This document shows, piece by piece, positions 1 through 64,000 of a stretch of DNA of 64,000 nucleotides (position 1 is the stretch's first letter; the number at the start of each line of letters is the position of its first letter). The stretch is from positions 59,523 through 123,522 of the forward strand of contig DOMK01000020.1 of NCBI GenBank assembly GCA_003510435.1. The letters are read 5' to 3'. The stretch comes from Candidatus Magasanikiibacteriota bacterium (GTDB lineage Bacteria; Patescibacteriota; Patescibacteriia; Magasanikbacterales; UBA922). The notes under the pieces are model-generated. The model ran no database searches. It was not told the DNA's origin and was given only the letters and a program-made list of their open reading frames with translations. The translations under genes and the position numbers were made by a program.

Positions 1-495
1 AAAGATGCCGTAAAAGTTCTAGGTTTTTTGGGAGTTGTTGGTGGTGCAGGGGAAGTTTCTGCTCAACCAAAACAATTTCATGATGTTAAGGCACGTGCTG
101 AGGCTTCTTTTGATGAGTTAGATGGAGAAGATGTTGGCGGAGATGTTGTTGAAGAAAGTGGTACTGGGCAGAAAACAAAACCAGAAGTAGGGAAAAAAGA
201 GCCTGTACAGACAGGAATAGACGCTAGATCTGGAGCTTTAGAGAAGGAAATGGAAGATGCTATAACAGGTTTTGATGCATTTTTTAGTAGTGGTGTGAAT
301 TATAAACAAGCCATGGAAGCCCTAACGGCAGTGGTAAAAGATGGTGAGACTGTAGAATTTAATGGAATGAAATTTTGGAAAAAGGGTGATAAGTTTTATA
401 TGATGGGAACAGAAATAACAGAGAAAACTAGACCAATACTTCTTAGCGATTTTCAACGGGCTCAAGAAGAAGTAATGAAAAAATTAGGACAATAA
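1..495 (+). CDS. hypothetical protein, 5'-truncated at the window edge (the frame is open from nt 1)
   Basis: The ORF reads without a stop from position 1 in frame 1. It has an acidic/Gly-rich region and no recognisable motifs. Confidence 0.4.
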   Translation, partial: KDAVKVLGFLGVVGGAGEVSAQPKQFHDVKARAEASFDELDGEDVGGDVVEESGTGQKTKPEVGKKEPVQTGIDARSGALEKEMEDAITGFDAFFSSGVNYKQAMEALTAVVKDGETVEFNGMKFWKKGDKFYMMGTEITEKTRPILLSDFQRAQEEVMKKLGQ

Positions 496-506
496 TAAAA
501 AATTAT

Positions 507-545
507 TAAAAATCCGAGGTAAAATCTCGGATTTTTATTTTTCTG
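507..545. terminator. bidirectional rho-independent terminator (aatccgag/ctcggatt hairpin flanked by A- and T-runs)
   Basis: An 8-bp stem with loop gtaaaat is followed by tttttattttt. It lies between convergent genes. Confidence 0.7.
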
Positions 546-563
546 TGTGTGTCGTTGTTCTGT

Positions 564-1235
564 TTATTTGTTTAAATGTAACGGATTAAAATTTGTATCC
601 CTATCAAAATAATCTTCATTTTCTTTTTTCTTTAAAAATGCAACTACACGGTAGGTAATTGGTAAAAAAATAATCTCAATGCCAACTTTGAAAATATAAT
701 TGGAAATCCAGATTATCCAGATTAAGTTCCACGGTAAGACGCCAGCAAAAGCGATTAATAAAAATACCGTGGTATCAAAAAATTCTCCGACCAATGTGGA
801 ACCAATGGCGCGGAGCCAGAAATATTTACCAGCGGTTTTGACTTTCAATTTTGCTAAAATATAACTGTTCAAAAATTCACCGATTAAATAAGCACACAAA
901 CTACCAAGTACTATTCGTGGTACTACACCAAGAATAGCATCATAAGCGCCTTGGTTACCCCAGTCCATGGCAGGTGGAAGTTTTCCTACTACGAAAAAAA
1001 CTATAACCATTAAAATATTCATAATAAAGCCCGTCCAAATGACGCGACGGGAATTGGCATAGCCATAGACTTCAGTTAAGACATCGCCAAAAATATAAGC
1101 CAACGGAAATAAAATTGTGCCACCGTCAAAACTAAACCAACCAAGTGATAGTATTTTACTGCTAGCAATGTTAGAGAGAATTAAAACGACGGAGAATAAT
1201 GTGGTGATGAAGGCGAGATAGCGATATTGTTTCAT
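564..1235 (-). CDS. yhhQ: queuosine-precursor transporter, YhhQ/QueT (DUF165) family membrane protein
   Basis: The protein is polytopic and carries a 'FPLAYIFGDVLTEVYGY' motif typical of YhhQ. It sits directly downstream of tgt. Confidence 0.7.
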   Translation of the reverse strand: MKQYRYLAFITTLFSVVLILSNIASSKILSLGWFSFDGGTILFPLAYIFGDVLTEVYGYANSRRVIWTGFIMNILMVIVFFVVGKLPPAMDWGNQGAYDAILGVVPRIVLGSLCAYLIGEFLNSYILAKLKVKTAGKYFWLRAIGSTLVGEFFDTTVFLLIAFAGVLPWNLIWIIWISNYIFKVGIEIIFLPITYRVVAFLKKKENEDYFDRDTNFNPLHLNK

Positions 1236-1408
1236 ATTGTTAAATGATATTGTACCCGCCTTCGCTAAAGCTTCGGCGTGGTTCGTCCTTTGCTAAAAAT
1301 AGCAAAGGCGAATAAAAAAAAGATGAGCACCTGGCCATCTAATGTCACCTTGATGGGGTAAATAAATTATGGAAGTATTATATTAGAATATTTTGGTTTT
1401 GTCAATAA

Positions 1409-2605
<1,197 letters not shown>

Positions 2606-2746
2606 TTACACAGATTAAGTATTGATTTCACCGATATAGACTCAGTGTAATTCGATAAAATCAGTGAAATCAGTGTTTAGTTTATCCTATTTTGCAATAA
2701 ATTTCAAGGTGTGGTAAGATTTGTTTATTATAATATTTATATTTAT

Positions 2747-3019
2747 ATGGAAAGAAAAGGTGATTTTCGAATCAGTTTGTCTAGTTTAGGTAAATTAGAT
2801 AGTAAAGTTCAAAAAAATAAAGAGAGAACGACTGGTGCCAGAAGAATAGATTTAAATGAACTAAGAAAAAAAGGTAGACCGGCTAGTCGACAGGAGGATG
2901 CTTTAACAAAGATTTTAGATAGACACCGAGAAAGACAGGAACATCTGAAAGCATTTGGAGATCCATCAGCTGATTCTGTGGATGGTGATGTAGATGATGA
3001 AAAAGAAAAGGGCGAATAG
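2747..3019 (+). CDS. small highly charged hypothetical protein (the start is probably the internal Met)
   Basis: The ORF is Lys/Arg/Glu-rich. A -10-like TATAAT at about 2728 lies inside the longer annotated ORF, which favours the internal start. Confidence 0.35.
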   Translation: MERKGDFRISLSSLGKLDSKVQKNKERTTGARRIDLNELRKKGRPASRQEDALTKILDRHRERQEHLKAFGDPSADSVDGDVDDEKEKGE

Positions 3020-3058
3020 ACCCTTTTTTTATTATCTTTTTTAGTCTACAATATAAGA

Positions 3059-3943
3059 ATGAAAGAATACTTTTGGTTTAATATAATGTGTTTATCAATC
3101 TCAGTGTTTTGTGGACTGGGAACTTTTTATGTTATAAATGTTCAAAATGTTGTAAATGATATAAATGAATTGAATATTGCGTTATCAATTAATGAAGAAA
3201 ATATAGAGATTGTCCCGATGAAATACGGGATCCCGTACTCTGTCGGGAAAAAATTTAAAGATTATTCGACTACAACAGTTAAAAATCTTTCAGTTATTCA
3301 ATCTTCTACACCTGACATTGTGAGTACGACAAAAAATGAAAAAATTATTGAACTTCCTAAACAATATAACCTCGCTGTCCCATTCACTTCTCAAGCGCCA
3401 GAAAAAAATTGGGATGAACCATGGCAAGATGCTTGTGAGGAAGCCTCACTTTTGATGCTAGATGCTTATTATAAAAATTATAAATTAAGTCCATTGTTTG
3501 CTAAAGATGAAATTTTAAAAATGGTAAAGTGGGAAGAAAATAAAGGCTGGGGGAATAGTATTGAAATAGAAAAAGTAAAACTGATGGCGGAAGAGTATTT
3601 TCACTTGAGCACTCTAGCACTTGAGCACTCTAGCAGTCGACAAATTAAAATAATTGAAAATCCAACAGTTGATGATATTAAAAAATCGATTGCCAATGAT
3701 AATCCAGTGTTAGTTGTGGCTGATGGAAAAGTTTTACCTAATTCTCATTTTCAGAATGGCGGGCCAGATTATCATGCTTTGATTATTCGTGGATATACGG
3801 AAAGTAAATTTATTACCAATGATCCTGGAACACAATTTGGCGAAGCGTTTGAATATGAATACAGTGATTTGATGAATGCAATAAGAGACTGGAATAATGG
3901 AGATGTGAAGAATGGACGCAGAGTAGTTTTGGTGATAGAATAG
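3059..3943 (+). CDS. membrane-anchored peptidase C39-like (papain-fold) domain protein
   Basis: It has an N-terminal TM helix, a Cys motif 'WQDACEEASLLML' and a downstream 'DYHALIIRGY...NDPG' His region typical of Peptidase_C39_2. Confidence 0.55.
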   Translation: MKEYFWFNIMCLSISVFCGLGTFYVINVQNVVNDINELNIALSINEENIEIVPMKYGIPYSVGKKFKDYSTTTVKNLSVIQSSTPDIVSTTKNEKIIELPKQYNLAVPFTSQAPEKNWDEPWQDACEEASLLMLDAYYKNYKLSPLFAKDEILKMVKWEENKGWGNSIEIEKVKLMAEEYFHLSTLALEHSSSRQIKIIENPTVDDIKKSIANDNPVLVVADGKVLPNSHFQNGGPDYHALIIRGYTESKFITNDPGTQFGEAFEYEYSDLMNAIRDWNNGDVKNGRRVVLVIE

Positions 3944-3950
3944 TGCAACT

Positions 3951-6062
3951 ATGATTGATTTTCAAAAAGAATTAAATTCAGAACAACTCAAAGTAGTACA
4001 AGACGGCAACGGCCCATGTTTAGTTTTGGCTGGAGCAGGAAGCGGAAAAACTAGAACAATTACTTATCGCGTGGCTTATTTATTAGAACAGGGTATAAAG
4101 TCAGAAAATATTTTACTAGTAACATTTACTAATAAAGCGGCGAGAGAGATGTTGGAAAGAGTGGAAAAATTAACAAGCAACCCACCCTCTGATCCCTCCC
4201 TTATAAAGGGAGGGAGGACTGTGTTACCGTGGGCGGGAACGTTTCACCATATTGGTTATAGATTATTAAAAAAGTACGCCACTTTAATTGGCCTGCCTGC
4301 GCAGGCAGGCTATAAAAATAATTTTTCTGTATTAGACAGTGAAGATAGTTTGGATTTAATTAAACTTTGTCTGAAAAGCGAAGGGATTGATCGGAAAGAA
4401 AAAAGATTTCCTTCTCCAGCCGTAGTCCAGGCAATTATTTCTTATGCCCGAAATTCTGAGACTACGATTGCTGATGTTTTGGATTTGAAGTATGAACATT
4501 TTTTATATATCAGTGAAATAATTGTCAGGATTGCTGAAGATTATCAAAAAAGAAAATTGGCGGCCAATGTTATGGATTTTGATGATTTGCTCGTGAATTG
4601 GTATATGTTACTTATTAAGGAACAAGGAGTAAGGAATAAGTTAAGTGAACAATTTGAGTATATTTTAGTTGACGAATATCAAGACACAAATAAAATTCAA
4701 GCTTCAATAATTAATTTACTAGCTTCTAAGCATAATAATTTATTGGTCGTAGGTGATGATGCTCAGAGTATTTATTCTTTTCGGGCAGCTGATATTCAAA
4801 ATATTTTAGCGTTTGAAAAAAAATACAGTCAAGCAAAAATTTTTAAACTGGAAACCAATTATCGATCTACGCCAGATATTTTAAATTTGGCCAATGATAT
4901 TATTGCTAATAATTTAAAACAATATGAAAAGAATTTAAAAGCCATTAACACTAATTTTACCAAGCCAGAATTGATTGCCTTTGCTAGCCAAGCCGAAGAA
5001 GCTCAATTTATTGTTCAGAGAATCAAAGAATTGGAAAGTGAAGGAATAGACCTAAATAAAATTGCCGTGTTATTTCGCGCGGCTTATCATTCCCAGGCTT
5101 TGGAAATGGAATTGGTGAAGCGAGGGATTGATTATGATTATCGCGGGGGAGTAAGATTTTTTGATCGGGCCCATGTCAAAGATGTTCTAGCCTATTTGCG
5201 GATTATAAATAATATTGCCGACGAGATAGCTTGGCGTCGAGTGCTTAATATGCAGATTGGAATTGGGCCAGCGAATGCGGATAAAATAATTGAAGGGATA
5301 CGAAATACGAAAAATTACGAAATTACGAACTACGAAAATATTTTTGATGGGATTGGCGCGCAATTGCCAGCCAAAGCGCAGGTGGGGTGGAATGATTTTT
5401 TACAAATCTATTCCGCCGTCGCTAAAGCTATGGCGGATAAAGAAAATATAGGAGATTTGATTTTATCACTATTGGATTCAAAATATGTAGAATATATAGA
5501 AAATGAATATCCAGATTATCGTGAACGTTTGGAAGATATAAAACAATTAGCACAATTTGCGAAAAATGAAACAGAGCTGGATAAATTTTTGGCTGAAGCT
5601 ACACTACAAGATAGTTTTAGGAATCCCGCACTTCAAATCAACTCCACATTAGAAAGTAGAAGGGGGAAGTTAATTTTATCTACGATTCATCAAGCAAAAG
5701 GACTTGAATGGGAAGCAGTGTTTGTATTGGGTTTGTCGGCCGGACAATTTCCGAATGATAGAGCTTTGCGTGAGCGTGATGGTGTAGAAGAAGAAAGGCG
5801 TTTGTTTTATGTAGCAGTCACTCGCGCTAAAAAATATTTATATCTTACATATTCATTTGGTGGTGGGTGGGGAGATTCTTTGGCTGGACCAAGTATGTTT
5901 ATTGATGAACTTAATAAAAAATTAGTGTCAGCTGAAGGTATGGGTGGTGGAAGTGTATTTGAAGATTTAGATAACGAAGCAGAATATATTGATGAAGATT
6001 CTCAAATTATAGATAGTAAAAAGTTTCCTGGGAGTTTTTTGAAAGATTTGGGTGAACTGTAA
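3951..6062 (+). CDS. uvrD: ATP-dependent DNA helicase, UvrD/PcrA family
   Basis: It has the Walker A motif 'GAGSGKT' and 'VDEYQDTN' (motif II). The C-terminal 'TIHQAKGLEW...YVAVTRA' completes the helicase motifs. Confidence 0.92.
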   Translation: MIDFQKELNSEQLKVVQDGNGPCLVLAGAGSGKTRTITYRVAYLLEQGIKSENILLVTFTNKAAREMLERVEKLTSNPPSDPSLIKGGRTVLPWAGTFHHIGYRLLKKYATLIGLPAQAGYKNNFSVLDSEDSLDLIKLCLKSEGIDRKEKRFPSPAVVQAIISYARNSETTIADVLDLKYEHFLYISEIIVRIAEDYQKRKLAANVMDFDDLLVNWYMLLIKEQGVRNKLSEQFEYILVDEYQDTNKIQASIINLLASKHNNLLVVGDDAQSIYSFRAADIQNILAFEKKYSQAKIFKLETNYRSTPDILNLANDIIANNLKQYEKNLKAINTNFTKPELIAFASQAEEAQFIVQRIKELESEGIDLNKIAVLFRAAYHSQALEMELVKRGIDYDYRGGVRFFDRAHVKDVLAYLRIINNIADEIAWRRVLNMQIGIGPANADKIIEGIRNTKNYEITNYENIFDGIGAQLPAKAQVGWNDFLQIYSAVAKAMADKENIGDLILSLLDSKYVEYIENEYPDYRERLEDIKQLAQFAKNETELDKFLAEATLQDSFRNPALQINSTLESRRGKLILSTIHQAKGLEWEAVFVLGLSAGQFPNDRALRERDGVEEERRLFYVAVTRAKKYLYLTYSFGGGWGDSLAGPSMFIDELNKKLVSAEGMGGGSVFEDLDNEAEYIDEDSQIIDSKKFPGSFLKDLGEL

Positions 6063-6090
6063 ATTTTTGGCTTTCTTAAGCCAAAAATTC

Positions 6091-6119
6091 TTGACAAAAG
6101 TAATTTTTTGTGCTACTAT
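6091..6119 (+). promoter_or_regulatory. sigma70-type promoter: TTGACA, 17-bp spacer, TACTAT
   Basis: The -35 and -10 elements are near-consensus, 25 nt upstream of the ATG at 6145. Confidence 0.6.
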
Positions 6120-6144
6120 TCTCTATATTAATGACAAAATAAGT

Positions 6145-7926
6145 ATGGATGATTCCGAAATAGAACAATCACAATTAGTACAACCAGAGTCTGAGGAACT
6201 TTCTAACGGGACTAAGTCAGAAAGTCCTCTTTTAAGGTTAAAAAAAATTATTGCGAGTGAAAGTAAGCCTTTTGAGGCAATTAGTGTAGTAATTGACTTA
6301 ATGGAAACTACCAGTTTAGAATTGGCAGAAATGCCAGGGGCAGATCATGATGAATTTATCAAAATTGTTTTGCTTTATGCTCCCTATTTATATAGTTCGC
6401 TAGAAAATGAATATAATAATCTACCAGAGGAAATTAAAAAAACAGTTTTTAAAAGATTTGTGGAAAAGGTACCAGGCTCGGTGATGATTTATATGTGGGA
6501 AAAAATGCCTGAAGCAGAAAAAAAAGCTCTTGCTTTACATCTTTGGGAAAATCTTGTAGAAGAAGGTAATGATGATGAACATCTAATCAGAGAAGAATTT
6601 CCTGACTTATTTGTTGATTATCAACCAACAGAATTGGATTTAAATGAGTATAATAGGGATAGAGAAAAAATATTTAATTTTTCTGGAGATAAAATGCAGG
6701 AGGGCTATAGGTTTGTTGCTACCGATCAACAAAAATCAGAAGGGGAAGTAGGTTCGGCAGCTCGTAGTGGTTTAAAGAATTTTTTACATCAAGATTGGTG
6801 GAGCATCGAGGATTTTTCTTATGAAAGAATAAAAAGTAATTCGGAATTATTGAAAGACGATGATCCAGAAATGGCTGGAATTTATAAACATAGCATGCTT
6901 ACGTTGTCACATTTTTTGCATGAAAATGCTATACATGGAGAAGAAAGTCTAGAACAGCAATTTGCTAGATTTAGTCAGGAGATTAAACGACAGGATGAAT
7001 ATATGGGGAAGCATTTTCGAGTAAAGTTATCTGAGCCAGAAAAAAAGTTTTTAAAAGGATTTGATCCAGAAAATTTTAAATTTGCTTTACAGGCTATTGC
7101 CAACTTAGAAGAGCACGATGTCTTAGTTCCAGATATGGCCGATAAAATGCGAGCAATGGTGGCCTTTGCAGAAGAGTATTTTTTTTATAATCTCTCTCTT
7201 AAAGACAAAACTGATGAGGGTTCGCAAGTTCTTGCGGCTGCTCTTGGACCTGTGGTAGATTTAGTGGTAAAGGAAAAAAGTCAGGAACTTAACGCAAGTT
7301 ACAAAAAAAATATAACCACGGAATTAATACCAGATTTGGTAAAAAGATTCCCCAGTCTTAAGGGGTTACCTTTGGCCGAACGAATGGCCGGTGTAGAGGT
7401 TGGTTTTATTTCAACTTTGCGAAAAAATTTATCGGACTGGACTCATACATTGGGAGCTTATTCTCACTTAGGACGATCCATAAGTTTGCCGGTTTTTTCT
7501 GAACTTCCGGCATTTGTTTCTACTCATGAATCTATTCATGCTTTTTCTCATGGTCAATCCGATGACCTAGAAATGTTACCTAGGGACACGGAAAATACCA
7601 TGCTTAACAAAGTTTTGGTTGAAGGTATAACTCAGGCCATGACAGTGCGTTTAAATCCAGAATATGGTAAACAAGTAATGTATGCTGAGCATATGAGGGT
7701 ACTTCGTCGTTTGCGTGCTTGGGATGTGGATGAATCTTGGGGTATCCCTAAGCCGGCGAATATGCCAGAAGAAATTCCATTTGATTTTTTTGTGGATTTA
7801 ATGTGTGCCGATAAAAAAGATTTAAAAGAAGCTTTGCAAAGGGATTATAGGTTTTCAGATATTGAAGTGGAAAATTTTATTAAAGCCGGGCGTAAATTAG
7901 CAGAAACGATTAGCAGAAACGATTAA
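6145..7926 (+). CDS. hypothetical protein with an HExxH (HESIH) zinc-metalloprotease-like motif
   Basis: The start is chosen at 'MDDSEIEQ', downstream of the promoter. The 'VSTHESIHAFSHG' motif is the only recognisable feature; there is no other recognisable family. Confidence 0.5.
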   Translation: MDDSEIEQSQLVQPESEELSNGTKSESPLLRLKKIIASESKPFEAISVVIDLMETTSLELAEMPGADHDEFIKIVLLYAPYLYSSLENEYNNLPEEIKKTVFKRFVEKVPGSVMIYMWEKMPEAEKKALALHLWENLVEEGNDDEHLIREEFPDLFVDYQPTELDLNEYNRDREKIFNFSGDKMQEGYRFVATDQQKSEGEVGSAARSGLKNFLHQDWWSIEDFSYERIKSNSELLKDDDPEMAGIYKHSMLTLSHFLHENAIHGEESLEQQFARFSQEIKRQDEYMGKHFRVKLSEPEKKFLKGFDPENFKFALQAIANLEEHDVLVPDMADKMRAMVAFAEEYFFYNLSLKDKTDEGSQVLAAALGPVVDLVVKEKSQELNASYKKNITTELIPDLVKRFPSLKGLPLAERMAGVEVGFISTLRKNLSDWTHTLGAYSHLGRSISLPVFSELPAFVSTHESIHAFSHGQSDDLEMLPRDTENTMLNKVLVEGITQAMTVRLNPEYGKQVMYAEHMRVLRRLRAWDVDESWGIPKPANMPEEIPFDFFVDLMCADKKDLKEALQRDYRFSDIEVENFIKAGRKLAETISRND

Positions 7927-8338
7927 GTGAAGAGAAAATAATTTTTTAAATAAAAACAGCCTTTGTTAGGTTGTTTTTAAAATATAATTTTATTTATAGG
8001 GCGCAGAGATGGAGTGCTGCGCGTTATCACGACGCCGTGCAGGCCGGTAGCACAGCCTTAGCTGAGCTAGTCGGTTTGCATTGCAACACTCCATCGGACG
8101 CTTTCACGTCCTTGCCCTCCTTTGCGCGTCTAGTGCAGCTAAAAAGTATTGAAAGACGAGTGGGGGCGGTCAGACCCTCCTCATCTTTGTAACTTTTTAT
8201 TTGCATGCGCAATTTTTCATTTTCCCCCGTTCAGAAAAACTTGAGTCGGTGTTGCGTGAACTGGGTACTTGACTGCAAGTTTTTCGTTGGTTAACGAATG
8301 TTTGAGATATACCATTGTTTATGAATTTTGTCAATAGT

Positions 8339-8367
8339 CTTGACTTTATAATAATTTTATACTATAA
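8339..8367 (+). promoter_or_regulatory. promoter of ndk: TTGACT, 17-bp spacer, TATAAT
   Basis: The hexamers are consensus and lie 30 nt upstream of the ndk ATG. Confidence 0.6.
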
Positions 8368-8397
8368 TGTAGCCAATAAATTTTAACGTATATTTAT

Positions 8398-8877
8398 ATG
8401 AATTTTGAAGGAATTTTTGAAAAAACAATTTTGATTGTCAAGCCAGATGGCGTGCAAAGAAGCTTGGTTGGTGAAGTATTGCGTCGCTTAGAACTTAAGG
8501 GTCTTAAGATCGTTGGTTTGAAAATGATGCAATTAGACGAATTAAAACTTCGTGAACACTATGCCCATCATGTAGAAAAACCATTTTATTCTGGTTTGGA
8601 AAATTTTATGAAGTCTAGCCCGGTGGTGTGTATTTGTGCCGAAGGTAAAGGGGCAGTCGAAGCTGTGCGTTTGATCGCTGGTACTACCAATGCGGCCAAA
8701 GCTGACGGTGGTACTATTCGTGGTGACCTTGCTATGGGTATGTGCAATGTAGTACATTGTAGTGATAGCGTAGAGACTGCCAAAGCAGAAGTGGATAGAT
8801 TTTTTAAAGAAGGAGAAATTTTTGATTATGATAAGACTGAATATCTACATGTATATATGGATGATGAAAGAGTGTAA
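8398..8877 (+). CDS. ndk: nucleoside diphosphate kinase
   Basis: It reads 'ILIVKPDGVQRSLVGEV...' and has the active-site region 'NVVHCSDS'. Confidence 0.93.
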   Translation: MNFEGIFEKTILIVKPDGVQRSLVGEVLRRLELKGLKIVGLKMMQLDELKLREHYAHHVEKPFYSGLENFMKSSPVVCICAEGKGAVEAVRLIAGTTNAAKADGGTIRGDLAMGMCNVVHCSDSVETAKAEVDRFFKEGEIFDYDKTEYLHVYMDDERV

Positions 8878-8905
8878 GATTACAGTATCTAAGTTTTATA
8901 AGTTT

Positions 8906-8933
8906 AAAAGCGTCTAATGTAGGCGCTTTTTTG
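8906..8933 (+). terminator. rho-independent terminator after ndk
   Basis: Stem aaaagcg/cgctttt is followed by a T-run. Confidence 0.55.
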
Positions 8934-9153
8934 TATAAGAAGTTATCCACATCTCGTCTTGCTTATTTTTTAGCGTTTTAGTAAGATAAAACAGATAGAA
9001 ACAATATGAATTTACAAAATAACAATCAAAATATATATAAGAACTGGAGTATCAAGTTGTCTGTTGTCGTACGCAATCTTTTTGTGTACGTTTTGTATTC
9101 TAGGGTGCTATATATAAATGGTTGTTATAATGATTAAAAAGATATTTATATAA

Positions 9154-9190
9154 TAAAAAAGCACTCTAGAAAACTAGAGTGTTTTAATTT
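9154..9190. terminator. bidirectional terminator hairpin (gcactctag aaaa ctagagtg)
   Basis: A 9-bp perfect stem is flanked by an A-run on the 5' side and a T-run on the 3' side. Confidence 0.6.
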
Positions 9191-9361
9191 GAAACACGGA
9201 TTATACGGATTGAAAAGGATTGTACGGAGGGTAAGTAAAATTGTTCTTTATATAAGGAGTAAATAGGGTAGCGAAAATAGAATGTTTTGGGGCTAGAATT
9301 TTTTCTAAGTAATTGGAAAATATTTTGGCCCCAGAACGACTGGGGTTTTGTAGGAGGCGGC

Positions 9362-9484
9362 CATGTCGGCTGTCGTTAATGGAGAACTCAGGGCGCACGT
9401 GGACATGCTCGCGGCACAGAACGAGGGACTGCGGTTTCTCATGAGCCAGTTTCACTGGCTGACCGCGTTCGAGCTCTGGCTCGC
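9362..9484 (+). CDS. GC-rich 40-aa ORF with a strong Shine-Dalgarno site (candidate foreign small gene)
   Basis: AGGAGG lies 6 nt upstream of the ATG. It encodes 'MSAVVNGELRAHVDMLAAQNEGLRFLMSQFHWLTAFELWLADR', and the codon third positions are GC-rich, unlike the host. Confidence 0.3.
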
Positions 9485-9611
9485 CGACCGGTGAGTCAGA
9501 AGCAGCGCGAGCTGCACGTGCGGGAGGGCTTCGCTACCCAACCCACGTATTATTTATTTTATAAAAAGTAAATAGTACGTGTGTGGGATGTTATCTTTGG
9601 AGGGAAAATGA

Positions 9612-9800
9612 ATGGGTAAACAGGAATGGGTGTGCCCGAGCTGTGGTTGCGATGTCAAGAAGAAGAATACTCGGGTTTGTCCCGAGTGTGGAGCTGGTCG
9701 GTACGACAGAAAGCGCATACCTCAGATAGGTGTGTCGCAGGCGATCACGAGCTTTTTCGAGATTGCCTATCCTCCTGAAGCTAGGAGGAAGAAGTCGTGA
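9612..9800 (+). CDS. small zinc-ribbon protein (CPSCG...CPECG) in a GC-rich segment
   Basis: A GGAGGG Shine-Dalgarno site is present. Two CxxC pairs are present and codon usage is GC-rich. Confidence 0.4.
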   Translation: MGKQEWVCPSCGCDVKKKNTRVCPECGAGRYDRKRIPQIGVSQAITSFFEIAYPPEARRKKS

Positions 9801-9931
9801 CGACAGCCAAGGGACGGCGGGAATACAGACTTGTGGTCTTTCCCGCCGTCCCAGATGAAAACAAAACCGCCAAGAACTTGAGAGAAAAAAATATTGTTCT
9901 TTCAAGGAGGTAATGGCGGTTTTGTTTTAAA

Positions 9932-9960
9932 TTTGACAAACGTTTTTTATAATCGTATAA
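9932..9960 (+). promoter_or_regulatory. strong orphan promoter TTGACA, 17 bp, TATAAT
   Basis: Both hexamers are perfect consensus. No CDS follows; the tRNA-Val promoter lies about 190 nt downstream. Confidence 0.6.
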
Positions 9961-9966
9961 TATATT

Positions 9967-10145
9967 TGATCCTGATAGCTGTGGCAGTTCATATCATATC
10001 CGCAAATATTCATACTTGGGAGATCTATATTTCTCCAGCCTGTGGGCTAGAGGTGCGATCACCCACCTGATTTTCAGGGGTATGGATATGTCCTGCCTCG
10101 GGCTGATGGATCCAAAAAGACAATCTTAAACAGGTTGTTTTTTTA
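9967..10145 (+). ncRNA. candidate small RNA (about 180 nt) between the orphan promoter and a T-run
   Basis: A consensus promoter lies upstream. The segment is mixed-GC with several short hairpins (gtggg...cccac, cctga ttt tcagg) and ends in gttgttttttt. Confidence 0.3.
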
Positions 10146-10146
10146 A

Positions 10147-10175
10147 CTTGACTTTTGGAATTAATTAGTGTATTA
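10147..10175 (+). promoter_or_regulatory. tRNA-Val promoter TTGACTTTTGG...TAGTGTATTAT
   Basis: TTGACT, a 17-bp spacer and TATTAT are present. The same extended motif recurs at the rpsU promoter. Confidence 0.55.
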
Positions 10176-10191
10176 TATTTTTGCTTTTTAT

Positions 10192-10265
10192 GGACCCGTA
10201 GCTCAGTTGGTTAGAGCGCTACATTGACATTGTAGAGGTCAGAAGTTCAACTCTTCTCGGGTCTA
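10192..10265 (+). tRNA. tRNA-Val (anticodon GAC)
   Basis: It folds as a cloverleaf: GGACCCG acceptor, GCTC/GAGC D-stem, anticodon loop TTGACAT, T-loop TTCAACT. CCA is not encoded. Confidence 0.85.
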
Positions 10266-10306
10266 CTAGGGCTTCGCTACGCTACGCCCTATAAATAATT
10301 TACTAC

Positions 10307-10335
10307 TTGAAAAAAAAATGGAAGTGTAGTATAAT
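10307..10335 (+). promoter_or_regulatory. tRNA-Ile promoter TTGAAA, 17 bp, TATAAT
   Basis: The hexamers lie directly upstream of tRNA-Ile. Confidence 0.5.
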
Positions 10336-10351
10336 CGTTTTACTTTTTTAT

Positions 10352-10428
10352 GGGCAATTAGCTCAGTTGGCTAGAGCGCAACACTGATAATGTTGAGGTC
10401 CCAGGTTCGATTCCTGGATTGCCCACCA
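10352..10428 (+). tRNA. tRNA-Ile (anticodon GAT), CCA encoded
   Basis: It has acceptor GGGCAAT/ATTGCCC, anticodon loop CTGATAA and T-loop TTCGATT, and ends ACCA. Confidence 0.85.
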
Positions 10429-10539
10429 AACACAGTTGGACAAGACTGTGTTTTAATTTACAAAAAAGATGCTTAGTAATGAGATTCTCGGAGCGAAGCG
10501 AAGATCCCGATTTATATCGGGGCTGGATTGCCCACCAAG

Positions 10540-10577
10540 CCGTCCAAAATAGGACGGTTTTAAATTTGATTTTTTTG
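10540..10577 (+). terminator. rho-independent terminator (ccgtcc aaaata ggacgg plus a long T-run)
   Basis: A 6-bp GC-rich stem is followed by ttttaaatttgattttttt. Confidence 0.6.
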
Positions 10578-10618
10578 GAAAATAGGTATATAATTGATTT
10601 TACATAATTTTATTTTTT

Positions 10619-11266
10619 ATGATACCTAACACTGTTGAAGAGCAGACAGAGGAACAAGAAAAAATTGAATCCTTACCAGAAAAAGAAGAAGTGGTAAGCG
10701 AAGTAGAAAAAGGTTTTTTGGCCAAGACTAGCCTTTTCTTTTTGGAATTAATCAAGATTGTTATTTTGGCGGCGATTACGATTGGCCTGGTACGTTATTT
10801 TTTGTTCAAACCATTTTATGTAAAAGGTCAATCAATGGAACCAAATTTTTATGAAAGTGATTACCTTATTATAGATGAATTATCTTATCGTTTTCGTGAA
10901 CCCGAGCGGGGGGAGGTTGTGGTTTTTCGCGCTCCGGTTGATAAAAAAGAATTTTATCTAAAACGAATCTTAGGTTTACCAGGAGAGAGAGTGAAAGTTG
11001 GTGAGGGAAAAGTGGTTGTTTATAATGATAATTACCCACAAGGAATTTTGGTAGAAGAAAATTATTTAACCGAAACTACGCCTGGTTCTACTATTACTAC
11101 TCTTGGTTCTGATCAATATTTTGTCATGGGTGACAATCGTGATGCTAGCTATGATTCTCGTCGGTTTGGACCAATTGAAAAAACAGATTTTGTTGGTCGA
11201 GCTTGGGTAAGAGGTTGGCCATTTAGTCGCTTGAGTGCGTTTGAAGTCCCAAAATATAATTTTTAA
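10619..11266 (+). CDS. lepB: signal peptidase I
   Basis: It has 'GQSMEPNF' (catalytic Ser), 'LKRILGLPGE' and 'YFVMGDNRDASYDSR' (GDNR box). Confidence 0.9.
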   Translation: MIPNTVEEQTEEQEKIESLPEKEEVVSEVEKGFLAKTSLFFLELIKIVILAAITIGLVRYFLFKPFYVKGQSMEPNFYESDYLIIDELSYRFREPERGEVVVFRAPVDKKEFYLKRILGLPGERVKVGEGKVVVYNDNYPQGILVEENYLTETTPGSTITTLGSDQYFVMGDNRDASYDSRRFGPIEKTDFVGRAWVRGWPFSRLSAFEVPKYNF

Positions 11267-11423
11267 TATTAATCACTAATTTTGACTCGCCCAGGGTAGG
11301 GAGAAATCCCTTTTCTAAGCAACACAAGATGCTTATATAATACACAAACTTTAATGTTAATCACATTGATTTTAAAAGGGATCCCTCTCCGCCCTGGGCG
11401 GATCGGGATTAACAAAAAAATTT

Positions 11424-12881
11424 ATGCCAACAAAAAATAAAAAAACTTTTAATAAGAAAAGTCCAGACAAAAAGATTAAAAAGAAAAATGTAGAAAAGAA
11501 AGTAGTGGCGCCAAAAAAGATTGAAAATAGAACAGAAAATCATGCTGAAGAAAAAAATAATGATGAAGTAGTGGAAGGTATTAAAACCGGTAAAGGTAAA
11601 GTCTTATCTCTGCTCAGAGGTTTTAAAGATATTTTGCCAAAAGAAGATAATTTTTGGAAAGTCATTCGTCATTCAGCAGAAAATTTGGCTGATGCTTACA
11701 ATTACAAATGGATTGAAACCCCAATATTAGAAGAAGCAAGCTTGTTCATCAGATCAATTGGTAAGGGGACAGACGTGGTGGATAAAGAAATGTATGTATT
11801 TGAAGATGCTGATGGTGATAAAATTTGTCTTCGTCCAGAGAGCACTGCTTCAATAGCCCGTGCTTATGTTTTACACGGGATGCATACCATGCCTCAGCCA
11901 GTAAAAGTTTGGTATTTGGGACCAATGTTTCGTCATGATCGACCACAGGCTGGACGATATAGAGAGTTTCATCAATTTGGTTGTGAAAGTTTGGGAGTAA
12001 AAGATCCAGTCGTGGATGCCGAATTGATTGCGGTGGCGTATTATTTTTTGAAAGATTTGAATATTAATTCGATTGTTTATATTAATAGTATTGGTACTGT
12101 AGCTGATAGACAAAATTATATTGTAGAATTAGTTGGTTATTTACGAGCCAAGAGAAGTTATTTGTGTGAGGAATGTAAAAAAAGAATAAACAAAAATCCT
12201 TTACGAGTTTTGGATTGTAAAAATCCAGATTGCAAAACTATTTTGGAAGAGGTACCTCAGATTATTGATTGGCTAAGTGATGAATCGAGAAATTTTTTCA
12301 TGAAAGTTTTGGAATATTTGGATGATCTTAATATTCCATATGAATTGAAACCAACTTTGGTGCGTGGATTGGATTATTATACTGATACCGTTTTTGAACT
12401 TTACAAAGAAAATGGTGAAGAAGGAGCCCAAAGTGCTCTTGGTGGTGGTGGTAGATATGATGGTTTGGTGGCAGAGTTAGGTAGCAAAGAAATTGTTCCG
12501 GGCTGTGGTTTTTCTTTAGGCCTTGAAAGAGTGGTAAATGTTTTGAAAGAACAACAACAAGCCAGTGGCACAGAATATCAAGAAACCAATAAATTTTTCT
12601 TTGCTCAATTGGGTGAGCAGGCAAGACGTAAGACCTTGAAAGTATTAGAAGAATTACGTTTGAATGGAATAATTGTAAAACACAATTTGGCCAAATCAGC
12701 CTTAAAGGCACAGTTGGAATTGGCTAATAAATATAAAGCCGATTACACCTTGATTTTGGGTCAAAAAGAAGTTCAAGATGGTACAATTATTATTCGGGAT
12801 ATGGAGTCTGGTATTCAGGAAATTATTGATCAAAAAAAATTGGTACCAGCTCTAAAAAAGAAATTGGAGAAAATGAACTAG
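11424..12881 (+). CDS. hisS: histidine--tRNA ligase with a Lys-rich N-terminal extension of about 55 aa
   Basis: Class II aaRS motifs are present ('LRPESTASIARAY', 'FRHDRPQAGRYREFHQ', 'GGGRYDGL'). The N-terminus is K-rich. Confidence 0.9.
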   Translation: MPTKNKKTFNKKSPDKKIKKKNVEKKVVAPKKIENRTENHAEEKNNDEVVEGIKTGKGKVLSLLRGFKDILPKEDNFWKVIRHSAENLADAYNYKWIETPILEEASLFIRSIGKGTDVVDKEMYVFEDADGDKICLRPESTASIARAYVLHGMHTMPQPVKVWYLGPMFRHDRPQAGRYREFHQFGCESLGVKDPVVDAELIAVAYYFLKDLNINSIVYINSIGTVADRQNYIVELVGYLRAKRSYLCEECKKRINKNPLRVLDCKNPDCKTILEEVPQIIDWLSDESRNFFMKVLEYLDDLNIPYELKPTLVRGLDYYTDTVFELYKENGEEGAQSALGGGGRYDGLVAELGSKEIVPGCGFSLGLERVVNVLKEQQQASGTEYQETNKFFFAQLGEQARRKTLKVLEELRLNGIIVKHNLAKSALKAQLELANKYKADYTLILGQKEVQDGTIIIRDMESGIQEIIDQKKLVPALKKKLEKMN

Positions 12882-12886
12882 TTTAT

Positions 12887-12915
12887 TTGACTTTTGGCTA
12901 GAACTAGTGTATTAT
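12887..12915 (+). promoter_or_regulatory. rpsU promoter TTGACTTTTGG...TAGTGTATTAT
   Basis: It is near-identical to the tRNA-Val promoter over about 29 nt. Confidence 0.55.
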
Positions 12916-12963
12916 TAAAACAAGATTAATTTATCTAATTTTATTCACAGGAGGTGAATAAGT

Positions 12964-13209
12964 ATGTCAGAAATAAAACGTAAAAAAGGTGAATCCTTTG
13001 AAGCTTTTATGCGCCGAATCAAACGGCGTTGGCAACAGTCCGGTAAGTTGTTACAGGCTCGCAAAATTCAATATGTCCAGCCTACCTTGAGCAAGAACAT
13101 GCAAAAGAAACATACCGTCAAAAAGTTGCAAATGGTTTCAAAAATGAATTATCTGCGTAAAATTGGTCGTTTACCAGAAGAAGAAGAAAAATTCACTAAA
13201 AGAAAATAA
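12964..13209 (+). CDS. rpsU: 30S ribosomal protein S21
   Basis: GGAGG Shine-Dalgarno site upstream. The protein is basic and matches the S21 pattern 'ESFEAFMRRIKRRWQQSGKL'. Confidence 0.75.
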   Translation: MSEIKRKKGESFEAFMRRIKRRWQQSGKLLQARKIQYVQPTLSKNMQKKHTVKKLQMVSKMNYLRKIGRLPEEEEKFTKRK

Positions 13210-13214
13210 ACTTT

Positions 13215-13658
13215 ATGTCTTTGCGTGATGAAATTCAGGAGGCGCAAAAACAAGCTATGAAAGAACGCAAAGAGAAAACCTTATCTACTTTGCGTCTTTT
13301 GTGGTCACAAATTAGAAATACAGAAATTGATAAAAAAGGTGATTTGACTGATAGCGAAATTTTGGATGTGGTCAAGCGTCAAGTTAAACAACTAAAGGAT
13401 TCATTAAAAGATTTTGAACGTGGTGGTCGACAAGATTTGATCACTGGTGTAAATGAAGAAGTGGGTTTGTTAGAAAGTTATTTGCCAGCGCAAATGGGAG
13501 ACGAAGATCTCAAAAAAATAACTGAAGAAGTTTTGCAAAAAAATAATATTACGGAAACAAAAGATATGGGAAAAGCGATTGGCCTCGTGATGAAAGAAAT
13601 TAATGGTGGGGCAGATGGTAATCGAGTGCGCGAACTGATCAGTCAAATTCTAAAGTAA
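13215..13658 (+). CDS. yqeY: GatB/YqeY domain protein
   Basis: It is a YqeY-like sequence in conserved rpsU–yqeY synteny. Confidence 0.75.
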   Translation: MSLRDEIQEAQKQAMKERKEKTLSTLRLLWSQIRNTEIDKKGDLTDSEILDVVKRQVKQLKDSLKDFERGGRQDLITGVNEEVGLLESYLPAQMGDEDLKKITEEVLQKNNITETKDMGKAIGLVMKEINGGADGNRVRELISQILK

Positions 13659-13675
13659 ATAAATAAAATTAATTC

Positions 13676-15904
13676 TTGTCCCTGGTTTCCATGCTGACTA
13701 GGACTGACAAAAAATTAAATTGGTTGAAAAAGACTACCACACTGTTTGCGGTTATTTTTGTGGTAGTTTTTTTGTTTTATCCAGTAGCCAATTCATTGGC
13801 AGCTGATCCTGTTTTTCAAGGACCGCAAGAACAGACTGATATCTATGGTTTACAGCCAGTAGCTGATACGATTGCTCTTACCCAGATGGATATCAGACTG
13901 GTAATTGCCCGAATTATAAGAGCAGTTTTGGGTTTATTGGGAATAATTGCCATTTGTATTGTACTTTATGCTGGCTTTATTATAATGACATCTGGTGGCA
14001 ATGAAGAAAAAGTAACTTATGGCAAGAGAATACTAATTAATGGTGTAATTGGTCTTATTATTATTTTGTCAGCTTTTGCGATTGTAAGTTTTGTGATAAA
14101 TGCTTTAGCTAAAATCTATGGCCTTAATATGGGTGGTAGAGTTAGTCGTACGCCAATCATTAGAACTTTTGATGGTAGTGGTGCCCTAGGTAGAGTGGTA
14201 AAAGATCATTATCCATTCCGTGATCAAAAAGATGTAGCAAGAAATACGAGCATCGTCGTGACTTTTGCTCAGCCAATATCTCCAGCTAGTGTGATTATAA
14301 ATAGTAATAATACTTGTTGGCGAGATGACGGTAGTAGTGAACCATTAAAAATAGTTGGTGGCGGAACCGGTTGTCTAAAAGTAGACAATGTGGCTGTACC
14401 ATATTATGGTGATTGTTTTACACCAGATGGTCAGGTATTTAATCAAAATACTGATTGTGATACTTTGGTAACTTCCTCAGTGCAAATATATGAAACATTG
14501 AAAGGGGAATTAGATCCTATTCCAGTGATTGAAGCCGTAGCTCTGGCTAGTTATGAAGATGGGGCACAAAAAAATGTTTATTCTTTAGTTTTCAAACCAA
14601 TTAATTTCTTGGGTAGTGACACTACTAATATAAGTTATACAGTTGTTTTGTCTGATAATATAATGAAGAAACCAATAGCTGGTGATGATGAAATAAGTGT
14701 TTTTGATGGTTATTTGGAAAATTATTATGAATGGTTGTTTGAAACTGGGACAGAATTTGATTTTGATCCACCATATGTAGAAAGGGTTTATCCTTCCTCT
14801 GATCCTAATAAACCAGGTTATCGCAATTCTGTTTTACAAATTTATTTTAATGAACCCATTGACCCCACTGTGGCTCAAGGATATTTTAGCTCCACTAGCA
14901 TTTTTAATAATATAGTGGTGGATAGTTCATCTACCTTGGATATAAAAGGTGAGTGGAAATTATCCAATGGTTATACTATAGCCGAATTTTTATCAGCCGA
15001 TGAATGCGGACTAAATAGTTGTGGTGAAATTATGTTTTGTTTGCCAGTAGGTTGTCCTGAAGAAGATGAAACGTGTAGTGAATCATATGAGGTTTTGGCG
15101 AGAACGGCTGAATTACTCAATAATCCTGATGTACCATTTGGTGCACGATTGTTTACTGGTATATATGATTTGGCTGGCAATGCTTTGAATGGTAACGAAG
15201 ACACTGAAACTGTCCGAACCGCTGAAGGTCAACCAACTAGCACTGTGGCTAATGAAATTAGAAATGATGATGAAGCACCAGACAATTATTGGTGGAATTT
15301 TTTAATTGGTAATAAAAAGGATAAGAGTGCGCCATATATAGAGTATATTACCCCGAGTATTGATCAGGGTAATATTAGTGAATTAGCTCTGGTCAATATT
15401 AGATTCAGTGAATTGATGTGGGCTAGAACTGTGCGTGATTATGTTGGTTTGGATGAATATGAAGCCAACCATTGTTATCAAATAAAAGGTAATGATGTTT
15501 GTTTGAAAGATTTATGGTTTGCTTCTAGGATAACGGTTTCTAGTACCAGTGGAGAAGAAAAGACTATTATAGATGTAAACCATCGTGAATTTGGGCCAAA
15601 TGATACTGATCTTTATTATTTTCCCAAGATTTTTAGCCAGATAAAAGATGCTAATCAGAATTGTTTTTATCCAGGAAGAGGGCCAGGATTGAATGAAGAT
15701 AGTGAGACTACAGAATGTAATGTGGTTTATGATAAGGACGGAATAATGTTGAGTCAGACTGGTTGTGTGGCTGATATGCCAAATTCTGATGCTACGCGCG
15801 ATACTGGTTGTATGACCACTTATCCAGTATCAACTACGGTGGGTAATATTCCAGAGTGTATTAATGAAATAAAAAATAATATAGTTAGCCCAATGAGTGA
15901 ATAA
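13676..15904 (+). CDS. large secreted protein with an N-terminal VirB2/TrbC-like (T4SS pilin-like) two-TM module and a Cys-rich extracellular region
   Basis: A signal peptide is followed by 'IRLVIARIIRAVLGLLGIIAICIVLYAGFIIMTSGGNEEKVTYGKRILINGVIGLIIILSAFAIVSFVINALA'. This module is paralogous to the N-terminus of the next gene. Confidence 0.6.
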   Translation: MSLVSMLTRTDKKLNWLKKTTTLFAVIFVVVFLFYPVANSLAADPVFQGPQEQTDIYGLQPVADTIALTQMDIRLVIARIIRAVLGLLGIIAICIVLYAGFIIMTSGGNEEKVTYGKRILINGVIGLIIILSAFAIVSFVINALAKIYGLNMGGRVSRTPIIRTFDGSGALGRVVKDHYPFRDQKDVARNTSIVVTFAQPISPASVIINSNNTCWRDDGSSEPLKIVGGGTGCLKVDNVAVPYYGDCFTPDGQVFNQNTDCDTLVTSSVQIYETLKGELDPIPVIEAVALASYEDGAQKNVYSLVFKPINFLGSDTTNISYTVVLSDNIMKKPIAGDDEISVFDGYLENYYEWLFETGTEFDFDPPYVERVYPSSDPNKPGYRNSVLQIYFNEPIDPTVAQGYFSSTSIFNNIVVDSSSTLDIKGEWKLSNGYTIAEFLSADECGLNSCGEIMFCLPVGCPEEDETCSESYEVLARTAELLNNPDVPFGARLFTGIYDLAGNALNGNEDTETVRTAEGQPTSTVANEIRNDDEAPDNYWWNFLIGNKKDKSAPYIEYITPSIDQGNISELALVNIRFSELMWARTVRDYVGLDEYEANHCYQIKGNDVCLKDLWFASRITVSSTSGEEKTIIDVNHREFGPNDTDLYYFPKIFSQIKDANQNCFYPGRGPGLNEDSETTECNVVYDKDGIMLSQTGCVADMPNSDATRDTGCMTTYPVSTTVGNIPECINEIKNNIVSPMSE

Positions 15905-15907
15905 AAT

Positions 15908-18900
15908 ATGTTTAATTTTAAGAAAAAATTAATTTTTATATTATTTTCTCTAATTATAGTGATGGGTACTTTTGTTTTTGTTTCCAATGTTTTTGCCCAA
16001 TCAGCTGATGTTTTTGGTTTGAAGCCGGTAGGTGATTCGATTGCCCTCGGTGGACAGGATATAAGAATAACAATTGCAAAGATAATAAGAGTGATTCTAG
16101 GTTTATTGGGTATAATCGCCATGGGAATTGTTTTGTATGGCGGTTTTGTATATATGACATCTGGTGGTAATGAAGAAAAGGTTGCTCAGGCAAAAAAAAT
16201 TATTATTAATGGCATAATTGGCTTAGCGATTATTCTTTCAGCCTTTTCTATTGCGAGTTTTATTATTAATAGTTTGGCTGGGGCAACTATAAATAAAAAT
16301 CCTCCTAATGACAACTTGTCGTGTTTGGATTCTACTTATCGTGAGGAACATCCTGCTAAGTGTGATAAATGTATTAAATGGCCACAGACATGTTGTGAAG
16401 AGTATTTTATTGTCAAAAGTATTACACCTGTCACAAATGCCACCAACATGAATAATGTGGTGATTAGGGTTTTGTTTAGCAAAAAATTGAGTAGTGACTA
16501 TACGAGTAATACAAAGTTACGTGAAGTCGTTCAGGTGTTTGGTTCATCAGGAACTAATATTACTAATAAATTTGATTTTGTTTTAAAAGATGGCTTGTTG
16601 GTAGAATTGACACCAAATAATAATTCTGGTCTGAAATGTGAAGGTACGACTAATTGTTTAGCTGATGGCAATTACACTATAAAAGTAAATGAAAATACCA
16701 AATCTATAAATAATGAACCTCTTACTACGGATGTGGAATTTTGTGGTGAGTATCCTTTGGAAGGAAAATTTATTACTAATCACGAAACTAAGGGTTTTTA
16801 TTTTGATGGGGTAAATGATTATATTGAAGTGACTAGTACAGACATGAATATTACGACGGGTGATTTTACTGTGGCAGTTTGGGCAAAATCAGTTAAGTTT
16901 ATACAAAGATCCTCAATAATTAATAAAGGAGCATATTTTCCAGAAAAAAATATTGGTTATAATATTGGTTTTATAAGTAATCCCAAAAATGTTTGGTTTG
17001 TAGTGAGTGACGGTCCAGCCTCTAGTCCGGCTAACACTCTATCTAGAACATATGATACTTCTACGAGTAGTCGAAGTGGAGTTTTTGATTGGGCACATTT
17101 TGTTCTAGTTAAAACTGGTAATCAAATAAAAGCTTACACAAATGGCGTTTTGGTTGGTACAGCTGGTGGGGTAGATAGTTCAATTTCAAATGTATCTAAT
17201 TTTTTAATTGGGAAAAGTATTGTTAGTAATAAATTTTTTAATGGTTATATTGATGATGTTTATTTTTATAGAAGAGCTTTGAATGATACAGAAATAACTA
17301 GTCTTTTTCAAAAAAATGCTAGTATCCCTAGAGATACAGCTTTGGTAGGTGAATGGAAGTTTGATAATGTCGTGGGTAATAAAGTAATAGATAGTTCTGG
17401 TAGAAATAACAATGCCGTAGTCTATGGCGCGACTTGGGTAGAGGGTACCTCAGGTGGCACATCAGCCCAGACGACTTATAATTTAGGTTTTGATGGAATA
17501 GATGATTATATAGAAGTGTCAGATAATAGTGTTTTAGATTTGACAGATGCCATCTCGGTTTCTACTTGGGTAAAATCTCGTGCTGAAGGGTATATCGTGG
17601 CCAAGGATCCCTATGTGTGGCAGACAGTGGCAAACAATTATATTCCTTTTATGGGGCCTTGGAATTGGGTACAAAATGAAATGCAAGGTACCAGATTTAC
17701 TCCAAAAAAAGATGGTACTGTTGATAAATTATGCAAATATTCAAAGGGCAACCAGACTTTAAAATTGTGGGATAGTTCATTTAATGAATTAGCTTCAGTC
17801 CAATCTTTAAATACTGTTGATGAGTGGAAATGTGAGACAATAACTTCACCTGTTTTAGTTCAAGCAAATAAACTTTATTATGTAGGCATTTGTTGTAATG
17901 ATGGTATCAATTGTATTCGTAGGGCAGAGTCTGGTAATGTGGTTTACCCACTATTAGTTGGAGATGTTGAAATGGGGCGGTCGTTTTCTGTTTCTAATAA
18001 TTCTGGCTGTGCCCTGTCTGGTTTACCAGGGACTTCAGCTAATGCTTTTTTTGTAGATATTAATTTTGTGCCAAGTGGTAGTACACCAGTGGCAGAAATT
18101 TGTAATGATAATCTTGATAATGATGGCGATGGTAAGCTTGACTGTTCAGATCCAGATTGTGTTGGTAATTCGGCCTGTCAAACTACAAAAACCAATGTGC
18201 CCTTTGCCCTTAGTACAATTGGTAAAGGACAATTTTTAATTAAAAAAGATGGGGTAGACCATGTGGTAAATTCCTCAGTAAATATAAATGATAATTTATG
18301 GCATCATGTGGTGGCTACTTATAGTAAGAGCGGTAGCGGTGAAATGAAAATTTATGTGGATGGAAATTTGACTGGCACGGCGACTGGTTATACTGGTGGT
18401 ATGCCCACAAACAATGACCCATTATTTATTGGTCGATCTTATGATCCAGCCCAAACGACAAATTATTTTAAAGGTAATATCCAAGATCTAAAAATTTACA
18501 ATCGAGCCTTGTCTTTGTCTGAGGTTGGTCAACTTTTTAATAAACAAACAGTTCCAACCGGTTTGATTTCCAGTTGGGACTTTAATCTTGGTAGTGGCAC
18601 CAGTCTTTCTGATAATGAAAGAAGAAATATTGGTACATTTAAAGGTGGGGTACAGTGGTCATCAGTGACAATTCCGGCTTCTGGCCCAAGTTCTAATGTT
18701 GGGGTCAAAGATTCTCAATCACCAGAAGTTAGTAGTTTAGCTGTAGACAACCTTATTACTACTAGTACTTATCGTTTGCGAGGGGGCAAGGATTATGATC
18801 TTACTACCCAGATTGCTGATGAAAGTGGTTTTGGTTATTTGCATATAGAAGTAGAAAAAACTAAAGATCATGAAGGCAAAATTGTTTCTCCAGCGCAAAA

Positions 18901-21900
18901 AATGATGGCCACTGATTATTATTATGGTCCGTCAGTAGCTCAGGGTTCAAATGCGCCATTTTCTGCACCATACCAATTTAGTCATCCTTTAAATTTTAAA
19001 AATAGTAGTACCACTATTTATACAGCTGGTCTTTATACTGTAAGAGTAACGGTTTATGATATTGATAATAATAGAACTATAAAGACATTAATAGTTAGTT
19101 TAATTCCAGAAAGTTGTACCAATGGTCAATTGGATCCAGGTGAAGTGACTTCTGATGAGGGTGGAGTATGTGGTCGTGGAGAAGGTGAAAGTTGTGATAC
19201 AGATAATGATTGTAGTTATAGTCTTAGATGTATTGATCACTTGGGTGATGGAAATAAAGTCTGTACAGCTTATCCAATGATAGAAGGAGTTAGTCCAATG
19301 ATGTCTGGAGCTGGCGGTAATTGGATCACTGTCTATGGTAAGCATTTTGGTGAAGAATCGGGTAATATTCAATTTGCGGTTGGTAATCACCCTACTACTT
19401 CTACGGGAAGCTGGGCAAATGCCAATTTGGCGGATTGTGAACAAGATGTGTGGCATGATAAGTGGGTGATTGTGCAGGTGCCAGAAGATAATACTACTTT
19501 ACCTCTATATAGTACTAGTACAATTAAATTGCAAACCACCTCAACTATTCAAGTTGGTGGTGTGTATATAAAACCTTATGATACAACGGTAGATGATTGG
19601 GGATTGGACAGTGGCCAACCTGGTTTATTTACAAAAAATACTGAAGTTTATCCTGGTTTGTGTAGTGTTGGTATAATCAATCCAATTATTGACCCAGAGA
19701 CAGAACTAGTTGTTGTAGAAGCTGGTGAAAATCGTGGTTTGCCTGGAGATGAAATTGAGGCGATTGGGCAAAATCTTGGTGATGATAGAAATGGGGGAAA
19801 ATTATTATTTGGTGGCGACAATGTAAATACCCAAGTTTCAGATTGGAATGATACTAACATTTTAAGCGTAGTGCCAGAATTAACAGCCGAGTGGTATGGA
19901 GTTTATGCTCAGATGGGTTCAACTGGAGGATCGAAAAAAAGTAATGCAGTGCCGTTTCATGTTTTGGATGAGGGCTTTTTGCGAGCACCAATTATAGAAA
20001 GTATTGATCCACCAACAACTACACCAGGCAGTTATATTACAATTTATGGTAAAAGATTTGGTAAACAAGTTGGTCAATATAAAGGCCGGGTATTTTTGTC
20101 AGTCTCTAAAACAGAAGCCAAAAATTGTTTGGATGGTACACCAGAGGTAGATAAATGTTTAGAATTATCTGATGCTGGTTTTCCACAAGAATGCAGTGAG
20201 ACTTGGTTTAATGATCACGTAATTGTTGGCATTCCAAAAATTATTCCCCAGATATTTAGAGATAATTATCAAAATACTTTATTGACTCAAGGTGAAGTGG
20301 CAACTGATCTTTTGTCTTCGGCTGGTTTGGGTAGTGAACATATAGTTAATTCGTATCATAATTATGTAAAAATAAATGATTCTGAAACGTTTTTATTAAT
20401 GGGTAGAAGTTTAGAAGTTGATGTTGTTTTGGATGATTTAGCGACAAGTACAGGTCAATTTTCTAAAAATTCAACACAATGGAAAAAAAATAGGTATGTG
20501 TTGATCAAATCACCTACTAGTACTGATACGTATGCTGATTTTAAAATGAGAATAGAACACACAGTGGACGTGGCAGATGGTGCTGTAAAAAGAACATTGT
20601 ATGTTGAAAGTGATACCGTAAGAGTTTATAGCATGATTCAACCTAATTATTCAGTGTCTTTTCCTCTTCAAAATGATGTAAAAAGATTTAAATTTAAAAT
20701 AAAACCAGGTTATGATGGTGCTGATAAAAAACTTTTTAGTTATTTATCCACCTCCACTGATCCAAATGTGGAACCGGGTACCCCTTCTTTAGCTAATACT
20801 AGTGATAGATTATTTACAGCATTGGTTAGTAGTACCAAACCATTATTTTTAGGTTACAATACTGTCATTGGTTCCAATAATGTCTATACTTTATTTGGTA
20901 TAATAAAAAGTTTAAAAATAAATAATGATGCTTTGGTGGATGATCCCAATGCTTATTTCCGTCCCTACATTATATTAGAGAGCAGTGCCGAAGAACCTCT
21001 AAATACTTCTGGCAATGATCAATATACCATTATTAATGGTGATCCAGCACCAGGGATTTGTCTTATTAGTCCAGCTAGTGGCCCAGCCCCTTTGCCTGTC
21101 GGAGAATTTTTAACACTCTATGGTAATAATTTTCCTTTAGATCCTTTTGTTTATTTTAGAGGTCCAAATTCTGATCCAAATAATGTTAGTAGTACTGGTG
21201 GTTGGTTGGAAGCAGAAGACGTTAGTTTAATTCCTTTGGCTGGTGGTGGACAGATGATAACCACTACTATTCCTTATAGTGAAACTATTTTATTAGGTGA
21301 AGGTCCACACACTGTAAAAGTTAAGAAAAATACTACCCCAATTGCTGTAAGTAATGGTTTGGATTATTTGGTGATAGATTGTACCAAAGCTAGTAAAGAA
21401 GAATCCACTAGAATGGAATCTCGTTATCAATGTTGTACAGCTGGTAAAGATCTTGGTAAATGGAAATTGGATAGTAGTGTTTGCGATGGTCAAGTACGCG
21501 AGGCTGGCTATGTATGGCGGTTTACGACTGGTATTATAAAATTACCTCCTTATGTAGTAGAACAGTGTGATCAAGAACATTGGAATGATCCAGGTGTGAC
21601 TTTGAAATTTCCTTCGCCAGTGCCATGGATAGGTTGGAAGAGTGGAGACTCAGTTTGTCTCAATGCCTCAGTGGCAGTTTATTTTAGCCGGTCAATGGAT
21701 GAAAATACTATAAATTCTAGTACAGTAAAAATGTACAAGTGTACGGCCACAGAAGACAATACGACTGGTTGTACAACTGCAATTCCTCTGGAAGATGATG
21801 AAATTATTCTTAGTTCACAAGTTTTGTATATTAGACAAAATCCACCTTCTAGTGATTTAACTTCTAGCACCTGGTATCAAGTTAAATTGTCCAAGGACAT

Positions 21901-24900
21901 TACTTCTTATGAAGAACAACAGCAAGTTGGAACAACCACTATAATAAGAGAACTATTAAAACCAACCGAACCTTGTGATAACGGTGATTATGCTTATTGT
22001 TATTATTTCAAAACTGGTACTGGTCAGTGTAATTTAGAGGGTGTCTATATCAATCCTTTGTATCATAGAGCGCGGTTGCTTGGAATTGTCCAAAGTCCTT
22101 TCTTCCCCTATATAATGACTTTGGAAGGTATAAATAATCCACCTCATCCTTATTATTATTTATTATGGGGCAAGGCTAATCAGCCGTGTACTATCATAAA
22201 TGTGGATGGTTTGGGTTGGGTTTGGGATTCTATAGATGATACCAAAGCTGTGTCAATAAATGCACCAAAGTCAGGTCAATACACAGACAGTAGAGCTAAA
22301 ATTAGAGCTTTACAAAATACTGCTCCAGGCACAGTTGATATTACAGCTGAAGCTACAACTACAGTGACAATTGATATTGATGGACAGACTGTGACAAGTA
22401 CAGAACACTTTTTGGCCTCTACAACTTTAAAGGTAGATTTGTATGATCCACAAGTGATTGAATGGTGGCCAGATTGTATTAATTCTTGTGCCAACGGTAC
22501 TGTTGGGGTACGGTTTAATATGCCGATGGTGACTAATACTTATCCTGGTGGTTTAATTTTAGAAAAATGTAGTGATGAATTTTGTGATACGATTGTTAAT
22601 AGTATTCCGGTGACGACCACAATCGCCAGTATAGAGATTTATGAAGTAGCACCAATAAATAATTTATTACCAAATACCTGGTATCGGGTGACGGTGACAG
22701 GGACTATTTTTTCTATTGGCAGAATTGACGCCAGTGGTAATGTGTTAGCCAATGGTGATCCTTTGATTCCGCATGTTTGGCGGTTTAGAACAAAGATGGT
22801 TGATGAAATTTGTATTTTGGACAAAGCTAGTTTATATCCAGATCCTTTTGTGGCGCATTTTATAGATGAAAAAACTATATATAATGTTATGCCGATTAGT
22901 GCACCAAACCAGTGCAATCCAAATGGACAAAAATTAAATCCTTGGAATTATGGTTGGCAATGGGACGTGGTGGCAACTTCAACCTTAACTTCAAATTACG
23001 ACGTGGCTACCTCAACTCATTTTGAAGAAGCCGGTACTTTTAAACCTTATTGTGATTTTGCTTGTTTATTGGCTGGTAGTAATTATCGCGACGATGTTCG
23101 TCAGCCATTTATTTGTGGCAATGGTGTTATAGAGCCAGGTGAAGATTGTGATATTGCCACTACGACCACATCGACTGATTCCAATCCTGCCCAGGTTCAT
23201 GAAATTGCTGGACAGAGTTGTAATTTGTCTTGTCTGCGTCCAGGTAATCCTGATATTGGTACTGGCACAAATCAATGTGGCAATGGTACTACAGAATATA
23301 TTTATGGCGAAGAATGCGATACAGCCAAACCAAGTGAAATAAATTATTGTAAGCCAAATTGTACTTGGGAAGGCTCAAGTCAATTGGTACAAAATCGGTC
23401 TAACTTGGTATCCCAGTGTGGTAGTGGTAGTGTGACCAAGGGTGAAGATTGTGATTTGGGTATTACTAGTACTACCATCCCAGAAGGAAAAATTGGTTGC
23501 TCAGACAAATGTCTTCACACCGGTACAATTTTGTCACAAATGTGGTGTGATGTTAGTACCAATACTATGCAGGTGGGGACTACCACTCGGTCAATAAATG
23601 AAATTGGCGAATGTAATCATGCGGCCAGTATTTGTGGTAATAGTGTTTTGGAATCAGGTGAAGAGTGTGAATTTGTTTATAATAGTAATGTTTGGCAACA
23701 AGAAAGAATTAAAATTTTTGGTGAGGCGGGTGATTTCCAAATTGTGACCAGTACAGTCGTGACATCAACCAAGAATATTTGTTCAAATAAATGTTTATTA
23801 GAAAATATTTGTGGACAGAATTATATTGACTTGAACACCGCCTTTACTACGAGTTCTTTCCGTTGTGCTTATCCGGGTGAAGGTTGTAGAAATGATTGTC
23901 ATATTCGTGGAGCGTCTGTGGCTTATACCTTACCTTCTATGTGTGGAGACACTGTAGATGGCGTAGGTGAATATCCAATGTGTGAGTTAAGGACTTCTAC
24001 AGCTTTGGGACAAAAGCCTTTACAAATAGTGACTGCGATTGGTGAAGGAGCAGTTGATCCAGAAACCAATTCACAAAATGCGCGGATCAAAGCTACAGCG
24101 ATAAATTATAAGAATAGTGATGGGAGTGTAGAAACTTTAATTATTCCAGTTGACGGCTTTGGTACTTATGGTTTGTATTGTGGTTATACAGAATATACTA
24201 CGGCCGATGCTAATGGTAATTATAATGATTGTCCAGGTGATAGTGTCATGGTTGGGGCTGGTTCTGATATGTGTTGTCGACCACGTCTGTATCGTCAAGA
24301 AGCTTACCCAGCCGATGGGACTGGCCTGCTTGGTGCTAGTGAAGAAGGGGTTTGTCGCAATACTTATATTGAGGCCAAATTTAGGGGTGAGATTGATCCA
24401 GATACTATTGAGAATAATGCCTACATCGTTAGTGGTCATGCTAGCGGGCACACTTGTTTGTCTACAGAAATTCTTTTTTCTAATCAAATTACTTCTACTT
24501 TGTTGGCTTATGAACCAGGTGAACAAATACCAGGTGGTTTTTGGTCCAAATTGTGGTATCACATAAAAACTTTCTTTGTTCGTTTATTTGCTGGCAATGT
24601 TTATGCTAGTCTTTTTACTGTATCAGATCCAGTTTGGTGTGCTTCTCCATTAAAATACCAAACAAATTATGAATATAATCAAGTGGGTGATGCCAAAGCT
24701 TCTACTACCACTATTTCTTTTTATATAAATAATTTACTTGAACCAGAAACTAATTATGTTGTATTTTTACGTGGAGGAGCCGAAGGCATAAAGGACACTA
24801 ATGGAGTTGGTATTAGAGGAGCGGATGATATTGATTCTGGGGCTGGTACTCTATATCAATTAAAAGATTCTTGGTTATTCAAAACTAACACTGAAATTTG

Positions 24901-27900
24901 TACGATTGATAATTTGTTAGTTTTGCCTAGTGACTATTTATTCCAAACACCAAATACTACTAGTACTTTTCATGTTTTGGCTTTGACTGATACCTTACAA
25001 AAAATAGTCCCAACAAATGAATATAATTGGGAATGGGTTTGGGGTCCACAAAATAATGAACTATTTTCTATTCCAGCGGTGGGCTATCCAGGTGATTCAG
25101 ACTATGCAGTTTTGGCTTCCACCAATTTGGAAGGTCATGTTTATGCTGTAGTGCAGGCTGAGATAGAAGATCTTACTAGACAAGCACCAGTTGATGGATT
25201 AGATCCATTACCAGTGGATCCAGATTTTGGTACGCAAAATCATACGACAGCTTATTTCAATCTTACCTCTAGTTTTTGTGAAAATCCTTGGCCACCAGTG
25301 GTTGGTGGTGTTTGGACACCTTTTGAAGATTCAGATTATAATTTTAGTTTCAATTATTGTGCTGATGCTGGTTTGACTGATAATACAACTGATGATTTGC
25401 CATATTTAGATGTGGTAGAAATGGAAAACAAAGTGTGTAATGGTAGTAATATTAGTTGTAATACTGACGCTGATTGTCCAGGTTTATTATATACTGATCA
25501 AAATTGGAATGCGCGTTTTTATGCTGTACCAGATCCAGATAAGACTGGTTTTTGTGGTTTTGTCGTTCCTGTTTCTTCTCCAGATTCACAAATCTATATT
25601 GGTCAAACTGGACCAGTGGCTTGTGCTGGTGATGCTATGTGTAAAAGTAATAGTACTTTGGTGACTTGGGCTAATGCTAAAATTGTTAGCTTACCAGCAG
25701 GGTACAATCTTTCAGTAGCCAATCATTTGCTTTGTGCTGGTATAGCCAATTCTTCACCAGCCCAGTGTGTGGTAGATCCTAATAAAGAAGTATTAAAAAA
25801 ATATTTATTTGTCGCTGATAAAAATGATGATGCGATCGGTCTCCAGATTTTACGCAATCCAGATAGATTGTCGGCTTTGAATTGGTTTAGAGACAAATTT
25901 AAACTAGCCACTACCAATCCACAAGTCATAGAGCTAAATGGTTATGATGCGATTACTGATGGAGAAAATTATTATGTCAATGCTTTGAATGCTGATACAG
26001 CCAATCATCATGTTTATAATAATATTTATCAGATTAGTTTGAACAAAGGCATGCAAGCCAATACTAAAAATGTTTTTGATCAGATTTTTAATAATTTTAA
26101 ATTTAATGCTAATTTATTAGATGTTCGCATGTGTGGTTATGCTGATGGGTCAATTGATTTGAGTCGAAATACAAAATGTAGTAGTGATCTGGATTGTTAT
26201 AATGCTGTAAATGTTGGTCATTGTGGAATAGGTAGTGGCGACTGGAATGGAGTGAATTTTGTTGGTAGCAATTTAAATAGTCTTTCTGTTTTATCAGATA
26301 ATGAACTCTGGGTTTCTGATTATAATGGCAAACTGTATTATACTAATAATGGTGGAAATACTTGGATAAATGAGGCTACTTCAACAGCTATTTTATCTGG
26401 GAAATATTTTAAAAAGGTTGATTTTGTGGATAGTAGCCATGGTTGGGCAGTGGACAATAATGGAATTGTTTTTAAGAAAACCGTAGATACTTGGCAAAAT
26501 TTAGGTTCAGTGACTAGTACGTCTGGTTTTGAATATAGAGATGCATTTTTTATTAATACTAATAATGCTTGGGTGGTGGCTGGTAAATCTGGTAATGCTA
26601 AAAGTAGAGTGTTTAAAACTTTAGATGGTGGTAGTGTTTGGCAAGAAGAACCTGTGTATTATTATCATTCCAATGGTGTAACTTTGCTGGACGCAACCAC
26701 CTTTGGGCCTAGTAAAATATTCTTCACCCCAGATAGTCAAGGGTGGGGTATTGGTTCGAGAATGGCCGGATCTGGTACTGATGTTTATGGTATAATTTTT
26801 AAGAGAGATAATGATCAAAATCGTTGGTTGGTAGTTTCTACAACCAACTACCTAGCTCTTGTAAACCAATTTAATGACATATATTTTGCCAATGACAGTA
26901 TTGGCTTTATAGTAGGTAATAATGGTTTGGTTTTAAAAACAACTGATGCTGGTAATAACTGGCTAGATATTAGCACTAGTAGTTTTAGTGATATTAATTT
27001 AACAGCAGTTCATTTTTATGATGCCAATAAAGGTGTAATGGTTGGTAATAAGACTGGTGATACAAAAGGTTATGTTTTAAAAACTCTAGATGGCGGAGCG
27101 ACTTGGGAAAAATATCATTTACCAGTCAATACTGGTGAAATGAGGGATGCCTTTATTAATAGCAGTACCAGCATGACTGTTTTAGGTGCTAATTATATTT
27201 TAAACAATGACACGGAAGAACGAATTTGTCGAAGTGATAGTGATTGCTTCAATGGCAATACTTGTTATGGTTATGAAGAAAAATTTTGCGTGGCACCAAA
27301 AGCCAAATTATTAAACGATTGGACTAGAGTACGCGATGTGGCTGACATTCAAAAAGGGATTGAAGCTTATAATTTTGTCAAAGGCTATTATCCAGATCTG
27401 AAAAAAATTCATACGTCACCATCAGATCCAAATGAAGCGCAATTTTCTTCGTATTTGCCTGGCTATGTGACCTCACGCTGGTCATCTTGGGGTGCTTTTG
27501 GTTCTAAGGTGCTTGGTTTGTCTGGGATTGCCTCTGATCCATTAAATATTTGGCAAAATTGTCCAGCGAATTTTGAACAGACTACTTGTTGGGATGAAAC
27601 TAATCTTAGTTATTATTGTGCCTATCCGTCCAGTGTTTATGAATATAAGTTTGTGTCAACTAGTCCCGGTTATTCTCTCAATATTCCCTTTGAATATCTG
27701 ACAGTTGTTGATAATGGTGAAGACGGAGATATTCTGGGTGATATGTTGCCAAATACCTCTACCATTCAGACTAATCGGGCTTGTACACCAGGCCAGATAG
27801 AGAGTCTGCTTGGTGATCATTGTGGAGATGGTATGGTCACTCCTAGCAACAATGAACAGTGTGATCCAGTTGGGTCTCTTGGTGCTTTGGTTGTTAGTAG

Positions 27901-30900
27901 CACCCACAATCGTTATTCTGCACGACAAAAATGCAATTTACAGTGCCAATGGGAATTAGGAGAGTGGGCTGTGGGTGATGTGTGTGGTAATGGTGATACA
28001 GAAGGTAATGAGGCTTGTGATGATGGAGATAAAAATGGTACCTATGGTATGTGTGCTGGCCCAAATAGTAGATATAAAACTAATATTGTGGATGCAAATG
28101 GTAATGTTATCCATACTATTAATAGTCTAGTCGGAGAGTGTCAGGGTTTACACCAAGAATATTGTGGTGATAATGTTTTACAAAGTCAGGAATTGTGTGA
28201 AAAGAAAGATGATGTACTGGTATCTTACAGTTTAAATTTGGGGACATGTGGCAAAGACGCTAGTAGGAGTTGTTCTTTAGATGATCAATGTTTTAGTGCT
28301 TTGTCTTTTGATGGTAATAACGATTCGCTGTCTTCAGAACAAGACATTCCGCTTGGTAATGGTCCATTTACTATGGAATTTTGGTTTAAACAAAGTGAAG
28401 TTTTGAGAACAGATTCAGAGCCGATTGTAGCTTTTCATAGAGGTAATAGTCCAGAAGATCCTGATAATATGAAGGCTTATTTTGCTCTAGAAATTGGTAG
28501 AAATAAAAATATTGGTTTTGGGCAAGCTGGTTTTATGAATAGAACTGGTAAATATTCTTATGTAAAGACTAATGATAATGTTTTTTATTTAAACAATTGG
28601 TTTCATATTGCTTTAATGAGTGATGGAACTGGTAAAGTTAGTATTTTTGTTAATGGAGTAGAATTGGCTTCAGTAAGTAATTTTGTCACTAGCGATAATT
28701 TGGCAGTAGATAAAATATATATTGGCAATCCACCTTATTTTTTACAATATGGTTTGACCGGAGTAGTGGATGAATTTAAAATTCATAATCAAGTGATAGA
28801 TCCTGCTCTTTTTAGAACTTATTATGATAATACAGATCTTATTAGTGAGTATCTCGATTCAGCGGTTGGCTGGCATCTTGATGAAGGTATGGGTAGTGAT
28901 ATTTATAATTATAAAAATAGTACTTTTGACGCTTCAATAAGTGGGGCAAAATGGGTGACGCCAGATATTTTTACTGATACTTGTGGTAATATTTCAAAAA
29001 AATATACTTATTTGCGTTATGGCGACCAGTGGAGAGGTGTGGCTGTTTCAGCCACTCAATGCAGTAGTGGCAGTCCGGCTGTAAAAGCTATTTGTAAAAT
29101 TCTTAGAACGGCAATTCATCTTGGTGTAACATCTTTGGTAAATGGCGGTGATTATAAAGATAATTATTGTAGTAATAGTCTAGATAATTTGGTTTTGTGT
29201 AAACAAAGTAGTGATTGTGTTGTGCCGACCACCACTGCATATATATTTACAGAAAATGAATTTTTGAATAGTGATTTGACTGGTATGATGACGTCTTTTA
29301 CCAATGCCACTACCTCTCTGGGCACTTGTGCTCCTTTCCCAACCGGAAAGAAATATGGCGCACCATATAATTTTTATAAAGATTTATCTTGCGCTTGGAA
29401 CTGTCAAAACTATGGTTCATACTGTGGTGATGGTATGAGAGATGCTGGCTATGGTGAGGAGTGTGATGATACCAATACTGTAAATGATGATGGTTGCAAT
29501 ATTTATTGTAAAACACAAGGTACTGTTCCACCTACCACTACTATTGTTACGGAGCCAGAGTCTGATTTGACTTGTGGAAATAATATAAAAGATAAAGGCG
29601 AAGAATGTGACGAGGGGGTTAATAATGGTATTGAATGTAGTATTTCTTATGGCAAGGGTTGTACTTATTGTGCATCTGATTGTAAAAAGAAAATTGTTAA
29701 AGATCCAATTAATTTTTGTGGTAATGGACAGATTGATTTAATAGGTTATGACAAGACTGCTAATGAACCAATATATGAAGCTTGTGATGTAAAAAATGGT
29801 GTTGTCCAGACTAGTAGTAGTGGCCATATTGTAGATGCTTATTGTTACAATTCACAAATGCCTGGCAAAAATAAATTTTTCGCTGGTAGTTTTAGTTGTG
29901 AAAGTAGTTGTACCAAGTTAGTAGATAAGTGTTTTGATTGTGGGGCATTTAATAGAAAATTAGAGGACAATGGTACTGCTGTGCCTAGATTTGACATTTT
30001 TAGTGTTTTGACACCGACTACGACTGCTAAAATTACTTTTAATAATCACACTGATGATAGAAAATTGAAGTTTGGTTATTTTGTCCCTGGTACCAATGTG
30101 TCTAGTAATGGTACCTCTACTCTAAATTATTCTCATGATTTAGATGTTAGTTCTACCAATCCTATTAGTTTGGGAGATGTTAATATAGAAACCAATCCAA
30201 TTTGTAATAATTATTCTAATCCTACGCCACTAGCCACCAGTTCTTATTATTGGTTTGAAGGTGATAATACTTATTCAAGTGCTGCAAATTTTGCACTTAT
30301 TCCTAATAATCGTTTATTCTATTACCCAGTTAATAATGAAGCTGATATAGTAAAAAATCAGTATATAGTAGCACCTAATCCACCCGAAGGTAGTTTCCGG
30401 GTGGTGGTGAAGTGGTCTGATAAATATGTTCCAGATACGGAAGTCAAATTTCAAGGTATAGTTTATAATTCAGGTTTGGACGAAAAGCAGACTATAAACT
30501 ATGTGGATGCCAATTTATCAACAAGTAAAGATTTGGCTGATATTACTGGTAGCGCTAATAGGGTGTGTAATAGTAATAATTATGAAGTAGATTGTATTGG
30601 TAAACAATATGATGGGGTCTATGTTCATGGGCAGGGTGATTTTAATGGTACTCATGTTCAGTCATTCACCATTGATACCTATGCTCGCGGTTTTGATACC
30701 AAGAATTATGCTTTTGTAGTTGACCAGTGGGGTAAAGTAAAACGTATTTCAGGTCAGACAGATTCTAGCCCAATTTCGCCATATATGAATAGTGATTTGA
30801 CAGTAGAAGTCTATGAACACAAGAGCGATGGTGGCAATATTTATCATCCCGATCATACGTATACAATCAAGAATGAAACCACTGCTGATCCTAAGGCTGA

Positions 30901-31735
30901 ATATTGGCATGTGTTTAATTTGGAATATAATTCTAGTCTAGACAAATATGAAGTGAAAGAAATTGGGGGTATTAGTTATGATGAGACACCGATCATTCAT
31001 GCTGTACCAGCCGTAGGTCAGGTAGCAGTGGATTATACACCGATGACAGTAGATAATAGTGGTTCAGGTCTTTATTTGGGACCAGGTACTTTTCCAACCA
31101 GCTTTTCTGATTCAGATTTGGCAATAGTTTTGGAATATCCAACAGACGTTATACAAAATTTTTGGAAGTATCAGTCATCTCTTTATGGATTGATAGCAGA
31201 TGATAACGGGTTAGTAGAAACGAATGATTGTAATCCTAGCGGAATATATGATTATCCAGATTATTATACACCAAAAGTGTGTTATAATAGTTTAAATAGT
31301 AGTAATAAAGTTGTGCGAACTATTGTATCTGGAGCTTGTAATTATGATAATGGAAGTGGAAATTACGAGTGTGAACGCCATTTTATCTTCGCAAAATTAC
31401 CCACAGCTCCAAATTATTATCGTCTAATAAACAGAAGCACTTTTCAATCGTTTAGACCAAATCTATTTTTGAATGGTAATGATAAAATACCAAGTGCTTA
31501 TTTTGACGGTTTGAAAGTTTATGTAGGATTTAATGTTAATGGTCATTTACGATTTTATAAATTTCCACTTTCATTCCTACGTCTAAATTACAGTGGTGAC
31601 TACAGTCGTTTAAACACTCAATCAGAGTGGTATGTTATGAAATTTGCCAATCTCAATGGCGATTTAAACCTTAATTTTGTGAATAAATTTTTACCTAATA
31701 TTATATATGAAGAAGACTATAAAAATTATGATTAG
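15908..31735 (+). CDS. giant (5275 aa) multidomain surface protein: pilin-like N-terminal anchor, LamG/ConA-like lectin domains, IPT/TIG repeats, Myxococcus-type Cys-rich repeats, BNR/Asp-box beta-propeller
   Basis: The ORF is uninterrupted. LamG motifs include 'GFYFDGVNDYIEVT...NGYIDDVYFYRRAL' and 'DNLWHHVVATY...FKGNIQDLKIYNRAL'. IPT-like segments include 'PMIEGVSPMMSGAGGNWITVYGKHFG'. Repeated 'CGNGxxExGEECD' units and 'DGGxxW' beta-propeller repeats are present. Confidence 0.85.
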   Translation: MFNFKKKLIFILFSLIIVMGTFVFVSNVFAQSADVFGLKPVGDSIALGGQDIRITIAKIIRVILGLLGIIAMGIVLYGGFVYMTSGGNEEKVAQAKKIIINGIIGLAIILSAFSIASFIINSLAGATINKNPPNDNLSCLDSTYREEHPAKCDKCIKWPQTCCEEYFIVKSITPVTNATNMNNVVIRVLFSKKLSSDYTSNTKLREVVQVFGSSGTNITNKFDFVLKDGLLVELTPNNNSGLKCEGTTNCLADGNYTIKVNENTKSINNEPLTTDVEFCGEYPLEGKFITNHETKGFYFDGVNDYIEVTSTDMNITTGDFTVAVWAKSVKFIQRSSIINKGAYFPEKNIGYNIGFISNPKNVWFVVSDGPASSPANTLSRTYDTSTSSRSGVFDWAHFVLVKTGNQIKAYTNGVLVGTAGGVDSSISNVSNFLIGKSIVSNKFFNGYIDDVYFYRRALNDTEITSLFQKNASIPRDTALVGEWKFDNVVGNKVIDSSGRNNNAVVYGATWVEGTSGGTSAQTTYNLGFDGIDDYIEVSDNSVLDLTDAISVSTWVKSRAEGYIVAKDPYVWQTVANNYIPFMGPWNWVQNEMQGTRFTPKKDGTVDKLCKYSKGNQTLKLWDSSFNELASVQSLNTVDEWKCETITSPVLVQANKLYYVGICCNDGINCIRRAESGNVVYPLLVGDVEMGRSFSVSNNSGCALSGLPGTSANAFFVDINFVPSGSTPVAEICNDNLDNDGDGKLDCSDPDCVGNSACQTTKTNVPFALSTIGKGQFLIKKDGVDHVVNSSVNINDNLWHHVVATYSKSGSGEMKIYVDGNLTGTATGYTGGMPTNNDPLFIGRSYDPAQTTNYFKGNIQDLKIYNRALSLSEVGQLFNKQTVPTGLISSWDFNLGSGTSLSDNERRNIGTFKGGVQWSSVTIPASGPSSNVGVKDSQSPEVSSLAVDNLITTSTYRLRGGKDYDLTTQIADESGFGYLHIEVEKTKDHEGKIVSPAQKMMATDYYYGPSVAQGSNAPFSAPYQFSHPLNFKNSSTTIYTAGLYTVRVTVYDIDNNRTIKTLIVSLIPESCTNGQLDPGEVTSDEGGVCGRGEGESCDTDNDCSYSLRCIDHLGDGNKVCTAYPMIEGVSPMMSGAGGNWITVYGKHFGEESGNIQFAVGNHPTTSTGSWANANLADCEQDVWHDKWVIVQVPEDNTTLPLYSTSTIKLQTTSTIQVGGVYIKPYDTTVDDWGLDSGQPGLFTKNTEVYPGLCSVGIINPIIDPETELVVVEAGENRGLPGDEIEAIGQNLGDDRNGGKLLFGGDNVNTQVSDWNDTNILSVVPELTAEWYGVYAQMGSTGGSKKSNAVPFHVLDEGFLRAPIIESIDPPTTTPGSYITIYGKRFGKQVGQYKGRVFLSVSKTEAKNCLDGTPEVDKCLELSDAGFPQECSETWFNDHVIVGIPKIIPQIFRDNYQNTLLTQGEVATDLLSSAGLGSEHIVNSYHNYVKINDSETFLLMGRSLEVDVVLDDLATSTGQFSKNSTQWKKNRYVLIKSPTSTDTYADFKMRIEHTVDVADGAVKRTLYVESDTVRVYSMIQPNYSVSFPLQNDVKRFKFKIKPGYDGADKKLFSYLSTSTDPNVEPGTPSLANTSDRLFTALVSSTKPLFLGYNTVIGSNNVYTLFGIIKSLKINNDALVDDPNAYFRPYIILESSAEEPLNTSGNDQYTIINGDPAPGICLISPASGPAPLPVGEFLTLYGNNFPLDPFVYFRGPNSDPNNVSSTGGWLEAEDVSLIPLAGGGQMITTTIPYSETILLGEGPHTVKVKKNTTPIAVSNGLDYLVIDCTKASKEESTRMESRYQCCTAGKDLGKWKLDSSVCDGQVREAGYVWRFTTGIIKLPPYVVEQCDQEHWNDPGVTLKFPSPVPWIGWKSGDSVCLNASVAVYFSRSMDENTINSSTVKMYKCTATEDNTTGCTTAIPLEDDEIILSSQVLYIRQNPPSSDLTSSTWYQVKLSKDITSYEEQQQVGTTTIIRELLKPTEPCDNGDYAYCYYFKTGTGQCNLEGVYINPLYHRARLLGIVQSPFFPYIMTLEGINNPPHPYYYLLWGKANQPCTIINVDGLGWVWDSIDDTKAVSINAPKSGQYTDSRAKIRALQNTAPGTVDITAEATTTVTIDIDGQTVTSTEHFLASTTLKVDLYDPQVIEWWPDCINSCANGTVGVRFNMPMVTNTYPGGLILEKCSDEFCDTIVNSIPVTTTIASIEIYEVAPINNLLPNTWYRVTVTGTIFSIGRIDASGNVLANGDPLIPHVWRFRTKMVDEICILDKASLYPDPFVAHFIDEKTIYNVMPISAPNQCNPNGQKLNPWNYGWQWDVVATSTLTSNYDVATSTHFEEAGTFKPYCDFACLLAGSNYRDDVRQPFICGNGVIEPGEDCDIATTTTSTDSNPAQVHEIAGQSCNLSCLRPGNPDIGTGTNQCGNGTTEYIYGEECDTAKPSEINYCKPNCTWEGSSQLVQNRSNLVSQCGSGSVTKGEDCDLGITSTTIPEGKIGCSDKCLHTGTILSQMWCDVSTNTMQVGTTTRSINEIGECNHAASICGNSVLESGEECEFVYNSNVWQQERIKIFGEAGDFQIVTSTVVTSTKNICSNKCLLENICGQNYIDLNTAFTTSSFRCAYPGEGCRNDCHIRGASVAYTLPSMCGDTVDGVGEYPMCELRTSTALGQKPLQIVTAIGEGAVDPETNSQNARIKATAINYKNSDGSVETLIIPVDGFGTYGLYCGYTEYTTADANGNYNDCPGDSVMVGAGSDMCCRPRLYRQEAYPADGTGLLGASEEGVCRNTYIEAKFRGEIDPDTIENNAYIVSGHASGHTCLSTEILFSNQITSTLLAYEPGEQIPGGFWSKLWYHIKTFFVRLFAGNVYASLFTVSDPVWCASPLKYQTNYEYNQVGDAKASTTTISFYINNLLEPETNYVVFLRGGAEGIKDTNGVGIRGADDIDSGAGTLYQLKDSWLFKTNTEICTIDNLLVLPSDYLFQTPNTTSTFHVLALTDTLQKIVPTNEYNWEWVWGPQNNELFSIPAVGYPGDSDYAVLASTNLEGHVYAVVQAEIEDLTRQAPVDGLDPLPVDPDFGTQNHTTAYFNLTSSFCENPWPPVVGGVWTPFEDSDYNFSFNYCADAGLTDNTTDDLPYLDVVEMENKVCNGSNISCNTDADCPGLLYTDQNWNARFYAVPDPDKTGFCGFVVPVSSPDSQIYIGQTGPVACAGDAMCKSNSTLVTWANAKIVSLPAGYNLSVANHLLCAGIANSSPAQCVVDPNKEVLKKYLFVADKNDDAIGLQILRNPDRLSALNWFRDKFKLATTNPQVIELNGYDAITDGENYYVNALNADTANHHVYNNIYQISLNKGMQANTKNVFDQIFNNFKFNANLLDVRMCGYADGSIDLSRNTKCSSDLDCYNAVNVGHCGIGSGDWNGVNFVGSNLNSLSVLSDNELWVSDYNGKLYYTNNGGNTWINEATSTAILSGKYFKKVDFVDSSHGWAVDNNGIVFKKTVDTWQNLGSVTSTSGFEYRDAFFINTNNAWVVAGKSGNAKSRVFKTLDGGSVWQEEPVYYYHSNGVTLLDATTFGPSKIFFTPDSQGWGIGSRMAGSGTDVYGIIFKRDNDQNRWLVVSTTNYLALVNQFNDIYFANDSIGFIVGNNGLVLKTTDAGNNWLDISTSSFSDINLTAVHFYDANKGVMVGNKTGDTKGYVLKTLDGGATWEKYHLPVNTGEMRDAFINSSTSMTVLGANYILNNDTEERICRSDSDCFNGNTCYGYEEKFCVAPKAKLLNDWTRVRDVADIQKGIEAYNFVKGYYPDLKKIHTSPSDPNEAQFSSYLPGYVTSRWSSWGAFGSKVLGLSGIASDPLNIWQNCPANFEQTTCWDETNLSYYCAYPSSVYEYKFVSTSPGYSLNIPFEYLTVVDNGEDGDILGDMLPNTSTIQTNRACTPGQIESLLGDHCGDGMVTPSNNEQCDPVGSLGALVVSSTHNRYSARQKCNLQCQWELGEWAVGDVCGNGDTEGNEACDDGDKNGTYGMCAGPNSRYKTNIVDANGNVIHTINSLVGECQGLHQEYCGDNVLQSQELCEKKDDVLVSYSLNLGTCGKDASRSCSLDDQCFSALSFDGNNDSLSSEQDIPLGNGPFTMEFWFKQSEVLRTDSEPIVAFHRGNSPEDPDNMKAYFALEIGRNKNIGFGQAGFMNRTGKYSYVKTNDNVFYLNNWFHIALMSDGTGKVSIFVNGVELASVSNFVTSDNLAVDKIYIGNPPYFLQYGLTGVVDEFKIHNQVIDPALFRTYYDNTDLISEYLDSAVGWHLDEGMGSDIYNYKNSTFDASISGAKWVTPDIFTDTCGNISKKYTYLRYGDQWRGVAVSATQCSSGSPAVKAICKILRTAIHLGVTSLVNGGDYKDNYCSNSLDNLVLCKQSSDCVVPTTTAYIFTENEFLNSDLTGMMTSFTNATTSLGTCAPFPTGKKYGAPYNFYKDLSCAWNCQNYGSYCGDGMRDAGYGEECDDTNTVNDDGCNIYCKTQGTVPPTTTIVTEPESDLTCGNNIKDKGEECDEGVNNGIECSISYGKGCTYCASDCKKKIVKDPINFCGNGQIDLIGYDKTANEPIYEACDVKNGVVQTSSSGHIVDAYCYNSQMPGKNKFFAGSFSCESSCTKLVDKCFDCGAFNRKLEDNGTAVPRFDIFSVLTPTTTAKITFNNHTDDRKLKFGYFVPGTNVSSNGTSTLNYSHDLDVSSTNPISLGDVNIETNPICNNYSNPTPLATSSYYWFEGDNTYSSAANFALIPNNRLFYYPVNNEADIVKNQYIVAPNPPEGSFRVVVKWSDKYVPDTEVKFQGIVYNSGLDEKQTINYVDANLSTSKDLADITGSANRVCNSNNYEVDCIGKQYDGVYVHGQGDFNGTHVQSFTIDTYARGFDTKNYAFVVDQWGKVKRISGQTDSSPISPYMNSDLTVEVYEHKSDGGNIYHPDHTYTIKNETTADPKAEYWHVFNLEYNSSLDKYEVKEIGGISYDETPIIHAVPAVGQVAVDYTPMTVDNSGSGLYLGPGTFPTSFSDSDLAIVLEYPTDVIQNFWKYQSSLYGLIADDNGLVETNDCNPSGIYDYPDYYTPKVCYNSLNSSNKVVRTIVSGACNYDNGSGNYECERHFIFAKLPTAPNYYRLINRSTFQSFRPNLFLNGNDKIPSAYFDGLKVYVGFNVNGHLRFYKFPLSFLRLNYSGDYSRLNTQSEWYVMKFANLNGDLNLNFVNKFLPNIIYEEDYKNYD

Positions 31736-31741
31736 TGTTTT

Positions 31742-32155
31742 ATGAAAAAAAATATTTTTATTGCATTGATAATTATATCAATTTTAACAATCATTGGATT
31801 GGTATATTTTTTCTTTTTTCGTAATATTAAAAATAATTTGATTCAGCAAGATAAAGATAATACACAAAAAGTTTCTGATGTGGTAGATGTAAAAGAACCA
31901 GAAGTTAAACAAAATATTGTAATAAGTAATCCTCAGGGTTTGCCAGATAGTGATTTTGATGGTGTGTCTGACGAAGATGAAGCCAAATTAGGTTTGAATA
32001 ATGCTGACTATGACACTGACCATGATGGTATTAGCGACAAAGCCGAGATTGATTATGGAACTGACCCAAAGAAATTTGATACAGATGGTGATGGTTATTC
32101 TGATGCTGTAGAAATTATGGGCGGTTATAATCCGTTGGGAGAAGGGAAGTTGTAA
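31742..32155 (+). CDS. membrane-anchored small protein with three dockerin/EF-hand-like Ca-binding loops and a C-terminal GYNPLGEGKL motif
   Basis: It has an N-terminal TM helix, then 'DSDFDGVSDEDE', 'DYDTDHDGISDKAE' and 'DTDGDGYSDAVE'. Confidence 0.6.
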   Translation: MKKNIFIALIIISILTIIGLVYFFFFRNIKNNLIQQDKDNTQKVSDVVDVKEPEVKQNIVISNPQGLPDSDFDGVSDEDEAKLGLNNADYDTDHDGISDKAEIDYGTDPKKFDTDGDGYSDAVEIMGGYNPLGEGKL

Positions 32156-32358
32156 ACTAATACACCACATTAAATTGTAGTTTTGATATTGTATACGTGT
32201 TTGTAAGTCTAGATAGAAACACAGATTAAACTGATGAAACTGATTTTAACGGATTTGTGTACGCGGATAAGTATGATCAGTTTTTATCTGTTAGATCTGT
32301 TAAATCCGTGTATCTATCTAATCTATTTTAATAAAAAATAATTTATAATTTATTTAAT

Positions 32359-33273
32359 ATGTTTGATGATCAACAAAACAATCCAGTCGGAGGTGTGCCA
32401 AATAATTTACCAATTGGTGAACCTGTTCCACTAGGTCAAGGCGAGCCAGATGATATTTTTTCTGGTGTAGAAAAAGTTGTACCAGAGCCACCACAAATGG
32501 GCGGTAGTGTTATTAGTGAAACACCAGTCGTTGGAGCATCATCGGCTTTGGGGGCAGGAATATTACGTCCAAAAGTCCAACCAGTAGATTCTTTTGCTTC
32601 GGATATGAGTGGTGATTTGCCACCTGTATTATCACAACAACCATCAACTAGAATTGAACAAAATATTGTTCAGCCTAGTAATATGGGTAATTATAATTTA
32701 GATCAACAACTACCAAGTCAGATGGCACCACAGCAAGATATTTATAAAATAAAAGAACCAGCCTTGGGTAGTGGATTAGTAAAATTATTTGTCACTGTAG
32801 TAGTATTGGGAATTCTGGGTGGTGGTAGTTGGTGGATTTATAATTCTTTTATTAAAAGTGATAATGTTTCTAATGATACTGTAGTTGATAATGGAGGAGA
32901 AGCATCTGATGTTGTTGATACATTGCCGGCCGAAGGTAAGGCTGTCAAAGTAGCGGAAGATACAGTACCAAGTGATTCCAATGTAGTTGACACTGGATTG
33001 GCTGGTGATATTAAAGATGACCAAATTTTATTTGGCGAACCAATTGATAAAGATTCTGATGGTTTGGACGATGATAGAGAATTAAGTATTGGTACTGATC
33101 CGAATAATTGGGACACTGATATTGATGATCTTGGTGACGGGGATGAAGTGACAATTTGGAAGACTGATCCTTTAAATCCTGATACTGATGGTGATACTTT
33201 TTTGGATGGAGCAGAAATAAAAAATGGTTATAATCCAGCGGGCCCGGGAAAGCTTTTTGAACCACCTAAATAA
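32359..33273 (+). CDS. paralogous membrane-anchored protein with a Pro/Gln-rich region and a C-terminal D-x-D-x-D-G / GYNPAGPGKL module
   Basis: It has an internal TM helix. The C-terminus reads 'DKDSDGLDDDRE...DTDIDDLGDGDE...DTDGDTFLDGAEIKNGYNPAGPGKL'. Confidence 0.6.
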   Translation: MFDDQQNNPVGGVPNNLPIGEPVPLGQGEPDDIFSGVEKVVPEPPQMGGSVISETPVVGASSALGAGILRPKVQPVDSFASDMSGDLPPVLSQQPSTRIEQNIVQPSNMGNYNLDQQLPSQMAPQQDIYKIKEPALGSGLVKLFVTVVVLGILGGGSWWIYNSFIKSDNVSNDTVVDNGGEASDVVDTLPAEGKAVKVAEDTVPSDSNVVDTGLAGDIKDDQILFGEPIDKDSDGLDDDRELSIGTDPNNWDTDIDDLGDGDEVTIWKTDPLNPDTDGDTFLDGAEIKNGYNPAGPGKLFEPPK

Positions 33274-33380
33274 ACAAACATTTAAACAGCACAACACATA
33301 AACATTTAAACATTTCGTTGTCTAGGGATAAAAATTGTAGGGTGTTGCTCTGTTGTTATGTTTAGTGTTTAAATGATAAT

Positions 33381-34550
33381 ATGTTTGGTAGAAATAAAAA
33401 AGAAAATAAAAATGATCAACTATTGGCAAATAATAACATTCAGGTAATACCGAATGAATTTTATGGTACAGCTGATCCTGTAATTCACTATGAAAAAAGT
33501 TCAACTGGTGCGAGTGGTGATAACCTGAAAAATGTTAATATAATGGATAATAATACAAAAATTCCTAATGCTTTTTTTGCTAGTTTAGGAAAAAATAAAA
33601 GAATTATTTTTATCGTTCTCACTAGTATTATTTTTTTATTAGCTGTAGTGGGGATTGTTTGGTATTATCTAGGTCAGGCGGGAATCATTGGTAAAACACC
33701 AGCCGATGTAGTTGTAGAAAAAACAGAAGATAATAATATTGAGACTACTAATCCTGTCAATGAAGATAACAATATTAACTCTGAAGATTCTCAAATAACA
33801 ACCGGGACTTTAGATCTCGCTATTGTTAGTACCACGATTGATAATAATGTCAATCCACAAACTCCAGATTCTTTGTTAGAACAACCAATAGATTTTCCTG
33901 GTGTAATTTTGACTAATAGTGCTGATGTAGATAGTGATTCGCTAACTGATACTGAAGAAGAACTTTTTGATACGGATAGTGGCGTGTGGGATACAGATAG
34001 TGATGGCTATTATGATGGTCAAGAAATGGTTAATTTGTATAACCCAAAAGGGATTGCTCCAGTGAAATTAATTGACTCTGGTTTAGTTCAGGATTATATC
34101 AATCCGATTTGGCAATATCGCGTTTATTATCCAATTGCTTGGCAACAGGGTGAAGTTGACAAAGGTTTAAAACAAAGTTTATTTAGTGCTATTACTGGAG
34201 ATTTTGTGGAGATCTTGGTTGATAATTTACAACCAGGGGAAAGTTTTAATAGTTGGTTTGCCAGGCGGGCTCAAGGTCAGAAGTATGAAGATTTATTGTC
34301 ATTTATTAATTTATTTAAAGAAAACGGCTATAAAAGAAAAGATGGTTTGGTAGCTTATTTTGTACAAAATAATAATGTTTACATCATGATTTATCATCCT
34401 GGTGTAACCGGCTTTATACCATTTAGACATGTGATGGAAATGATGGTAACTAGTTTTCGTCCGAGTAAGACTATAGTTGAAATACCAGACCAAGTGGCTT
34501 TGCCACCCGTACCTTCTTATGAAGATGTTAGTACCGGAACACAATTTTAG
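33381..34550 (+). CDS. paralogous membrane-anchored protein with the D-x-D-x-D-G / 'LYNPKGIAPVKL' module followed by an unknown C-terminal domain
   Basis: It has a TM helix, then 'DVDSDSLTDTEEELFDTDSGVWDTDSDGYYDGQEMVNLYNPKG'. Confidence 0.55.
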   Translation: MFGRNKKENKNDQLLANNNIQVIPNEFYGTADPVIHYEKSSTGASGDNLKNVNIMDNNTKIPNAFFASLGKNKRIIFIVLTSIIFLLAVVGIVWYYLGQAGIIGKTPADVVVEKTEDNNIETTNPVNEDNNINSEDSQITTGTLDLAIVSTTIDNNVNPQTPDSLLEQPIDFPGVILTNSADVDSDSLTDTEEELFDTDSGVWDTDSDGYYDGQEMVNLYNPKGIAPVKLIDSGLVQDYINPIWQYRVYYPIAWQQGEVDKGLKQSLFSAITGDFVEILVDNLQPGESFNSWFARRAQGQKYEDLLSFINLFKENGYKRKDGLVAYFVQNNNVYIMIYHPGVTGFIPFRHVMEMMVTSFRPSKTIVEIPDQVALPPVPSYEDVSTGTQF

Positions 34551-34555
34551 TTTTT

Positions 34556-34987
34556 ATGTTAGATATTGTTATTAATCAATCAGTAAAAAAGATAGATTTT
34601 GATCGTGCCAAATTAGTAGTAATTGTAAAAAATATTTTGAAAAAAGTTAAGAAAGAAAGATATTCTCTTAGTATAAATTTTGTTGGTGAAAAAACCATTA
34701 AAAAAATTAACTATGAGTACCGCGGTCATAATCAGGTGACGGATGTTATATCATTTGCTCTTCAAGAAGGGGAGACACAAGTAATAAATTATGACCTGGG
34801 TGATTTGTTTGTTTGTGTACCGCAGATAAAAAAACAGGCTAAATTTAACAACATATCATATAAAGAAGAACTAATTAGAATGATAGCCCATGGTATTTTA
34901 CATCTTTGTGGATATGATCACCAAAAATTACCTGATGAAAAAGTCATGTTTAAATTACAAGAAAAAATAGTGGTAGAATTTTTATGA
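34556..34987 (+). CDS. ybeY: rRNA maturation endoribonuclease YbeY
   Basis: The zinc-binding motif 'HGILHLCGYDH' is present. Confidence 0.85.
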   Translation: MLDIVINQSVKKIDFDRAKLVVIVKNILKKVKKERYSLSINFVGEKTIKKINYEYRGHNQVTDVISFALQEGETQVINYDLGDLFVCVPQIKKQAKFNNISYKEELIRMIAHGILHLCGYDHQKLPDEKVMFKLQEKIVVEFL

Positions 34988-35358
34988 ATTTTTTACGTTT
35001 AATAAAAAGTTTTAAGGAAGCTATCCAGGGGGTAGCTTATGTATTTAAGCACGAACAAAATTTTAGAATACAAGTCGTGATTTCTTTGTTAGTTTTGATA
35101 TTTGTTTGGTTTTTTGAATTGTCAAAAGCGGAAATGATTGTAATTTTTTTATTAATTATATTGGTTTTAATTTTGGAATTATTAAATAGTGCCGTAGAAA
35201 AGTTGTCTGATGTCTTGAAACCCAGATTATCTTTGCAGATTGGTGTAGTCAAAGATATCATGGCTGGTATGGTGTTTTTGTCTTCACTTGGGGCGGTAGT
35301 AATTGGCTTAATAATTTTTTGGCCACATTTGTTTGAATTTATAGAAAGAATTTGGTAA
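34984..35358 (+). CDS. dgkA: diacylglycerol/undecaprenol kinase (DgkA family)
   Basis: It has three TM helices and 'ELLNSAVEKLSD', and overlaps the ybeY stop (conserved ybeY–dgkA arrangement). Confidence 0.75.
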   Translation: MNFLRLIKSFKEAIQGVAYVFKHEQNFRIQVVISLLVLIFVWFFELSKAEMIVIFLLIILVLILELLNSAVEKLSDVLKPRLSLQIGVVKDIMAGMVFLSSLGAVVIGLIIFWPHLFEFIERIW

Positions 35359-35379
35359 AATAGAGTTCACAATTATATT

Positions 35380-36636
35380 ATGAATAGAACAAAGAATAAA
35401 ATCGAATTAATTACTGGCTTGGACATTGGTTCAACTGCTGTTAGAATTGCCATTGGCCAGCAGTCTTTTGGTGAAAAAGGAGTGGAATTGCAAATAGTGG
35501 GTGCAGTTGAAGTGCCGGCCGAGGGTATAAATCGAGGTTCTATCTCTAGTATTGAAGAATGCGTGTCTTCAATTTCCAATGCTTTGGAACAGGCTGAACG
35601 TTTGGTTGGCGTGCCTATAGAGCATGCTTGGGTAGGAATTTCTGGTACGCACATAGAATCACAGGAAAGCCGGGGAGTAGTCGCTGTAGCCAAGTCTAAT
35701 GGTGAAATAGCCGAAGAAGACGTGGCGAGGGCTGTAGAGGCCTCTAGAACAGTGGCTACACCATTAAATTACGAGATTTTGCATGTATTACCACGGAGTT
35801 TCACTGTTGATGGCCAAACTGGTATAAAAGATCCAGTAGGTATGACAGGGATAAGATTAGAAGTGGAAACCAAGATAATCCAAGGCGTCACTCAACATAT
35901 TAAAAACCTTACTAAAGCGGTTTATCGTACGGGCATTGATATCGATGATTTGGTATTATCAATTTTGGCGGTTGGTGATACGGTGGTGACATCAAGACAA
36001 AAAGATTTGGGTGTGGCAGTGGTAAATATTGGTGGATCAACTACCAGCATGATAGTTTATGAAGAAGGGGATATTATTCATACAGCAGTTTTTCCCATTG
36101 GCTCAGAACACATTACTAATGATTTGGCCATTGGACTGCGTAGTCCAATTGATGTGGCCGAAAGAATAAAAATAGAATATGGCGCTTGTATCCCAAAAAA
36201 TATTTCCAAAAAAGAAATGGTTGATTTATCATCAGTTGGTGGTGGTGTTAATGAAACAGTAGAATTAAAATATATTGCCGAAATAATCGGTGCCAGAATG
36301 GAAGAAATTTTAGAAAGAATAAATACTGAATTAATGAAAATTGGCCGGAGTGGTTTATTGCCAGCCGGGATAGTGTTTACTGGTGGGGGTGCAAAATTGT
36401 CTGGTCTGATTGATTTGTCAAAAGAAAAAAATCGTTTGCCAGCATCTTTGGGTTATCCAATTGATTTAGTTAGTATTACTGATAAAGTAAATAATTTATC
36501 TTTTGCCACTGCGATTGGTCTTGTAAAATGGGGAGCTAATATCAATCAACGGGGTAGAGGCAGGCAGAGTAGAATTAAAAGTGTGGAGCGGGTTTCTGGA
36601 CAAGTAAAAAATTGGTTTAAATCTCTTGTCCCATAG
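35380..36636 (+). CDS. ftsA: cell division protein FtsA
   Basis: It has the actin-fold phosphate motif 'LDIGSTAVRIAIG' and lies directly upstream of ftsZ. Confidence 0.9.
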   Translation: MNRTKNKIELITGLDIGSTAVRIAIGQQSFGEKGVELQIVGAVEVPAEGINRGSISSIEECVSSISNALEQAERLVGVPIEHAWVGISGTHIESQESRGVVAVAKSNGEIAEEDVARAVEASRTVATPLNYEILHVLPRSFTVDGQTGIKDPVGMTGIRLEVETKIIQGVTQHIKNLTKAVYRTGIDIDDLVLSILAVGDTVVTSRQKDLGVAVVNIGGSTTSMIVYEEGDIIHTAVFPIGSEHITNDLAIGLRSPIDVAERIKIEYGACIPKNISKKEMVDLSSVGGGVNETVELKYIAEIIGARMEEILERINTELMKIGRSGLLPAGIVFTGGGAKLSGLIDLSKEKNRLPASLGYPIDLVSITDKVNNLSFATAIGLVKWGANINQRGRGRQSRIKSVERVSGQVKNWFKSLVP

Positions 36637-36692
36637 ACAAAACTTATACACAGTCTTATTTTGACGGAAGGGCATAAAAAATATAAAATACT

Positions 36693-36721
36693 AAGTGGAG
36701 ACCTCTCCACTTATTTTATTT
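36693..36721 (+). terminator. rho-independent terminator after ftsA (aagtggag acct ctccactt plus a T-run)
   Basis: An 8-bp stem is followed by attttattt. Confidence 0.6.
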
Positions 36722-36891
36722 ACAAGTATTTGAATACAAATTGTACTCAATCATTTGTTTTAACTAGGGTAAATATTTTAAATTTTAATTCTTTTTTTGA
36801 ATAATAATTTGGTTATCAAGCTCACAAGGCCTACAAAGCTCACACAAGCCTTTTAAGCCTTGTTAGCCTTGTTAGCCTTTTAAGCTTTTAT

Positions 36892-38124
36892 ATGCCTCAA
36901 GTAAAACCAGAAATTGAAACCTTTGCAAAAATTAAAGTGATTGGTGTTGGCGGATCAGGTGGGGCGGCTGTTGACCGCATGGTAAGGACCGGTATCAGAG
37001 GGGTGGATTTTGTAGTTATGAATACTGATGTGCAAGCTCTTCATCATAATAGCGCTGCTCATAAAATTCATATTGGTAAAACAGTTACTCGGGGTTTGGG
37101 AGCAGGCATGGACCCAGAATTGGGTAAACGCAGTGCCGAAGAAGCGCAAAATGAAATTAGAGAAGCCGTGGCTGGCAGTGATATGGTTTTTCTTACTTGT
37201 GGTTTGGGTGGTGGTACTGGCTCTGGGGCTACGCCAGTGATTGCAGAAATTGCGCGGGAAGCTGGAGCTTTGACTGTCGCCGTTGTGACCAAGCCGTTTT
37301 CTTTTGAAGGTCCACAAAGAAAAAATATTGCTGACAAGGCTCATGAAGCTTTGATTCGCAATGTTGATACTATTATTACAATTCCCAATGACCGAGTTTT
37401 ACAAATTATTGATAAGAAAACCAGTCTATTAGATGCTTTTAAAATTGTGGATGATGTTTTGCGTCAAGGAGTTCAAGGGATTTCAGAAATGATTACTGTT
37501 CCAGGATTAATCAATGTGGACTTTGCTGATGTAAAAGCTATTATGCGCGATACTGGTTCGGCTCTTATGGGAATTGGACAAGCTGGTGGAGAAAATAGAG
37601 CAGTTGAGGCCGCTAAGTTGGCTATTTCTAGTCCATTATTAGATGTATCAATTGACGGCGCCAGAGGAATTTTATTTACTGTTACAGGTGGTAAAGATTT
37701 GGGCATGCAAGAAGTGGCCGAAGCTGCCAAGGTTATTACTGCTTCAGCCGATGATAATGCCAAAGTAATTTTTGGAGCAGTAATAGATGATGCTTTGGGA
37801 GAAGAGATTAGAATTACAGTTGTAGCGACTGGTTTTGATGATGATAATCGTAGTACTCTAACCGCTTCGGAAGATGAACCAAGAGCATTTTTTGGTTCAG
37901 GAAGAAATTTTTATGGCAATACTTTTTTAAAGAAAAAAGTTGAGGAAGAAAAGGAAGAAGAACCAGAAGTAAAAAGACCAGTTTTTATTAGTAAATCAGT
38001 TTCTACCAATATTAATAATGCTTTAGAAGATATTCAAAAGCCAATAATAAAAAAAGAAGAACCAAAAGATGAAGATGAAGATTTGGAAATTCCAGCTTTT
38101 ATTCGAAAGAAAATGGGTATGTAG
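36892..38124 (+). CDS. ftsZ: cell division protein FtsZ
   Basis: It has 'IGVGGSGGAAV' and the tubulin signature 'GLGGGTGSGATPVIAEIARE'. Confidence 0.95.
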   Translation: MPQVKPEIETFAKIKVIGVGGSGGAAVDRMVRTGIRGVDFVVMNTDVQALHHNSAAHKIHIGKTVTRGLGAGMDPELGKRSAEEAQNEIREAVAGSDMVFLTCGLGGGTGSGATPVIAEIAREAGALTVAVVTKPFSFEGPQRKNIADKAHEALIRNVDTIITIPNDRVLQIIDKKTSLLDAFKIVDDVLRQGVQGISEMITVPGLINVDFADVKAIMRDTGSALMGIGQAGGENRAVEAAKLAISSPLLDVSIDGARGILFTVTGGKDLGMQEVAEAAKVITASADDNAKVIFGAVIDDALGEEIRITVVATGFDDDNRSTLTASEDEPRAFFGSGRNFYGNTFLKKKVEEEKEEEPEVKRPVFISKSVSTNINNALEDIQKPIIKKEEPKDEDEDLEIPAFIRKKMGM

Positions 38125-38162
38125 TTACACTTGAGCACCTAAACACTTTAGCACTTGAACAC

Positions 38163-38189
38163 AAACCCTTAAACAGGGTTTGTTTTTTT
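38163..38189 (+). terminator. rho-independent terminator after ftsZ (aaaccct taaac agggttt gttttttt)
   Basis: A 7-bp stem is followed by a T-run. Confidence 0.7.
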
Positions 38190-38269
38190 AGTATAACTTG
38201 GTATAATATAAATAATTTGAATTTATAATTGTGCTTTTGTGCTTCGGTGCCAAAGTGCTAAAGTGTATT

Positions 38270-38731
38270 ATGTTTTGTCCAGTTTGCAAATCAAAAGAAA
38301 CCAAAGTAGTTGATTCACGTTTGACCCAAGATGGGATGGCCATTAGACGTCGCCGGGAATGTATTCTTTGTACATATCGTTTTTCCACAGTTGAAGAAAT
38401 GGAATTACTTGATATTACAGTGGTCAAGAATAATGGCAATCGCGAGTCATATTCACGCAACAAATTAGAACGAGGGATTTTACATTCCTTGACTAAACGT
38501 CCATATACTCAGGACAAGTTTGATCGGATGATCCACGCCATTGAAACTGACATCCAAAAAAAGAAAAAACGCGAAGTGACTAGTAAAGAGATTGGTGAGT
38601 TAGTCATGAAACATTTACGCAAGTTTGATAAAGTAGCATATATTCGGTTTGCTTCCATCTATCGAGCATTTGAAGATGTAAACAAATTTCAAACAGAAAT
38701 TAAGTCATTACAAGCTAATAAAAAATCTTAG
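38270..38731 (+). CDS. nrdR: transcriptional repressor NrdR
   Basis: It has the zinc ribbon 'MFCPVCKSKETKVVDSRLTQDGMAIRRRRECILCTYRFST' and an ATP-cone. The start is taken at the internal Met. Confidence 0.88.
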   Translation: MFCPVCKSKETKVVDSRLTQDGMAIRRRRECILCTYRFSTVEEMELLDITVVKNNGNRESYSRNKLERGILHSLTKRPYTQDKFDRMIHAIETDIQKKKKREVTSKEIGELVMKHLRKFDKVAYIRFASIYRAFEDVNKFQTEIKSLQANKKS

Positions 38732-38740
38732 TTATTTTTT

Positions 38741-39148
38741 ATGAACAAAAAAGATGAACAATTAATCAATCAAGAAAAAAATATCCCTGAGGTAAAGGAA
38801 GATACAAAAGTAAATATTCACGTCAATTCCAATGATGGCCTAAAAGAACTAATAGAAAAGAATATAAAATGGTCACAGGTTATTTATGAACAAAATAAAA
38901 AAATAAAACATCGTTTAACCATGATGTTGGTGGCTAGTTATTTAAAAATATTATTTATTTTAGTACCACTGATTTTGGCTTTTATTTTCTTATCTCCAAT
39001 GTTAAAAGGCGCACTAGATCAATATTCTAATTTATTAGGGGTTGTTAATAATGGTGGTGCAAAAGAAGCTCAGATTAATAATGTTTTATCACAAGTGTCT
39101 GGTGATCAAATAAATGAAGTTTTGAAAATGCTTGGGAATAATAAATAA
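38741..39148 (+). CDS. hypothetical membrane protein
   Basis: It has one TM segment and no recognisable motifs. Confidence 0.45.
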   Translation: MNKKDEQLINQEKNIPEVKEDTKVNIHVNSNDGLKELIEKNIKWSQVIYEQNKKIKHRLTMMLVASYLKILFILVPLILAFIFLSPMLKGALDQYSNLLGVVNNGGAKEAQINNVLSQVSGDQINEVLKMLGNNK

Positions 39149-39151
39149 TTT

Positions 39152-39448
39152 ATGCCAGATTTTACTGCCAAAGTTTATAAAATAGTCAAAAAAATTGCCA
39201 AAGGCAAAGTAATGACTTATAAACAAGTGGCTAGTTTGGCTGGTAATAAGAAAGCCTTTCGGGCAGTAGGAAATGCTTTGAACAAAAATAAAGATTTCCA
39301 CAACATACCTTGCCATAGAGTAGTTAGATCAGATGGTAAAGTAGGTGGTTATGCTTTTGGAAACCAATGTAAAAGGAAAAAATTGGCTTTAGAGGGGGTT
39401 ATAATTACAAAAGGTAAGATAGACTTAAAACAATATAAAACAGCCTAA
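39152..39448 (+). CDS. ogt: MGMT-family protein (methylated-DNA-protein-cysteine methyltransferase DNA-binding/active-site domain)
   Basis: The 'PCHRVV' active-site motif is present; there is a single domain of about 98 aa. Confidence 0.8.
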   Translation: MPDFTAKVYKIVKKIAKGKVMTYKQVASLAGNKKAFRAVGNALNKNKDFHNIPCHRVVRSDGKVGGYAFGNQCKRKKLALEGVIITKGKIDLKQYKTA

Positions 39449-39552
39449 AAAGCTGTTTTATTGTAACATCTAGGTTGTTTATACGTCTTCTATAATAGAA
39501 ATAGGAAATTCAATAAATATCCCAGGGAGAGGATATTTTGTTGTATGTTTTT

Positions 39553-41313
39553 ATGAAAAACAATACCAAATTGACAATTAAATATTATTTTAGACATTTG
39601 TGGAAATATAAATGGGCTTTTTTGGTAACTACGTTTGCGATTGTTGGGGCTTCTATTTTTTCAATAATTATTCCTTTATATTTTAAACATTTTTTTGATA
39701 TCCTAAGCGGGGATACAGTCGTAGATTCTATTCGTCAGAGTTTGATTAGTGTTTTGATCATAGTGGCTTTTTTGGAACTTGGTCAATGGGCTCTGTGGCG
39801 GACTTCTGGTTTTGTGGCTAGTTATTTTTATTCTCGAGTTATGGTTGATTTATCCAATTATTGTTTCAATTATCTTCATCGGCATTCTTTTAATTTTTTT
39901 AATGATAATTTTGTCGGCTCTCTAGTCAAACGGGCTAATCGGTTTGTGTGGTCATTTGAAAGTATTTTGGATAATGTCTTGTGGTTTTTGTTGCAATTGG
40001 CGGTTGAAATTACAGTAATTTTGATTATTTTGTTTCAAAGAAGATGGGAATTAGGTTTGGCAGTTTTAATTTGGGTAATTGTGTTTTTAGTTGTTAATGC
40101 TTTTTTGACTCGTTACAAATTACAATTTGATATCAAACGTAATGCAGCTGAAACCAAATCTAGCGGAGTATTGGCTGACACGATCACTAATCATCTCAAT
40201 ATAAAGTTATTCAATGCTTTTAAACGGGAGACTCGTGGTTATGCTAATCTAAATGAAGAAGTGCGGAAATTACGTTTTTTTACTTGGACATTAGACAACG
40301 TTTTTGAAGCTGGACAGACTTTACTCATGATTGGATTGGAAATTGGAATTTTTTATTTTGCAATTGATTTTTGGAAGCAAGGTTTTTTAACGATTGGGGA
40401 CTTTGTTCTAATTCAAGCTTATCTTTTAGTGATTTTTCGTCAAGTCTGGAATTTTGGTCGGACGATTCGTCATATTTATCAGAGCTTGGCCGATGCAGAA
40501 GATATGACACAGATTTTAGAAACACCCCATGAAATAGTTGACATTGCAAATGCTAAAAAATTAAAAATTGAAACTGGTAAAATAGAATTTAAGCAAGTTG
40601 ATTTTAATTATCGTCAAACTAGAAAAGTATTAAATCAATTTAATTTAATAATTAAACCCCAAGAAAAAATTGCTTTGGTTGGACCTTCTGGCGCCGGGAA
40701 GAGTACAATTGTTCGTTTGCTATTGCGTCTGCATGATATCAATGCCGGAAATATTTTTATTGATAACCAAAACATTGCCAAAGTGACTCAGGAAAGTTTG
40801 TGGTCCACAATTAGTCTCGTGCCCCAGGATCCAATTTTATTTCATCGCACTTTATTAGAAAATATTCGTTATGGTAAATCAAGTGCGAGTGATAAAGAAG
40901 TGACTAAGGCGGCTAAATTGGCTCATTGTCATGAATTTATTTCTCAATTGCCAGATAAATATAATACTTATGTTGGTGAACGAGGAATAAAATTATCTGG
41001 TGGGGAAAGACAAAGGGTGGCGATTGCTCGAGCAATTTTGCGCAATGCTCCAATCTTGGTTTTGGACGAAGCGACTTCTAGTCTTGATTCAGAATCAGAA
41101 CATTATATTCAAGATGCTTTGGATAGTTTGATGAAACAAAAAACCGTAATTGTCATTGCTCACCGTTTGTCCACCATTATGAAAATGGATAGAATTATTG
41201 TAATTGATAAAGGTGGAGTAATAGAAGAGGGTACGCATCAAGATTTGTTAACGAAGCCAGATGGCATATATAGAAAACTATGGAAAATTCAGGCTGGGGG
41301 GTTTATTGATTGA
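39553..41313 (+). CDS. ABC transporter permease/ATP-binding protein (type I exporter, MsbA-like)
   Basis: A 6-TM N-terminal domain is followed by Walker A 'GPSGAGKST', signature 'LSGGERQR' and Walker B 'ILVLDEATS'. Confidence 0.9.
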   Translation: MKNNTKLTIKYYFRHLWKYKWAFLVTTFAIVGASIFSIIIPLYFKHFFDILSGDTVVDSIRQSLISVLIIVAFLELGQWALWRTSGFVASYFYSRVMVDLSNYCFNYLHRHSFNFFNDNFVGSLVKRANRFVWSFESILDNVLWFLLQLAVEITVILIILFQRRWELGLAVLIWVIVFLVVNAFLTRYKLQFDIKRNAAETKSSGVLADTITNHLNIKLFNAFKRETRGYANLNEEVRKLRFFTWTLDNVFEAGQTLLMIGLEIGIFYFAIDFWKQGFLTIGDFVLIQAYLLVIFRQVWNFGRTIRHIYQSLADAEDMTQILETPHEIVDIANAKKLKIETGKIEFKQVDFNYRQTRKVLNQFNLIIKPQEKIALVGPSGAGKSTIVRLLLRLHDINAGNIFIDNQNIAKVTQESLWSTISLVPQDPILFHRTLLENIRYGKSSASDKEVTKAAKLAHCHEFISQLPDKYNTYVGERGIKLSGGERQRVAIARAILRNAPILVLDEATSSLDSESEHYIQDALDSLMKQKTVIVIAHRLSTIMKMDRIIVIDKGGVIEEGTHQDLLTKPDGIYRKLWKIQAGGFID

Positions 41314-41357
41314 CACGAATCACGAAACACACAACACGAGACAAAACCCCACCCCAA

Positions 41358-41389
41358 CCCCTCCCCTTAAAAATGGGAGGGGCTTTTTA
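41358..41389 (+). terminator. rho-independent terminator after the ABC exporter
   Basis: A C-rich/G-rich 8-bp stem (ccccTcccc...ggggAgggg) is followed by cttttt. Confidence 0.6.
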
Positions 41390-41491
41390 ATTTAAGAGTA
41401 AAATGTTATAATATTTATATTATTCTTTATTCCCCGCCTGCAACGCTATCGCTTGCATTGCGGGCAGGCTTACTCCTTATTCCTTTTTATT

Positions 41492-42931
41492 ATGCAAAAA
41501 CGCACGAAAATTGTTTGTACGATTGGTCCGGCTTGTGAGTCAGAAGTTACTCTAACAAAAATGATCAAAGCCGGTATGAATGTGGCTCGGCTTAATTTTT
41601 CTCATGGCATTTGGGAGTGGCATTTGGCTACCTTAAAAAAAATTAGAAAAATTTCTAAAAAACTTAATGAACCAATTGCGATTATTCAAGATTTGCAAGG
41701 ACCAAAAATTCGCGTTGGAGCTTTACCAGAAAAAGGGGTTATTTTAAAAGAAGGAAAGAAAATTTGTTTTGACACTAGTCTGTCTACTTATAAAAATGAA
41801 ACCATTCCAATTGATTACAAAGATTTGCATTTGTATACAAAAAAAGGTGAACGAATGATGTTGGATGATGGGCGCATGGAAGTTGAAATATCAAAAGTTG
41901 CCGGTAATGTTATTACTGCCGAAGTAGTAGTTGGTGGCATACTTACTTCGCACAAGGGGATTAATTTACCAGATTCCAAGTTGGCGATTCGGGCTTTGAC
42001 AGATAAAGATAAAGAAGATGCATTATTTGGAGTAAAAAATGAAGTCGACATGATGGCTTTGTCTTTTGTGAGTAGTGCTCAAGATGTTTTTGATTTAAGG
42101 TTTTTAATAGAGGAGTACGAAAGAAAATTTAAAATAAAAAGAAGTCAACCAATTAAGATTATTGTAAAGATTGAACGTTATCAAGCAGTAAAAAATATTA
42201 AAGAAATATTAGACGTCGCTGATGCTGTGATGGTAGCAAGAGGGGATTTGGGAGTAGAGATTCCACCGCAAAATGTTCCTTTAGTCCAGAAGCAATTGAT
42301 TGACGAATGTTTATTAATTGCTAAACCGGTTATAGTAGCCACGCAAATGCTTGATTCCATGCAAAATAACCCTCGGCCAACCAGAGCTGAAGTGTCTGAT
42401 GTGGCTAACGCAGTCGTGGATCATACTGACGCTGTCATGCTTTCCAATGAAACTGCGACTGGTAAGTATCCAGTTGAGACTGTGGCCATGATGACAAGTA
42501 TTATTCAAGAAACAGAAAAGTCTGTTTATGATGATTTGGAAGTAATGCAATATGTAAAGAAAAAGAAAAAAATTGATGAAGTGGTAAGTGAGATGTCCAG
42601 ACTTCTGGCCGAAAAAGTTGATGCCAAAATAATTTTAGCGGCTTCCATTACTGGTGAAACTGGCAGATTAATTTCTCGTCATCGTCCAGAGCTCCCTATA
42701 GTTGTAGCGACAGACAATGAAAGAACTATGCGCCAGCTCAATTTGTCTTGGGGAGTAAAATCATTTATTTTAAAACCTTGTCGCACAATTGAAGAATTGA
42801 TTGCCAGATCAATGGTCTATGTCAAAAAAGAAAAATTAGCTAAAAAGGGTGATAAAATAATCGTTGTGTCTGGCGAACCAGTAGGTCAAGCCGGACATGT
42901 TAATTTGTTGGAAGTGAGGGAAGTCATTTAG
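41492..42931 (+). CDS. pyk: pyruvate kinase
   Basis: It reads 'TKIVCTIGPA...MNVARLNFSHG' and has 'MVARGDLGVEIP'. Confidence 0.92.
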   Translation: MQKRTKIVCTIGPACESEVTLTKMIKAGMNVARLNFSHGIWEWHLATLKKIRKISKKLNEPIAIIQDLQGPKIRVGALPEKGVILKEGKKICFDTSLSTYKNETIPIDYKDLHLYTKKGERMMLDDGRMEVEISKVAGNVITAEVVVGGILTSHKGINLPDSKLAIRALTDKDKEDALFGVKNEVDMMALSFVSSAQDVFDLRFLIEEYERKFKIKRSQPIKIIVKIERYQAVKNIKEILDVADAVMVARGDLGVEIPPQNVPLVQKQLIDECLLIAKPVIVATQMLDSMQNNPRPTRAEVSDVANAVVDHTDAVMLSNETATGKYPVETVAMMTSIIQETEKSVYDDLEVMQYVKKKKKIDEVVSEMSRLLAEKVDAKIILAASITGETGRLISRHRPELPIVVATDNERTMRQLNLSWGVKSFILKPCRTIEELIARSMVYVKKEKLAKKGDKIIVVSGEPVGQAGHVNLLEVREVI

Positions 42932-43056
42932 GCACATAACACATAACACGAATCATATATCACATACCAACTATGAAATTTGTTATGTGATATTTGTTGT
43001 GTGGTACGTGAAAAAGTGCTATAATATATCTACTTCGTTTTAGGTAAAAAATAGAT

Positions 43057-46000
43057 ATGGAGAGAAAACAAAAAAATATTTTATGGTTTTCTGAGATTGG
43101 AATTACTGATGTGCCACTCGTGGGTGGTAAGAATGCTTCACTCGGAGAAATGTATTCCAAACTAACGCAAAAGGGAATTAGAGTTCCCAATGGTTTTGCT
43201 ATTACTGCTAGTGCTTATTGGTCGTTTTTGAAATTTGCTAAGCTAGAAGACAAAATGAAAAAGGAATTAAAGGGTTTGGATATTTCTAACATGAAAGAAC
43301 TGTCTAGGGTGGGCAAGAGTATTAGAAATTATATTTTGAATTCCCATTTTCCGAAAAGTTTAGAACAAGAAATTATTGTTGAATACAAAAAATTATCTGA
43401 GCTTGCAAAAACCAAAAATATTTCTGTTGCAGTACGTTCATCAGCTACAGCCGAAGATTTACCCGATGCTAGTTTTGCTGGTCAGCAAGAAACTTATCTA
43501 AATGTAAAAGGGGAAGCGGATTTACTTTTGGCTGTAAAAAAATGTATTTCATCACTATTTACTGATCGAGCGATTTCTTATCGTGAGACCAAGGGTTTTG
43601 AACATATGGCTGTGGCTTTGTCTGTCACAGTGCAAGAAATGGTGCGGTCAGATGTTGGTGCGAGTGGAGTTATGTTTACGCTTGATACTGAGTCTGGTTT
43701 CAAAGGTGTCGTTCTGATCAACGCGGCTTATGGCTTGGGTGAATATGTCGTAAAAGGCCGAGTGACACCCGACCAATTTTATGTTTTTAAAGAAGGGGTA
43801 AAACAAGGAAAAAAGGCTATAATTAGCAAAATTTTGGGTAGTAAAGAAGTAAAATTGGTTTATGGTAAGACTGTAGGAACAAAACAGGCCAATGTAAAAC
43901 ATGTTGATAGAAATAAATTTGCCGTTACTCCAGACGAAGTTATTCAATTATCAAAATGGGGTGTGATGATTGAGGAACATTATGGCAAGTCTCAAGATAT
44001 TGAATGGGCGAAAGATGGTATTACTGGCAAATTATATATTGTTCAGGCCAGACCAGAAACAGTCAAAGCCAGGTCAAGTCACTCAGTGATTGAAAGATAC
44101 GAACTCAAGAAAAAAGGAAAATTATTATTGCGTGGTACTGCAGTTGGTCAGAAAATTGGCGCAGGCAAAGCCAGAGTAATTGAAAATCCTAAACAAATGA
44201 AATCTTTTAAAAAAGGCGAAATTTTAGTAACACGCATTACTGATCCAGACTGGGAACCAATCATGCGCATTGCTTCGGCCATTATTACTGAACAAGGTGG
44301 TAAAACAAGTCACGCCGCGATTGTGTCGCGCGAATTGGGTGTGCCGTGTATTGTTGGTGCCAGTGGAGCGAGAAAAATGTTAAAAACTGGTAAACCAATT
44401 ACTGTTAGCTGTGCCGAAGGTGATGAGGGTTTTGTCTATTCTGGAGTTTTGCCATTTGAAGTCAAGAAAACAGAAATAAAAGATGTAGCCAAAACCAAAA
44501 CTAAGATTATGATGAATGTGGGTGATCCTGACAATGCCTTTGCTTTATCATTTTTACCCAATGACGGGATTGGTCTCGCGCGAGAAGAATTTATTTTTTC
44601 AAATTTTATTCGGATTCATCCTTTGGCTTTAATAAATTATGATAAACTGAAAGATAAAAAAGCCAAAAAAATAATTGCGGACATGACTCATGGTTACAAA
44701 AAGAAATCAGATTATTGTGTAGATAAGTTGGCCGAAGGGATTGCTAGAATTGCCGTTGCATCATACAAAAATGATGTGATTGTTCGTTTGTCAGATTTCA
44801 AAACTAATGAATATGCTACACTGATTGGTGGTAAAGAATTTGAACCAAAAGAAGAAAACCCAATGATTGGTTGGCGGGGAGCGAGTCGGTATTATTCCAA
44901 AGAATATAAAGCGGGCTTTAAACTTGAATGTGAAGCTTTGAAAAAAGTGCGCAATGAATGGGGGCTAACTAATGTCATTGTCATGGTGCCGTTTTGTCGC
45001 ACACCAGAAGAAGGAGAACAAGTAATCAAAACAATGGAAGAATTTGGTCTCAAACGCGGGGAAAATGGTCTACAGGTCTATGTTATGTGTGAAATTCCAT
45101 CCAATGTTATATTGGCCGAAGAATTTGCCAAAATTTTTGATGGCTTCAGTATTGGTTCCAATGATCTTACCCAATTAACTCTAGGAGTAGATCGTGATTC
45201 AGCTTTAGTAGCTCATATTTATAATGAAAAAAATAAAGCCGTGACAACTTTGATTCGTGATGTGATTCGTGTGGCTCACAAACACAAAAGAAAAGTAGGT
45301 ATTTGTGGCCAAGCACCGAGTGACTATCCAGAATTCGCGGAAATGTTAGTGCGTGAGGGAATTGATAGTATTTCACTCAATCCTGATACAGTAATATCAA
45401 CGCGAGAACGGATTGCCTATGTAGAAAAAACTTTGGGCAAAAAAGGTAGAAAAACTAGTCTTAAATTTTTGAGTCTAGTGGCCGTGTTTGGAATTTTGGG
45501 TGCTAGTTTAATCAGTTTAGGTGCTGGTTGTACCAAGACCACGATTGAAAAAACTATGCCAACTGTCCAAAAAAATGAATTGAGTCCAGCTCAGTTGCGC
45601 TTAAAAATTTTGGAAAATCAAAAACAAGCTCTGACCCAAAGTTTAAAAATTAACACCTTTGCTAATTTTGAAATGAAATATCCCGCCACTTGGCAAGTGG
45701 AAGAATGGACTGGTGGCGTCACTCTGCGTAATTTGGCTACGGGTGAATACGTTAGCATTTTTAAACAATTGGTTTCTCCCCCAGTAAAAGAAGTGAGTTC
45801 TTCCACCACTGTGTCTGGTATTCCGGTATTGATTTATTCCGATACGCCCAGTATTACAAGTTCTATGATGTATCTAATGGCAGAAATTCCTTATCAGGAT
45901 GAAATTATTCAGTTTGATACCAATGCTCTTGGTTTGGGAATTGAAATGATGGAAACAATGAAATTTAATAAACCAGAAGTTGGTTTGCCAGATAAGACCA

Positions 46001-46149
46001 CTAGTCATTGGGATGTTCGTGAGCGCAAAGTCTGTGTCCAAATGATTACTTACGCCAGACAAAACAAAGATAGTGATTGCCAGATGTTTTCTACCCCTTG
46101 TGAAGTCCCAGATAATTGGCAAGTATGTGATCGGGGTACTATAAATTAA
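43057..46149 (+). CDS. ppsA: phosphoenolpyruvate synthase (pyruvate, water dikinase) fused in frame to a C-terminal extension of about 240 aa carrying a signal-peptide/lipobox-like hydrophobic segment
   Basis: The N-terminal 'VPLVGGKNASLGEMY' and PEP-utilising domain are present. After about 790 aa comes 'GKKGRKTSLKFLSLVAVFGILGASLISLGAGC', then an unknown domain. Confidence 0.85.
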   Translation: MERKQKNILWFSEIGITDVPLVGGKNASLGEMYSKLTQKGIRVPNGFAITASAYWSFLKFAKLEDKMKKELKGLDISNMKELSRVGKSIRNYILNSHFPKSLEQEIIVEYKKLSELAKTKNISVAVRSSATAEDLPDASFAGQQETYLNVKGEADLLLAVKKCISSLFTDRAISYRETKGFEHMAVALSVTVQEMVRSDVGASGVMFTLDTESGFKGVVLINAAYGLGEYVVKGRVTPDQFYVFKEGVKQGKKAIISKILGSKEVKLVYGKTVGTKQANVKHVDRNKFAVTPDEVIQLSKWGVMIEEHYGKSQDIEWAKDGITGKLYIVQARPETVKARSSHSVIERYELKKKGKLLLRGTAVGQKIGAGKARVIENPKQMKSFKKGEILVTRITDPDWEPIMRIASAIITEQGGKTSHAAIVSRELGVPCIVGASGARKMLKTGKPITVSCAEGDEGFVYSGVLPFEVKKTEIKDVAKTKTKIMMNVGDPDNAFALSFLPNDGIGLAREEFIFSNFIRIHPLALINYDKLKDKKAKKIIADMTHGYKKKSDYCVDKLAEGIARIAVASYKNDVIVRLSDFKTNEYATLIGGKEFEPKEENPMIGWRGASRYYSKEYKAGFKLECEALKKVRNEWGLTNVIVMVPFCRTPEEGEQVIKTMEEFGLKRGENGLQVYVMCEIPSNVILAEEFAKIFDGFSIGSNDLTQLTLGVDRDSALVAHIYNEKNKAVTTLIRDVIRVAHKHKRKVGICGQAPSDYPEFAEMLVREGIDSISLNPDTVISTRERIAYVEKTLGKKGRKTSLKFLSLVAVFGILGASLISLGAGCTKTTIEKTMPTVQKNELSPAQLRLKILENQKQALTQSLKINTFANFEMKYPATWQVEEWTGGVTLRNLATGEYVSIFKQLVSPPVKEVSSSTTVSGIPVLIYSDTPSITSSMMYLMAEIPYQDEIIQFDTNALGLGIEMMETMKFNKPEVGLPDKTTSHWDVRERKVCVQMITYARQNKDSDCQMFSTPCEVPDNWQVCDRGTIN

Positions 46150-46171
46150 TAGTAATATTATTTAAAATCAT

Positions 46172-46200
46172 AAAACTCCTTGGTAAAAAGGAGTTTTATT
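46172..46200. terminator. bidirectional terminator (aaaactcctt ggtaaa aaggagtttt)
   Basis: A 10-bp stem is followed by a T-run. Confidence 0.65.
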
Positions 46201-46248
46201 ATAGATAAAATTGACCAGATGAAGATTTTTTAGTATTATTATATAAGT

Positions 46249-46995
46249 ATGAATAAAAGAAATAAAATTATTATATTAATTTTAGTGCTAGGCTTTATTA
46301 GTATTTATCTCAACCGAGCTTATGCTTATTTTTATAATCATATTGGCAAGGTCAATTTGGCGAGCCAGTTTTTTGATTATGAAGAGCCATTGTTAATTGG
46401 AGAGACTAAAGGAACAACCATAGATTATGTCGCTTTGGGTGATAGTCTTACTTATGGTGTGGGTGCGAGCAAAATAGAAAATAGCTTTCCCTATATTTTG
46501 GCTAATGATTTATTTCTTGATGCGGACAAGTCTTTAAAATTGTATAATCTTGGTATTCCTGGTGCCAAGATACAAGATGTGATTGATTATCAATTGGACA
46601 AAACAATCGCTCTAAACCCAGATTATATTACTGTATTTATTGGAATAAATGATATTCATGGTTTAGTTGGACCACAAGTTTTTGCCAGTGACTTAGCTTA
46701 TTTATTAGAGCGTCTAACAAAAGAAACCGAAGCCAAAATTGTTATAATAAATTTGCCATATTTAGGAAGTAAAGATTTGGTTTTATTTCCATATAATTAT
46801 ATTTTAGATTGGCGGACGGTGGAGTATAACAAATATATTGAAAAAGTGTCTAAGTTTTATGGTTTAGAATTGGTTGATTTGTATAGTTATACCAAGAGAG
46901 AATTAAAAACAAATCAGTCTTTTTATTCAGCCGATTTATTTCACCCGTCAGATGTTGGCTATAAATTGTGGGCAGATTACATTTATGCAAATTGA
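46249..46995 (+). CDS. SGNH/GDSL hydrolase family protein, membrane-anchored
   Basis: It has an N-terminal TM helix, 'YVALGDSLTYGVG' (GDS block I) and 'DLFHPSDVGY' (DxxH block V). Confidence 0.8.
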   Translation: MNKRNKIIILILVLGFISIYLNRAYAYFYNHIGKVNLASQFFDYEEPLLIGETKGTTIDYVALGDSLTYGVGASKIENSFPYILANDLFLDADKSLKLYNLGIPGAKIQDVIDYQLDKTIALNPDYITVFIGINDIHGLVGPQVFASDLAYLLERLTKETEAKIVIINLPYLGSKDLVLFPYNYILDWRTVEYNKYIEKVSKFYGLELVDLYSYTKRELKTNQSFYSADLFHPSDVGYKLWADYIYAN

Positions 46996-48103
46996 AATTT
47001 TAAATCCAATCTTACAAACCCAGATTTTTTCATTGATTTTTGTCATGGCTATTTTAATTTCTATTAGAAAGAAACCAGATAAAGAATTTTTTCCGATTTC
47101 TCTTACCAATGAATTGAAAGGGGTGGCAATTTTGGCTGTGGTTTTTTCTCATATTGGTTATTTTTTGGCGACTGACACAAGATTTTTATTTCCTTTATCA
47201 ATTTTGGCTGGAGTCGGGGTGGATATGTTTTTATTTTTATCTGGTTATGGTTTAGCCGTGTCAGCTATCAAAAAAACTTTATCGCCAGTCCAATTTTATT
47301 TGAAGCGGGTAATAAAAATTTTTATTCCCATGTGGTTTGTTCTAATTGCCTTTTTTTCTTTGGATTGGTTCATATTACATCAGACTTACCCAATTGCAGA
47401 AGTAGCGCAGAGTTTTATTGGTTTTTTCAAAGAAGCTGATTTATTTGGTGATGTTAATTCGCCTTTGTGGTTTATTACTTTGCTATTATTTTATTATTTA
47501 GTTTTTCCTCTGGTTTTTAAAAAAGATCACCCAATTTTATCCGCCCTGGTATTGTTTTTTGGTGGCTATTTTTTAATTGATTTTAATTTTGAGACAGTGT
47601 GGCGAGTAAATCATTTACATCGTTTACATTTTATGGCTTTTCCTCTAGGTGTAGTTTTTGCCGGTTTAGTAGTCGCACCAAAAGTAAAAAATTATATCCA
47701 AGTGCTAAGGAATTATTTGTCTAATAAAGAATGGTTAGTAGTTTTAAGTAAGTTATTATTAGCTAGCATAGCTTTTGCTGGATTTTTATATTTTGGGATT
47801 AATTCTGGCGTAGGTCAAGAGCCGTGGTTAGAACAGAATATTAAAATTATAACGGTGTTATCAATTGTAATATTATTTTTACTCAAACCGTTCAGTTTAA
47901 GATTTTTTAGTTTGGTTGGGATTTATTCTTACGAGATTTATCTTTTGCATTGGCCAATAATGTATCGGTATGACATCTTTTATGCCTGGCTTCCGGCTGG
48001 GGTAGCGACGGCTTGTTATATTGGTTTGTTTGTTTTACTCGGGTTTGGTTTACAAAAGTTGACTGGTTTAATAACCAAGTATTTGCCTTTTACTAAGGGG
48101 TAA
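46985..48103 (+). CDS. acyltransferase-3 (OatA/OafA-like) family membrane acyltransferase
   Basis: It has 'LKGVAILAVVFSHIGYF' and about 10 TM helices. It overlaps the SGNH gene stop by about 11 nt. Confidence 0.75.
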   Translation: MQIEILNPILQTQIFSLIFVMAILISIRKKPDKEFFPISLTNELKGVAILAVVFSHIGYFLATDTRFLFPLSILAGVGVDMFLFLSGYGLAVSAIKKTLSPVQFYLKRVIKIFIPMWFVLIAFFSLDWFILHQTYPIAEVAQSFIGFFKEADLFGDVNSPLWFITLLLFYYLVFPLVFKKDHPILSALVLFFGGYFLIDFNFETVWRVNHLHRLHFMAFPLGVVFAGLVVAPKVKNYIQVLRNYLSNKEWLVVLSKLLLASIAFAGFLYFGINSGVGQEPWLEQNIKIITVLSIVILFLLKPFSLRFFSLVGIYSYEIYLLHWPIMYRYDIFYAWLPAGVATACYIGLFVLLGFGLQKLTGLITKYLPFTKG

Positions 48104-48418
48104 AATAAAAATAATTAACAGCAGAAATAGCTAATATTAGCTATTTTTTTATTTTTAAACATGTTTAACTATTGACCCCACAGAATGTCATGCCTGGTTC
48201 GCTTCGCTTCACCATGGCTGACATCAGCGGGGCGAGATCAGGTTTTGCATTTTTTTGTCTATTATCATTATTTTGAGTTTTGCCATTATCTGGGGATAAT
48301 AACATTGACAAAGTCCTCGAAATATGGTATTTTTGTATGTTCAAAAAAGTTGGTTGGCAACTAGGTGTTCGTATAAAATGAATACCAAGGTGCCTATCAA
48401 CCCAAAGAAGGAGGTCCC

Positions 48419-48616
48419 ATGAAGGGATTCCTGCTGCGGTTTCTAGCCCTTCTGGCGATGATGTTCGTCGTCAGCGCCTGCGAGTCGGAGACGGGTTACA
48501 CCGTCTGCGAACAGCAGTGCGAGTCCAAGGGCGTGTCGTCCGAGGACTGGGACGAATGCATCGGAGGATGCGAGGCTGAGGCTGAGGTCGAAGCCAAGCG
48601 TTTTTCGGACATGTAG
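48419..48616 (+). CDS. GC-rich small Cys-rich lipoprotein-like peptide (65 aa)
   Basis: A perfect GAAGGAGG Shine-Dalgarno site is present. The signal peptide ends in lipobox 'VVSAC', followed by six further Cys. The GC-rich codon usage is foreign to the host. Confidence 0.45.
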   Translation: MKGFLLRFLALLAMMFVVSACESETGYTVCEQQCESKGVSSEDWDECIGGCEAEAEVEAKRFSDM

Positions 48617-48775
48617 TCCCAGATACGGCACGACAGGCCACATTCCCGTCGACTATTAAGAGAGGTCGACAGCGCTGGGAGCAAACATCTCTTTTCTGAA
48701 GGAGGGCTGGAGTCAATAAGCGCAATTGATTCCGTCCGATTATTATTTCTATTTTAATAGAAGTTATTGAGGAAT

Positions 48776-48810
48776 AAAAACCCCAGGCTTTGTCTGAGGG
48801 TTTTTATTTG
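48776..48810 (+). terminator. rho-independent terminator (aaacccc...gggttttt)
   Basis: A bulged hairpin is followed by a T-run. Confidence 0.55.
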
Positions 48811-48831
48811 AAGCTTGGAAAAACCCTGATA

Positions 48832-48860
48832 TTGACATAATTTGTTAAATCGTGTATTAT
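48832..48860 (+). promoter_or_regulatory. promoter TTGACA, 17 bp, TATTAT
   Basis: The spacing is consensus, about 30 nt upstream of the small basic ORF. Confidence 0.55.
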
Positions 48861-48889
48861 ATTATCACTTATATTTAAACATACTTTAT

Positions 48890-49003
48890 ATGGGAGTTAG
48901 AAAGAGTAATAATCAAAAAGCTAAATTGGAACGAGCTGTTGCCAAGATTAGACGTGACAAAAATAAACTTAAAAGATTGAGAAAAGCTGAGGCAACAAAA
49001 TAA
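48890..49003 (+). CDS. very small highly basic protein (37 aa, MGVRKSNNQKAKLERAVAKIRRDKNKLKRLRKAEATK)
   Basis: It is not in the ORF track because it is under 60 aa. It has its own consensus promoter and lies upstream of tRNA-Asp. Confidence 0.35.
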   Translation: MGVRKSNNQKAKLERAVAKIRRDKNKLKRLRKAEATK

Positions 49004-49060
49004 TCTTGTCAAAATAAATTGATTGTGATAAAATTATTTCGTCCTTTTTAGGACGTTTAC

Positions 49061-49137
49061 GGACTGGTAGTTCAACTGGTTAGAGCACCGCCCTGTCACG
49101 GCGGAAGTTGCGGGTTCGAGTCCCGTCCAGTCCGCCA
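49061..49137 (+). tRNA. tRNA-Asp (anticodon GTC), CCA encoded
   Basis: It has acceptor GGACTGG/CCAGTCC, anticodon loop CTGTCAC, T-loop TTCGAGT and discriminator G plus CCA. Confidence 0.8.
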
Positions 49138-49143
49138 ACAAAA

Positions 49144-49170
49144 ATAGAGCCAAGAGCTCTTTTTTTGTTT
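49144..49170 (+). terminator. terminator after tRNA-Asp (agagc caaga gctct plus T8)
   Basis: A short stem is followed by a T-run. Confidence 0.45.
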
Positions 49171-49411
49171 TGATTTTAGGTATTAGAAATTAGAATAATT
49201 TGATAATAATATAAAAACACACTGATGTGTGTTTAAAAGAGACTACTTGTCGTTATATCGGACTTTTCGGAATTATGATCAGACCCACTAGGTGTTCAGC
49301 GTAGGCATTGGGACCAAAGGAGGGGGTGGTCCCGCCGTACACCGAACACTCAGCAGGCCTTATGTATGCCTCATCTTAGCATGGATAAAATCATTTGTCA
49401 ATATTGGCTTG

Positions 49412-49460
49412 TGGAAAAATAAATCCGCCTCGAGTACTCGGGGCGGATTTTGTGTTTTGG
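49412..49460. terminator. strong bidirectional terminator (14-bp stem aaatccgcctcgag/ctcggggcggattt) ending the infC–rpmI–rplT operon
   Basis: The long GC-containing stem has A/T runs on both sides and lies immediately 3' of rplT on the minus strand. Confidence 0.75.
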
Positions 49461-49490
49461 TGTTTTTGTGCGGAAGTGTTTAGGTGATTA

Positions 49491-49835
49491 TTATTTTACG
49501 AACTCTACGATCTTAGCAAAAACTTTTGGTTCTTTGTCAGCAATTTGGGACAAAACTTTTCTATCTAATAAGATTTGTTTTGTCTTTAGGGCTCCCATGA
49601 ATTTGCTATAGCTTAGATCAAATAATCTGACAGCGGCATTGATTCGAACTTGCCATAAACCACGCATAGTTCTCTTTTTAACGCGACGATCGCGGTAAGC
49701 ATGAGCACCAGCTTTGGTATCAGCAGTTTGAGCCAAGGCAATAAGATTTTTTCTACCAGCTTCAAAACCTTTTACTCTTTTCATTAGTCCTCGACGTCTT
49801 TTTAAGTGTAGGACTCCACGTTTAACTCTAGGCAT
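49491..49835 (-). CDS. rplT: 50S ribosomal protein L20
   Basis: It reads 'MPRVKRGVLHLKRRRGLMKRVKGF...' and is basic. Confidence 0.92.
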   Translation of the reverse strand: MPRVKRGVLHLKRRRGLMKRVKGFEAGRKNLIALAQTADTKAGAHAYRDRRVKKRTMRGLWQVRINAAVRLFDLSYSKFMGALKTKQILLDRKVLSQIADKEPKVFAKIVEFVK

Positions 49836-49857
49836 AAAATTTTTTGTTTATAATTGA

Positions 49858-50064
49858 TTAGAAATTTTTAATCGCGCGACTGATAGTATCTCTCATGGTA
49901 TTGGACATGGTTTTATCAGAGCGTTTATTGCGTCTGGTTTTACCAGTTTCGCGAGAATTAAAATGATCTTGTCCATTGGTGCGTTTGATAAATTTTACAC
50001 CGGAAGAACTTTTCTTTACAGCAAATCTTTTTGCAGTCGCTTTGTGTGTCTTAGCTTTTGGCAT
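49858..50064 (-). CDS. rpmI: 50S ribosomal protein L35
   Basis: It reads 'MPKAKTHKATAKRF...' and is 68 aa. Confidence 0.9.
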   Translation of the reverse strand: MPKAKTHKATAKRFAVKKSSSGVKFIKRTNGQDHFNSRETGKTRRNKRSDKTMSNTMRDTISRAIKNF

Positions 50065-50161
50065 ATAAATAACTTAGATATTTTATAAAGGGATTAACGT
50101 GTTAAAAAGTGGTGAGATTATACCTTAATCTTGGTTTTAAGTCAAGATTTGTCCCTGTTGA

Positions 50162-50710
50162 TTATTTTTTAGCAATAATAGCGGTCACTTTGTTGCCTTG
50201 TTTGGTTGGCTCTTGTTCAGTTCTAATCTCCATTTTTTCCTTTATTAGAGCCAAATATTTCTTCAGAACTTCAAAAGCGAGCTGTGGTTTGGTGTTTTCT
50301 CGGCCTTTTAAAATGATTTCTACTTTTACTTTATCACCGCGATCTAGGAATTTTTCAGATTGCTCTACTCTTATTTCCAAATCGTGCTCACCAATCCGGA
50401 CAGATAGCCTTACGCCCTTAGTTTCAGTCTCATGAGTTTGAACTTTTTGTTTGCGAGCTTCTTTTTCTTTTTGATATTTAAAATGAGAAAAGTCAACTAT
50501 TTTGCAAACTGGTGGAGTGACTGTAGGGTTGATTTCAACCAAATCCATTTCTTTTTCTTCAGCCAAATGCAGAGCTTGTTCCAAAGTCATGACACCGAGA
50601 TTTTCATTATTATCACCAATCACGCGTACTTCTGGTACACGAATTCTATCATTCAGTTGATAGTGGGGGATAAGTGGTTTGTCTGGTCTTTTTTTACGAC
50701 TAATACGCAT
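50162..50710 (-). CDS. infC: translation initiation factor IF-3
   Basis: It reads 'IRVPEVRVIGDNNENLGVM...' and 'DLVEINPTVTPPVCKIVDF', and heads the infC–rpmI–rplT operon. Confidence 0.9.
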   Translation of the reverse strand: MRISRKKRPDKPLIPHYQLNDRIRVPEVRVIGDNNENLGVMTLEQALHLAEEKEMDLVEINPTVTPPVCKIVDFSHFKYQKEKEARKQKVQTHETETKGVRLSVRIGEHDLEIRVEQSEKFLDRGDKVKVEIILKGRENTKPQLAFEVLKKYLALIKEKMEIRTEQEPTKQGNKVTAIIAKK

Positions 50711-50837
50711 AATAAATAGTTATAAAGTTATAATAATGTTTGCGATGCTAATATACTAATTCATACTAATAATACTAATGTCGTATATTTCGTAATTAGT
50801 ATTATTAGTACCATTCGTATATTGGTATCGTGTTTCG

Positions 50838-51237
50838 TGGAGATGCCGGGAATTGAACCCGGGTCTAGGCGGGCTACCCCTACAGTCTACATGTGTAGCT
50901 GATTTGGTATTTCACTCGTGGCTAGAAAATCAGCAAAATAACTACGAGCTGAAGCTTGGATTACTTTCGGAAAAAAATCTCAAGCGAAATTTTTGACCTA
51001 CACTCAATAATTTACACCGCCTAACCCCTATTGAGTATCAGAGGGGCGATGGTAGAAGCACTTAAGCGACTACAGAAGCAAATGTAGGAACACTAAAGGC
51101 AGAAGCCAAAGCATTCTTTACTTTGCTAACAAAGTTTGCATTTATAATTTGTACTTTGGTATTTACGAGGAAAAAGTACAACCTCGACATGCTTGTAAAA
51201 GATAACATGGGTCCACCCATCGAACCCTGTCATCCCC
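50838..51237 (-). ncRNA. ssrA: tmRNA (ssrA)
   Basis: On the minus strand the 5' end reads GGGGAUGACAGGGUUCGAUGGG. The 3' end has the T-arm GGGUUCAAUUCCCGG plus CAUCUCCA pairing with the 5' GGGGAUG. An internal 'CCUCGUAAAU' is followed by a tag ORF ...ALASAFSVPTFASVVA then UAA. It is adjacent to smpB. Confidence 0.8.
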
Positions 51238-51328
51238 TTTATTCACTTAACCACTTTATCACTCAATCACTTCATCACTTTTGGTAAAGTGTTTAGGTGG
51301 TCAAGTGGTCAGGTGAAAGATTGAATTG

Positions 51329-51778
51329 TTAAAGATCTCCTTTTAAGGTTCTTCTCGTTTCTCTTTCAGTATCGCGTTTTTTAATACTTTCTCTTTTGTC
51401 ATACTTCTTTTTACCTTTGGCAAGGCCAATGGCCAATTTGATATGACGGCTCTTATTATACAGGGAAAGAGGAACAATTGTCAAGCCTTTTTCTAGCATT
51501 TTTCCTCTTAAATAAGAGATTTCTTTTACTTTTAAAAGTAGTTTTCGGCTTCTTTCTGGATCATAATTTTCTTCATTACCAGCAAATTTGTATTTTGGGA
51601 TATGGACATTGCTCAAAAGAACACTATCATTGTGAAAATTTACAAAGCCACCTTTTAGGTTCGCACTGCCTTTTCTGACTGATTTTACCTCTGACCCAGT
51701 CAGCACCAAACCAGCCTCAAAGGTCTCAAGGATTTCATAATCAAACTTAGCTTTTTTGTTTTCCGCGTAATAGTCCAT
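51329..51778 (-). CDS. smpB: SsrA-binding protein SmpB
   Basis: It reads 'NKKAKFDYEILETFEAGLVLTGSEVKSVR' and has a basic C-terminal tail. Confidence 0.9.
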   Translation of the reverse strand: MDYYAENKKAKFDYEILETFEAGLVLTGSEVKSVRKGSANLKGGFVNFHNDSVLLSNVHIPKYKFAGNEENYDPERSRKLLLKVKEISYLRGKMLEKGLTIVPLSLYNKSRHIKLAIGLAKGKKKYDKRESIKKRDTERETRRTLKGDL

Positions 51779-51894
51779 ATTTTTGCTTTATTAACATAAT
51801 TAGTGTATAATAAAACGTAGTTTTTTTCAAGTTTATACACTAAAACTTGAATTTAGTCGTTTTGGCTCCAAAGAAAAAATTAAACTTATAAAAT

Positions 51895-52329
51895 ATGTTT
51901 TGGCAAAAAAATAACAAAATTAATTTGGTTTTTGTGGTTTTTGGTATAGTTGCTTTGGGGATAATTTTAGCGACCGCGATTTTACTTATAAAATTATCTA
52001 TTAAAATTAAACAAGTTGACTTGAACAAACCAACTAATATGGTAGGTGTAGAAGATGTTTATCAAAGAGTTTTCCAAATCAAGGCAAACTACCAAAAGGG
52101 GATAGAGGATTTGTTGATTAGTACAACATCCACGACTGATAATAATACGATTTATGAAAATGTAGATAAAGTATTTTTTGCGATTAGAGTTCCTCAAGAG
52201 TTGCGCGAAATACACCTAAATACTCTAATGAATATTTATAAAATAAAAGAAACAAAATTGTCTGATTTAGAAAAAAGAGAAAAAGTTATGGATGAATTAA
52301 ATAAATTGCTTGTAGAAATTAAAAAATAA
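51895..52329 (+). CDS. hypothetical membrane-anchored protein
   Basis: It has an N-terminal TM helix and no motifs. Confidence 0.45.
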   Translation: MFWQKNNKINLVFVVFGIVALGIILATAILLIKLSIKIKQVDLNKPTNMVGVEDVYQRVFQIKANYQKGIEDLLISTTSTTDNNTIYENVDKVFFAIRVPQELREIHLNTLMNIYKIKETKLSDLEKREKVMDELNKLLVEIKK

Positions 52330-52331
52330 TT

Positions 52332-53102
52332 ATGCTTTGGAAACAGTATTTAATTAGTTTTTTTGTCGGGTTGATCACCATACCGAGTTTGATTTTGCTG
52401 ATATTTTTTCCTATCCCATGGATATTTTTTTCTACCATAATAGTTTGGATTGGTTTGTCTAGTTTTTTCTATTGGTATCTATATCATACAAAAGAAAATT
52501 TTTTTCTTGATTTTATTTTGCTGATTGCTACCCAGTTGAGTGTGATTGGTTTGATTTTACTAATTGAATGGCCGATTTTAAATTGGTTTTTGATTATTTT
52601 TTGTACGGGATTCATGGCATTGTTTTTTATAAAGTCTCAACTTCAAGAAAATCAGCTCTCTCACGAACAAAAACCAGTACGCAGAATGAAGATGATGCTC
52701 TGGATATTTAATATGTATGCTTTTTTTACTTTGATTTTTGCTTTTGATTTATTTTTTCCTAATTTACCTTTTTGGTTATGGATGTCATTGGCCGGAATTT
52801 TATCAGCTTTTGTGTCGGTTATGATTTGGAGAATGTATTTTGTGATTGAGTATAAAAAAATATTATTATGGGCACTGCTTATGGCCCTTTTAGTTTTGGA
52901 AATGGTGTGGGTCATTAATCTTTTGCCTATGGGGTATTTGATTTTGGGCGCCATGATTACTTGGTTATGGTTTTTATTTCAATTATTTGTCCGTTTTCAT
53001 CTTGCTCCTCAGGGTATAGATTGGAAAAGACAGACTTGGTTTTTATTGAGTAATGTAATTCTATTTTTTATATTTTTATTTTATATTGTTCGTTGGATAT
53101 GA
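52332..53102 (+). CDS. hypothetical polytopic membrane protein
   Basis: It has about 8 hydrophobic helices and no recognisable family. Confidence 0.45.
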   Translation: MLWKQYLISFFVGLITIPSLILLIFFPIPWIFFSTIIVWIGLSSFFYWYLYHTKENFFLDFILLIATQLSVIGLILLIEWPILNWFLIIFCTGFMALFFIKSQLQENQLSHEQKPVRRMKMMLWIFNMYAFFTLIFAFDLFFPNLPFWLWMSLAGILSAFVSVMIWRMYFVIEYKKILLWALLMALLVLEMVWVINLLPMGYLILGAMITWLWFLFQLFVRFHLAPQGIDWKRQTWFLLSNVILFFIFLFYIVRWI

Positions 53103-54187
53103 CCCCAAAAGCTCCTCACCTCCCAAACAAGACCTGTCGCGTAGATACTTATTATCGTTTACAAAATGTTAAGTGGTTGTTGTTGTTTGCTGGTTTAGCT
53201 TTTGTGGCGGGTGTAAGTGCCACCATGATTGTTAACGCCTGGGTTTTGCCACATTATGAATCAATTCAATTTGTCCAGAGTAATGACTTGGACGGAAAAA
53301 GATTAAATAACAATACACCCGATTTACTCGTAAAAAGCCAAGCCGAACAGAGACTAATGAATGTTTATGATAAAAAGAAAAAAGTTGAAGGCCAATATTA
53401 TAATAAAAATTCTTTTGTAGCTCAGTCTGCTGTCGTGAGTTCTGATGGTTGGTGTGTATTGTTTTCTTCAAATTATTTTTTGGGTCAAGAAAAAAATTGG
53501 GAAATAATTGACTATGTGGGTAATAGTTATGTGATAGAAAAAACTGTTTATGACAAAACAAATAAATTATTATTTTTAAAAATTCAAGCCAATGGTTTGC
53601 GAGTTATGTCGTTTGCCAATTGGCAAAATTTTGGTCTAAATACCAATGTTTGGTCAATTGATTTTGGTAATGAATGGAAAAATAATTTAGTGGCAGATTT
53701 TGTACCATTGGCCGATCCAGTAGTTGGCTATTATGCGGACAGACAATATAATTTTGGTTTATTGAATTTAACCACTCCTGGCAGTGTTTTGCTAGATGGC
53801 AATGGCCAGTTATTAGCTTTTGTAAATGTGGGTGGTCAAAATTTACTACCAAGCTGGTTAGTGGAGAGGGGAATTAATTCTATTTTGGAAACTGGCAAAT
53901 TGCAATATTTGGACGTGGGTTGGCAAGGATCCCTAGTTTATGGAGTTTTTGGTAATAATAATTCGCAACCTGAGACTGGTTTGTATATAAATATTTTGGG
54001 TGAGAAGTCAGTTGACTCAGCCGTGCAAATTGGTGATGTGGTTTTGGAAATAGAGAATCAACCAATTGATAAATTTACCTTGGCCGAGCAAATCTGGTTT
54101 GCGCCAAAAGAATTTAAAATAACTATTTGGCGAGATGGTGTTAGACAAGAAGTGTTTGCAAAAAAACATTATATTTTAGCCAAATAA
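53093..54187 (+). CDS. hypothetical membrane-anchored protein with a C-terminal PDZ-like segment
   Basis: It has an N-terminal TM helix. 'GDVVLEIENQPIDKFTLAEQIW...ITIWRDGVRQEVF' resembles a PDZ domain. No protease triad is recognisable. Confidence 0.4.
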   Translation: MDMTPKAPHLPNKTCRVDTYYRLQNVKWLLLFAGLAFVAGVSATMIVNAWVLPHYESIQFVQSNDLDGKRLNNNTPDLLVKSQAEQRLMNVYDKKKKVEGQYYNKNSFVAQSAVVSSDGWCVLFSSNYFLGQEKNWEIIDYVGNSYVIEKTVYDKTNKLLFLKIQANGLRVMSFANWQNFGLNTNVWSIDFGNEWKNNLVADFVPLADPVVGYYADRQYNFGLLNLTTPGSVLLDGNGQLLAFVNVGGQNLLPSWLVERGINSILETGKLQYLDVGWQGSLVYGVFGNNNSQPETGLYINILGEKSVDSAVQIGDVVLEIENQPIDKFTLAEQIWFAPKEFKITIWRDGVRQEVFAKKHYILAK

Positions 54188-54229
54188 TCTGTATATTTTG
54201 CAAAATTGACCTAGTTTTCCTTTTTACCT

Positions 54230-54258
54230 TGACAAAACTGCCATTTTATAGTATAATT
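54230..54258 (+). promoter_or_regulatory. promoter TTGACA, 17 bp, TATAAT
   Basis: The hexamers are consensus, upstream of the 54400 gene. Confidence 0.5.
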
Positions 54259-54399
54259 ATCTGTTTATTCTTGATTGTGATAAATTACAAAATCCTTTCA
54301 AAAAGATGAGAACTGATTATATTTGTCTATAAGATAATAATTTACAATCTTATCCTCACTATTTAAAATTTATAATTTAAAATTTAAAATTAATTTAAT

Positions 54400-55008
54400 A
54401 TGTTTGAAGAAAAAAGAATGTTTCATATTATACAAAAAAATTGGAAATTGATTGGTTTAATCGGTATTATTTTTGCTGGTTTAACAATCCTGATTAGTTT
54501 TTTATTTCATCTACAATATCGCGCTGATGCCCAGGTAATGATTATATCAAAATCACGTTATGGAGTAGATCCATATACCGTGGTAAAATCTGCCGAGCAA
54601 GTTGGTGGAAATTTGGTCCAAGTGGTAAAAAGTAATGATTTTTACAACAAGGTTATTGCTCAGCCTGGATTTAATTTGGACAAAACAATATTTGATAAAT
54701 TATCTGAACAAGACAAGCGAAAATTGTGGCAGAAAAATATTATTGTGTCTGTGGTTTATGGTACTGGGGTTTTGAATGTTAGTGCTTATCATGAAAACAA
54801 GGATCAAGCCAAAGAATATGCTGGCGCTGTGGCCAACACCTTGGTCTCCCAAGCTTGGCAATATGTGGGCGGAGATATTACTCTCAAAGTTATCAATGAT
54901 CCAGTTGTGACTTCTTGGCCAGTCAGGCCAAACCTAGTTGTTAACGCTCTAGTGGCTTTTATTTTTGGCATTTTATTATCAACTATTATTTTTGTTAAAC
55001 GTGGATAA
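54400..55008 (+). CDS. Wzz/polysaccharide co-polymerase-like protein (two TM helices flanking an extracytoplasmic domain)
   Basis: The TM-loop-TM topology and size fit chain-length-determinant proteins. Sequence similarity is only weak. Confidence 0.4.
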   Translation: MFEEKRMFHIIQKNWKLIGLIGIIFAGLTILISFLFHLQYRADAQVMIISKSRYGVDPYTVVKSAEQVGGNLVQVVKSNDFYNKVIAQPGFNLDKTIFDKLSEQDKRKLWQKNIIVSVVYGTGVLNVSAYHENKDQAKEYAGAVANTLVSQAWQYVGGDITLKVINDPVVTSWPVRPNLVVNALVAFIFGILLSTIIFVKRG

Positions 55009-55026
55009 TCAAAAAGGGTAATCCCT

Positions 55027-55227
55027 ATGACCAAAACTTCTGTCAAAAAAAATGATAGTAGTGAGGAGGAGAACTTGAAAAAAGAAATTGCTAAATATCG
55101 TAAGTATCATCGTGAACTAGATGAAATAGAAAAGAAAATAAAAGACCTGCGTGTTCGCTTGCAGTCTGTTTTGGATAAACAAAATGTAAAAAATACTTTG
55201 GAAAAAATTATTAGTCATAAAGATTAA
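55027..55227 (+). CDS. small coiled-coil hypothetical protein
   Basis: It is charged and heptad-like, and lies immediately upstream of the giant gene. Confidence 0.4.
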   Translation: MTKTSVKKNDSSEEENLKKEIAKYRKYHRELDEIEKKIKDLRVRLQSVLDKQNVKNTLEKIISHKD

Positions 55228-55230
55228 TTT

Positions 55231-58200
55231 ATGTCTGAAGAAGACAAAAAACGTGGTAAAGTTAGAAGAGATGGTAAGGTAATAGATGTTAAACCAACTC
55301 CGGGTGGTGATTTTGAATTATCTGCAGATAGAGAATCTGAGCTGCGAGTTGAATTGGAAAAATTGAAAAATGATCTGAAAGATAGAATCCCTGATATTGA
55401 CAGTGAAATATTAAAATTGCATGGTTCGTTAAATAGAGTAAAAACAGAAAAAAGTTTGGACTTATTTACTCAATTTAGTACTGCATTAAATGTATTAAGA
55501 CAGGAATTACGAAAGTTAGAACAAGAAATTTATGCAAATGAAATGATTGCAACTTATGAAAAAGATATTATTGCTTTGGATAAGAAATTAAAAAAACTAG
55601 CTAAACAAGTTGGCGTTAGTGCTTCTGAACTCATACTCAAATTAGCCAATACTAGTATTTCAGAACTAAAAAATGCTTTATTTCAAGTCGGTGATAAACC
55701 CGATGATCCTGATGTTGCAGGCCAGTTTGATGCCCTGCTTAGAAAAGCCAAAGAGTCAGTAAATGAAGCTATAAAGAAACAAAAGGAAAAAGGTGAATGG
55801 AAAGTAAATACTGATGAAGAAGTGAAAGCTATTTGGGAACAAGCTGAAACTAGAGATGCAAAGCAGGTTATAGCTTTGATCGGAGAAACTCAACAAACTT
55901 TGGAGAGAAATAAAAAAGACGGCGAAGGCAGACTAAATGGTGCAGAAAAAATTTCTGATATACAAGAAACCGTCATGACTCATGACGGTGATTTGGTTTA
56001 TCTACCAGAAAAAGGTCATGCCATTATTGTGGGTGACACCCATGGAGATGAAAGTTCTATTCAATCAATCTTAGTGGAAACAGATTTTATTGCGCGCGTA
56101 GAAAGACATGAACCAGTGTATTTAGTCTTTACTGGGGACTATGTTGATCGCGGGCCAAAGCAATTGGAAAATATTCAAGCGTTAATGGAATTGTATAATG
56201 AATATCCTGAGAATGTAATTTTGTTAAGAGGGAATCATGAACATGCTGGCTCACCTCAAATGCAAGATCCGGATTTATTTAATATAAAGGCCATGGATGC
56301 CTATGGCACTTTTGCAACAGAAATTAGAGATAAATACAACGAATTTTATGATAATTTGCCAATTAATTTAGTGACAAAGAAAGGCTTGTTGATCACCCAC
56401 GGCGGGATAGCAGAAGATCCTGAAGTAAAAAGAGCCGGAGATTTGACGAGATTAAGTAATGACCAGAAAATGCAAATGATGTGGACAGATCCAACAGAAA
56501 TTTCTGATGATTTTGTTTACATTCCCAAAAATAAAGATGGTGAGACAAAAAGTAGAGGTAGTTATGGTCAAGGCGATGATGAGAAAAAAGTTAAAAAATT
56601 TGGTAAAGGTGTTTTTGAAAAATCTTTACAAGCTGTTGGTGCCAAGGCTATGATGCGTTCACATCAGGCTGACGATAGTTTTAAAGATAATGGTTTTAAA
56701 AGACAATTTGGTGACAAATTAGTGACAGTATTTTCTACTACATCTGGACAGCGTGGTTACAAACCAGCCTATATGGAGGTAGATTTGAGTGCAGAATTAA
56801 CAGATTTTTCTACAGCTGATACGGCAGTGAACGGTCCAGTGCAACTAAGAAATGTTGGTGATACTAGACCACATTTGTTAAAAGATGAAGATTTGATAGA
56901 GTTGGAAGAAAGTGATGGAGTTTTGGGTGAAGATGACGAACCTCCAATAGTTAATACTCCACCAACTGAAGATGATCCAAAAAAATGGTGGAGATGGTTG
57001 TCTTTACATTATCATGTGGCTAAAACAAATAGTCATGAATTAAATTCAGCCATAAATACTTGTGGTGATAAAAATTTGGCTGGATTGAAAAGAATTTACG
57101 AAATAATTTTGGCTTGTGGAGACGATTTTGCCGAAGCTGGCAGACAAGCTTTGGAGTTTGCGCACAGCCTGCCTAAACCAGGTGTAGGTGAGAGTGGTGC
57201 AGATTCTTCTGATCATTTATCAGAGGATGACCAAAGTAAGTGGCAAGAAATAAAAGCTGTAAGTGGAGATGTAAAAATTGTAGATTGTTTACGCTTGTTT
57301 TCTAGTATAGAAAAAACTTATAAATTATTTACTTTATTTAAAAAAGATGGAAAAAGATTTTCTGATTTTGTGATCCAATGGGATAATCTTCCAGATCGTT
57401 CAGATATTAGTTTGGTAGTTGAAATGCTAGACAGTCATACAAAAAATCCTAAACTTTATTATGATGATCCTGATTCTAGATTAGAGATAGATGTTAGTAA
57501 TTTACAAGAGATGTTTGGTTCAATGGTTTTGTTTACTGAGTTTGCCCCGAGTGATTTGGACAGTCGGAAGAGATTTTGTGAAGAAATACCAAAAAAAGTA
57601 AATGATCTATATGAAAAAATATTTAGTCAGGCAGTAATTGATATACACGAAGTTGATTATGGTGTTCATGCTGTATCCGATCCAGCAGGAAATCTTAGAG
57701 TAAAAAATCAAGTCTTGCAAGAATTGAGTGCTGACATACTAAAAATTGATATAATTACTATTACATTTTTACATCAATTTCTTCTTCAGATGAATGAAAA
57801 GATTGGAAAAAATATTCAAGATGAGGGTGTTTATTATATGGAGGCAAACAAAAGAATTGAAGAGATTTTTAAAGATAAACGAGCAGATTTAGAGAAACTG
57901 AGGAAAAAAGTTGGAGGTGAGGAAGATGAAGCTGAAGCAAGATTGACAAAGCGAAAAGCTGAACTAGCCACGGCTTTGGGGGTGAGTTTCCCTAATCCAG
58001 CTGAAGTAAAACTTTTAGAAGATTTTCCTGATGATCGGGTTGATATTTTGGCACTGTTTTCTAAGGCTCTGGAAAGAGATTATACACAAATAAGAGCCTG
58101 GACAGAATTAAAAAATCATGAAAAGGTGAAAGATTTTTTTGCCTTAGGACAACTTATAGAAATCACTAAGGTTTGTGATGTTACCGCTGGTACAGCCCAT

Positions 58201-61200
58201 GCAAAAAAAGGCGCAGAATTTGCCAAAGTTTTTTTGAAAAGTTTTAAATCAGCGCAGAGTGCCTATGATGTTTTTATTTCTTTGAAAAAAAATGGAAATA
58301 GATTTATTGCCTTGGATTCACGTTGGCGTCATACTGATATTAGCAAAGAATCGCCAGATGATTGTGTAAAGACTATCGCTGATCTGAGTGAAGAATATCC
58401 TGGAGTGATGTCTAATTTGGAATTGATAAAGAAATTGCCTAGCAAAAAAAATCCAAAAGATTATATAGCCGAGATGATGGCTAGTATTGAAGCTAGATCA
58501 GTGGCATTTGTTGGTGATATAAAATCCAAGGTAGAAACAGAAGCTGACACTAATGCAAAGAGACGGTTGATTCATGATGCCTTGTCTAGATTTGAACGAG
58601 AAGGTTCTGACCTCATCTTGTTCATTACCAATTTGTCTGGACAGGTTAGAGAATTAATGGCTACGGCTGGAAGTGATGCTGGTAAGATAGAAGAGATTGA
58701 ACAATTGTCCACTGCTTTTTCAGATGAACAGAGGTTAAAATACCAGGCTAGAAAAAAAGAATTAGAACAAATGCTGGAGGATGTAAAAACTGAAGAAAAA
58801 ATTATTAGAGACTTTGGTACGGTGGAAGAATATAAGCGTTGGTCTGCTCTGCCGTTTGCTCATGGCAATTTTGATGATGCATTATTATTAAGAACCTGGA
58901 CCGGTGGAGATGCTGATGTGGCACAGGATTGGCAAGACAGATTTGGCGCAAAACTTGGTAATGACAGGCTTTTGTTTAGTGAAGCGCGTACTCTAGTCGG
59001 AAATGATATGACTGTTTTGGAACAATTGGTTGATGCTGTACCGGGAATAGAGAGTATGGCGCGGGTACCAGCTTTTGATGCTCTAAAAGCAGCTAAAGAA
59101 ACAAAAGATAGAGTAGCTTCAGCCGAAGTTTTACCCGGTCCAGAATTAGGAAAAAAATTAATAGAATATTTTAAGACACTTGCAGATGGCAGATTTTGTA
59201 ATTTTGGTTATAAAGAATTTGATGATGGCAATTTAACTGAATTGAAACAGCGGGTGGATTTTGTAGTTCAAAAAGTAGGGGTAATACCAGTAGACATAAT
59301 TTCTAAATTTGGTTTTGTGTGCAAAAAGTATCCTACTATTGTTGCAGATAGTGACAAGACTATTTTTCAAATCAGTATTCAAATAGATAATTGGAAAGAA
59401 GAATTTTTGAGGGTGTTAACTGTATATGAACAAGAAAATGAATATAAAGAAAAAAGAGAAGGGTTGGAAAATTTATGTATGAATATTTCCGAATATTCTG
59501 GTGGTCTTCACGTGTTAGGTGTTAAGGATGACGATGGCTATGTTGCTAGATTTAAATTACCTCTGGTTGAATTAGAGAGGAGAGCTAAACTTGTTAATGA
59601 TTTGTATCGTGCCAGCAGTTATAGTGGTTTTGTTCGTTTTACTAGTGATGATAGTAAACCAATTTGTCGTGATTGGATTCAGTTAAATATTGAGAGAAAT
59701 GACCTGGAGACAGAATTTTTGCGTTTGTTAAAAATTCAGGAACAAAGAGAACCGTTGAAAAGAGTTTGTGGAGATCATAGAATGGGAACACGAGGCGCTG
59801 GTGATTCACTTGGTCTGGATGATGATTTTGTACCAACTAAAAATCCAGATGAACAGGTAGCTGACTTTGGGCCTAAATTAGAAAAAATCCAGGCATATTT
59901 AAACGAAGCAAGAAGTGATCATATTGAAATAAGAATTTCTCGGGAATCAAAGGTGGTTGAAACTTTTGATCCAAAAGATGATTGGAGTGTTACTGTTATA
60001 AATCTAAATCTAGAAGATCCTAACTGGGAAAGGCAATTTTTTGCCTTGACTGGAATTGACCCAAAGATCAAAGAGAGTAAAGAAATTAAAAAACAAGAAT
60101 TAAAAATAAAGTATAGAGAAGATTATAGAAATGATAAACCAATATCACCGCCCACTACTGATCTAGAAAAAGAAGCCATGATAGAATTTTTATCTGCGCC
60201 AGATGTTGATGTTAGTGTAGTAATTAATCAGTCAATTCAAGACTGTAGGCAAATTCCAAATGAATTTTTTGATAGAACAAAAAAATGGTTTGAGTTTGGT
60301 AATGAAGAATATAGAAATATTCTGGTAAGTGCTGTTAGATATTGTTTATCCCCTGCAGAAGATGGTCATACAAAGCCAGAAAATTTTCTTTCGCCAACAG
60401 CATATCAGGATTTTTTTGTTAGTTTGAGTAAACTGTTGGGTGTGCCAGTAACGGGTGAATTTGAACTCAAGAATGATGATGGTTGGCGTGATCTAGATTA
60501 TTTGCTTCAACATCATGTTGATTGGAGCGAAAATAATGCTAAGACAAAATTGCTTTCTGTTTATGATGCACAGGGGTTTTTTAAAACAAGCAAAAAAGAA
60601 AGAAAGCAATTGTTAGATGGTTTACATAGTCGTCATGAGTCTTTGATTGCTACAGCGAAAAAAATAGATAGTACCAAATTTTTATATATCAGATTGAGAA
60701 AGATAGTAGATAATTTTACTTCTCACACTACTGGCAATCTCGATCTAAATGTTAATAAACTTGCAAAAGAAGAGTATAGCTTGAATTATGATTTGAGAGA
60801 TTTTTTTAATAAAAAATTACCTAAGGCTGGTAATACTGACGGACTTACTTTTTTGTTAACTAGCGGATGGAAAGGTTTTCAAGATAGGGCTGATGGAATA
60901 TCAATGGGTTTGGAAACAACACTTGCTTTCATGATTGAGGCAATGGAAGATAATGGTTTTTTGCCTCGCACTGGCAAACCTTATAAAAAAGAAGATTATA
61001 ATCCAGAATTATTATTGTTATATGAAAAATATCAAGAACTAAAAACTACTGGCAAAGTAGAAGATTTGGGTATGGCAGAAGCCGGCGCTGGTGGAGCATT
61101 AGAAGTTTTGGGTGGTGGTGATTCTGTTGACGACGCAGTTGGAGACGGAAGTGGAGCTAGAGAACCTGGACCAGATACACCCCGAGCTTCAGAATTTCAT

Positions 61201-63171
61201 GCAGTTCAAGGAGAGGGTTTGGAACAATTGTTCTCCCAATATGATTTTTCTATTTTAAAAGAAGTGATGACTGCTGACGCACAGAGAGGTAATGCTAAGA
61301 TGTATTTGTGGAGAAATAAAGGAAGTTTAGAACAGATGGTTCCTGGTGTACGCAATGCTTACAGAATTGGTGCCAAATTTAAACAGGCTTTTTTGTTTGC
61401 TAGACAATACGTAGAAAATCCTGACATTGATAGGGATTTTAATATTGTTATGCAAGAAGAGTTTGTTTTGGCCGGTGAAGTAAAAAGCATTATAGATAAT
61501 TTTGCTAATCATGTTAAGGACGAACCAAATGCGAAAAATTTAGTTGAAACTTTATTACCCCAGTTATATAAAAAGGCAAATAACATAATGGAAAAATTTA
61601 AAGTTTTAGCTCAAGAGATGGAAACTCTAATGGCGCAAGTAAATCTTACTGTGCCAGAAAATTTTCGAGTGGCTTCGGGAGATGGTATAGTGCCACCAGC
61701 AGATGGTAGTGATACTAGTGGTGATGATTTGCTAGGAGAAAATAAAAAAGCTAAAGGTGGCTTTAAGTGGTTCAAACGTATTGCTATTCCTTTAGGTCTT
61801 TTAGCTTCTGCATTTATGATAGACAAAGGAATTTCTACTGACAAAGAACCAGCTGAACCAGAAGGTACCCATCTAACTTCTACTGATTCTGATGAAAATA
61901 GTCAAGATATAATAGAGAGAGAAAAAAGAGCTGATGAATATAGAAATGCTGGCTTGTCGTCTGATGGTGAACCAACTAAGACAGAAGTACGAAAATATTC
62001 AGATTCAGATAAAATAAAAATAAAAGGATTTGAAAATTTGAAAGTAGTAAAAATTGAAAGTGGTCATTTTGAAGAAGATGGCTTGCCAGATGGTCAAAAA
62101 AATTATGTTGAGTTTGTAGATGGGGCTTATTTTAATGGCTCTATGGAACACGGACAATTTGTTTTTGGTACTTTTCGGGATTCTGGCCCAGAAGGTAAAT
62201 CACGTGAGTATTTTGGTGGTTTCAAAGATGGATTTTTTCATGGAAAAGCGAAAATAATTAATGAAGAAACAAAAGAAATAGAATATACTAGTTTTGATCA
62301 TGGTGTGAGAATGAAAGATTATGAGGATGAAAAAGAACAAAAAAGAGATAAAAATCCTGAATTATCAAAATATCAAACGCGAGAATATTCTGATTCAGAT
62401 GAAATAAAAATAAAAAGATTTGAAAATTGGAAAGTGACAAAAATTACTGGTACTTTTGACAAAGATGGTTTACCTCATGGCAGACCTACTAGGGTTGATT
62501 TTGAAGGTGGAGGTCAATTTTATGGTGAAATGGATCATGGTCAAATTGTCGGTGGTGGTGAACTCTGGTATCCTACTAATTCAGAAGGCAAAACAATTAG
62601 GTACTTGGGTGGTTTTACAGATGGACTACCACATGGAAAGGCAACTATTATTTATGAAGAAACACACACATCAGAATTGAGCCACTACACTCATGGTGTA
62701 AGAGATAAAGTTTATAAAAGTGAAGCTGAACAAGACGCTGATGATACTGATTATGACAATGAAAAAAAAGAAGATGGTGTGTTTAGAGCTGTGAAGACAT
62801 ACAAAGAATCTGTGCCAGTTTTTAAAGGTTTGCCAAAACATTTCCCCAAAGAAATATCTGGTTCATTTGATAAAGAAAATTTGCCTCATGGTCAGATTAA
62901 AATTATTTTTGAAAATGGTGATAGTTTTGATGGCATGGCAGAACATGGTAATTTAAAAAATGGCGAATGGAAATGGGCTGATGATACTGTATACAATGGT
63001 CCATTCAATAAAAATAACAAACCACATGGAGAAGGAAAATTAACTTTACCTCCCAATGGAATAGTAAAAGATGTGGTATTTGATAATGGTATTGTGATAA
63101 AGATTGGTGGCGTGGAAAAAAAACCAGTAAAAGAAAAAAAACCTAAACCAGGTAAAAAATGGACAAGATAG
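55231..63171 (+). CDS. giant (2646 aa) protein: N-terminal coiled coil, PPP-family calcineurin-like metallophosphatase domain, long alpha-helical region, predicted TM helix and three C-terminal MORN-like repeat modules
   Basis: Phosphatase motifs 'GDTHGD', 'GDYVDRG', 'RGNHE', 'THGG' and 'WTDP' are present. A TM helix reads 'IAIPLGLLASAFMI'. MORN-like units such as 'YFNGSMEHGQFVFG' and 'FDGMAEHGNLKNGEWKW' are tandemly triplicated. Confidence 0.85.
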   Translation: MSEEDKKRGKVRRDGKVIDVKPTPGGDFELSADRESELRVELEKLKNDLKDRIPDIDSEILKLHGSLNRVKTEKSLDLFTQFSTALNVLRQELRKLEQEIYANEMIATYEKDIIALDKKLKKLAKQVGVSASELILKLANTSISELKNALFQVGDKPDDPDVAGQFDALLRKAKESVNEAIKKQKEKGEWKVNTDEEVKAIWEQAETRDAKQVIALIGETQQTLERNKKDGEGRLNGAEKISDIQETVMTHDGDLVYLPEKGHAIIVGDTHGDESSIQSILVETDFIARVERHEPVYLVFTGDYVDRGPKQLENIQALMELYNEYPENVILLRGNHEHAGSPQMQDPDLFNIKAMDAYGTFATEIRDKYNEFYDNLPINLVTKKGLLITHGGIAEDPEVKRAGDLTRLSNDQKMQMMWTDPTEISDDFVYIPKNKDGETKSRGSYGQGDDEKKVKKFGKGVFEKSLQAVGAKAMMRSHQADDSFKDNGFKRQFGDKLVTVFSTTSGQRGYKPAYMEVDLSAELTDFSTADTAVNGPVQLRNVGDTRPHLLKDEDLIELEESDGVLGEDDEPPIVNTPPTEDDPKKWWRWLSLHYHVAKTNSHELNSAINTCGDKNLAGLKRIYEIILACGDDFAEAGRQALEFAHSLPKPGVGESGADSSDHLSEDDQSKWQEIKAVSGDVKIVDCLRLFSSIEKTYKLFTLFKKDGKRFSDFVIQWDNLPDRSDISLVVEMLDSHTKNPKLYYDDPDSRLEIDVSNLQEMFGSMVLFTEFAPSDLDSRKRFCEEIPKKVNDLYEKIFSQAVIDIHEVDYGVHAVSDPAGNLRVKNQVLQELSADILKIDIITITFLHQFLLQMNEKIGKNIQDEGVYYMEANKRIEEIFKDKRADLEKLRKKVGGEEDEAEARLTKRKAELATALGVSFPNPAEVKLLEDFPDDRVDILALFSKALERDYTQIRAWTELKNHEKVKDFFALGQLIEITKVCDVTAGTAHAKKGAEFAKVFLKSFKSAQSAYDVFISLKKNGNRFIALDSRWRHTDISKESPDDCVKTIADLSEEYPGVMSNLELIKKLPSKKNPKDYIAEMMASIEARSVAFVGDIKSKVETEADTNAKRRLIHDALSRFEREGSDLILFITNLSGQVRELMATAGSDAGKIEEIEQLSTAFSDEQRLKYQARKKELEQMLEDVKTEEKIIRDFGTVEEYKRWSALPFAHGNFDDALLLRTWTGGDADVAQDWQDRFGAKLGNDRLLFSEARTLVGNDMTVLEQLVDAVPGIESMARVPAFDALKAAKETKDRVASAEVLPGPELGKKLIEYFKTLADGRFCNFGYKEFDDGNLTELKQRVDFVVQKVGVIPVDIISKFGFVCKKYPTIVADSDKTIFQISIQIDNWKEEFLRVLTVYEQENEYKEKREGLENLCMNISEYSGGLHVLGVKDDDGYVARFKLPLVELERRAKLVNDLYRASSYSGFVRFTSDDSKPICRDWIQLNIERNDLETEFLRLLKIQEQREPLKRVCGDHRMGTRGAGDSLGLDDDFVPTKNPDEQVADFGPKLEKIQAYLNEARSDHIEIRISRESKVVETFDPKDDWSVTVINLNLEDPNWERQFFALTGIDPKIKESKEIKKQELKIKYREDYRNDKPISPPTTDLEKEAMIEFLSAPDVDVSVVINQSIQDCRQIPNEFFDRTKKWFEFGNEEYRNILVSAVRYCLSPAEDGHTKPENFLSPTAYQDFFVSLSKLLGVPVTGEFELKNDDGWRDLDYLLQHHVDWSENNAKTKLLSVYDAQGFFKTSKKERKQLLDGLHSRHESLIATAKKIDSTKFLYIRLRKIVDNFTSHTTGNLDLNVNKLAKEEYSLNYDLRDFFNKKLPKAGNTDGLTFLLTSGWKGFQDRADGISMGLETTLAFMIEAMEDNGFLPRTGKPYKKEDYNPELLLLYEKYQELKTTGKVEDLGMAEAGAGGALEVLGGGDSVDDAVGDGSGAREPGPDTPRASEFHAVQGEGLEQLFSQYDFSILKEVMTADAQRGNAKMYLWRNKGSLEQMVPGVRNAYRIGAKFKQAFLFARQYVENPDIDRDFNIVMQEEFVLAGEVKSIIDNFANHVKDEPNAKNLVETLLPQLYKKANNIMEKFKVLAQEMETLMAQVNLTVPENFRVASGDGIVPPADGSDTSGDDLLGENKKAKGGFKWFKRIAIPLGLLASAFMIDKGISTDKEPAEPEGTHLTSTDSDENSQDIIEREKRADEYRNAGLSSDGEPTKTEVRKYSDSDKIKIKGFENLKVVKIESGHFEEDGLPDGQKNYVEFVDGAYFNGSMEHGQFVFGTFRDSGPEGKSREYFGGFKDGFFHGKAKIINEETKEIEYTSFDHGVRMKDYEDEKEQKRDKNPELSKYQTREYSDSDEIKIKRFENWKVTKITGTFDKDGLPHGRPTRVDFEGGGQFYGEMDHGQIVGGGELWYPTNSEGKTIRYLGGFTDGLPHGKATIIYEETHTSELSHYTHGVRDKVYKSEAEQDADDTDYDNEKKEDGVFRAVKTYKESVPVFKGLPKHFPKEISGSFDKENLPHGQIKIIFENGDSFDGMAEHGNLKNGEWKWADDTVYNGPFNKNNKPHGEGKLTLPPNGIVKDVVFDNGIVIKIGGVEKKPVKEKKPKPGKKWTR

Positions 63172-63187
63172 AATATAATTAAATCTT

Positions 63188-63220
63188 AAAAAATGGCTTA
63201 TCTAAGCCATTTTTTGTTTG
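63188..63220 (+). terminator. terminator after the giant gene (aatggctta tc taagccatt plus T-run)
   Basis: A 9-bp stem is followed by ttttttg. Confidence 0.65.
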
Positions 63221-63257
63221 ATTTATAGGCTGTTAATAAACAATGCTGTCTAAGGTC

Positions 63258-63287
63258 TTGACATATTAGCAAAAATATGGTATATTA
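63258..63287 (+). promoter_or_regulatory. promoter TTGACA, 17 bp, TATATT facing the GC-rich structured segment at the window end
   Basis: The -35 is consensus with a reasonable -10. No CDS follows. Confidence 0.45.
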
Positions 63288-64000
63288 CTCTGTCATATTT
63301 GATATATGATTAAGATGGGTAAAGTGTGCCCAATTTGGCTAAAACTAGCGGATAAGTGTGAATAAGAACAATAAAAGTGCTAACTTTTGCGATCTGTATA
63401 TATAAATATATAACAAGTCTTTCTCAGAGATTGTCATGATATGGAAAAATGATGATTTGTGAAAGAAGATTTGTGGCTAGATCATTACAATTCAAAAACA
63501 TAAAAATAAAAGTATAAATATTATTCTTTCCTTTTGCTGTGCAAAAGCGAGTCTTTGGCTCGGTAGGTATTGTTTTTACTCATCCCCCTAACCCCTTCTC
63601 TACAAAGTAGAGAAGGGGAGAATAGATTAAAACGTTTCCCCCTCTCTTACTGAAAGAGAGGGGGAACAAGGGGGTGAGTTAAGAAACAAAACCCGCCGAG
63701 CCATACCTGTGGCTCGCGAGACAATGTTTCCCTTTCTCGATGACTAGTGGTCGTTGAGCGAGGGTAGAGATATGGTACCGGTTTTCTGTATCGTTTCTCA
63801 GCAACCCGTCTTCGGGCGGGTGAAAGGTTGGTGAGCCGTGAAGACGGCTCGGAAGTTGGCCACGAGCTTGTTCGTGGTATTGCTGGGTCTCGCTCACGAG
63901 ACGAATGCTTTCGGGCAGGAGTCCTTCGTGAGTGCCCCGCGCGGAGGGATGCCGTCTGAGGCGGATCTTCGCGGGGGGGCCATTGAAGCCCTCGAGGCTT

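Follow-up and report, generated by a model that had tools for sequence, protein, structure and literature searches.

The window, by which we mean the whole 64,000-nt stretch of DNA that was analyzed, contains in order uvrD (3951–6062), a 624-aa ORF (6052–7926), a GC-rich element, ndk (8398–8877), small ORFs, a 6S-like RNA, tRNA-Val, tRNA-Ile, lepB, and hisS. The Ndk protein is 97% identical to that of a Candidatus Magasanikiibacteriota MAG, and about 50 further loci from Magasanikbacteria and other Patescibacteria were retrieved. The GC content reaches 0.60 at 8000–8099, compared with 0.20–0.34 in the flanks and 0.356 over the entire window, which agrees with the contrast of about 60% against about 30% reported in a first-pass annotation of this DNA. 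That annotation proposed a candidate structured non-coding RNA at 7985–8195, upstream of the ndk promoter. The position is correct, as the promoter lies at 8340–8368. The limits are slightly narrow, because the structured core spans 7998–8118, a downstream hairpin occupies 8123–8211, and a U-tract extends to approximately 8225. The core is 59–60% GC in a 36% GC genome. The features of the region are listed below, where L001 denotes the locus of a sister lineage that also carries the element.

7952 to 7978, + strand: T1, terminator hairpin of the upstream gene (AAAAACAGCC-loop-GGUUGUUUUU), −13.2 kcal/mol, z −3.6
7983 to 7988, + strand: TATAAT, a −10-like hexamer and possible promoter, 9 nt before the first paired base, no −35 box
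7998 to 8118, + strand: conserved structured core, five predicted helices and two three-way junctions
7998 to 8003 with 8113 to 8118, + strand: helix P1, closing a three-way junction with P2 and P5
8008 to 8016 with 8087 to 8095, + strand: helix P2, extended via 8018–8020/8083–8085 to the second junction
8021 to 8035 and 8037 to 8081, + strand: P3 and the long hairpin P4, both at the second junction
8096 to 8111, + strand: P5, a local hairpin
8116 to 8123, + strand: linker CCUCCUUU, anti-Shine-Dalgarno-like, between core and hairpin, its first three bases inside P1
8123 to 8211, + strand: T2, an 89-nt imperfect hairpin, probable intrinsic-terminator stem, −36.4 kcal/mol, z −5.0
8212 to 8225, + strand: U-rich tract AUUUUUCAUUUUCC, immediately 3′ of T2
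8234 to 8285, + strand: T3, a third hairpin with an A-run and a U-run on its sides, folding in both the window and L001
8303 to 8339, then 8340 to 8368, + strand: AT-rich conserved block followed by the ndk promoter, 89–90% identical to L001; context, outside the RNA

The 231-nt segment folds with an energy of −101.5 kcal/mol (z −7.1), and none of 200 dinucleotide shuffles folds as well. The isolated core has a minimum free energy of −63.8 kcal/mol and a z score of −5.9 to −6.1, which is below every one of 164 control windows (mean z −0.91, sd 1.39, minimum −5.27). These controls are 125 nt long with a GC content of at least 0.55, and come from the other GC-rich inserts that relatives carry at this genomic site. 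The RNAalifold consensus of the core contains 45 pairs, all of which are retained in L001. Two of the complementarities noticed in the first-pass annotation are elements of this fold. The gatggagtg/cactccatc pairing, whose first strand had been placed near 7995, corresponds to P2, and the local hairpin ggacg-ctttca-cgtcc is P5. The third, gcgca with tgcgc, is present as complementary sequence (8001–8005/8018–8022 and 8123–8127/8207–8211), but does not belong to the fold common to the sister genome; the 8123–8127/8207–8211 pair closes the downstream hairpin in the window only.

Few relatives carry the element. A search of 57 CPR ndk loci with nhmmer and a covariance model of the core (R1) recovers it only in L001. 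When the same tools were run on 12 further close-relative contigs, 115 viral loci, and 12 metagenome loci, all matches were again window-type or L001-type copies. Exact-protein look-ups identify eight contigs of the window's own population, in which the core is identical throughout, and four L001-type contigs, which also have identical cores and differ by one SNP in the T2 loop. A single sister lineage, L001, carries the element among about 70 related Magasanikbacteria ndk loci. The site is empty in L136 and L137, where the uvrD stop codon is followed by approximately 20 nt and the ndk promoter; these loci fall into the same 90% ndk cluster as the window, with ndk DNA identities to it of 86% and 82.5%, respectively. 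The element is also absent from the next four ndk clusters (89–91% amino acid identity), from L142–L147, and from about 55 other CPR loci. It is single-copy, with one occurrence in the 64-kb window and no extra copies in any locus searched. Exact-pattern scans of genome and metagenome collections returned chance matches only.

Where the element is present, its conservation is selective. The two carriers share 85% identity in the UvrD protein and 89% in ndk DNA, with 27% of third positions and 41% of four-fold ndk sites differing. Between the window and L001, identity is 0.87 in T1, 0.53 in the AT spacer (7981–7997), 0.93 in the core, 0.36 in T2, 0.53 in the U-tract, 0.47 in the following spacer, and 0.89 in both the AT block and the ndk coding sequence. 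The 6S-like RNA and the tRNAs give values of 0.95 and 0.99–1.00. The core differs by six substitutions, all confined to 8057–8075 in distal P4, and the remaining 106 nt contain none, loops and junctions included. Measured against the consensus fold, five of the substitutions are unpaired and one converts G-U to G-C, so that no pair is broken; against the window's own minimum free energy fold, two touch weak pairs. Random placement avoids pairs to this degree in approximately 0.4% of trials (P about 0.004), a statistic that we down-weight since the consensus was derived from the same two sequences. There are also three indels (2 nt after 8022, 1 nt in the P4 loop, and 1 nt after 8095), which fall in a bulge, a loop, and a junction. 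Compensatory double changes occur at none of the 45 pairs, though two distinct sequences provide almost no power. The P2 and P5 pairings of the first-pass annotation hold in L001 insofar as no substitution disrupts a consensus pair. The covariation that it proposed as a check is not seen, because there are only two lineages and the core is too conserved. Support for the helices consequently comes from thermodynamics and from the placement of changes.

T2 exhibits a different pattern. Its counterpart in L001 is only 36% identical, yet still forms a hairpin of approximately 90 nt (−43.7 kcal/mol, z −5.8), and a recognizable U-tract, UUUUCCAUUUUCC, lies directly 3′ of it. Loss of sequence with retention of the hairpin and U-rich tail is the expected evolution of a terminator stem. 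The arrangement conforms to that of intrinsic (Rho-independent) terminators, in which a hairpin precedes AUUUUUCAUUUU in the window and UUUUCCAUUUU in L001, and a terminator scan flags the inner stem at 8162–8179; the 89-nt length is atypical for this class.

These comparisons bear on whether the element has any function at all. It could be GC-rich foreign DNA that folds by chance and has been conserved through recent exchange between two lineages, and the restriction to two carriers and the lack of covariation are in keeping with this idea. A single recent transfer is excluded, however, by the mosaic of identities over 450 nt, which runs 0.87, 0.53, 0.93, 0.36, 0.53, 0.47, and 0.89. Moreover, the core z score lies outside all 164 GC-matched controls, and the diverged T2 retains its hairpin and U-tract. 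We regard a functionless segment as quite improbable.

The boundaries of the element suggest how it arrived. T1 marks the 5′ boundary and is 87% identical in L001, where it is found directly 3′ of uvrD. At the other end, T3 separates the element from the ndk promoter. In L145, a locus without the element, the uvrD terminator aligns with the L001 T3 stem (ACAACAACCG/CGGUUGUUGU) and its conserved loop (GCGUGAAC), and T3 is probably the ancestral uvrD terminator. Because the L145 terminator aligns to T3 and not to T1, the stretch comprising T1, spacer, core, T2, and U-tract (approximately 280 nt) looks like one cassette. Such a cassette would have been acquired once, by the ancestor that two sister Magasanikbacteria species share, and placed between uvrD and the terminator that this gene originally had.

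The 624-aa ORF overlaps the uvrD stop by 11 nt and has no Pfam match, and contigs of the population differ in how it is called (593 aa; 47+541 aa). L001 lacks it, uvrD there leading directly into T1, and it is therefore a lineage-specific gene insertion adjoining the element on its upstream side. Its gain would postdate that of the cassette and is confined to the lineage of the window.

Across Magasanikbacteria, the spacer between uvrD and ndk is a hypervariable hotspot. L005, L009, L033, L136, and L137 have nothing inserted there. In the spacers of L002, L004, L007, L012, L018, L019, L020, L025, L026, L032, L037, L039, L043, L049, and L142, approximately 100–1400 nt upstream of ndk, unrelated inserts of 60–75% GC occur in genomes of 35–46% GC. 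Many of them contain small ORFs on the minus strand that are equipped with a promoter and a strong Shine-Dalgarno (SD) sequence of their own, and several of these ORFs are Zn-ribbon-like (CxxC...CxxC).

This setting raises the possibility that the element is left over from, or carried along with, selfish or horizontally acquired DNA, for example a non-autonomous mobile element or its RNA/DNA recognition module, whose structure serves the element rather than the host. In favor of this reading are the spacer that is either empty or filled with unrelated GC-rich inserts, the foreign-like composition (60% vs 36% GC), the presence/absence pattern among close relatives, and the other GC-rich cassettes of the window (9272–9591, absent from L001, and 48419–48616). 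The element is also bracketed by two similar A-run/U-run hairpins, T1 and T3. It nevertheless does not look like an interspersed repeat or a MITE-like element, being single-copy in the 64 kb and across the loci searched, with neither terminal inverted repeats nor a clear target duplication. No match was obtained by blastn against phage and plasmid collections, viral and metagenome searches gave nothing beyond chance matches, and no transposase, integrase, or reverse transcriptase adjoins the element. Strong purifying selection since the split (core 93% identical vs 36–53% in the flanks) is unexpected for a decaying remnant. Overall, we consider a selfish origin of the structure unlikely.

Two repeats in this part of the window should be mentioned. 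A perfect 13-nt inverted repeat (TATTTATAGGGCG/CGCCCTATAAATA, 7991–8003 and 10285–10297) joins the 5′ edge of the element to the tRNA-Val flank. We considered it as the ends of a mobile or invertible segment and rejected it, as it is absent from L001 and is probably a chance occurrence. Separately, the 3′ end of tRNA-Ile, GGATTGCCCACCA at 10416–10428, recurs approximately 110 nt downstream at 10525–10537, much as an integrated element would leave an att-site scar. L001 is 96% identical in the sequence separating the two copies and beyond them.

No protein-coding explanation fits the element. The first-pass annotation dismissed the ORFs that cover it as artefacts, and this is borne out by their lack of conservation. 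The same annotation named a fragment of foreign coding sequence as the outcome that would count against an RNA. We reject a protein-coding gene or gene fragment, as indels of 2, 1, and 1 nt within 121 nt destroy the reading frames between the two carriers and no protein homologs were found. Stop-free translations have no Pfam match, and a word-index search of 5.8 billion proteins with the 61-aa minus-strand frame returned nothing. The 73-aa plus-strand frame gave one match in an exhaustive phmmer search of 1.84 billion representatives, an Ig/cadherin-repeat protein; this is an artefact, consisting of a weak 35-residue alignment (pairwise E 0.006) summed over ten repeats. A decayed copy of the neighboring Zn-ribbon-type small ORFs was likewise rejected for lack of similarity.

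Comparisons with known RNA families were also negative. Rfam 15 at gathering thresholds, applied to the 64 kb, yields no match overlapping 7985–8235. With the threshold relaxed to E ≤ 10, no match to the element is found within 2.5 kb, and the 251-nt element by itself gives only a chance 8.6-bit match to uc_338. The L001 copy has no Rfam match either. These results concur with the first-pass annotation, which had seen no RNase P, SRP, or tmRNA core by eye. In the literature we found neither this RNA nor a motif associated with ndk nor structured RNAs specific to CPR, and no description of a CPR non-coding RNA beyond the universal ones. The element belongs to no known RNA family and is a credible orphan ncRNA candidate. 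Its fold, its selective conservation, and its non-coding nature together uphold the original proposal of a structured RNA.

The strand of the putative transcript is not decided by thermodynamics, as energies are nearly equal on both strands (z −7.4 for the reverse strand of the 231-nt segment). The + strand is favored because of four other features. The U-tract after T2 is conserved on the + strand, and the minus strand has none there. The T2 hairpins of the window and L001 are 3–5 kcal/mol more stable on the + strand. The core contains six G-U pairs on this strand that would be A-C mismatches on the other, and T1 has a conserved G-U pair that likewise becomes an A-C mismatch on the minus strand.

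The promoter evidence is less clear. No conserved canonical promoter precedes the core: the TATAAT hexamer lacks a −35 box, is not among the promoter-scan results, and aligns with TATAGA in L001, within a spacer of 53% identity. By comparison, agreement with the sigma-70 consensus reaches 10–12 of 12 positions in the promoters of ndk, 6S, and the tRNAs. On the minus strand, a conserved TTGACA-17-TATATC (8334 to 8306) has a perfect −35 box, and a transcript from it is possible. The element might then be a minus-strand unit, either a structured RNA or a leader with the 5′ part of a small SD-led ORF. The AT block that includes this −35 box is 89% conserved, the minus strand folds nearly as well as the plus strand, AAAGGAGGG is followed after 8 nt by GTG on the minus strand (8124 to 8105), and inserts in L004, L012, L018, and L025 have exactly such an orientation. 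The ORF so defined nonetheless encodes 26 aa in the window but, owing to a 1-nt indel, 13 in L001, and from residue 5 onward the two peptides are unrelated. At the protein level it does not resemble the inserts of other genomes, for which tblastn produced noise only. The −10 box lacks the invariant final T, and read in this direction T2 has no U-tract, T1 acquires an A-C mismatch, and the conserved U-tract after T2 is left unexplained. A minus-strand unit is accordingly given a low probability. The same ORF argues against a type I toxin-antitoxin locus, which we rejected; it is the only SD-led ORF of the element, it is not hydrophobic, and its L001 version consists of 13 unrelated residues.

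If the + strand is transcribed, the element could instead be a cis-acting leader, a riboswitch or attenuator in which the core is the sensor and T2 the expression platform controlling read-through into ndk. It lies upstream of ndk on the same strand, and its layout resembles that of transcription-terminating riboswitches, with a junction-rich domain closed by P1 and, within 4 nt, a terminator hairpin and U-tract. The tail of the core, CCUCC(UU), could pair with a GGGGG run as a weak antiterminator, and this run is among the few conserved bases in the 5′ arm of the hairpin. Riboswitches differ in several respects, however. T3 and the near-consensus promoter of ndk itself (TTGACT-17-TATAAT, an 11/12 match in the promoter scan, conserved in all relatives) intervene between the element and ndk, unlike the arrangement in a regulatory 5′-UTR, and relatives run ndk from the same promoter without it. 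The antiterminator pairing shared by the two carriers amounts to 5–7 bp (CCUCC(UU):GGGGG(AA)), set against a hairpin of −36 to −44 kcal/mol, and is not convincing. An 8-bp pairing, GCGCAGAG:CUUUGCGC, was tried as the switch and rejected, as it exists in the window only and is absent from L001. In addition, riboswitches are normally widespread and the element is found in two species, no riboswitch model matches it, and a leader would require the same missing upstream promoter. A role in controlling ndk therefore seems improbable.

The candidate is best compared with orphan ncRNAs found by the GC-IGR/DIMPL approach, in which such candidates are recognized as long GC-rich intergenic regions of AT-rich bacterial genomes (PMC6429828, PMC8723152, PMC11109978). 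Like those candidates, the element is a strongly folding, GC-rich intergenic island in an AT-rich genome, non-coding, with its own terminator and no assigned function. Unlike the published motifs, which have many representatives and covariation, it is represented by two lineages and shows no covariation. PMC11109978 describes no motif associated with ndk or with CPR.

A second useful comparison is 6S RNA (RF00013). The element is of a similar size class, stands alone between protein genes, and is conserved to a similar extent (0.93 vs 0.95 for 6S). In both cases, conservation reaches unpaired bases, as expected for an RNA recognized as a folded shape. The architectures differ, since 6S RNA is a single long interrupted helix with a central bubble and is nearly universal, whereas the element is branched, with five helices, and restricted to two species. 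It also gives no score against the 6S model and lacks a clear promoter, unlike the 6S copy in this window. The latter is a candidate at 9966–10116, 1.8 kb downstream, that scores 38.9 bits against Rfam 6S (gathering score 46.4; E 8.8e-6), lies directly behind a perfect TTGACA-17-TATAAT promoter (9933–9961), and is 95% identical in L001. It is probably a 6S RNA of a divergent CPR type that falls below the Rfam threshold.

Of the readings considered, we favor, at somewhat better than even chances, a lineage-specific, stand-alone gene for a structured small RNA of approximately 225 nt, encoded on the + strand and equipped with its own terminator. Several results weigh against this reading: no canonical promoter is conserved, no helix is backed by covariation, the two strands fold almost equally well, and the element occurs in only two lineages, with no homolog elsewhere in our searches. 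We infer that transcription would start at approximately 7995–7998, just 3′ of the upstream gene's terminator, and that the RNA would fold into the 121-nt core with its five helices and two nested three-way junctions, and would end near 8220 with its own long terminator hairpin and U-tract. Apart from the tip of one peripheral hairpin, all bases are invariant, those of loops and junctions as well, which suggests that such an RNA may act as a folded object bound by a protein or a small ligand, rather than through a short antisense seed.

A bolder version of the stand-alone gene concerns the linker CCUCCUUU, which is identical in L001. The element could be a self-contained, horizontally acquired RNA-gene cassette (a 5′ insulating terminator, the RNA, and its own terminator) that represents a new functional RNA class in CPR, for example one whose CCUCCUUU tail mimics the anti-SD end of 16S rRNA. 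In its specific form, this proposal has the tail, a hairpin followed by CCUCCUUU, targeting strongly SD-led, GC-rich foreign small genes such as those at 9363, 9612, and 48419. We treat it as speculative and assign it very little probability. Were it true, an anti-SD-like RNA could tell foreign from host messages, as host genes lack SD sequences. Of the 34 window ORFs that are 120 aa or longer, none has an SD-like motif at −20 to −4, and translation in the host appears not to start from SD sequences. In agreement with this, the 16S anti-SD motif is reported to be missing from about half of Parcubacteria (PMC9297842). The simple form of the idea, an anti-SD seed acting on host mRNAs, was rejected, given that 0 of 34 host ORFs have an SD and that P1 takes up half of the motif.

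Strong SD sequences do stand in front of the GC-rich small ORFs at 9363, 9612, and 48419, with AGGAGG, GGAGGG, and AAGGAGG, respectively (9349–9365, 9598–9614, and 48405–48421). The first belongs to an island of 57–62% GC (9272–9591) with a 43-aa SD-led ORF (9363–9494) that has no Pfam match. This island is absent from L001, which has approximately 65 nt instead, and is a window-lineage-specific insertion. The second, 9612–9800, is a GC-rich 62-aa Zn-ribbon-like ORF (CPSCG...CPECG) with sub-threshold Pfam zinc-ribbon matches only. It is kept as a protein in L001 (84% nucleotide identity, frame intact), and small ORFs in the L004 and L018 hotspot inserts begin in a similar way ('MGxx...CPxCG'). 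Two strong GC hairpins follow it at 9801–9932 (gggacggcggga.../...tcccgccgtccc and aaaacaaaaccgcca.../...tggcggttttgtttt); they are 83% identical in L001, the interval 9700–9824 has a z score of −4.9, and a weak ohsC-like Rfam match lies on the minus strand of 9801–9932 (E 0.21). The third ORF, 48419–48616, is located in a 58% GC island (48397–48710) and encodes a Cys-rich 65-aa product with a signal-peptide and lipobox-like N-terminus (…VVSAC); the island is another foreign-looking small-gene cassette. Two further regions stand out. The segment 9006–9137 is 97% identical between the window and L001, above the value for ndk. It contains a 43-aa AT-rich ORF and a terminator-like hairpin (9068–9090), gives a weak, chance-level CyaR match (E 3.2), and could be a small protein or another sRNA. 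Finally, a 58% GC island at 63637–64000 runs off the end of the window, is preceded by two GC hairpins (63583–63670), and has no Rfam match at gathering thresholds.

The genomes of CPR/Patescibacteria are tiny. If the stand-alone RNA gene is real, a strongly constrained, branched 121-nt core, confined to two species and gained as a cassette at a hypervariable site, would show that these bacteria gain and keep new structured RNAs, and the core would present a compact, well-defined target for biochemistry. A host whose genes lack SD sequences but whose genome has GC-rich, SD-led small genes at hotspots also prompts one to ask how these bacteria deal with foreign DNA, and this surrounding pattern may matter as much as the candidate RNA itself.

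Follow-up and report, generated by a model that had tools for sequence, protein, structure and literature searches.

Introduction

Long-distance pairing between the 5′ and 3′ parts of an mRNA is a known property of type I toxin mRNAs, such as those of hok/Sok, AapA1/IsoA1, ldr and sib. The ldr, sib and aapA loci occur as tandem copies at a fixed intergenic site, and strains differ in having or lacking them. The known stabilisers of 5′ mRNA ends include the STAB-SD of cryIIIA and the ermC and aprE leaders in Gram-positive bacteria, and the 5′ hairpin of the ompA leader. Small ORFs are also embedded in structured RNAs of dual function, like RNAIII/hld of S. aureus, SgrS/SgrT and SR1/SR1P. The attC sites of integrons range in size from 57 to 141 nt. 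The CPR/Patescibacteria have small genomes about which little is understood, and most of their small proteins and RNA elements lack annotation.

The locus described here is a GC-rich patch downstream of ndk in the window (the whole 64-kb stretch of DNA analyzed). It divides into two units, unit A (9241–9587) and unit B (9599–9928). Unit A resembles the type I toxin mRNAs in having a small ORF on a compact mRNA whose ends can pair, a fixed site, tandem copies and variable presence. Like the 5′ stabilisers, it contains an AAGGAG without start codon, a strong 5′ stem-loop and a 3′ hairpin, which fits protection from exonucleases; in contrast to them, its ends pair with one another and with the coding sequence, and its frame is conserved in the lineage while the ORF changes. 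It shares with the dual-function RNAs a high degree of structure, long-range closing helices and the embedded small ORF. Like integron cassettes, units of this type form arrays of small, mostly orphan ORFs at one site, with hairpins conserved in structure and a variable content, and the GGCAAC/GTTGCC ends of the units have the AAC...GTT flavour of attC core sites. No description of such a locus was found in the literature.

The explanation favored here, to which a probability of about 0.55 is given, is that the patch consists of two lineage-specific small-protein genes of a Ca. Magasanikbacteria (CPR) bacterium from groundwater, on unusually structured, stabilised and translatable mRNAs with fast ORF turnover, and that unit A is one member of a locus-specific, framed small-gene family downstream of ndk.

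Results

Setting and composition of the patch

The patch has ndk on one side and, on the other, a 6S-like RNA gene, two tRNA genes and lepB; the surrounding genes are tgt, uvrD, an unknown ORF of 624 aa, ndk, lepB, hisS, a YqeY-like gene and those of giant surface proteins. The tRNA pair had been pointed out as the immediate neighbor of the patch, and it is indeed beside it, with the 6S-like gene lying between (Table 1). The nearest Ndk relatives in the genome collection (73–97% amino acid identity) are mostly labelled Magasanikbacteria. Eight contigs carry the patch with identical sequence; they come from different samples and independent assemblies (JGI, ENA and Logan), and two of them (L001 and L004) cover the entire patch and extend further.

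The GC content is 35.6% for the whole window and 52.3% for the span 9350–9905. A sharp rise of GC in this span had been noticed, and it is real, although the value of about 60% then ascribed to it is true only of its first block: the patch is uneven, with 62.8% at 9340–9535, 31.7% at 9536–9595, 53.3% at 9596–9856 and 33.8% at 9857–9930. The flanks have 27.7% (8878–9263) and 37.8% (9931–10618). The 150-nt windows at 9331–9550 constitute one of the three GC-richest spots in the 64 kb, and GC-rich small units recur elsewhere in the host genome (7998–8130, 48335–48810 and 63690–64000).

Database searches gave little for the patch. With Rfam 15, the segment 9250–9930 had no match at the gathering threshold and none above noise at E < 10; the Rfam searches as a whole, on the window and on the loci of 11 relatives, gave only tRNAs, tmRNA and the sub-threshold 6S, with no match for the structured element of the relatives. 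The matches to phages (INPHARED, blastn) were on the tRNAs only, PLSDB gave zero plasmid matches for the patch, IMG/VR contained no relative of ORF2, and PHROGs returned zinc-ribbon noise only. A scan of the window found no promoter-like site for unit A or for ORF2.

Table 1. Features of the patch and of its 3′ neighborhood (positions in the window)
Feature	Position	Strand	Sequence or basis
GTTCTTT box, heading unit A	9241–9249	+	TTGTTCTTT; 5–19 nt 5′ of the P1 5′ strand in every family member
AAGGAG, SD-like, without downstream start codon	9253–9258	+	read from the sequence
P1, 5′ strand	9266–9275	+	GGGTAGCGAA; pairs with 9530–9539 in MFE and centroid folds
H1, 5′ hairpin of 24 bp (54 nt), AT-rich tip	9284–9337	+	fold prediction
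ORF1 RBS, AGGAGG	9352–9357	+	5-base spacer to ATG
ORF1, 43 aa and stop	9363–9494	+	MSAVVNGELRAHVDMLAAQNEGLRFLMSQFHWLTAFELWLADR; ORF read; start codon in hairpin loop
CDS-3′UTR helix, 5′ arm	9393–9413	+	GCGCACGTGGACATGCTCGCG; ORF1 codons 11–17; pairs with 9506–9522
CDS-3′UTR helix, 3′ arm	9506–9522	+	CGCGAGCTGCACGTGCG; one bulge in the helix with 9393–9413
P1, 3′ strand	9530–9539	+	TTCGCTACCC; complement of 9266–9275; 10-bp helix closing unit A
H2, hairpin at the 3′ end of unit A, with GC clamp and AT-rich top	9542–9587	+	fold prediction
ORF2 RBS, GGAGGG, after box-like TATCTTT	9599–9604	+	kept in L009
ORF2, putative 62-aa zinc-ribbon protein	9612–9800	+	CPSCG...CPECG, C-terminal YPPE motif; ORF read and homologues
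Perfect 13-bp GC-rich hairpin, 3′ of ORF2	9811–9852	+	arms 9811–9823/9840–9852
Long terminator-like hairpin, then T-run	9858–9928	+	perfect 15-nt arms 9858–9872/9914–9928
Third box, with AAGGAGG	9895–9902 (box)	+	TGTTCTTT; within the 3′ half of the terminator-like hairpin
Perfect sigma-70 promoter	9933–9961	+	12/12 promoter match; directly after the unit B terminator
6S-like RNA	9966–10116	+	Rfam 6S, 38.9 bits, E = 6.5e-6; gathering score of 46.4 not reached
tRNA pair, tRNA-Val and tRNA-Ile	10192 and 10352		3′ of the patch

Architecture and folding of unit A

The order of elements in unit A is box, P1, H1, SD-preceded ORF1, P1 3′ strand and H2. An internal helix joins the coding sequence to the 3′UTR; it corresponds to a long inverted repeat already noticed in the sequence-only reading, at positions differing by about 5–10 nt from those of Table 1. 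The further GC-rich hairpins reported there, 3′ of ORF2, turned out to be perfect repeats of 13 and 15 nt. The helix P1, enclosing the first block, had been overlooked.

A structured RNA had been suggested as one possible nature of the patch, and the folding results agree with this. The fold z was −8.45 for 9255–9550 and −10.1 for 9590–9935, and the shuffle z of unit A was −10.95, whereas seven segments of host genes gave 0 to −2.2. Because the ORF1 coding sequence by itself gave z = −0.14, the structure of unit A comes from UTR-UTR and UTR-coding pairings. The asymmetry of folding between the plus and minus strands at unit A is matched by host genes, and hence it does not discriminate; the pairing could act in single-stranded DNA rather than in RNA. 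The AAGGAG between box and P1 occurs also in L009, L010, L025 and L089 and, by analogy with STAB-SD, may be a putative stabiliser. Unit A has no second copy in the 64 kb, this being the single such locus, and no direct repeats or target-site duplication were found around it.

Several other candidates were considered and dropped: RNase P, SRP RNA and group I/II introns; a retron msr-msd, as there is no reverse transcriptase nearby; a DGR template, as there is no second copy; a sigma-54 promoter at GGCAAC, as the −12 element is absent; and an inverton, as a single orientation was ever seen and there is no invertase nearby.

A framed family downstream of ndk

Downstream of ndk, the frame of unit A recurs in at least 15 other Magasanikbacteria, with covarying helices. 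Counting the window and 15 relatives, 18 units display the same order of box, P1, H1, SD-ORF, P1′ and H2, and all of them, like all the spanning contigs, are in one orientation. Among the 18 members there are 16 distinct P1 10-mers, and in every case the 3′ end carries the complementary sequence. A Watson-Crick P1 followed the box in 16 of 41 cases downstream of ndk versus 1 of 60 elsewhere (Fisher p = 8e-7), while random anchors gave P1 at 2.2%. The ends that pair are typically GGCAAC...GTTGCC; the ORF lies between them, and the whole spans 210–670 nt.

A hairpin of 17–27 bp occupies the H1 position in 17/18 members, with no sequence conservation between subgroups and with covariation within the L034/L044/L047 subgroup; a hairpin of 13–20 bp lies directly 3′ of the P1 3′ strand in 18/18, and that of L048b is a canonical terminator. 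The H1/H2 windows are on average about 2 sd stabler than random windows, but only 4/18 pass the 1st (H1) or 5th (H2) percentile, stability alone being thus a weak criterion. In L089, an analogous helix between coding sequence and 3′UTR, of other sequence, can be read by eye. In L023 and L048b, the box is preceded by a consensus promoter; to judge from these promoters and the L048b terminator, the units of the relatives would be independent transcription units. Tandem arrays of 2–4 units occur, the order of modules differing between L048 and L050, and the GC content of the cassettes is independent of that of the host.

The small ORFs enclosed by the frame are GC3-rich and mostly unrelated between species. 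In every unit, SD and start codon are at the same place, and their surroundings (−18 to +12) are more accessible than the rest, with a mean unpaired probability of 0.49 versus 0.31 for whole units (15 units, Wilcoxon p = 1.2e-4). The peptide of ORF1 and those of the family are charged, Arg-rich or soluble and devoid of transmembrane stretches.

Probable coding character of ORF1

An ORF led by AGGAGG had been proposed at the site of ORF1, with a span of 9362–9484 and 40 codons; the ORF exists, with the extent given in Table 1. Its GC contents at the three codon positions are 0.67/0.37/0.79. The third-position value is 13 sd over that of host genes (0.265 ± 0.041 in 22 long host ORFs, maximum 0.35) and, together with the GC3 of 0.58 of ORF2, it bears out the contention that both ORFs use GC-rich third positions, unlike the host (mean about 0.27). 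The three-base periodicity of ORF1 was significant (p = 2e-4), and its AUG is predicted to be unpaired with a probability of 1.00. Of the 15 further family ORFs examined, 12 also had a periodicity with p < 0.06, and it was absent in five non-coding controls (tmRNA, the 6S-like RNA, 7998–8130, the 5′UTR of unit A and the hairpins after ORF2). These features of the sequence suggest that ORF1 is a translated gene.

On the other hand, GC-rich DNA gives long ORFs by chance, which weighs against ORF1 coding, and an ORF of 84 aa exists on the strand opposite to unit A. No homologue of ORF1 appeared in a word-indexed search of 5.8 billion proteins or in the metagenome scan. The probable ORF1 orthologue of L089 has other length and sequence, gives no BLASTP alignment and reaches a nucleotide z of only 1.8; this scant similarity indicates that the sequence of the ORF1 peptide may be unconstrained. 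Exact-sequence look-ups gave no record of either ORF1 or ORF2, i.e. they were never called as genes, both having been missed by all the gene callers behind the public contigs. For ORF1, ORF2 and ten family proteins, searches of Pfam, PHROGs, PADLOC and NCBIfam gave nothing above cut-offs.

Turnover of the interior

In the nearest sister species, L009 (Ndk 97% identical), 9272–9591 is missing, but box, P1 5′ strand and ORF2 are retained. The L048b and L050_1 units are the same in 31/32 nt of box and P1 5′ strand and in about 87% of P1 3′ strand and H2; their interiors have no similarity (z = −1.1), yet the dS of ndk is only 0.41 for this pair. Outright replacement of the interior has occurred, then, in one close pair at least. 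In L048c versus L050_3, identity was 83% in the 5′UTR, 59% in the coding sequence and 92% in the 3′UTR, and dN/dS was 0.48, compared to 0.02 for ndk of the same pair; in L034 versus L047, dN/dS was about 1. Protein motifs are retained in both the L048c/L050_3 and L034/L047 pairs. The frame is kept by covariation and is conserved to a higher degree than the ORF inside. No donor was found for any replaced interior; no cassette ORF was more similar between lineages than Ndk, and none was shared by distant lineages.

Unit B and ORF2

Concerning unit B, the 62-aa zinc-ribbon ORF and its GGAGGG are just as the sequence-only reading had them. The homologues of ORF2, namely P0001 (65% identity, E = 2e-19), P0003, P0042 and that of L009 (84%), occupy the same position, with ndk on one side and lepB on the other. 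The four Cys are invariant across all of them, the Cys and Pro codons show synonymous changes, and dN/dS is 0.11 versus L009 and 0.15 versus L089, which means purifying selection. The homologues hold 49–53% GC in loci of 36–46% GC, and ORF2 stays close to 50% in genomes of 36–39% GC, across saturated synonymous divergence; the composition of the ORF2 family is maintained rather than residual. The 9811–9852 hairpin displays two compensatory base-pair changes in L009 and has an analogous hairpin in L089, and the terminator-like hairpin is kept in both.

ORF2 had no match when the 5.8 billion proteins were searched by word index, an exhaustive HMMER search gave three true small homologues besides generic zinc-ribbon repeats, and a metagenome scan with the ORF2 alignment gave two weak loci. 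Matches to zinc-ribbon models were weak (E = 0.009–0.05), far below the Pfam and NCBIfam cut-offs. The AlphaFold2 model had a pLDDT of 68, too low for a fold search, with 73–82 in the N-terminal ribbon. ORF2 resembles stand-alone zinc ribbons (Zn_Ribbon_1/DZR, Brz of Halobacterium) in its two CxxC knuckles within about 20 residues and its basic tail, and differs from known families in the conserved C-terminal F-x-I-x-YPPE, which matches none. The protein is probably a nucleic-acid or protein binder.

Discussion

According to the favored explanation, the frame would make a compact mRNA, resistant to nucleases yet translatable. By analogy with the described stabilisers, P1, H1 and the upstream AAGGAG could protect the 5′ end, and H2 could protect the 3′ end or act in termination. 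The conserved frame would provide homology arms through which recombination exchanges the ORF-bearing interior, and the high GC would reflect selection on folding or the make-up of the cassette pool rather than a recent transfer. The ORF1 product would be a fast-evolving soluble peptide. Unit B would be the next gene of the array, with ORF2 followed by the conserved stem-loop, and its terminator would close the array just before the 6S RNA promoter.

A more ambitious version, which must be taken as tentative and rather doubtful, is that the region downstream of ndk is an undescribed cassette locus of Magasanikbacteria, perhaps also of other CPR, whose hairpin frame serves as an expression and recombination socket exchanging unrelated GC-rich mini-genes. 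The frame (GTTCTTT box, covarying end helix, H1 and H2) would be fixed, each mini-gene would bring its own H1, and the locus would be integron-like in function without an integrase, maintaining a fast-changing stock of small basic proteins, e.g. for interaction with hosts or phages.

Among the alternatives to the two-gene explanation, the one that survives best, although it is considered unlikely, is that unit A acts chiefly as a structured non-coding RNA, or as one of dual function like RNAIII, the GC-rich interior being selected for pairing alone and ORF1 being incidental or of recent birth. The extreme fold z with long-range closing helices, the covariation of the frame while the protein is unconserved, the dN/dS near 1 of L034/L047, the long ORFs of the opposite strand, and the position of unit A inside a cluster of stable-RNA genes (6S, tRNAs) would all be accounted for. 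Nevertheless, ORF1 and most of the family ORFs have a GC periodicity of the coding type, which the ncRNA controls lack, all the units have an accessible SD and start codon at the same place, protein motifs are kept in two pairs, and Rfam matches are nil even at E < 10. Moreover, unlike the known dual-function RNAs, unit A has no identified conserved single-stranded seed or C-rich loops, and its ORF, with coding periodicity, occupies most of the interior.

Even less likely is that unit A is a mobile cassette at the DNA level (an integron cassette, a MITE, an IS200/IS605 derivative or an inverton) that moves by site-specific or single-strand recombination, P1 being its terminal inverted repeats, H1 or H2 the structure-recognised sites, and GTTCTTT the target. 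This would explain its presence or absence with respect to L009, the close relatives with the same frame around an unrelated interior, the tandem arrays with reordered modules in L048 versus L050, the hairpins kept in structure without sequence, as in attC sites, and a cassette GC independent of the host. However, no integrase, transposase or invertase, and neither IntI nor attI, was recognised within about 9 kb upstream and 20 kb downstream, and there is one such locus in 64 kb, with unit A as a single copy. P1 differs by species rather than being a common recognition site; its strands enclose the whole ORF over 210–670 nt, unlike the 57–141 nt of attC, a hairpin placed after the ORF. By eye, the unit cores do not fit the attC R″ RYYYAAC and R′ GTTRRRY, agreeing in 5/7 positions, and each unit, unlike an integron cassette, can have its own promoter and terminator. 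Inversion left no sign in 18/18 units, and distant lineages share no cassette. Unit A differs from a MITE in being single in the 64 kb, in its species-specific inverted repeats and in the absence of flanking direct repeats or target-site duplication.

The proposal, also made from the sequence, of a toxin/antitoxin module is improbable. It would here mean a type I-like system, with the mRNA of a toxic peptide silenced by 5′-3′ pairing and controlled by an antisense RNA. The end pairing of a small-ORF mRNA, the tandem copies and the strain-specific presence at a fixed intergenic site, as in ldr, sib and aapA, are in its favor. Against it, the peptides are charged or soluble, neither hydrophobic nor transmembrane, and their ORFs are unrelated between species; a consensus scan found no consistent minus-strand promoter in the units of the window, L040 and L048; the SD and start codon are more exposed than the rest of the RNA; and PADLOC and Pfam toxin matches are nil.

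Recent acquisition of the patch as foreign DNA, a phage or host-derived remnant not yet drifted to host composition, is more improbable still. The outlying GC3 of ORF1, its orphan status and the sister species without unit A could be so explained, and horizontal acquisition retains this much, that unit A is variable. The idea of a phage remnant found no backing, as similarity to phages (tRNAs aside), plasmids and IMG/VR is nil. The frame of unit A is inherited across the lineage at the same site, ORF2 is syntenic and under purifying selection, with its GC held across saturated dS, and GC-rich small units are recurrent in the host genome. GC-rich homologous segments being found at the same site in relatives, "freshly acquired foreign DNA" does not hold for the entire locus. 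What unit A contains does, nevertheless, turn over between relatives. Taken together, the earlier interpretation is partly supported. As to an assembly chimera or contaminant reads, another suspicion raised from the sequence, the chance is negligible: the ends of 4/8 contigs fall within 9481–9717, but both junctions recur with 100% identity in assemblies made from different samples (JGI, ENA and Logan), and ORF2 with its flanks is collinear in the independent MAG L009.

The design of the locus is reproducible: GC-rich mini-genes in AT-rich genomes, with a structured frame more conserved than the gene within, whereas coding sequences usually are the better conserved part and UTRs the less conserved one. 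If the frame were both an mRNA stabiliser and a recombination socket, it would offer a handle on hidden repertoires of CPR small proteins, a candidate expression scaffold, and an example, open to testing, of small genes that turn over rapidly or arise de novo. If these are merely structured mRNAs, annotation gains two genes and a 6S-like RNA, and a false lead of horizontal transfer is removed. The 6S-like RNA itself is kept in many relatives, as seen with blastn.

Composition and folding of the GC-rich patch

The sharp rise in GC content that the sequence-only reading had reported was borne out, but not as one block: two blocks (62.8% and 53.3% GC) are divided by an AT-rich hairpin, the flanks having 27.7% and 37.8% GC and the whole window 35.6%. 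The first of the two mini-ORFs is present, with corrected boundaries (ORF1, 43 aa, with AGGAGG 5 bases upstream), and the second was found as described (ORF2, 62 aa, with GGAGGG upstream). Their GC-rich third positions are indeed unlike those of the host: GC3 is 0.79 in ORF1 and 0.58 in ORF2, 13 and 8 standard deviations above host genes (0.265 ± 0.041 in the long host ORFs). The inverted repeats exist as well. The positions of these and other features are summarized in the table.

Features of the window (window coordinates)
Feature	Position	Strand	Remarks
GC-rich structured segment	7998-8130	+	between 624-aa ORF and ndk
Ndk	8398-8877
Small ORF after ndk	9006-9137
47-nt segment	9190-9236		just upstream of TTGTTCTTT box
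Unit A	9241-9587
Extra pairing	9266-9275 with 9530-9539		closes first GC-rich block
First GC-rich block	9340-9535
ORF1	9363-9494
Inverted repeat	9393-9413 vs 9506-9522		single bulge
Second GC-rich block	9596-9856
Unit B	9599-9928
ORF2	9612-9800
Inverted repeat	9811-9823 vs 9840-9852		perfect
Inverted repeat	9858-9872 vs 9914-9928		perfect
6S-like RNA gene	9933-10116
tRNA-Ile end and its repeat	10414-10538
Signal peptidase I (lepB)	10619-11266
GC-rich small-gene unit	48335-48810	+	promoter, 5′ hairpin with TTGGCAAC, AAGGAGG, ORF, terminator
65-aa lipoprotein-like ORF	48419-48616	+	GC3 0.78
Strong hairpins	63583-63625; 63640-63675
Third GC-rich stretch	63690-64000		cut by window end

Fold z-scores of −8.45 and −10.1, obtained with the folding tool, were well past chance. 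Against dinucleotide shuffles, z was −10.95 for unit A, whereas seven segments from host genes lay between 0 and −2.2. The ORF1 coding sequence by itself gave −0.14, so the structure of unit A consists of UTR-UTR and UTR-coding pairings. The strand asymmetry of folding does not separate RNA from DNA pairing, because host genes share the same bias.

A family of framed small genes

ORF1 is enclosed in a covarying structural frame. Many other Magasanikbacteria have a GC peak of 60–73%, 200–300 nt wide, about 400–700 nt after ndk, and these peaks share one architecture: a GTTCTTT box and a spacer of 5–19 nt; the 5′ strand of P1, an end-pairing helix of 10–21 bp (often GGCAAC...); the 5′ hairpin H1, of 17–27 bp with an AT-rich tip; a Shine-Dalgarno (SD) sequence and start codon with a small ORF of 34–180 aa; and the 3′ strand of P1 (...GTTGCC), directly followed by the 3′ hairpin H2. 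The set comprised 18 framed units: the window contributed one and 15 relatives the others, L040 and L048 each having two in tandem. Additional small ORF units rich in GC, in L048 and L050, were left out of it. The frame is described neither in Rfam nor in the literature searched.

The association of box and P1 is not due to chance: a strong Watson-Crick P1 follows 16 of the 41 exact boxes that lie 3′ of ndk, versus 1 of the 60 located elsewhere in these loci (Fisher p = 8e-7), and the rate at random anchors was 2.2%. P1 comes in 16 sequence versions among the 18 units, each matched by its complement, and covariation is seen in H1 within the L034/L044/L047 subgroup. L023 and L048b have a consensus promoter shortly before the box, and in L048b H2 forms a canonical terminator; therefore, at least some units are independent transcription units, the box being part of the RNA. 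In several H2 hairpins, one arm is anti-SD-like and pairs with a perfect SD-like sequence in the other; in that of L040b (L040 7798-7842), which no ORF follows, UCACCUCC, identical to the 3′ end of 16S rRNA, pairs with GGAGGUGA.

Coding evidence

Concerning the interior of the units, the readings weighed included a pure or dual-function non-coding RNA, which the strong folding would fit. The SD-defined ORFs nevertheless vary in GC by codon position as GC-rich coding DNA does, the second position being lowest and the third highest (ORF1 GC1/2/3 = 0.67/0.37/0.79, periodicity p = 2e-4); 15 further family ORFs were tested, and 12 of them were periodic at p < 0.06. Three-base periodicity was absent from tmRNA, the 6S-like RNA, the segment between the 624-aa ORF and ndk, the unit A 5′UTR and the post-ORF2 hairpins. 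ORF1 thus resembles coding DNA in composition and has an SD ahead of its ATG; its translation is predicted.

The translation start is exposed, the initiation region being unpaired with probability 0.49 versus 0.31 for the rest of the unit (15 units, Wilcoxon p = 1.2e-4), and the AUG of ORF1 lies in a hairpin loop (unpaired probability 1.00). This speaks for translatable mRNAs and against the SD-sequestered toxin mRNAs of a type I toxin-antitoxin locus. The frame partly resembles type I toxin mRNAs, integron cassettes, 5′ stabilisers and RNAIII, but it fails those of their defining tests that were run.

Neither ORF1, ORF2 nor the family proteins had a match above the cut-offs in Pfam, PHROG, PADLOC or NCBIfam. 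The family proteins are mostly unrelated to one another, many with Arg-rich motifs (e.g., RLRRKP in L034, L044 and L047). ORF1 is an orphan; a probable orthologue in L089 has the SD-ATG region and, by eye, an N-terminal V-x-N-G-x-R in common with it, and BLASTP gave no alignment between the two.

Conservation, replacement and loss

Conservation is stronger in the frame than in the ORF, and units vary by presence or absence and by replacement between close relatives. In L048 and L050 (Ndk 98% identical in amino acids, dS 0.41, flanks 88.6% identical), the orthologous units L048c and L050_3 are 83% identical in the 5′UTR, 59% in the coding sequence and 92% in the 3′UTR, with dN/dS of 0.48 versus 0.02 for ndk. 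In L048b and L050_1, the box plus P1 5′ strand agree at 31 of 32 nt and P1 3′ plus H2 at about 87%, while the interiors (top of H1 and ORF) have no similarity (local-alignment z = −1.1), which at dS 0.41 is not producible by point substitution. Module order is unlike between the two arrays. The window unit and L010 also have related frames and unrelated interiors. In the MAG L009, the nearest sister species (Ndk 97% identical), 9272-9591 is missing, with 65 unrelated AT-rich bases in its place, and the TTGTTCTTT box, AAGGAG and the first P1 bases are retained. L009 also lacks the 47-nt segment that lies right before the box in the window and contains short direct repeats (ACGGATT twice, GGATTGTACGGA).

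A site-specific cassette system would account for such replacements. Between lineages, no cassette ORF is more similar than Ndk, so neither a donor nor a sign of long-range transfer was found. The locus is rated as structured small-protein mRNAs within a variable small-gene array, a new cassette system being the less likely reading. In these mRNAs the frame may act as a stabiliser, like 5′ stem-loops, STAB-SD-type elements and 3′ hairpins; it might also provide homology arms for recombination. The GC richness could be kept by selection for folding or could mirror the cassette pool.

ORF2 and the question of foreign origin

ORF2 is a conserved protein gene. An exhaustive HMMER search gave three true small homologues (61–74 aa; 65%, 50% and 46% identity), the other matches being generic zinc-ribbon repeats. 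On their contigs the homologue is located after ndk, with lepB and hisS downstream on the single contig reaching that far, and L009 has an 84% identical copy in the same place. Its dN/dS is 0.11 versus L009 and 0.15 versus L089; four Cys and a C-terminal YPPE motif are invariant. The pairing of the 13-bp hairpin after ORF2 is preserved in L009 through two double changes, and the terminator hairpin is kept in L009 and L089. No curated family scored above its cut-off for ORF2, and its structure model is of low confidence.

Recent foreign DNA would fit the deviating composition. The ORF2 homologues, however, have 49–53% GC within loci of 36–46% GC despite saturation at synonymous sites (dS 1.8), so their composition is being maintained rather than left over from recent transfer. 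The suggested phage remnant did not hold, matches to phage records being confined to tRNAs; the plasmid search gave zero matches and IMG/VR no ORF2 relative.

Assembly integrity and neighbourhood

The suspected assembly chimera can be dismissed, the ndk-lepB interval (1743 bases) being 100% identical across JGI, ENA and Logan assemblies of different samples; L001 and L004 cover it entirely, and L002 reaches into tRNA-Val. Four of eight independent contigs (L003, L005, L006, L007) end in 9481-9717 (region 8878-9717), one of them within the P1 3′ strand, at 9535. Possible causes are palindromes that tangle the assembly graph, GC-rich hairpins with low coverage, or heterogeneity between strains at the cassette.

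Groundwater metagenome contigs carry exact Ndk copies, and the nearest genomes by Ndk (73–97% amino acid identity) are mostly labelled Candidatus Magasanikbacteria, a CPR/Patescibacteria group. Neighbouring ORFs encode tgt, a UvrD helicase, HisS, a YqeY-like protein and giant surface proteins (742 and 5275 aa). Directly after ndk there is a small ORF (about 43–55 aa, start MN(L/Y)..N), also in L089 (1849-1989), L092 (157-293) and L050 (2868-3032). A terminator follows and gene calls are mostly missing; in relatives it has a Cys-rich C-terminal tail (NDDGCGGCS, CCGKDDGCCGNCNCE), and the product is possibly a metal-binding or modified peptide.

The 6S-like RNA gene, directly 3′ of the array, has a perfect TTGACA-17-TATAAT promoter and an Rfam 6S score of 38.9 bits (E = 6.5e-6), under the gathering score of 46.4, and is kept in many Magasanikbacteria loci (blastn). 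A 93-nt insert, with the hairpin CCCGATTTATATCGGG at its end, separates the last 16 nt of tRNA-Ile (CTGGATTGCCCACCAA) from a repeat of them 109 nt downstream. L009 shares this feature (7560-7700) and has an analogous insert of about 75 nt together with a duplicated copy of 29 nt from the tRNA-Val 3′ end. These inserts look like att-type scars of small elements targeting tRNA 3′ ends.

Three other GC-rich stretches were noted. The segment between the 624-aa ORF and ndk (about 54% GC, z = −6.55, no Rfam match at E < 1) is possibly an undescribed small RNA. The highly structured unit with the lipoprotein-like ORF (z = −9.6) suggests that this genome has structured, GC-rich mini-genes at more than one locus. 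The stretch at the window edge has 60–65% GC and is preceded by the two strong hairpins.

Follow-up and report, generated by a model that had tools for sequence, protein, structure and literature searches.

A probable divergent 6S RNA gene beside tRNA-Val and tRNA-Ile in a Candidatus Magasanikbacteria bacterium

We analysed a stretch of 64 kb of DNA (hereafter the window; all positions are counted from its first letter) and found within it what is probably an ssrS-type gene for 6S RNA, in a bacterium of Candidatus Magasanikbacteria (CPR/Patescibacteria). 6S RNA is an open-promoter mimic that sequesters the sigma-70/sigma-A RNA polymerase holoenzyme and comes free once this enzyme copies the bulge and the inner closing stem into a short product RNA (PMC8414754, PMC12005410). 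The RNA described here very probably works like, and is, a divergent 6S RNA. The original prediction had been of an independent non-coding RNA of about 180 nt, possibly 6S-like, and it is supported by a match to the Rfam family RF00013, by the fold, by covariation among homologues and by a conserved promoter and terminator.

The RNA folds into a rod with an open centre

The features of the RNA and of its neighbourhood are as follows.

9933-9938, + strand: -35 hexamer TTGACA, a 12/12 site in the promoter scan
9956-9961, + strand: -10 hexamer TATAAT, 17-nt spacer to the -35 hexamer
9966-10116, + strand: 6S-like RNA core, as matched by RF00013; the family model R1 matches 9966-10114
9968-10001 with 10078-10112, + strand: closing stem of four helices (MFE and centroid folds)
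9968-10001, + strand: 5' strand of the closing stem, with helices GATCC, TAGCTG, GGCAG and CATATCATATCC (fold, covariation)
10002-10016, + strand: single-stranded 5' central bulge of 15 nt, GCAAATATTCATACT (also written GCAAAUAUUCAUACU)
10017-10065, + strand: apical stem-loop, with a GGG/CCC base, a variable stem and a loop (fold)
10067-10077, + strand: small hairpin CTGA-TTT-TCAG on the 3' side, opposite the bulge (fold, covariation)
10078-10112, + strand: 3' strand of the closing stem (fold, covariation)
10114-10146, + strand: A-tract, hairpin and U-tract resembling an intrinsic terminator (fold; T-run at 10138-10144)
10148-10176, + strand: promoter TTGACT-17-TATTAT, outside the RNA (promoter scan)
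10192-10266, + strand: neighbouring tRNA-Val(GAC), after the 10148-10176 promoter
10307-10335, + strand: neighbouring promoter-like site (promoter scan)
10352-10428, + strand: neighbouring tRNA-Ile(GAU), after the 10307-10335 site
10619-11266: signal peptidase gene lepB (Peptidase_S26)

The core (9966-10116) has a folding energy of -55.4 kcal/mol, with z = -3.1 against shuffles; with the 3' hairpin included (9966-10146) the values are -65.8 kcal/mol and z = -4.4. The MFE and centroid folds agree on the order of the elements: closing stem, 15-nt 5' bulge, 3'-side hairpin and apical stem. Canonical 6S RNA is likewise laid out as a rod with a closing stem, a single-stranded 5' bulge, a hairpin and an apical stem (PMC8414754, PMC12005410). 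The 6S-like central bubble for which the fold was to be inspected is thus present as a bulge at 10002-10016 opposite the hairpin at 10067-10077. The bulge is unpaired in both folds and in the family consensus, and it aligns with the Rfam 6S consensus where the centre of the latter is unpaired. The hairpin corresponds to the CCUG...CAGG hairpin of the same consensus. The apical loop in the window fold is TGTG (10041-10044), inside a conserved C-GUGG stretch of the family alignment. On the 3' side, segment GGGGTATGGATATG (10078-10091) could alternatively pair with the distal part of the 5' bulge. The inner part of the 5' closing strand, at about 9990-10003, is, by analogy with known 6S RNAs, a putative template for a product RNA.

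RF00013 is the only Rfam family that matches the RNA

RF00013 (6S/SsrS) matches 9966-10116 on the + strand over model positions 1-187 of 187, with 38.9 bits. The E-value is 5.6e-6 in a search of 9100-10700 (1.6 kb), or about 2e-4 when scaled to the 64-kb window. The score lies below the curated gathering score of 46.4 bits, so that the RNA falls outside formal Rfam membership; at the gathering thresholds the window yields only three tRNAs and a tmRNA. None of the other families, when all 4227 were searched (including SRP RNA, other 6S-like and Y-RNA-like families), overlaps 9966-10116 at E < 10. The Rfam search proposed with the original prediction therefore leaves 6S as the single family for this stretch. 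The tmRNA gene (50835-51237, - strand) scores 135.7 bits and encodes the tag peptide ANFVSKVKNALASAFSVPTFASVVA.

Residues identical to the RF00013 consensus cluster round the bulge, 5' CCG.AAAU.UU.AUA.U.GGGAG and 3' CACCCACCUG....CAGG; within these blocks, the 5' GGGAG and the 3' CACCCACCUG...CAGG align to identical consensus residues. Three of the homologues described below (L084, L106 and L109) also give full-length RF00013 matches, with 37.7, 35.7 and 35.5 bits, and most homologues tested give no match at E <= 0.1 in a 67-kb search. In the reciprocal direction, the second family model, R2, aligns nearly end-to-end with E. coli ssrS (2992-3158, the gene being at 2984-3166, L121) at only 7.8 bits and E = 3; this coincidence of coordinates, seen post hoc, is suggestive. 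Our search for 6S within this genome covered the 64-kb window, and a canonical second 6S gene may sit elsewhere in the genome.

Homologues preserve the structure by compensatory changes

The RNA was compared by nhmmer with 80 Magasanikbacteria lepB loci, which gave three matches only: L011 (Magasanikbacteria GW2011_GWC2_37_14), L004 and L005. Each of the three has the RNA upstream of tRNA-Val, tRNA-Ile and lepB, and the promoter is TTGACA-17-TATAAT or TATACT, followed after 6 nt by GATCC. A covariance model, R1, was built from these three and the window. Neither R1 nor R2 finds further homologues in the 80 loci, where the region upstream of tRNA-Val mostly holds the 3' end of a coding gene, a terminator and a promoter instead. 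Since synteny alone could not build the family, a DNA pattern was taken from the 3' bulge region and scanned over metagenome contigs, giving 40 loci. On the forward strand R1 matches 35 of the 40 with 37-149 bits, as compared with 23-34 bits on the reverse strand; in the window the scores are 144 bits on + and 25.5 bits on -. With the window, L004, L005 and L011 the forward-strand matches come to 39, of which 31 are distinct, from Magasanikbacteria genomes and metagenomes. R2 added L107, L114 and L117 at 32 bits. The 3' block round the bulge formed part of the search pattern and the 5' block did not; the conservation of the 3' block is thus partly ascertainment, as the homologues were collected by it.

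The refuting outcome named at the outset was an RNA that is not conserved while the flanking tRNAs are. The picture is mixed and does not amount to a refutation: the RNA is absent from this spot at most Magasanikbacteria loci with tRNA-Val, tRNA-Ile and lepB, and it recurs as a conserved unit in many genomes. Loci that carry it usually still have it beside tRNA-Val and tRNA-Ile.

Alignment A5, fitted to the model and holding the 31 distinct sequences, shows standard pairs in 93.1% of 1196 cells, and 28 of its 41 pairs have compensatory changes on both sides. Its covariation score is 0.59 as compared with 0.20 in shuffled alignments (0 of 500 shuffles reach it), and when the partners are slid by 1-3 columns only 39-48% of cells pair. 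Closing helices 1-3 are 90-98% paired, every pair of the two outer helices, 1 and 2, being compensatory. In the apical helices 4 and 5, 11 of 17 pairs are compensatory (8 of 9 pairs covary in the distal apical helix), and the GGG/CCC apical base is invariant in all 31 sequences. The 3' hairpin contains a covarying pair that is AU in 20 and GC in 9 sequences of A5 (10 and 8 in the MAFFT alignment).

Because A5 was fitted to the model, we repeated the test with MAFFT and RNAalifold on 20 sequences. The 27 pairs that this gives, 17 of them compensatory, fall in the outer closing helix, the two apical helices and the 3' hairpin; missing are the middle closing helices, since regions of variable length are misaligned. 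Frequent G-U pairs and the large strand asymmetry of the scores fix the + strand as the strand of the RNA.

We considered whether the RNA might be an undescribed other class of structured small RNA, 6S-like only as a rod with an internal loop. Its partner would then be a different one, such as a protein that is not RNA polymerase, or its role would be tied to the neighbouring tRNA genes. The RF00013 score under the gathering cut-off, the many homologues missed by the 6S model, the non-significant reciprocal search of E. coli ssrS and the persistent linkage to tRNA-Val and tRNA-Ile all speak for such a class. Against it, the 6S match is full-length, significant and placed on the most conserved blocks round the bulge, three further members match 6S independently over their full length, no second Rfam family matches, and the architecture agrees with that of 6S in each feature. 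We regard this alternative as unlikely. A more specific form of it, a CPR-restricted non-6S class with nothing but the rod-with-bulge shape in common with 6S, with genetic coupling to tRNA-Val(GAC)/tRNA-Ile(GAU) and with a partner that is not the housekeeping holoenzyme, seems to us distinctly unlikely. A divergent 6S RNA thus remains the preferred reading.

The RNA lies beside tRNA genes at many loci

Of the 40 homologue loci examined, 18 have the tRNA-Val(GAC)/tRNA-Ile(GAU) pair less than 700 nt away from the RNA; in the closer relatives the distance is 30-680 nt. The pair is co-directional with the RNA in the window and in 12 of the fetched homologue loci, some of them with an identical RNA, and convergent with it in 5; the more divergent homologues lack a nearby tRNA, and many loci have none within 700 nt. 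Read in another way, this association would make the RNA the leader or 5' spacer of a precursor of tRNA-Val and tRNA-Ile, reached by read-through from the strong promoter, whose structure serves processing or stability and has no action in trans. In the window the RNA indeed lies 46-78 nt upstream of tRNA-Val in the same direction, its terminator is AU-rich and was not flagged by the terminator scan, and the arrangement recurs in about ten homologue loci. However, tRNA-Val and tRNA-Ile each have a promoter-like site of their own, strong G+C-rich terminators follow the RNA in homologues, and most Magasanikbacteria carry the tRNA pair without the RNA. The leader is disfavoured by the convergent and tRNA-free loci together with the separate tRNA promoters, and we consider it improbable; an independent 6S-type gene is the reading that we retain.

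The relatives of lepB are 47-73% identical to it and come nearly all from MAGs of Candidatus Magasanikbacteria or Patescibacteria, which places the window in a CPR bacterium. Many of the lepB loci that are 55-73% identical (among L001-L080) carry the title 'uncultured Gammaproteobacteria bacterium', most likely a generic mislabel of third-party MAG assemblies.

Several repeats lie in the same neighbourhood. An exact 16-nt direct repeat, CTGGATTGCCCACCAA, occurs at the 3' end of tRNA-Ile (10414-10429) and at 10523-10538, with about 93 nt between the copies and 109 nt from start to start. It resembles the trace left when a small element integrates at the 3' end of a tRNA, or else the remnant of an att site. 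A G+C-rich motif, AGGGCTTCGCTAC, is found twice, at 9525-9542 (after the first ORF of the GC-rich stretch described below) and at 10268-10285 (directly after tRNA-Val). The lepB-hisS intergenic region holds an imperfect inverted repeat (11277-11411; 46-nt arms, 72% complementary), which shares the motif AAGATGCTTATATAATAC with 9139-9160 and may be a miniature repeat element or a structured RNA. In L060, L066, L068 and L074, from other Magasanikbacteria, tRNA-like sequences upstream of tRNA-Val seem to be interrupted by G+C-rich hairpin-forming inserts (in L060, for example, GGGCGGCTAGCCCTGCCTGCCGGTAGGCAGG...). They could represent tRNA copies that have been interrupted or have decayed, or else small insertion elements.

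A consensus promoter and a terminator-like hairpin delimit a predicted non-coding transcript

The site TTGACA-17-TATAAT (9933-9961) matches the consensus at 12 of 12 positions and is both the sole such site and the top-ranked one in a 4-kb promoter scan. The exact sequence TTGACA-N17-TATAAT occurs three times in the 64-kb window, as compared with 0.04 expected from shuffles, which agrees with the earlier description of this promoter as being as strong as any in the window. Transcription is predicted from sequence to start at about G9968, 7 nt past the -10 hexamer, on the first base of the closing stem. In most homologues the -35 TTGACA is kept at equal distance; their -10 hexamer is TATAAT or TATACT, followed by 6 nt and GATCC. 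The best promoter in most of them has 10-12 of 12 matches and ends 4-5 nt before model position 1.

The primary transcript is predicted to be about 178 nt long, with a core of about 145 nt, and to end at the hairpin and T-run of 10114-10146. This element was not flagged by a simple terminator scan, because its stem is AU-rich with fewer than three G-C pairs. Homologues have a hairpin and a T-run directly after the 3' closing strand, often with a G+C-rich stem, and in most of them a promoter and a terminator flank the RNA. The expected layout of about 180 nt with hairpins and a T-run before a separate tRNA-Val promoter is therefore recovered, as is the absence of an ORF after the promoter: the ORF scan finds downstream of it only ORFs of 22-58 aa with TTG or GTG starts, on both strands. 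A conserved ORF was sought among the homologues and none was found. Since their ORFs vary in strand, frame and length (9-52 aa), we take the RNA element to be non-coding.

AT-rich genomes yield many promoter-like matches (23 in 4 kb, with 10.7 expected), and the site could on that account have arisen by chance, with no functional product behind it. Yet the exact consensus is far in excess of expectation, and promoter, RNA structure and terminator are kept as a unit in 31 distinct sequences; this conservation effectively refutes chance, which we regard as very improbable. A small protein gene, such as the TTG-started ORFs of 37 aa (10016-10129) or 58 aa (9894-10070), both of which exist, is hardly tenable, as their starts are non-ATG with no ribosome-binding site evident in the sequence, homologue ORFs differ from one another as noted, and substitutions keep base pairs, not codons. 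We therefore rejected the coding hypothesis, no frame of the TTG/GTG ORFs being conserved.

Upstream of the promoter, a perfect 15-nt inverted repeat, AAAACAAAACCGCCA / TGGCGGTTTTGTTTT, spans 9858-9928 with 41 nt between its arms and stops 5 nt short of the -35 hexamer. The repeat probably terminates the ORF that precedes it, and it would insulate the 6S promoter. The DNA next to the RNA gene on its upstream side, 9340-9860, has 50-55% G+C in a background of 26-40%. Two ORFs lie here, one of 43 aa (9363-9494), with no Pfam match, between the arms of an imperfect inverted repeat (9249-9275 / 9530-9556), and one of 62 aa (9612-9800), of CxxC...CxxC zinc-ribbon-like type with a weak match to Zn_Ribbon_1 (E 0.009). 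This GC-rich DNA may be foreign or mobile. Searches with blastn and tblastn found no copy of 9340-9930 in any fetched locus, and for this reason we treat it as unrelated to the RNA. Elsewhere in the window there are two giant ORFs, 15908-31735 (5275 aa) and 55231-63171 (2646 aa); very large proteins of this kind are probably common in CPR genomes.

A proposed mode of action and its support

By analogy with characterised 6S RNAs, the RNA would bind polymerase and serve for the synthesis of a product RNA. The rod with its open centre would mimic an open promoter and fill the active-site cleft of the housekeeping sigma-70/sigma-A RNA polymerase holoenzyme, and sequestration of the holoenzyme would damp transcription in the non-growing cell. 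Upon nutrient upshift, the polymerase would take the RNA itself as template. Synthesis of the product RNA would begin at the closing-stem end of the 5' bulge, near ...UAUCCG(A)CAA..., and proceed into the inner closing stem; the product is predicted to start with GCGGAUAUGAU (GCGG or GUCGG). This short product would displace the 3' strand GGGGUAUGGAUAU, which may then pair with the distal 5' bulge AUAUUCAUACU. The new pairing would collapse the bulge and free the polymerase, as does the central bulge collapse helix of B. subtilis 6S-1.

The refolding step was examined with constrained folds. When the inner 5' strand is blocked, most close relatives pair the freed 3' strand with the distal part of the 5' bulge; the pairing is seen in the window, L011, L005, L004, L115, L119, L095, L090 and L094. 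In the window the duplex has -12.0 kcal/mol as compared with -5.5 for shuffled bulges, none of 300 being as good. Over 29 distinct members the duplex energies have a mean z of -1.34, and 34% lie at p < 0.05; as the sequences are related, these figures do not amount to a probability. Column-wise covariation of the collapse helix is not significant (56.5% paired, 54.4% in shuffles), so the alternative helix has per-sequence support in the close relatives of the window only.

Product RNAs typically have a GG dinucleotide at positions 4/5 or 5/6 (PMC8414754). In this family a GG is encoded in part of the members only. It fits those with CCG, such as UAUCCGACAA, which would give GUCGG, and not those with UCUACAA or CUUACAU. 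As GG is not conserved family-wide, we dropped the GG rule as evidence for 6S.

Comparison with known 6S RNAs

Like E. coli 6S (SsrS), the RNA is an independent small gene with a strong sigma-70-type promoter, and the two share the rod, the closing stem, the large 5' bulge, the opposite hairpin, the apical stem and the sequence blocks flanking the bulge. They differ in length, the core here being about 145 nt (the terminator hairpin brings this to about 178 nt) and its apical arm being shorter, in sequence, the R2 similarity to ssrS being not significant, and in genomic setting: E. coli ssrS is upstream of the 5-formyltetrahydrofolate cyclo-ligase gene, whereas the window RNA is beside tRNA-Val and tRNA-Ile. 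6S RNAs are usually given as about 200 nt long (PMC12005410), and the core described here is shorter.

With Bacillus subtilis 6S-1 RNA (BsrA) the RNA shares the hairpin opposite the 5' bulge (PMC8414754). A helix named the central bulge collapse helix belongs to that RNA (PMC12005410). The potential of the freed 3' strand to pair with the 5' bulge resembles that helix, which differs from ours in that ours has support per sequence in close relatives and not by column-wise covariation. The strands that form the B. subtilis helix were reportedly defined by Beckmann et al. in 2012. A further difference concerns the product RNA, whose predicted start here, GCGG or GUCGG, carries a GG that is not family-wide.

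The 6S RNA of Aquifex aeolicus is compact and comes from a condensed genome, an instance of small genomes keeping a shortened 6S (PMC8414754); its likeness to the RNA described here is one of size class only. Ms1 RNA of mycobacteria is about 300 nt long and binds the core enzyme. It is described as a 6S-like RNA that binds RNA polymerase (PMC11077062); on that description, what Ms1 and the RNA described here have in common is being structured RNAs, association with polymerase being known for Ms1. No Rfam family but 6S matches the stretch.

Significance

6S RNA is present in nearly all bacteria (PMC8414754), and its occurrence in a further lineage is what one would expect, not a surprise. A full-text search, outside which most subscription journals lie, returned no paper discussing 6S RNA in CPR, Patescibacteria, Saccharibacteria or Parcubacteria; the sole co-mention of Patescibacteria and 6S found in full text was a paper on mitochondrial SRP that uses each term once. 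What is new is a compact subfamily that default annotation misses and that is linked to the tRNA-Val/tRNA-Ile locus. Routine annotation would leave the RNA unlabelled because the family falls below the Rfam reporting threshold. With our alignment and model the gene could be annotated throughout Patescibacteria, and the Rfam seed could be enlarged. If this is a working 6S RNA, its core of about 145 nt would be useful to define the minimal requirements of an open-promoter mimic, and very small, host-dependent bacteria would retain RNA-based global control of their housekeeping polymerase.

Follow-up and report, generated by a model that had tools for sequence, protein, structure and literature searches.

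The genes lepB and hisS lie on the same strand in the 64-kb stretch of Magasanikbacteria DNA analyzed here (the window), and the gap of 157 nt between them holds a strong inverted repeat (Table 1). An imperfect palindrome had been noted at this place, with arms at 11288–11314 and 11374–11400, and its coordinates and sequence stand as given: the arms form 22 Watson-Crick and 2 G·U pairs over 27 positions. A repeat search extends them to 46 nt (11277–11322 and 11366–11411), 72% complementary and with 43 nt between them. The G+C content is 45% and 60% in the two arms and 25% in the centre, compared with 35.6% for the window as a whole. The inverted repeat is real and lies beyond chance expectation: the RNA of the plus strand folds at −57 kcal/mol, against −26.9 ± 3.4 kcal/mol for shuffled sequences (z = −8.9, with none of 200 shuffles as good), and the corresponding z-scores are −7.0 for the RNA of the minus strand and −5.6 for the block folded as single-stranded DNA.

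Table 1. Features of the lepB–hisS junction, in window coordinates
Feature	Position	Strand	Basis
lepB (signal peptidase I, Peptidase_S26)	10619..11266	+	ORF, translation, Pfam labels on orthologues; stop codon 8 nt before the left unit
Promoter-like site TTGAGT-18-TATAAT within the last lepB codons	11231..11260	+	10/12 matches, consensus match only
Left palindromic unit, decayed, sense to lepB and hisS	11275..11310	+	Model R1 match 11269–11316, 56.9 bits, E 2e-13
AT-rich spacer, 67 nt, 25% G+C	11311..11377	.	TATAAT at 11336–11341 with TTCTAA 17 nt before it; two small hairpins
Right palindromic unit, pristine, antisense to hisS	11378..11413	-	Model R1 match 11372–11419, 67.9 bits, E 2e-16
Whole tail-to-tail dimer, folding as one long hairpin	11275..11413	.	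Block missing from relatives
hisS (histidine--tRNA ligase)	11424..12881	+	100% identical to the so-named protein of Candidatus Magasanikbacteria

Each arm corresponds to a palindromic unit, and since both units turn their CCC-TTTT tails towards the spacer, the two form a tail-to-tail dimer. Their inverted orientation allows the block to form either two local hairpins or one long hairpin. The local hairpin of the right unit (11381–11409) has 13 pairs in a bipartite arrangement, ATCCC-TC-TCCGCC-CTG-GGCGGA-TC-GGGAT, and a predicted energy of −19.5/−19.9 kcal/mol, an intact unit folding at about −16 to −20 kcal/mol. In the left unit, whose CCC-TTTT tail faces the spacer, the outer stem ATTTT/GAAAT is still paired; folded by itself, however, this unit reaches only −9.7 kcal/mol (z = −0.8), no better than shuffled sequence. 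The original prediction had assigned each arm a small hairpin of its own. For the left arm, AGGGA-GAAA-TCCCT does exist, although it is this weak one, whereas the aggga/tccct pairing proposed for the right arm gives way to the hairpin described above, which runs past the arm as first drawn. Alternative folds are accordingly available, as had been expected, but the long hairpin dominates: it is about 28 kcal/mol more stable than both local hairpins summed (about −29 kcal/mol), and with energies so unequal the alternatives lack the balance needed for a switch.

As predicted, a TATAAT is present in the AT-rich centre of the palindrome. The corresponding promoter candidate, TTCTAA-17-TATAAT, matches the consensus at 9 of 12 positions, with a −35 hexamer at 3/6, and falls below the threshold of the promoter scan; the idea of a palindrome enclosing the hisS promoter stays unproven. 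The TATAAT of the promoter-like site in the end of lepB coincides with Tyr-Asn codons that are conserved in the LepB of relatives; a transcript starting from this site, or read-through from lepB, would hold the whole element. At the nucleotide level the end codons of lepB (…TAT AAT TTT TAA, window 11252–11260) keep this TATAAT in most relatives (L001, L003, L063, L064, L067), 8–24 nt before the hisS start, and it may double as the −10 element of a hisS promoter. A scan for intrinsic terminators calls none at 11260–11420; the long hairpin is followed by UAACAAAAAAA, and the left unit by CCCUUUUCU, weakly terminator-like. No leader peptide was found before hisS, and a tRNA/tmRNA scan returned nothing at the site. 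Rfam, searched at the site with E ≤ 10 and over the whole window at gathering scores, gave at the site only two matches to miRNA hairpins, of a generic long-hairpin kind, on both strands.

The palindromic unit and its copies

The unit is about 36 nt long, with the consensus TGTC-ATCCC-GA-YCCGCC-CAG-GGCGGR-GA-GGGAT-CCC. When the left and right arms are compared in inverted register, 28 of 40 positions are identical and the 12 differences are all transitions; judged by this alignment, the arms are homologous and go back to a single unit. Their decay has been unequal, the right copy showing no difference from the consensus and the left copy 13, eight of which are GC→AT transitions. The 32-nt core of the right arm (minus strand, 11413 down to 11378) is 100% identical to copies at two loci elsewhere, L058 and L059.

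To locate such copies the pattern of both arms was scanned over one genome per GTDB species and over JGI metagenomes. The 18-base arm pattern retrieved 53 loci from the genome collection, 50 of them chance matches in G+C-rich genomes that score nothing with the covariance model of the unit (R1), and four from the metagenomes (two new units, a duplicate of L020 and a chance match). A scan of viral contigs gave one chance match, and BLAST of the whole element against plasmids and phages gave no match. At loci unrelated to lepB–hisS, model R1 recognizes units in L020 and its duplicate L060, in L034 (two units, 1.2 kb apart), in L058 and L059, which are two contigs of one sample, and in L016. Taxonomic labels place L020 and L034 in the Patescibacteria and L016 in the Gammaproteobacteria, yet the ftsZ–nrdR gene order of L016 is as in the window. 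Four to five other genomes, most of them Patescibacteria, contain related units, and the family rests on seven non-redundant full units (two of them in the window) together with three weaker relatives.

The local density of units differs among these genomes, with two units in 8 kb in L034 and four related units in 14 kb in L059. In the genome under study, model R1 finds no further copy of the unit in approximately 82 kb (the 64-kb window and flanking contig sequence of 9.2 kb, L069, and 8.6 kb, L070), and a search for exact matches or matches with three mismatches finds no other copy of an arm in the window. Sequence resembling the spacer is found in no fetched locus other than L062, a JGI contig identical to the window. 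No transposase, Y1_Tnp included, is encoded by the 30 of 42 window ORFs that were scanned, and no gene annotated in L069 or L070 carries such a Pfam label. Given the lack of a further copy in these 82 kb and of a transposase in the 30 ORFs, mobility of the unit is something that we infer.

In the alignment of six units, 98.5% of the cells form standard pairs; shifting the 3′ partners by one, two or three columns lowers this value to at most 65%. Of the 11 pairs, three vary on both sides; for example, ATCCC/GGGAT is replaced by ATTCC/GGAAT (C-G to U-A, in the outer stem), and the pair at the base of the inner stem changes from U-A to C-G. L034 holds a further copy (model R1, 46.9 bits) with another compensated outer stem, ATTCT/AGAAT. 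This pattern suggests that the hairpin of the unit is conserved, as fits an element whose hairpin matters as DNA or RNA; with so few sequences the covariation is suggestive and no proof.

The units occupy recurrent positions relative to genes. The L016 unit, placed in sense, comes right behind the stop codon of ftsZ and precedes nrdR. In L059 a copy identical to the right unit lies antisense, 12 nt upstream of the start of an ABC-permease gene, with a near-consensus promoter, TTGTCA-17-TATAAT (11/12), upstream of it; its distance to the ATG matches that in the window, where the head of the right unit is 10–12 nt upstream of the hisS ATG. The same contig contains a second tail-to-tail dimer, whose two TGTC-AT units are related without being the same and which bridges the stop of one gene and the start of the next on that strand. 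In L058 (3547–3594, minus strand) the rpsB frame appears, by inspection, to run through the unit and to stop just beyond it. Such placement after stop codons in sense, or about 12 nt before start codons in antisense, is typical of REPs. The read-through in L058 would add ...MSSRSAQGGEGSRNN, followed by the stop, to ribosomal protein S2. Palindromes at L059 80–200, L059 12529–12550 and L020 4046–4111 belong to a wider superfamily of the form TGTC-AT...AT-C(C/T)C with other inner stems, for example GTCATCCTGAGCGAAGTCGAAGGATCTC, and one pair of them is a tail-to-tail heterodimer between two genes.

Palindromes of other types were observed elsewhere in the window. An ORF for a UvrD/PcrA-type helicase (3951–6062) contains two in-frame, G+C-rich perfect palindromes at 4181–4224 and 4271–4314, CCCTCCCTTATAAAGGGAGGG and GGCCTGCCTGCGCAGGCAGGCT, which encode ...NPPSDPSLIKGGRTV... 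and ...LPAQAGY... and recall the REP/RPE insertions described in DNA-repair genes, including the UvrD/REP helicase (PMC3733652). Paired G+C-rich intergenic palindromes are present at gene junctions at 41341–41384 with 41427–41470 and at 63577–63620 with 63629–63672 (CCCCTCCCC...GGGAGGGG, CCGCCTGCAA...GCGGGCAGG, CCCCTTCTCTAC...GTAGAGAAGGGG and TTCCCCCTCTCTT...AGAGAGGGGGAA), and in L034 a similar CCCTCCCCTATAAGGGGAGGG adjoins the unit. The genome seems to host several families of palindromic elements. A possible 6S RNA (9966–10116, plus strand) precedes tRNA-Val, with a match to Rfam RF00013 of 38.9 bits (E 5e-6) that is below the gathering score of 46.4; it sits in a 1.3-kb ORF-free stretch between ndk and the tRNAs, where strong G+C-rich hairpins are also found at 9473–9516 and 9811–9854. 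The window also encodes two giant ORFs, at 15908–31735 (5275 aa; orthologue labelled T4SS_pilin, Big_5 and Laminin_G_3) and 55231–63171 (2646 aa; labelled Metallophos), both typical giant surface proteins of the CPR. The latter gene is followed by an unusually G+C-rich and strongly self-pairing stretch (63700–64000) that has no Rfam match at gathering score and within which 63935–63978 is 77% G+C and folds at −29.9 kcal/mol; in L069 a 322-aa gene is called from near the equivalent of window position 63928.

The lepB–hisS junction in relatives

The lepB–hisS junctions of relatives were fetched using HisS homologues as anchors. The gap measures 24 nt in L001 and L002 (HisS 91% identical), 12 nt in the P0003 contig (80%), 8 nt in L064 and L065 (77%) and 13 nt in L067 (72%), and it is longer in L003 (75 nt; 82%) and L063 (96 nt; 81%), whereas L062 shares both the HisS sequence (100%) and the full gap of the window; L066 and L068 were left out of this comparison, their contigs ending about 100 nt upstream of hisS. 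The coding sequence on either side aligns well, as far as the lepB stop and again from the hisS start, and the window carries some 130–135 additional nucleotides. The covariance model finds no unit in the relatives' loci, the longer gaps of L003 and L063 included. Alignment of the regions upstream of hisS, which had been proposed as a check, accordingly finds that the pairing is not conserved and that the block is missing at the 8–24-nt gaps of five relatives (HisS 72–91%). With short gaps so frequent, the simplest reading is an insertion in the lineage of the window after its split from that of L001.

No target-site duplication is evident around the block, and the AT-rich flanks do not allow a clean insertion boundary to be defined. 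A long target duplication represented by a 26-nt direct repeat (11251–11276 and 11339–11364, 77% identical) was considered and dismissed, as about one such match is expected by chance, by our estimate, in AT-rich sequence as long as this.

The junctions of some relatives have features of their own. TCCCGA stands directly after the lepB stop in both L003 and L063; it may be what is left of a unit, but the covariance model finds none at either locus. L063 (835–860) and L066 (55–90) have in common another G+C-rich motif, close before hisS, CCTCGTCRGYTTGYTG(C)GGGGAAA, that is not recognized by model R1. The lepB–hisS junction may have been colonized repeatedly, although model R1 sees no units in the motifs of L003, L063 and L066.

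Origin and possible roles of the block

We consider it probable that, not long ago in the ancestry of this Magasanikbacteria genome, a REP-type unit dimer entered the lepB–hisS junction. The unit itself likely belongs to a family that is scattered at low copy over other genomes, mostly of Patescibacteria. The block probably senses neither histidine nor tRNA-His. Its arrival would have been by transposition or by a comparable copying process that works on hairpin DNA, and the unit probably spreads through copying that depends on its hairpin. As by-products at the RNA level, the left unit could serve as a 3′ hairpin for the lepB mRNA and the right unit as a 5′-UTR hairpin for hisS. Read-through from lepB would yield a transcript in which a 135-nt hairpin ends 12 nt before the hisS AUG; such a hairpin would be a possible substrate of RNase III, the gene for which is located 19 kb away on the same contig. 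Alternatively, the weak spacer promoter could give rise to a hisS mRNA with only the right-unit hairpin, as in L059. In relatives with junctions of 8–24 nt, lepB and hisS are presumably transcribed together. Arms that have decayed so unequally speak against one symmetric insertion with neutral drift afterwards; either the two units did not arrive together, or selection or conversion has kept the right one.

The place just ahead of an aminoacyl-tRNA synthetase gene, the existence of alternative folds and several CAC triplets in the spacer would all suit a leader specific to hisS, be it an attenuator or a riboswitch of T-box type, with the long and local hairpins as alternative states sensing tRNA-His or histidine. 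This regulatory reading, raised in the original prediction, does not survive the comparative data, which largely refute it: the block is missing at the orthologous site in all close relatives examined, and the unit is found beside unrelated genes elsewhere (rpsB/tsf, ftsZ/nrdR, an ABC permease). Rfam moreover offers no T-box or other cis-regulatory match at E ≤ 10, the fold energies are unbalanced in favour of the long hairpin by the margin given above, and the region has neither a U-tract terminator nor a leader peptide, so that we regard such a leader as highly improbable. It is no more credible that the block is an independent gene for a small hairpin RNA transcribed from the promoter-like site at 11231–11260. 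The closeness of that site and the very stable fold would agree with it; the absence of an Rfam family match, of conservation in relatives and of a terminator does not, and the repeat unit of which both arms are copies occurs on either strand relative to its neighbouring genes.

The size of about 135 nt, the inverted arms at the ends and the presence or absence of the block among relatives are also what a classical MITE would display, meaning a non-autonomous element with terminal inverted repeats that was moved as one 135-nt piece by a DDE transposase from elsewhere. The earlier suggestion of a small MITE-like insertion is right insofar as the arms are inverted copies of a dispersed palindromic unit. 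The many identical copies by which a MITE was to be recognized were, however, not encountered within the 82 kb, the target-site duplication is not evident, no second copy of the whole element or of the spacer exists in any fetched locus, and none of the 30 ORFs scanned encodes a transposase. Where an arm does recur, it is as a free-standing single hairpin unit, which is the behaviour of a REP and not of a MITE terminal repeat; a classical MITE is, in our judgement, a distinctly unlikely identity for the block. Somewhat different is the possibility that the dimer, with the same origin, has been domesticated as a module retained for insulating lepB from hisS, with the left unit ending or stabilizing the lepB transcript, the spacer providing a promoter and the right unit being a selected 5′-UTR hairpin. 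The contrast between a pristine right and a decayed left unit, the TTCTAA-17-TATAAT of the spacer, the identical unit of L059 placed between a promoter and a start codon at the same spacing as here, and the layout of the second L059 dimer (stop, unit, spacer, unit, ATG) speak for such retention. Against it stand the poor −35 hexamer of the spacer (3/6, under the scan threshold), the lack of a called terminator-like site, the occurrence of the 5′-UTR arrangement in two examples only, and the fact that relatives manage with a junction of 8–24 nt; on balance we think domestication unlikely.

A bolder extension, which we put forward as doubtful, is that an undescribed Patescibacteria family of TGTC-tagged, bipartite-stem palindromes installs junction modules consisting of a sense cap, a promoter spacer and an antisense 5′-UTR hairpin about 12 nt before the start codon. 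Here such a module would split a lepB–hisS operon into two separately controlled transcripts, with the right unit under selection and the left one decaying. Should the constant distance to start codons and the promoter spacers prove general, such palindromes would offer bacteria that cannot yet be cultured or manipulated a source of regulatory rewiring. On the favoured reading, that of a REP-type dimer that entered the junction recently, a false lead is removed, there being no new histidine or tRNA-His riboswitch at this site, and the small, gene-dense genomes of the Candidate Phyla Radiation carry REP-type palindromes that insert at gene junctions and apparently also in reading frames.

Comparison with known palindromic repeats

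Full-text searching of a literature library, both for the sequence of the unit and for REPs of the Candidate Phyla Radiation, brought up nothing relevant. Other identities were tried and rejected. The terminal heptamers do not, on inspection, fit the RYYYAAC/GTTRRRY of an integron attC site, and there is no cassette context; a GTAG-tagged REP is discounted because the GTAG of the left arm (11296–11299) results from two positions that are off the consensus and is absent in every other copy.

The block resembles the Correia elements of Neisseria, which are MITEs, in being a hairpin-forming insertion of ~100–155 bp at a gene junction. Correia elements can supply promoters, and their transcripts are cut by RNase III. 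They differ, however, in having defined 26-bp terminal repeats, a TA target duplication and hundreds of copies per genome, none of which is seen here. Over 13 nt the right end, GGATTAACAAAAA, resembles what we take to be the Correia terminal repeat, but the rest of the element is unlike Correia and this identity was rejected. With the BIMEs of E. coli the block shares two inverted palindromic units and a linker between genes of one operon, while the unit sequence is unrelated. Elements of the BIME class have effects at the RNA level, such as protection of mRNA 3′ ends, and the enterobacterial BIME families are high-copy and bind IHF and gyrase.

Similar in design, too, are the REPINs (Bertels & Rainey 2011, PMC3116915), in which two inverted REP-like sequences and a spacer form a block of ~100–140 nt that folds into a long hairpin and has been proposed as the mobile unit. 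REPINs, in contrast, occur in tens to hundreds of copies per genome with a single-copy RAYT and consist of GTAG-type REPs (PMC3116915), whereas the present block is found once in the 82 kb, has no RAYT in view, is non-GTAG and has very unequal arms.

The closest match is provided by the CGTC-tagged superfamily, one of the two REP superfamilies distinguished by Di Nocera, De Gregorio & Rocco (2013, PMC3733652), which includes Neisseria dRS3 and Rickettsia RPE-4 and RPE-6. In these elements the tag is often changed to TGTC and may also be CCTC, the stems almost invariably start with A-T pairs and the short unpaired tail has the consensus CCA; they occur singly or as head-to-head or tail-to-tail dimers with spacers of 20–100 bp, whose units fold apart or as one large stem-loop, and between genes of one direction they lie near where the upstream ORF ends, occasionally inside ORFs, without an associated transposase (PMC3733652). 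Our units share with them the A-T start of the stem, the dimer architecture, the placement and the lack of a known transposase, and they appear to share the type of tag (outside the window) and a CC-type tail. The tag is TGTC in L020, both L034 copies, L058 and L059 and GGTC in L016, the window copies having GTTA (right) and ACTA (left); the alignment columns that start the stem, 11/39 (A-U) and 12/38 (U-A), are invariant in all six units; and the tail is CCC in each of the six, with CTC or CCC in the related units of L059.

The published CGTC families have stems of 8–9 bp and loops of 4–5 nt and form mostly head-to-head dimers (PMC3733652), whereas our unit has a bipartite stem of 5 + 6 bp around a tandem GA/GA (13 pairs with GA) and a CAG loop of 3 nt, dimensions that give it no place in CGTC-1 to CGTC-4. 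The tail is CCC instead of CCA, the window tags are degenerate, the dimer is tail-to-tail and not head-to-head, and it is the only one in the 82 kb; the Patescibacteria lie outside the phyla surveyed. As a many-copy population and a cognate RAYT were not found in the 82 kb and 30 ORFs, we claim membership in no named family. The block is accordingly filed as a dimer of REP-type palindromic units, REPIN- and BIME-like in its build and nearest to the CGTC/TGTC REPs in stem start and placement, and apparently also in tag and tail.
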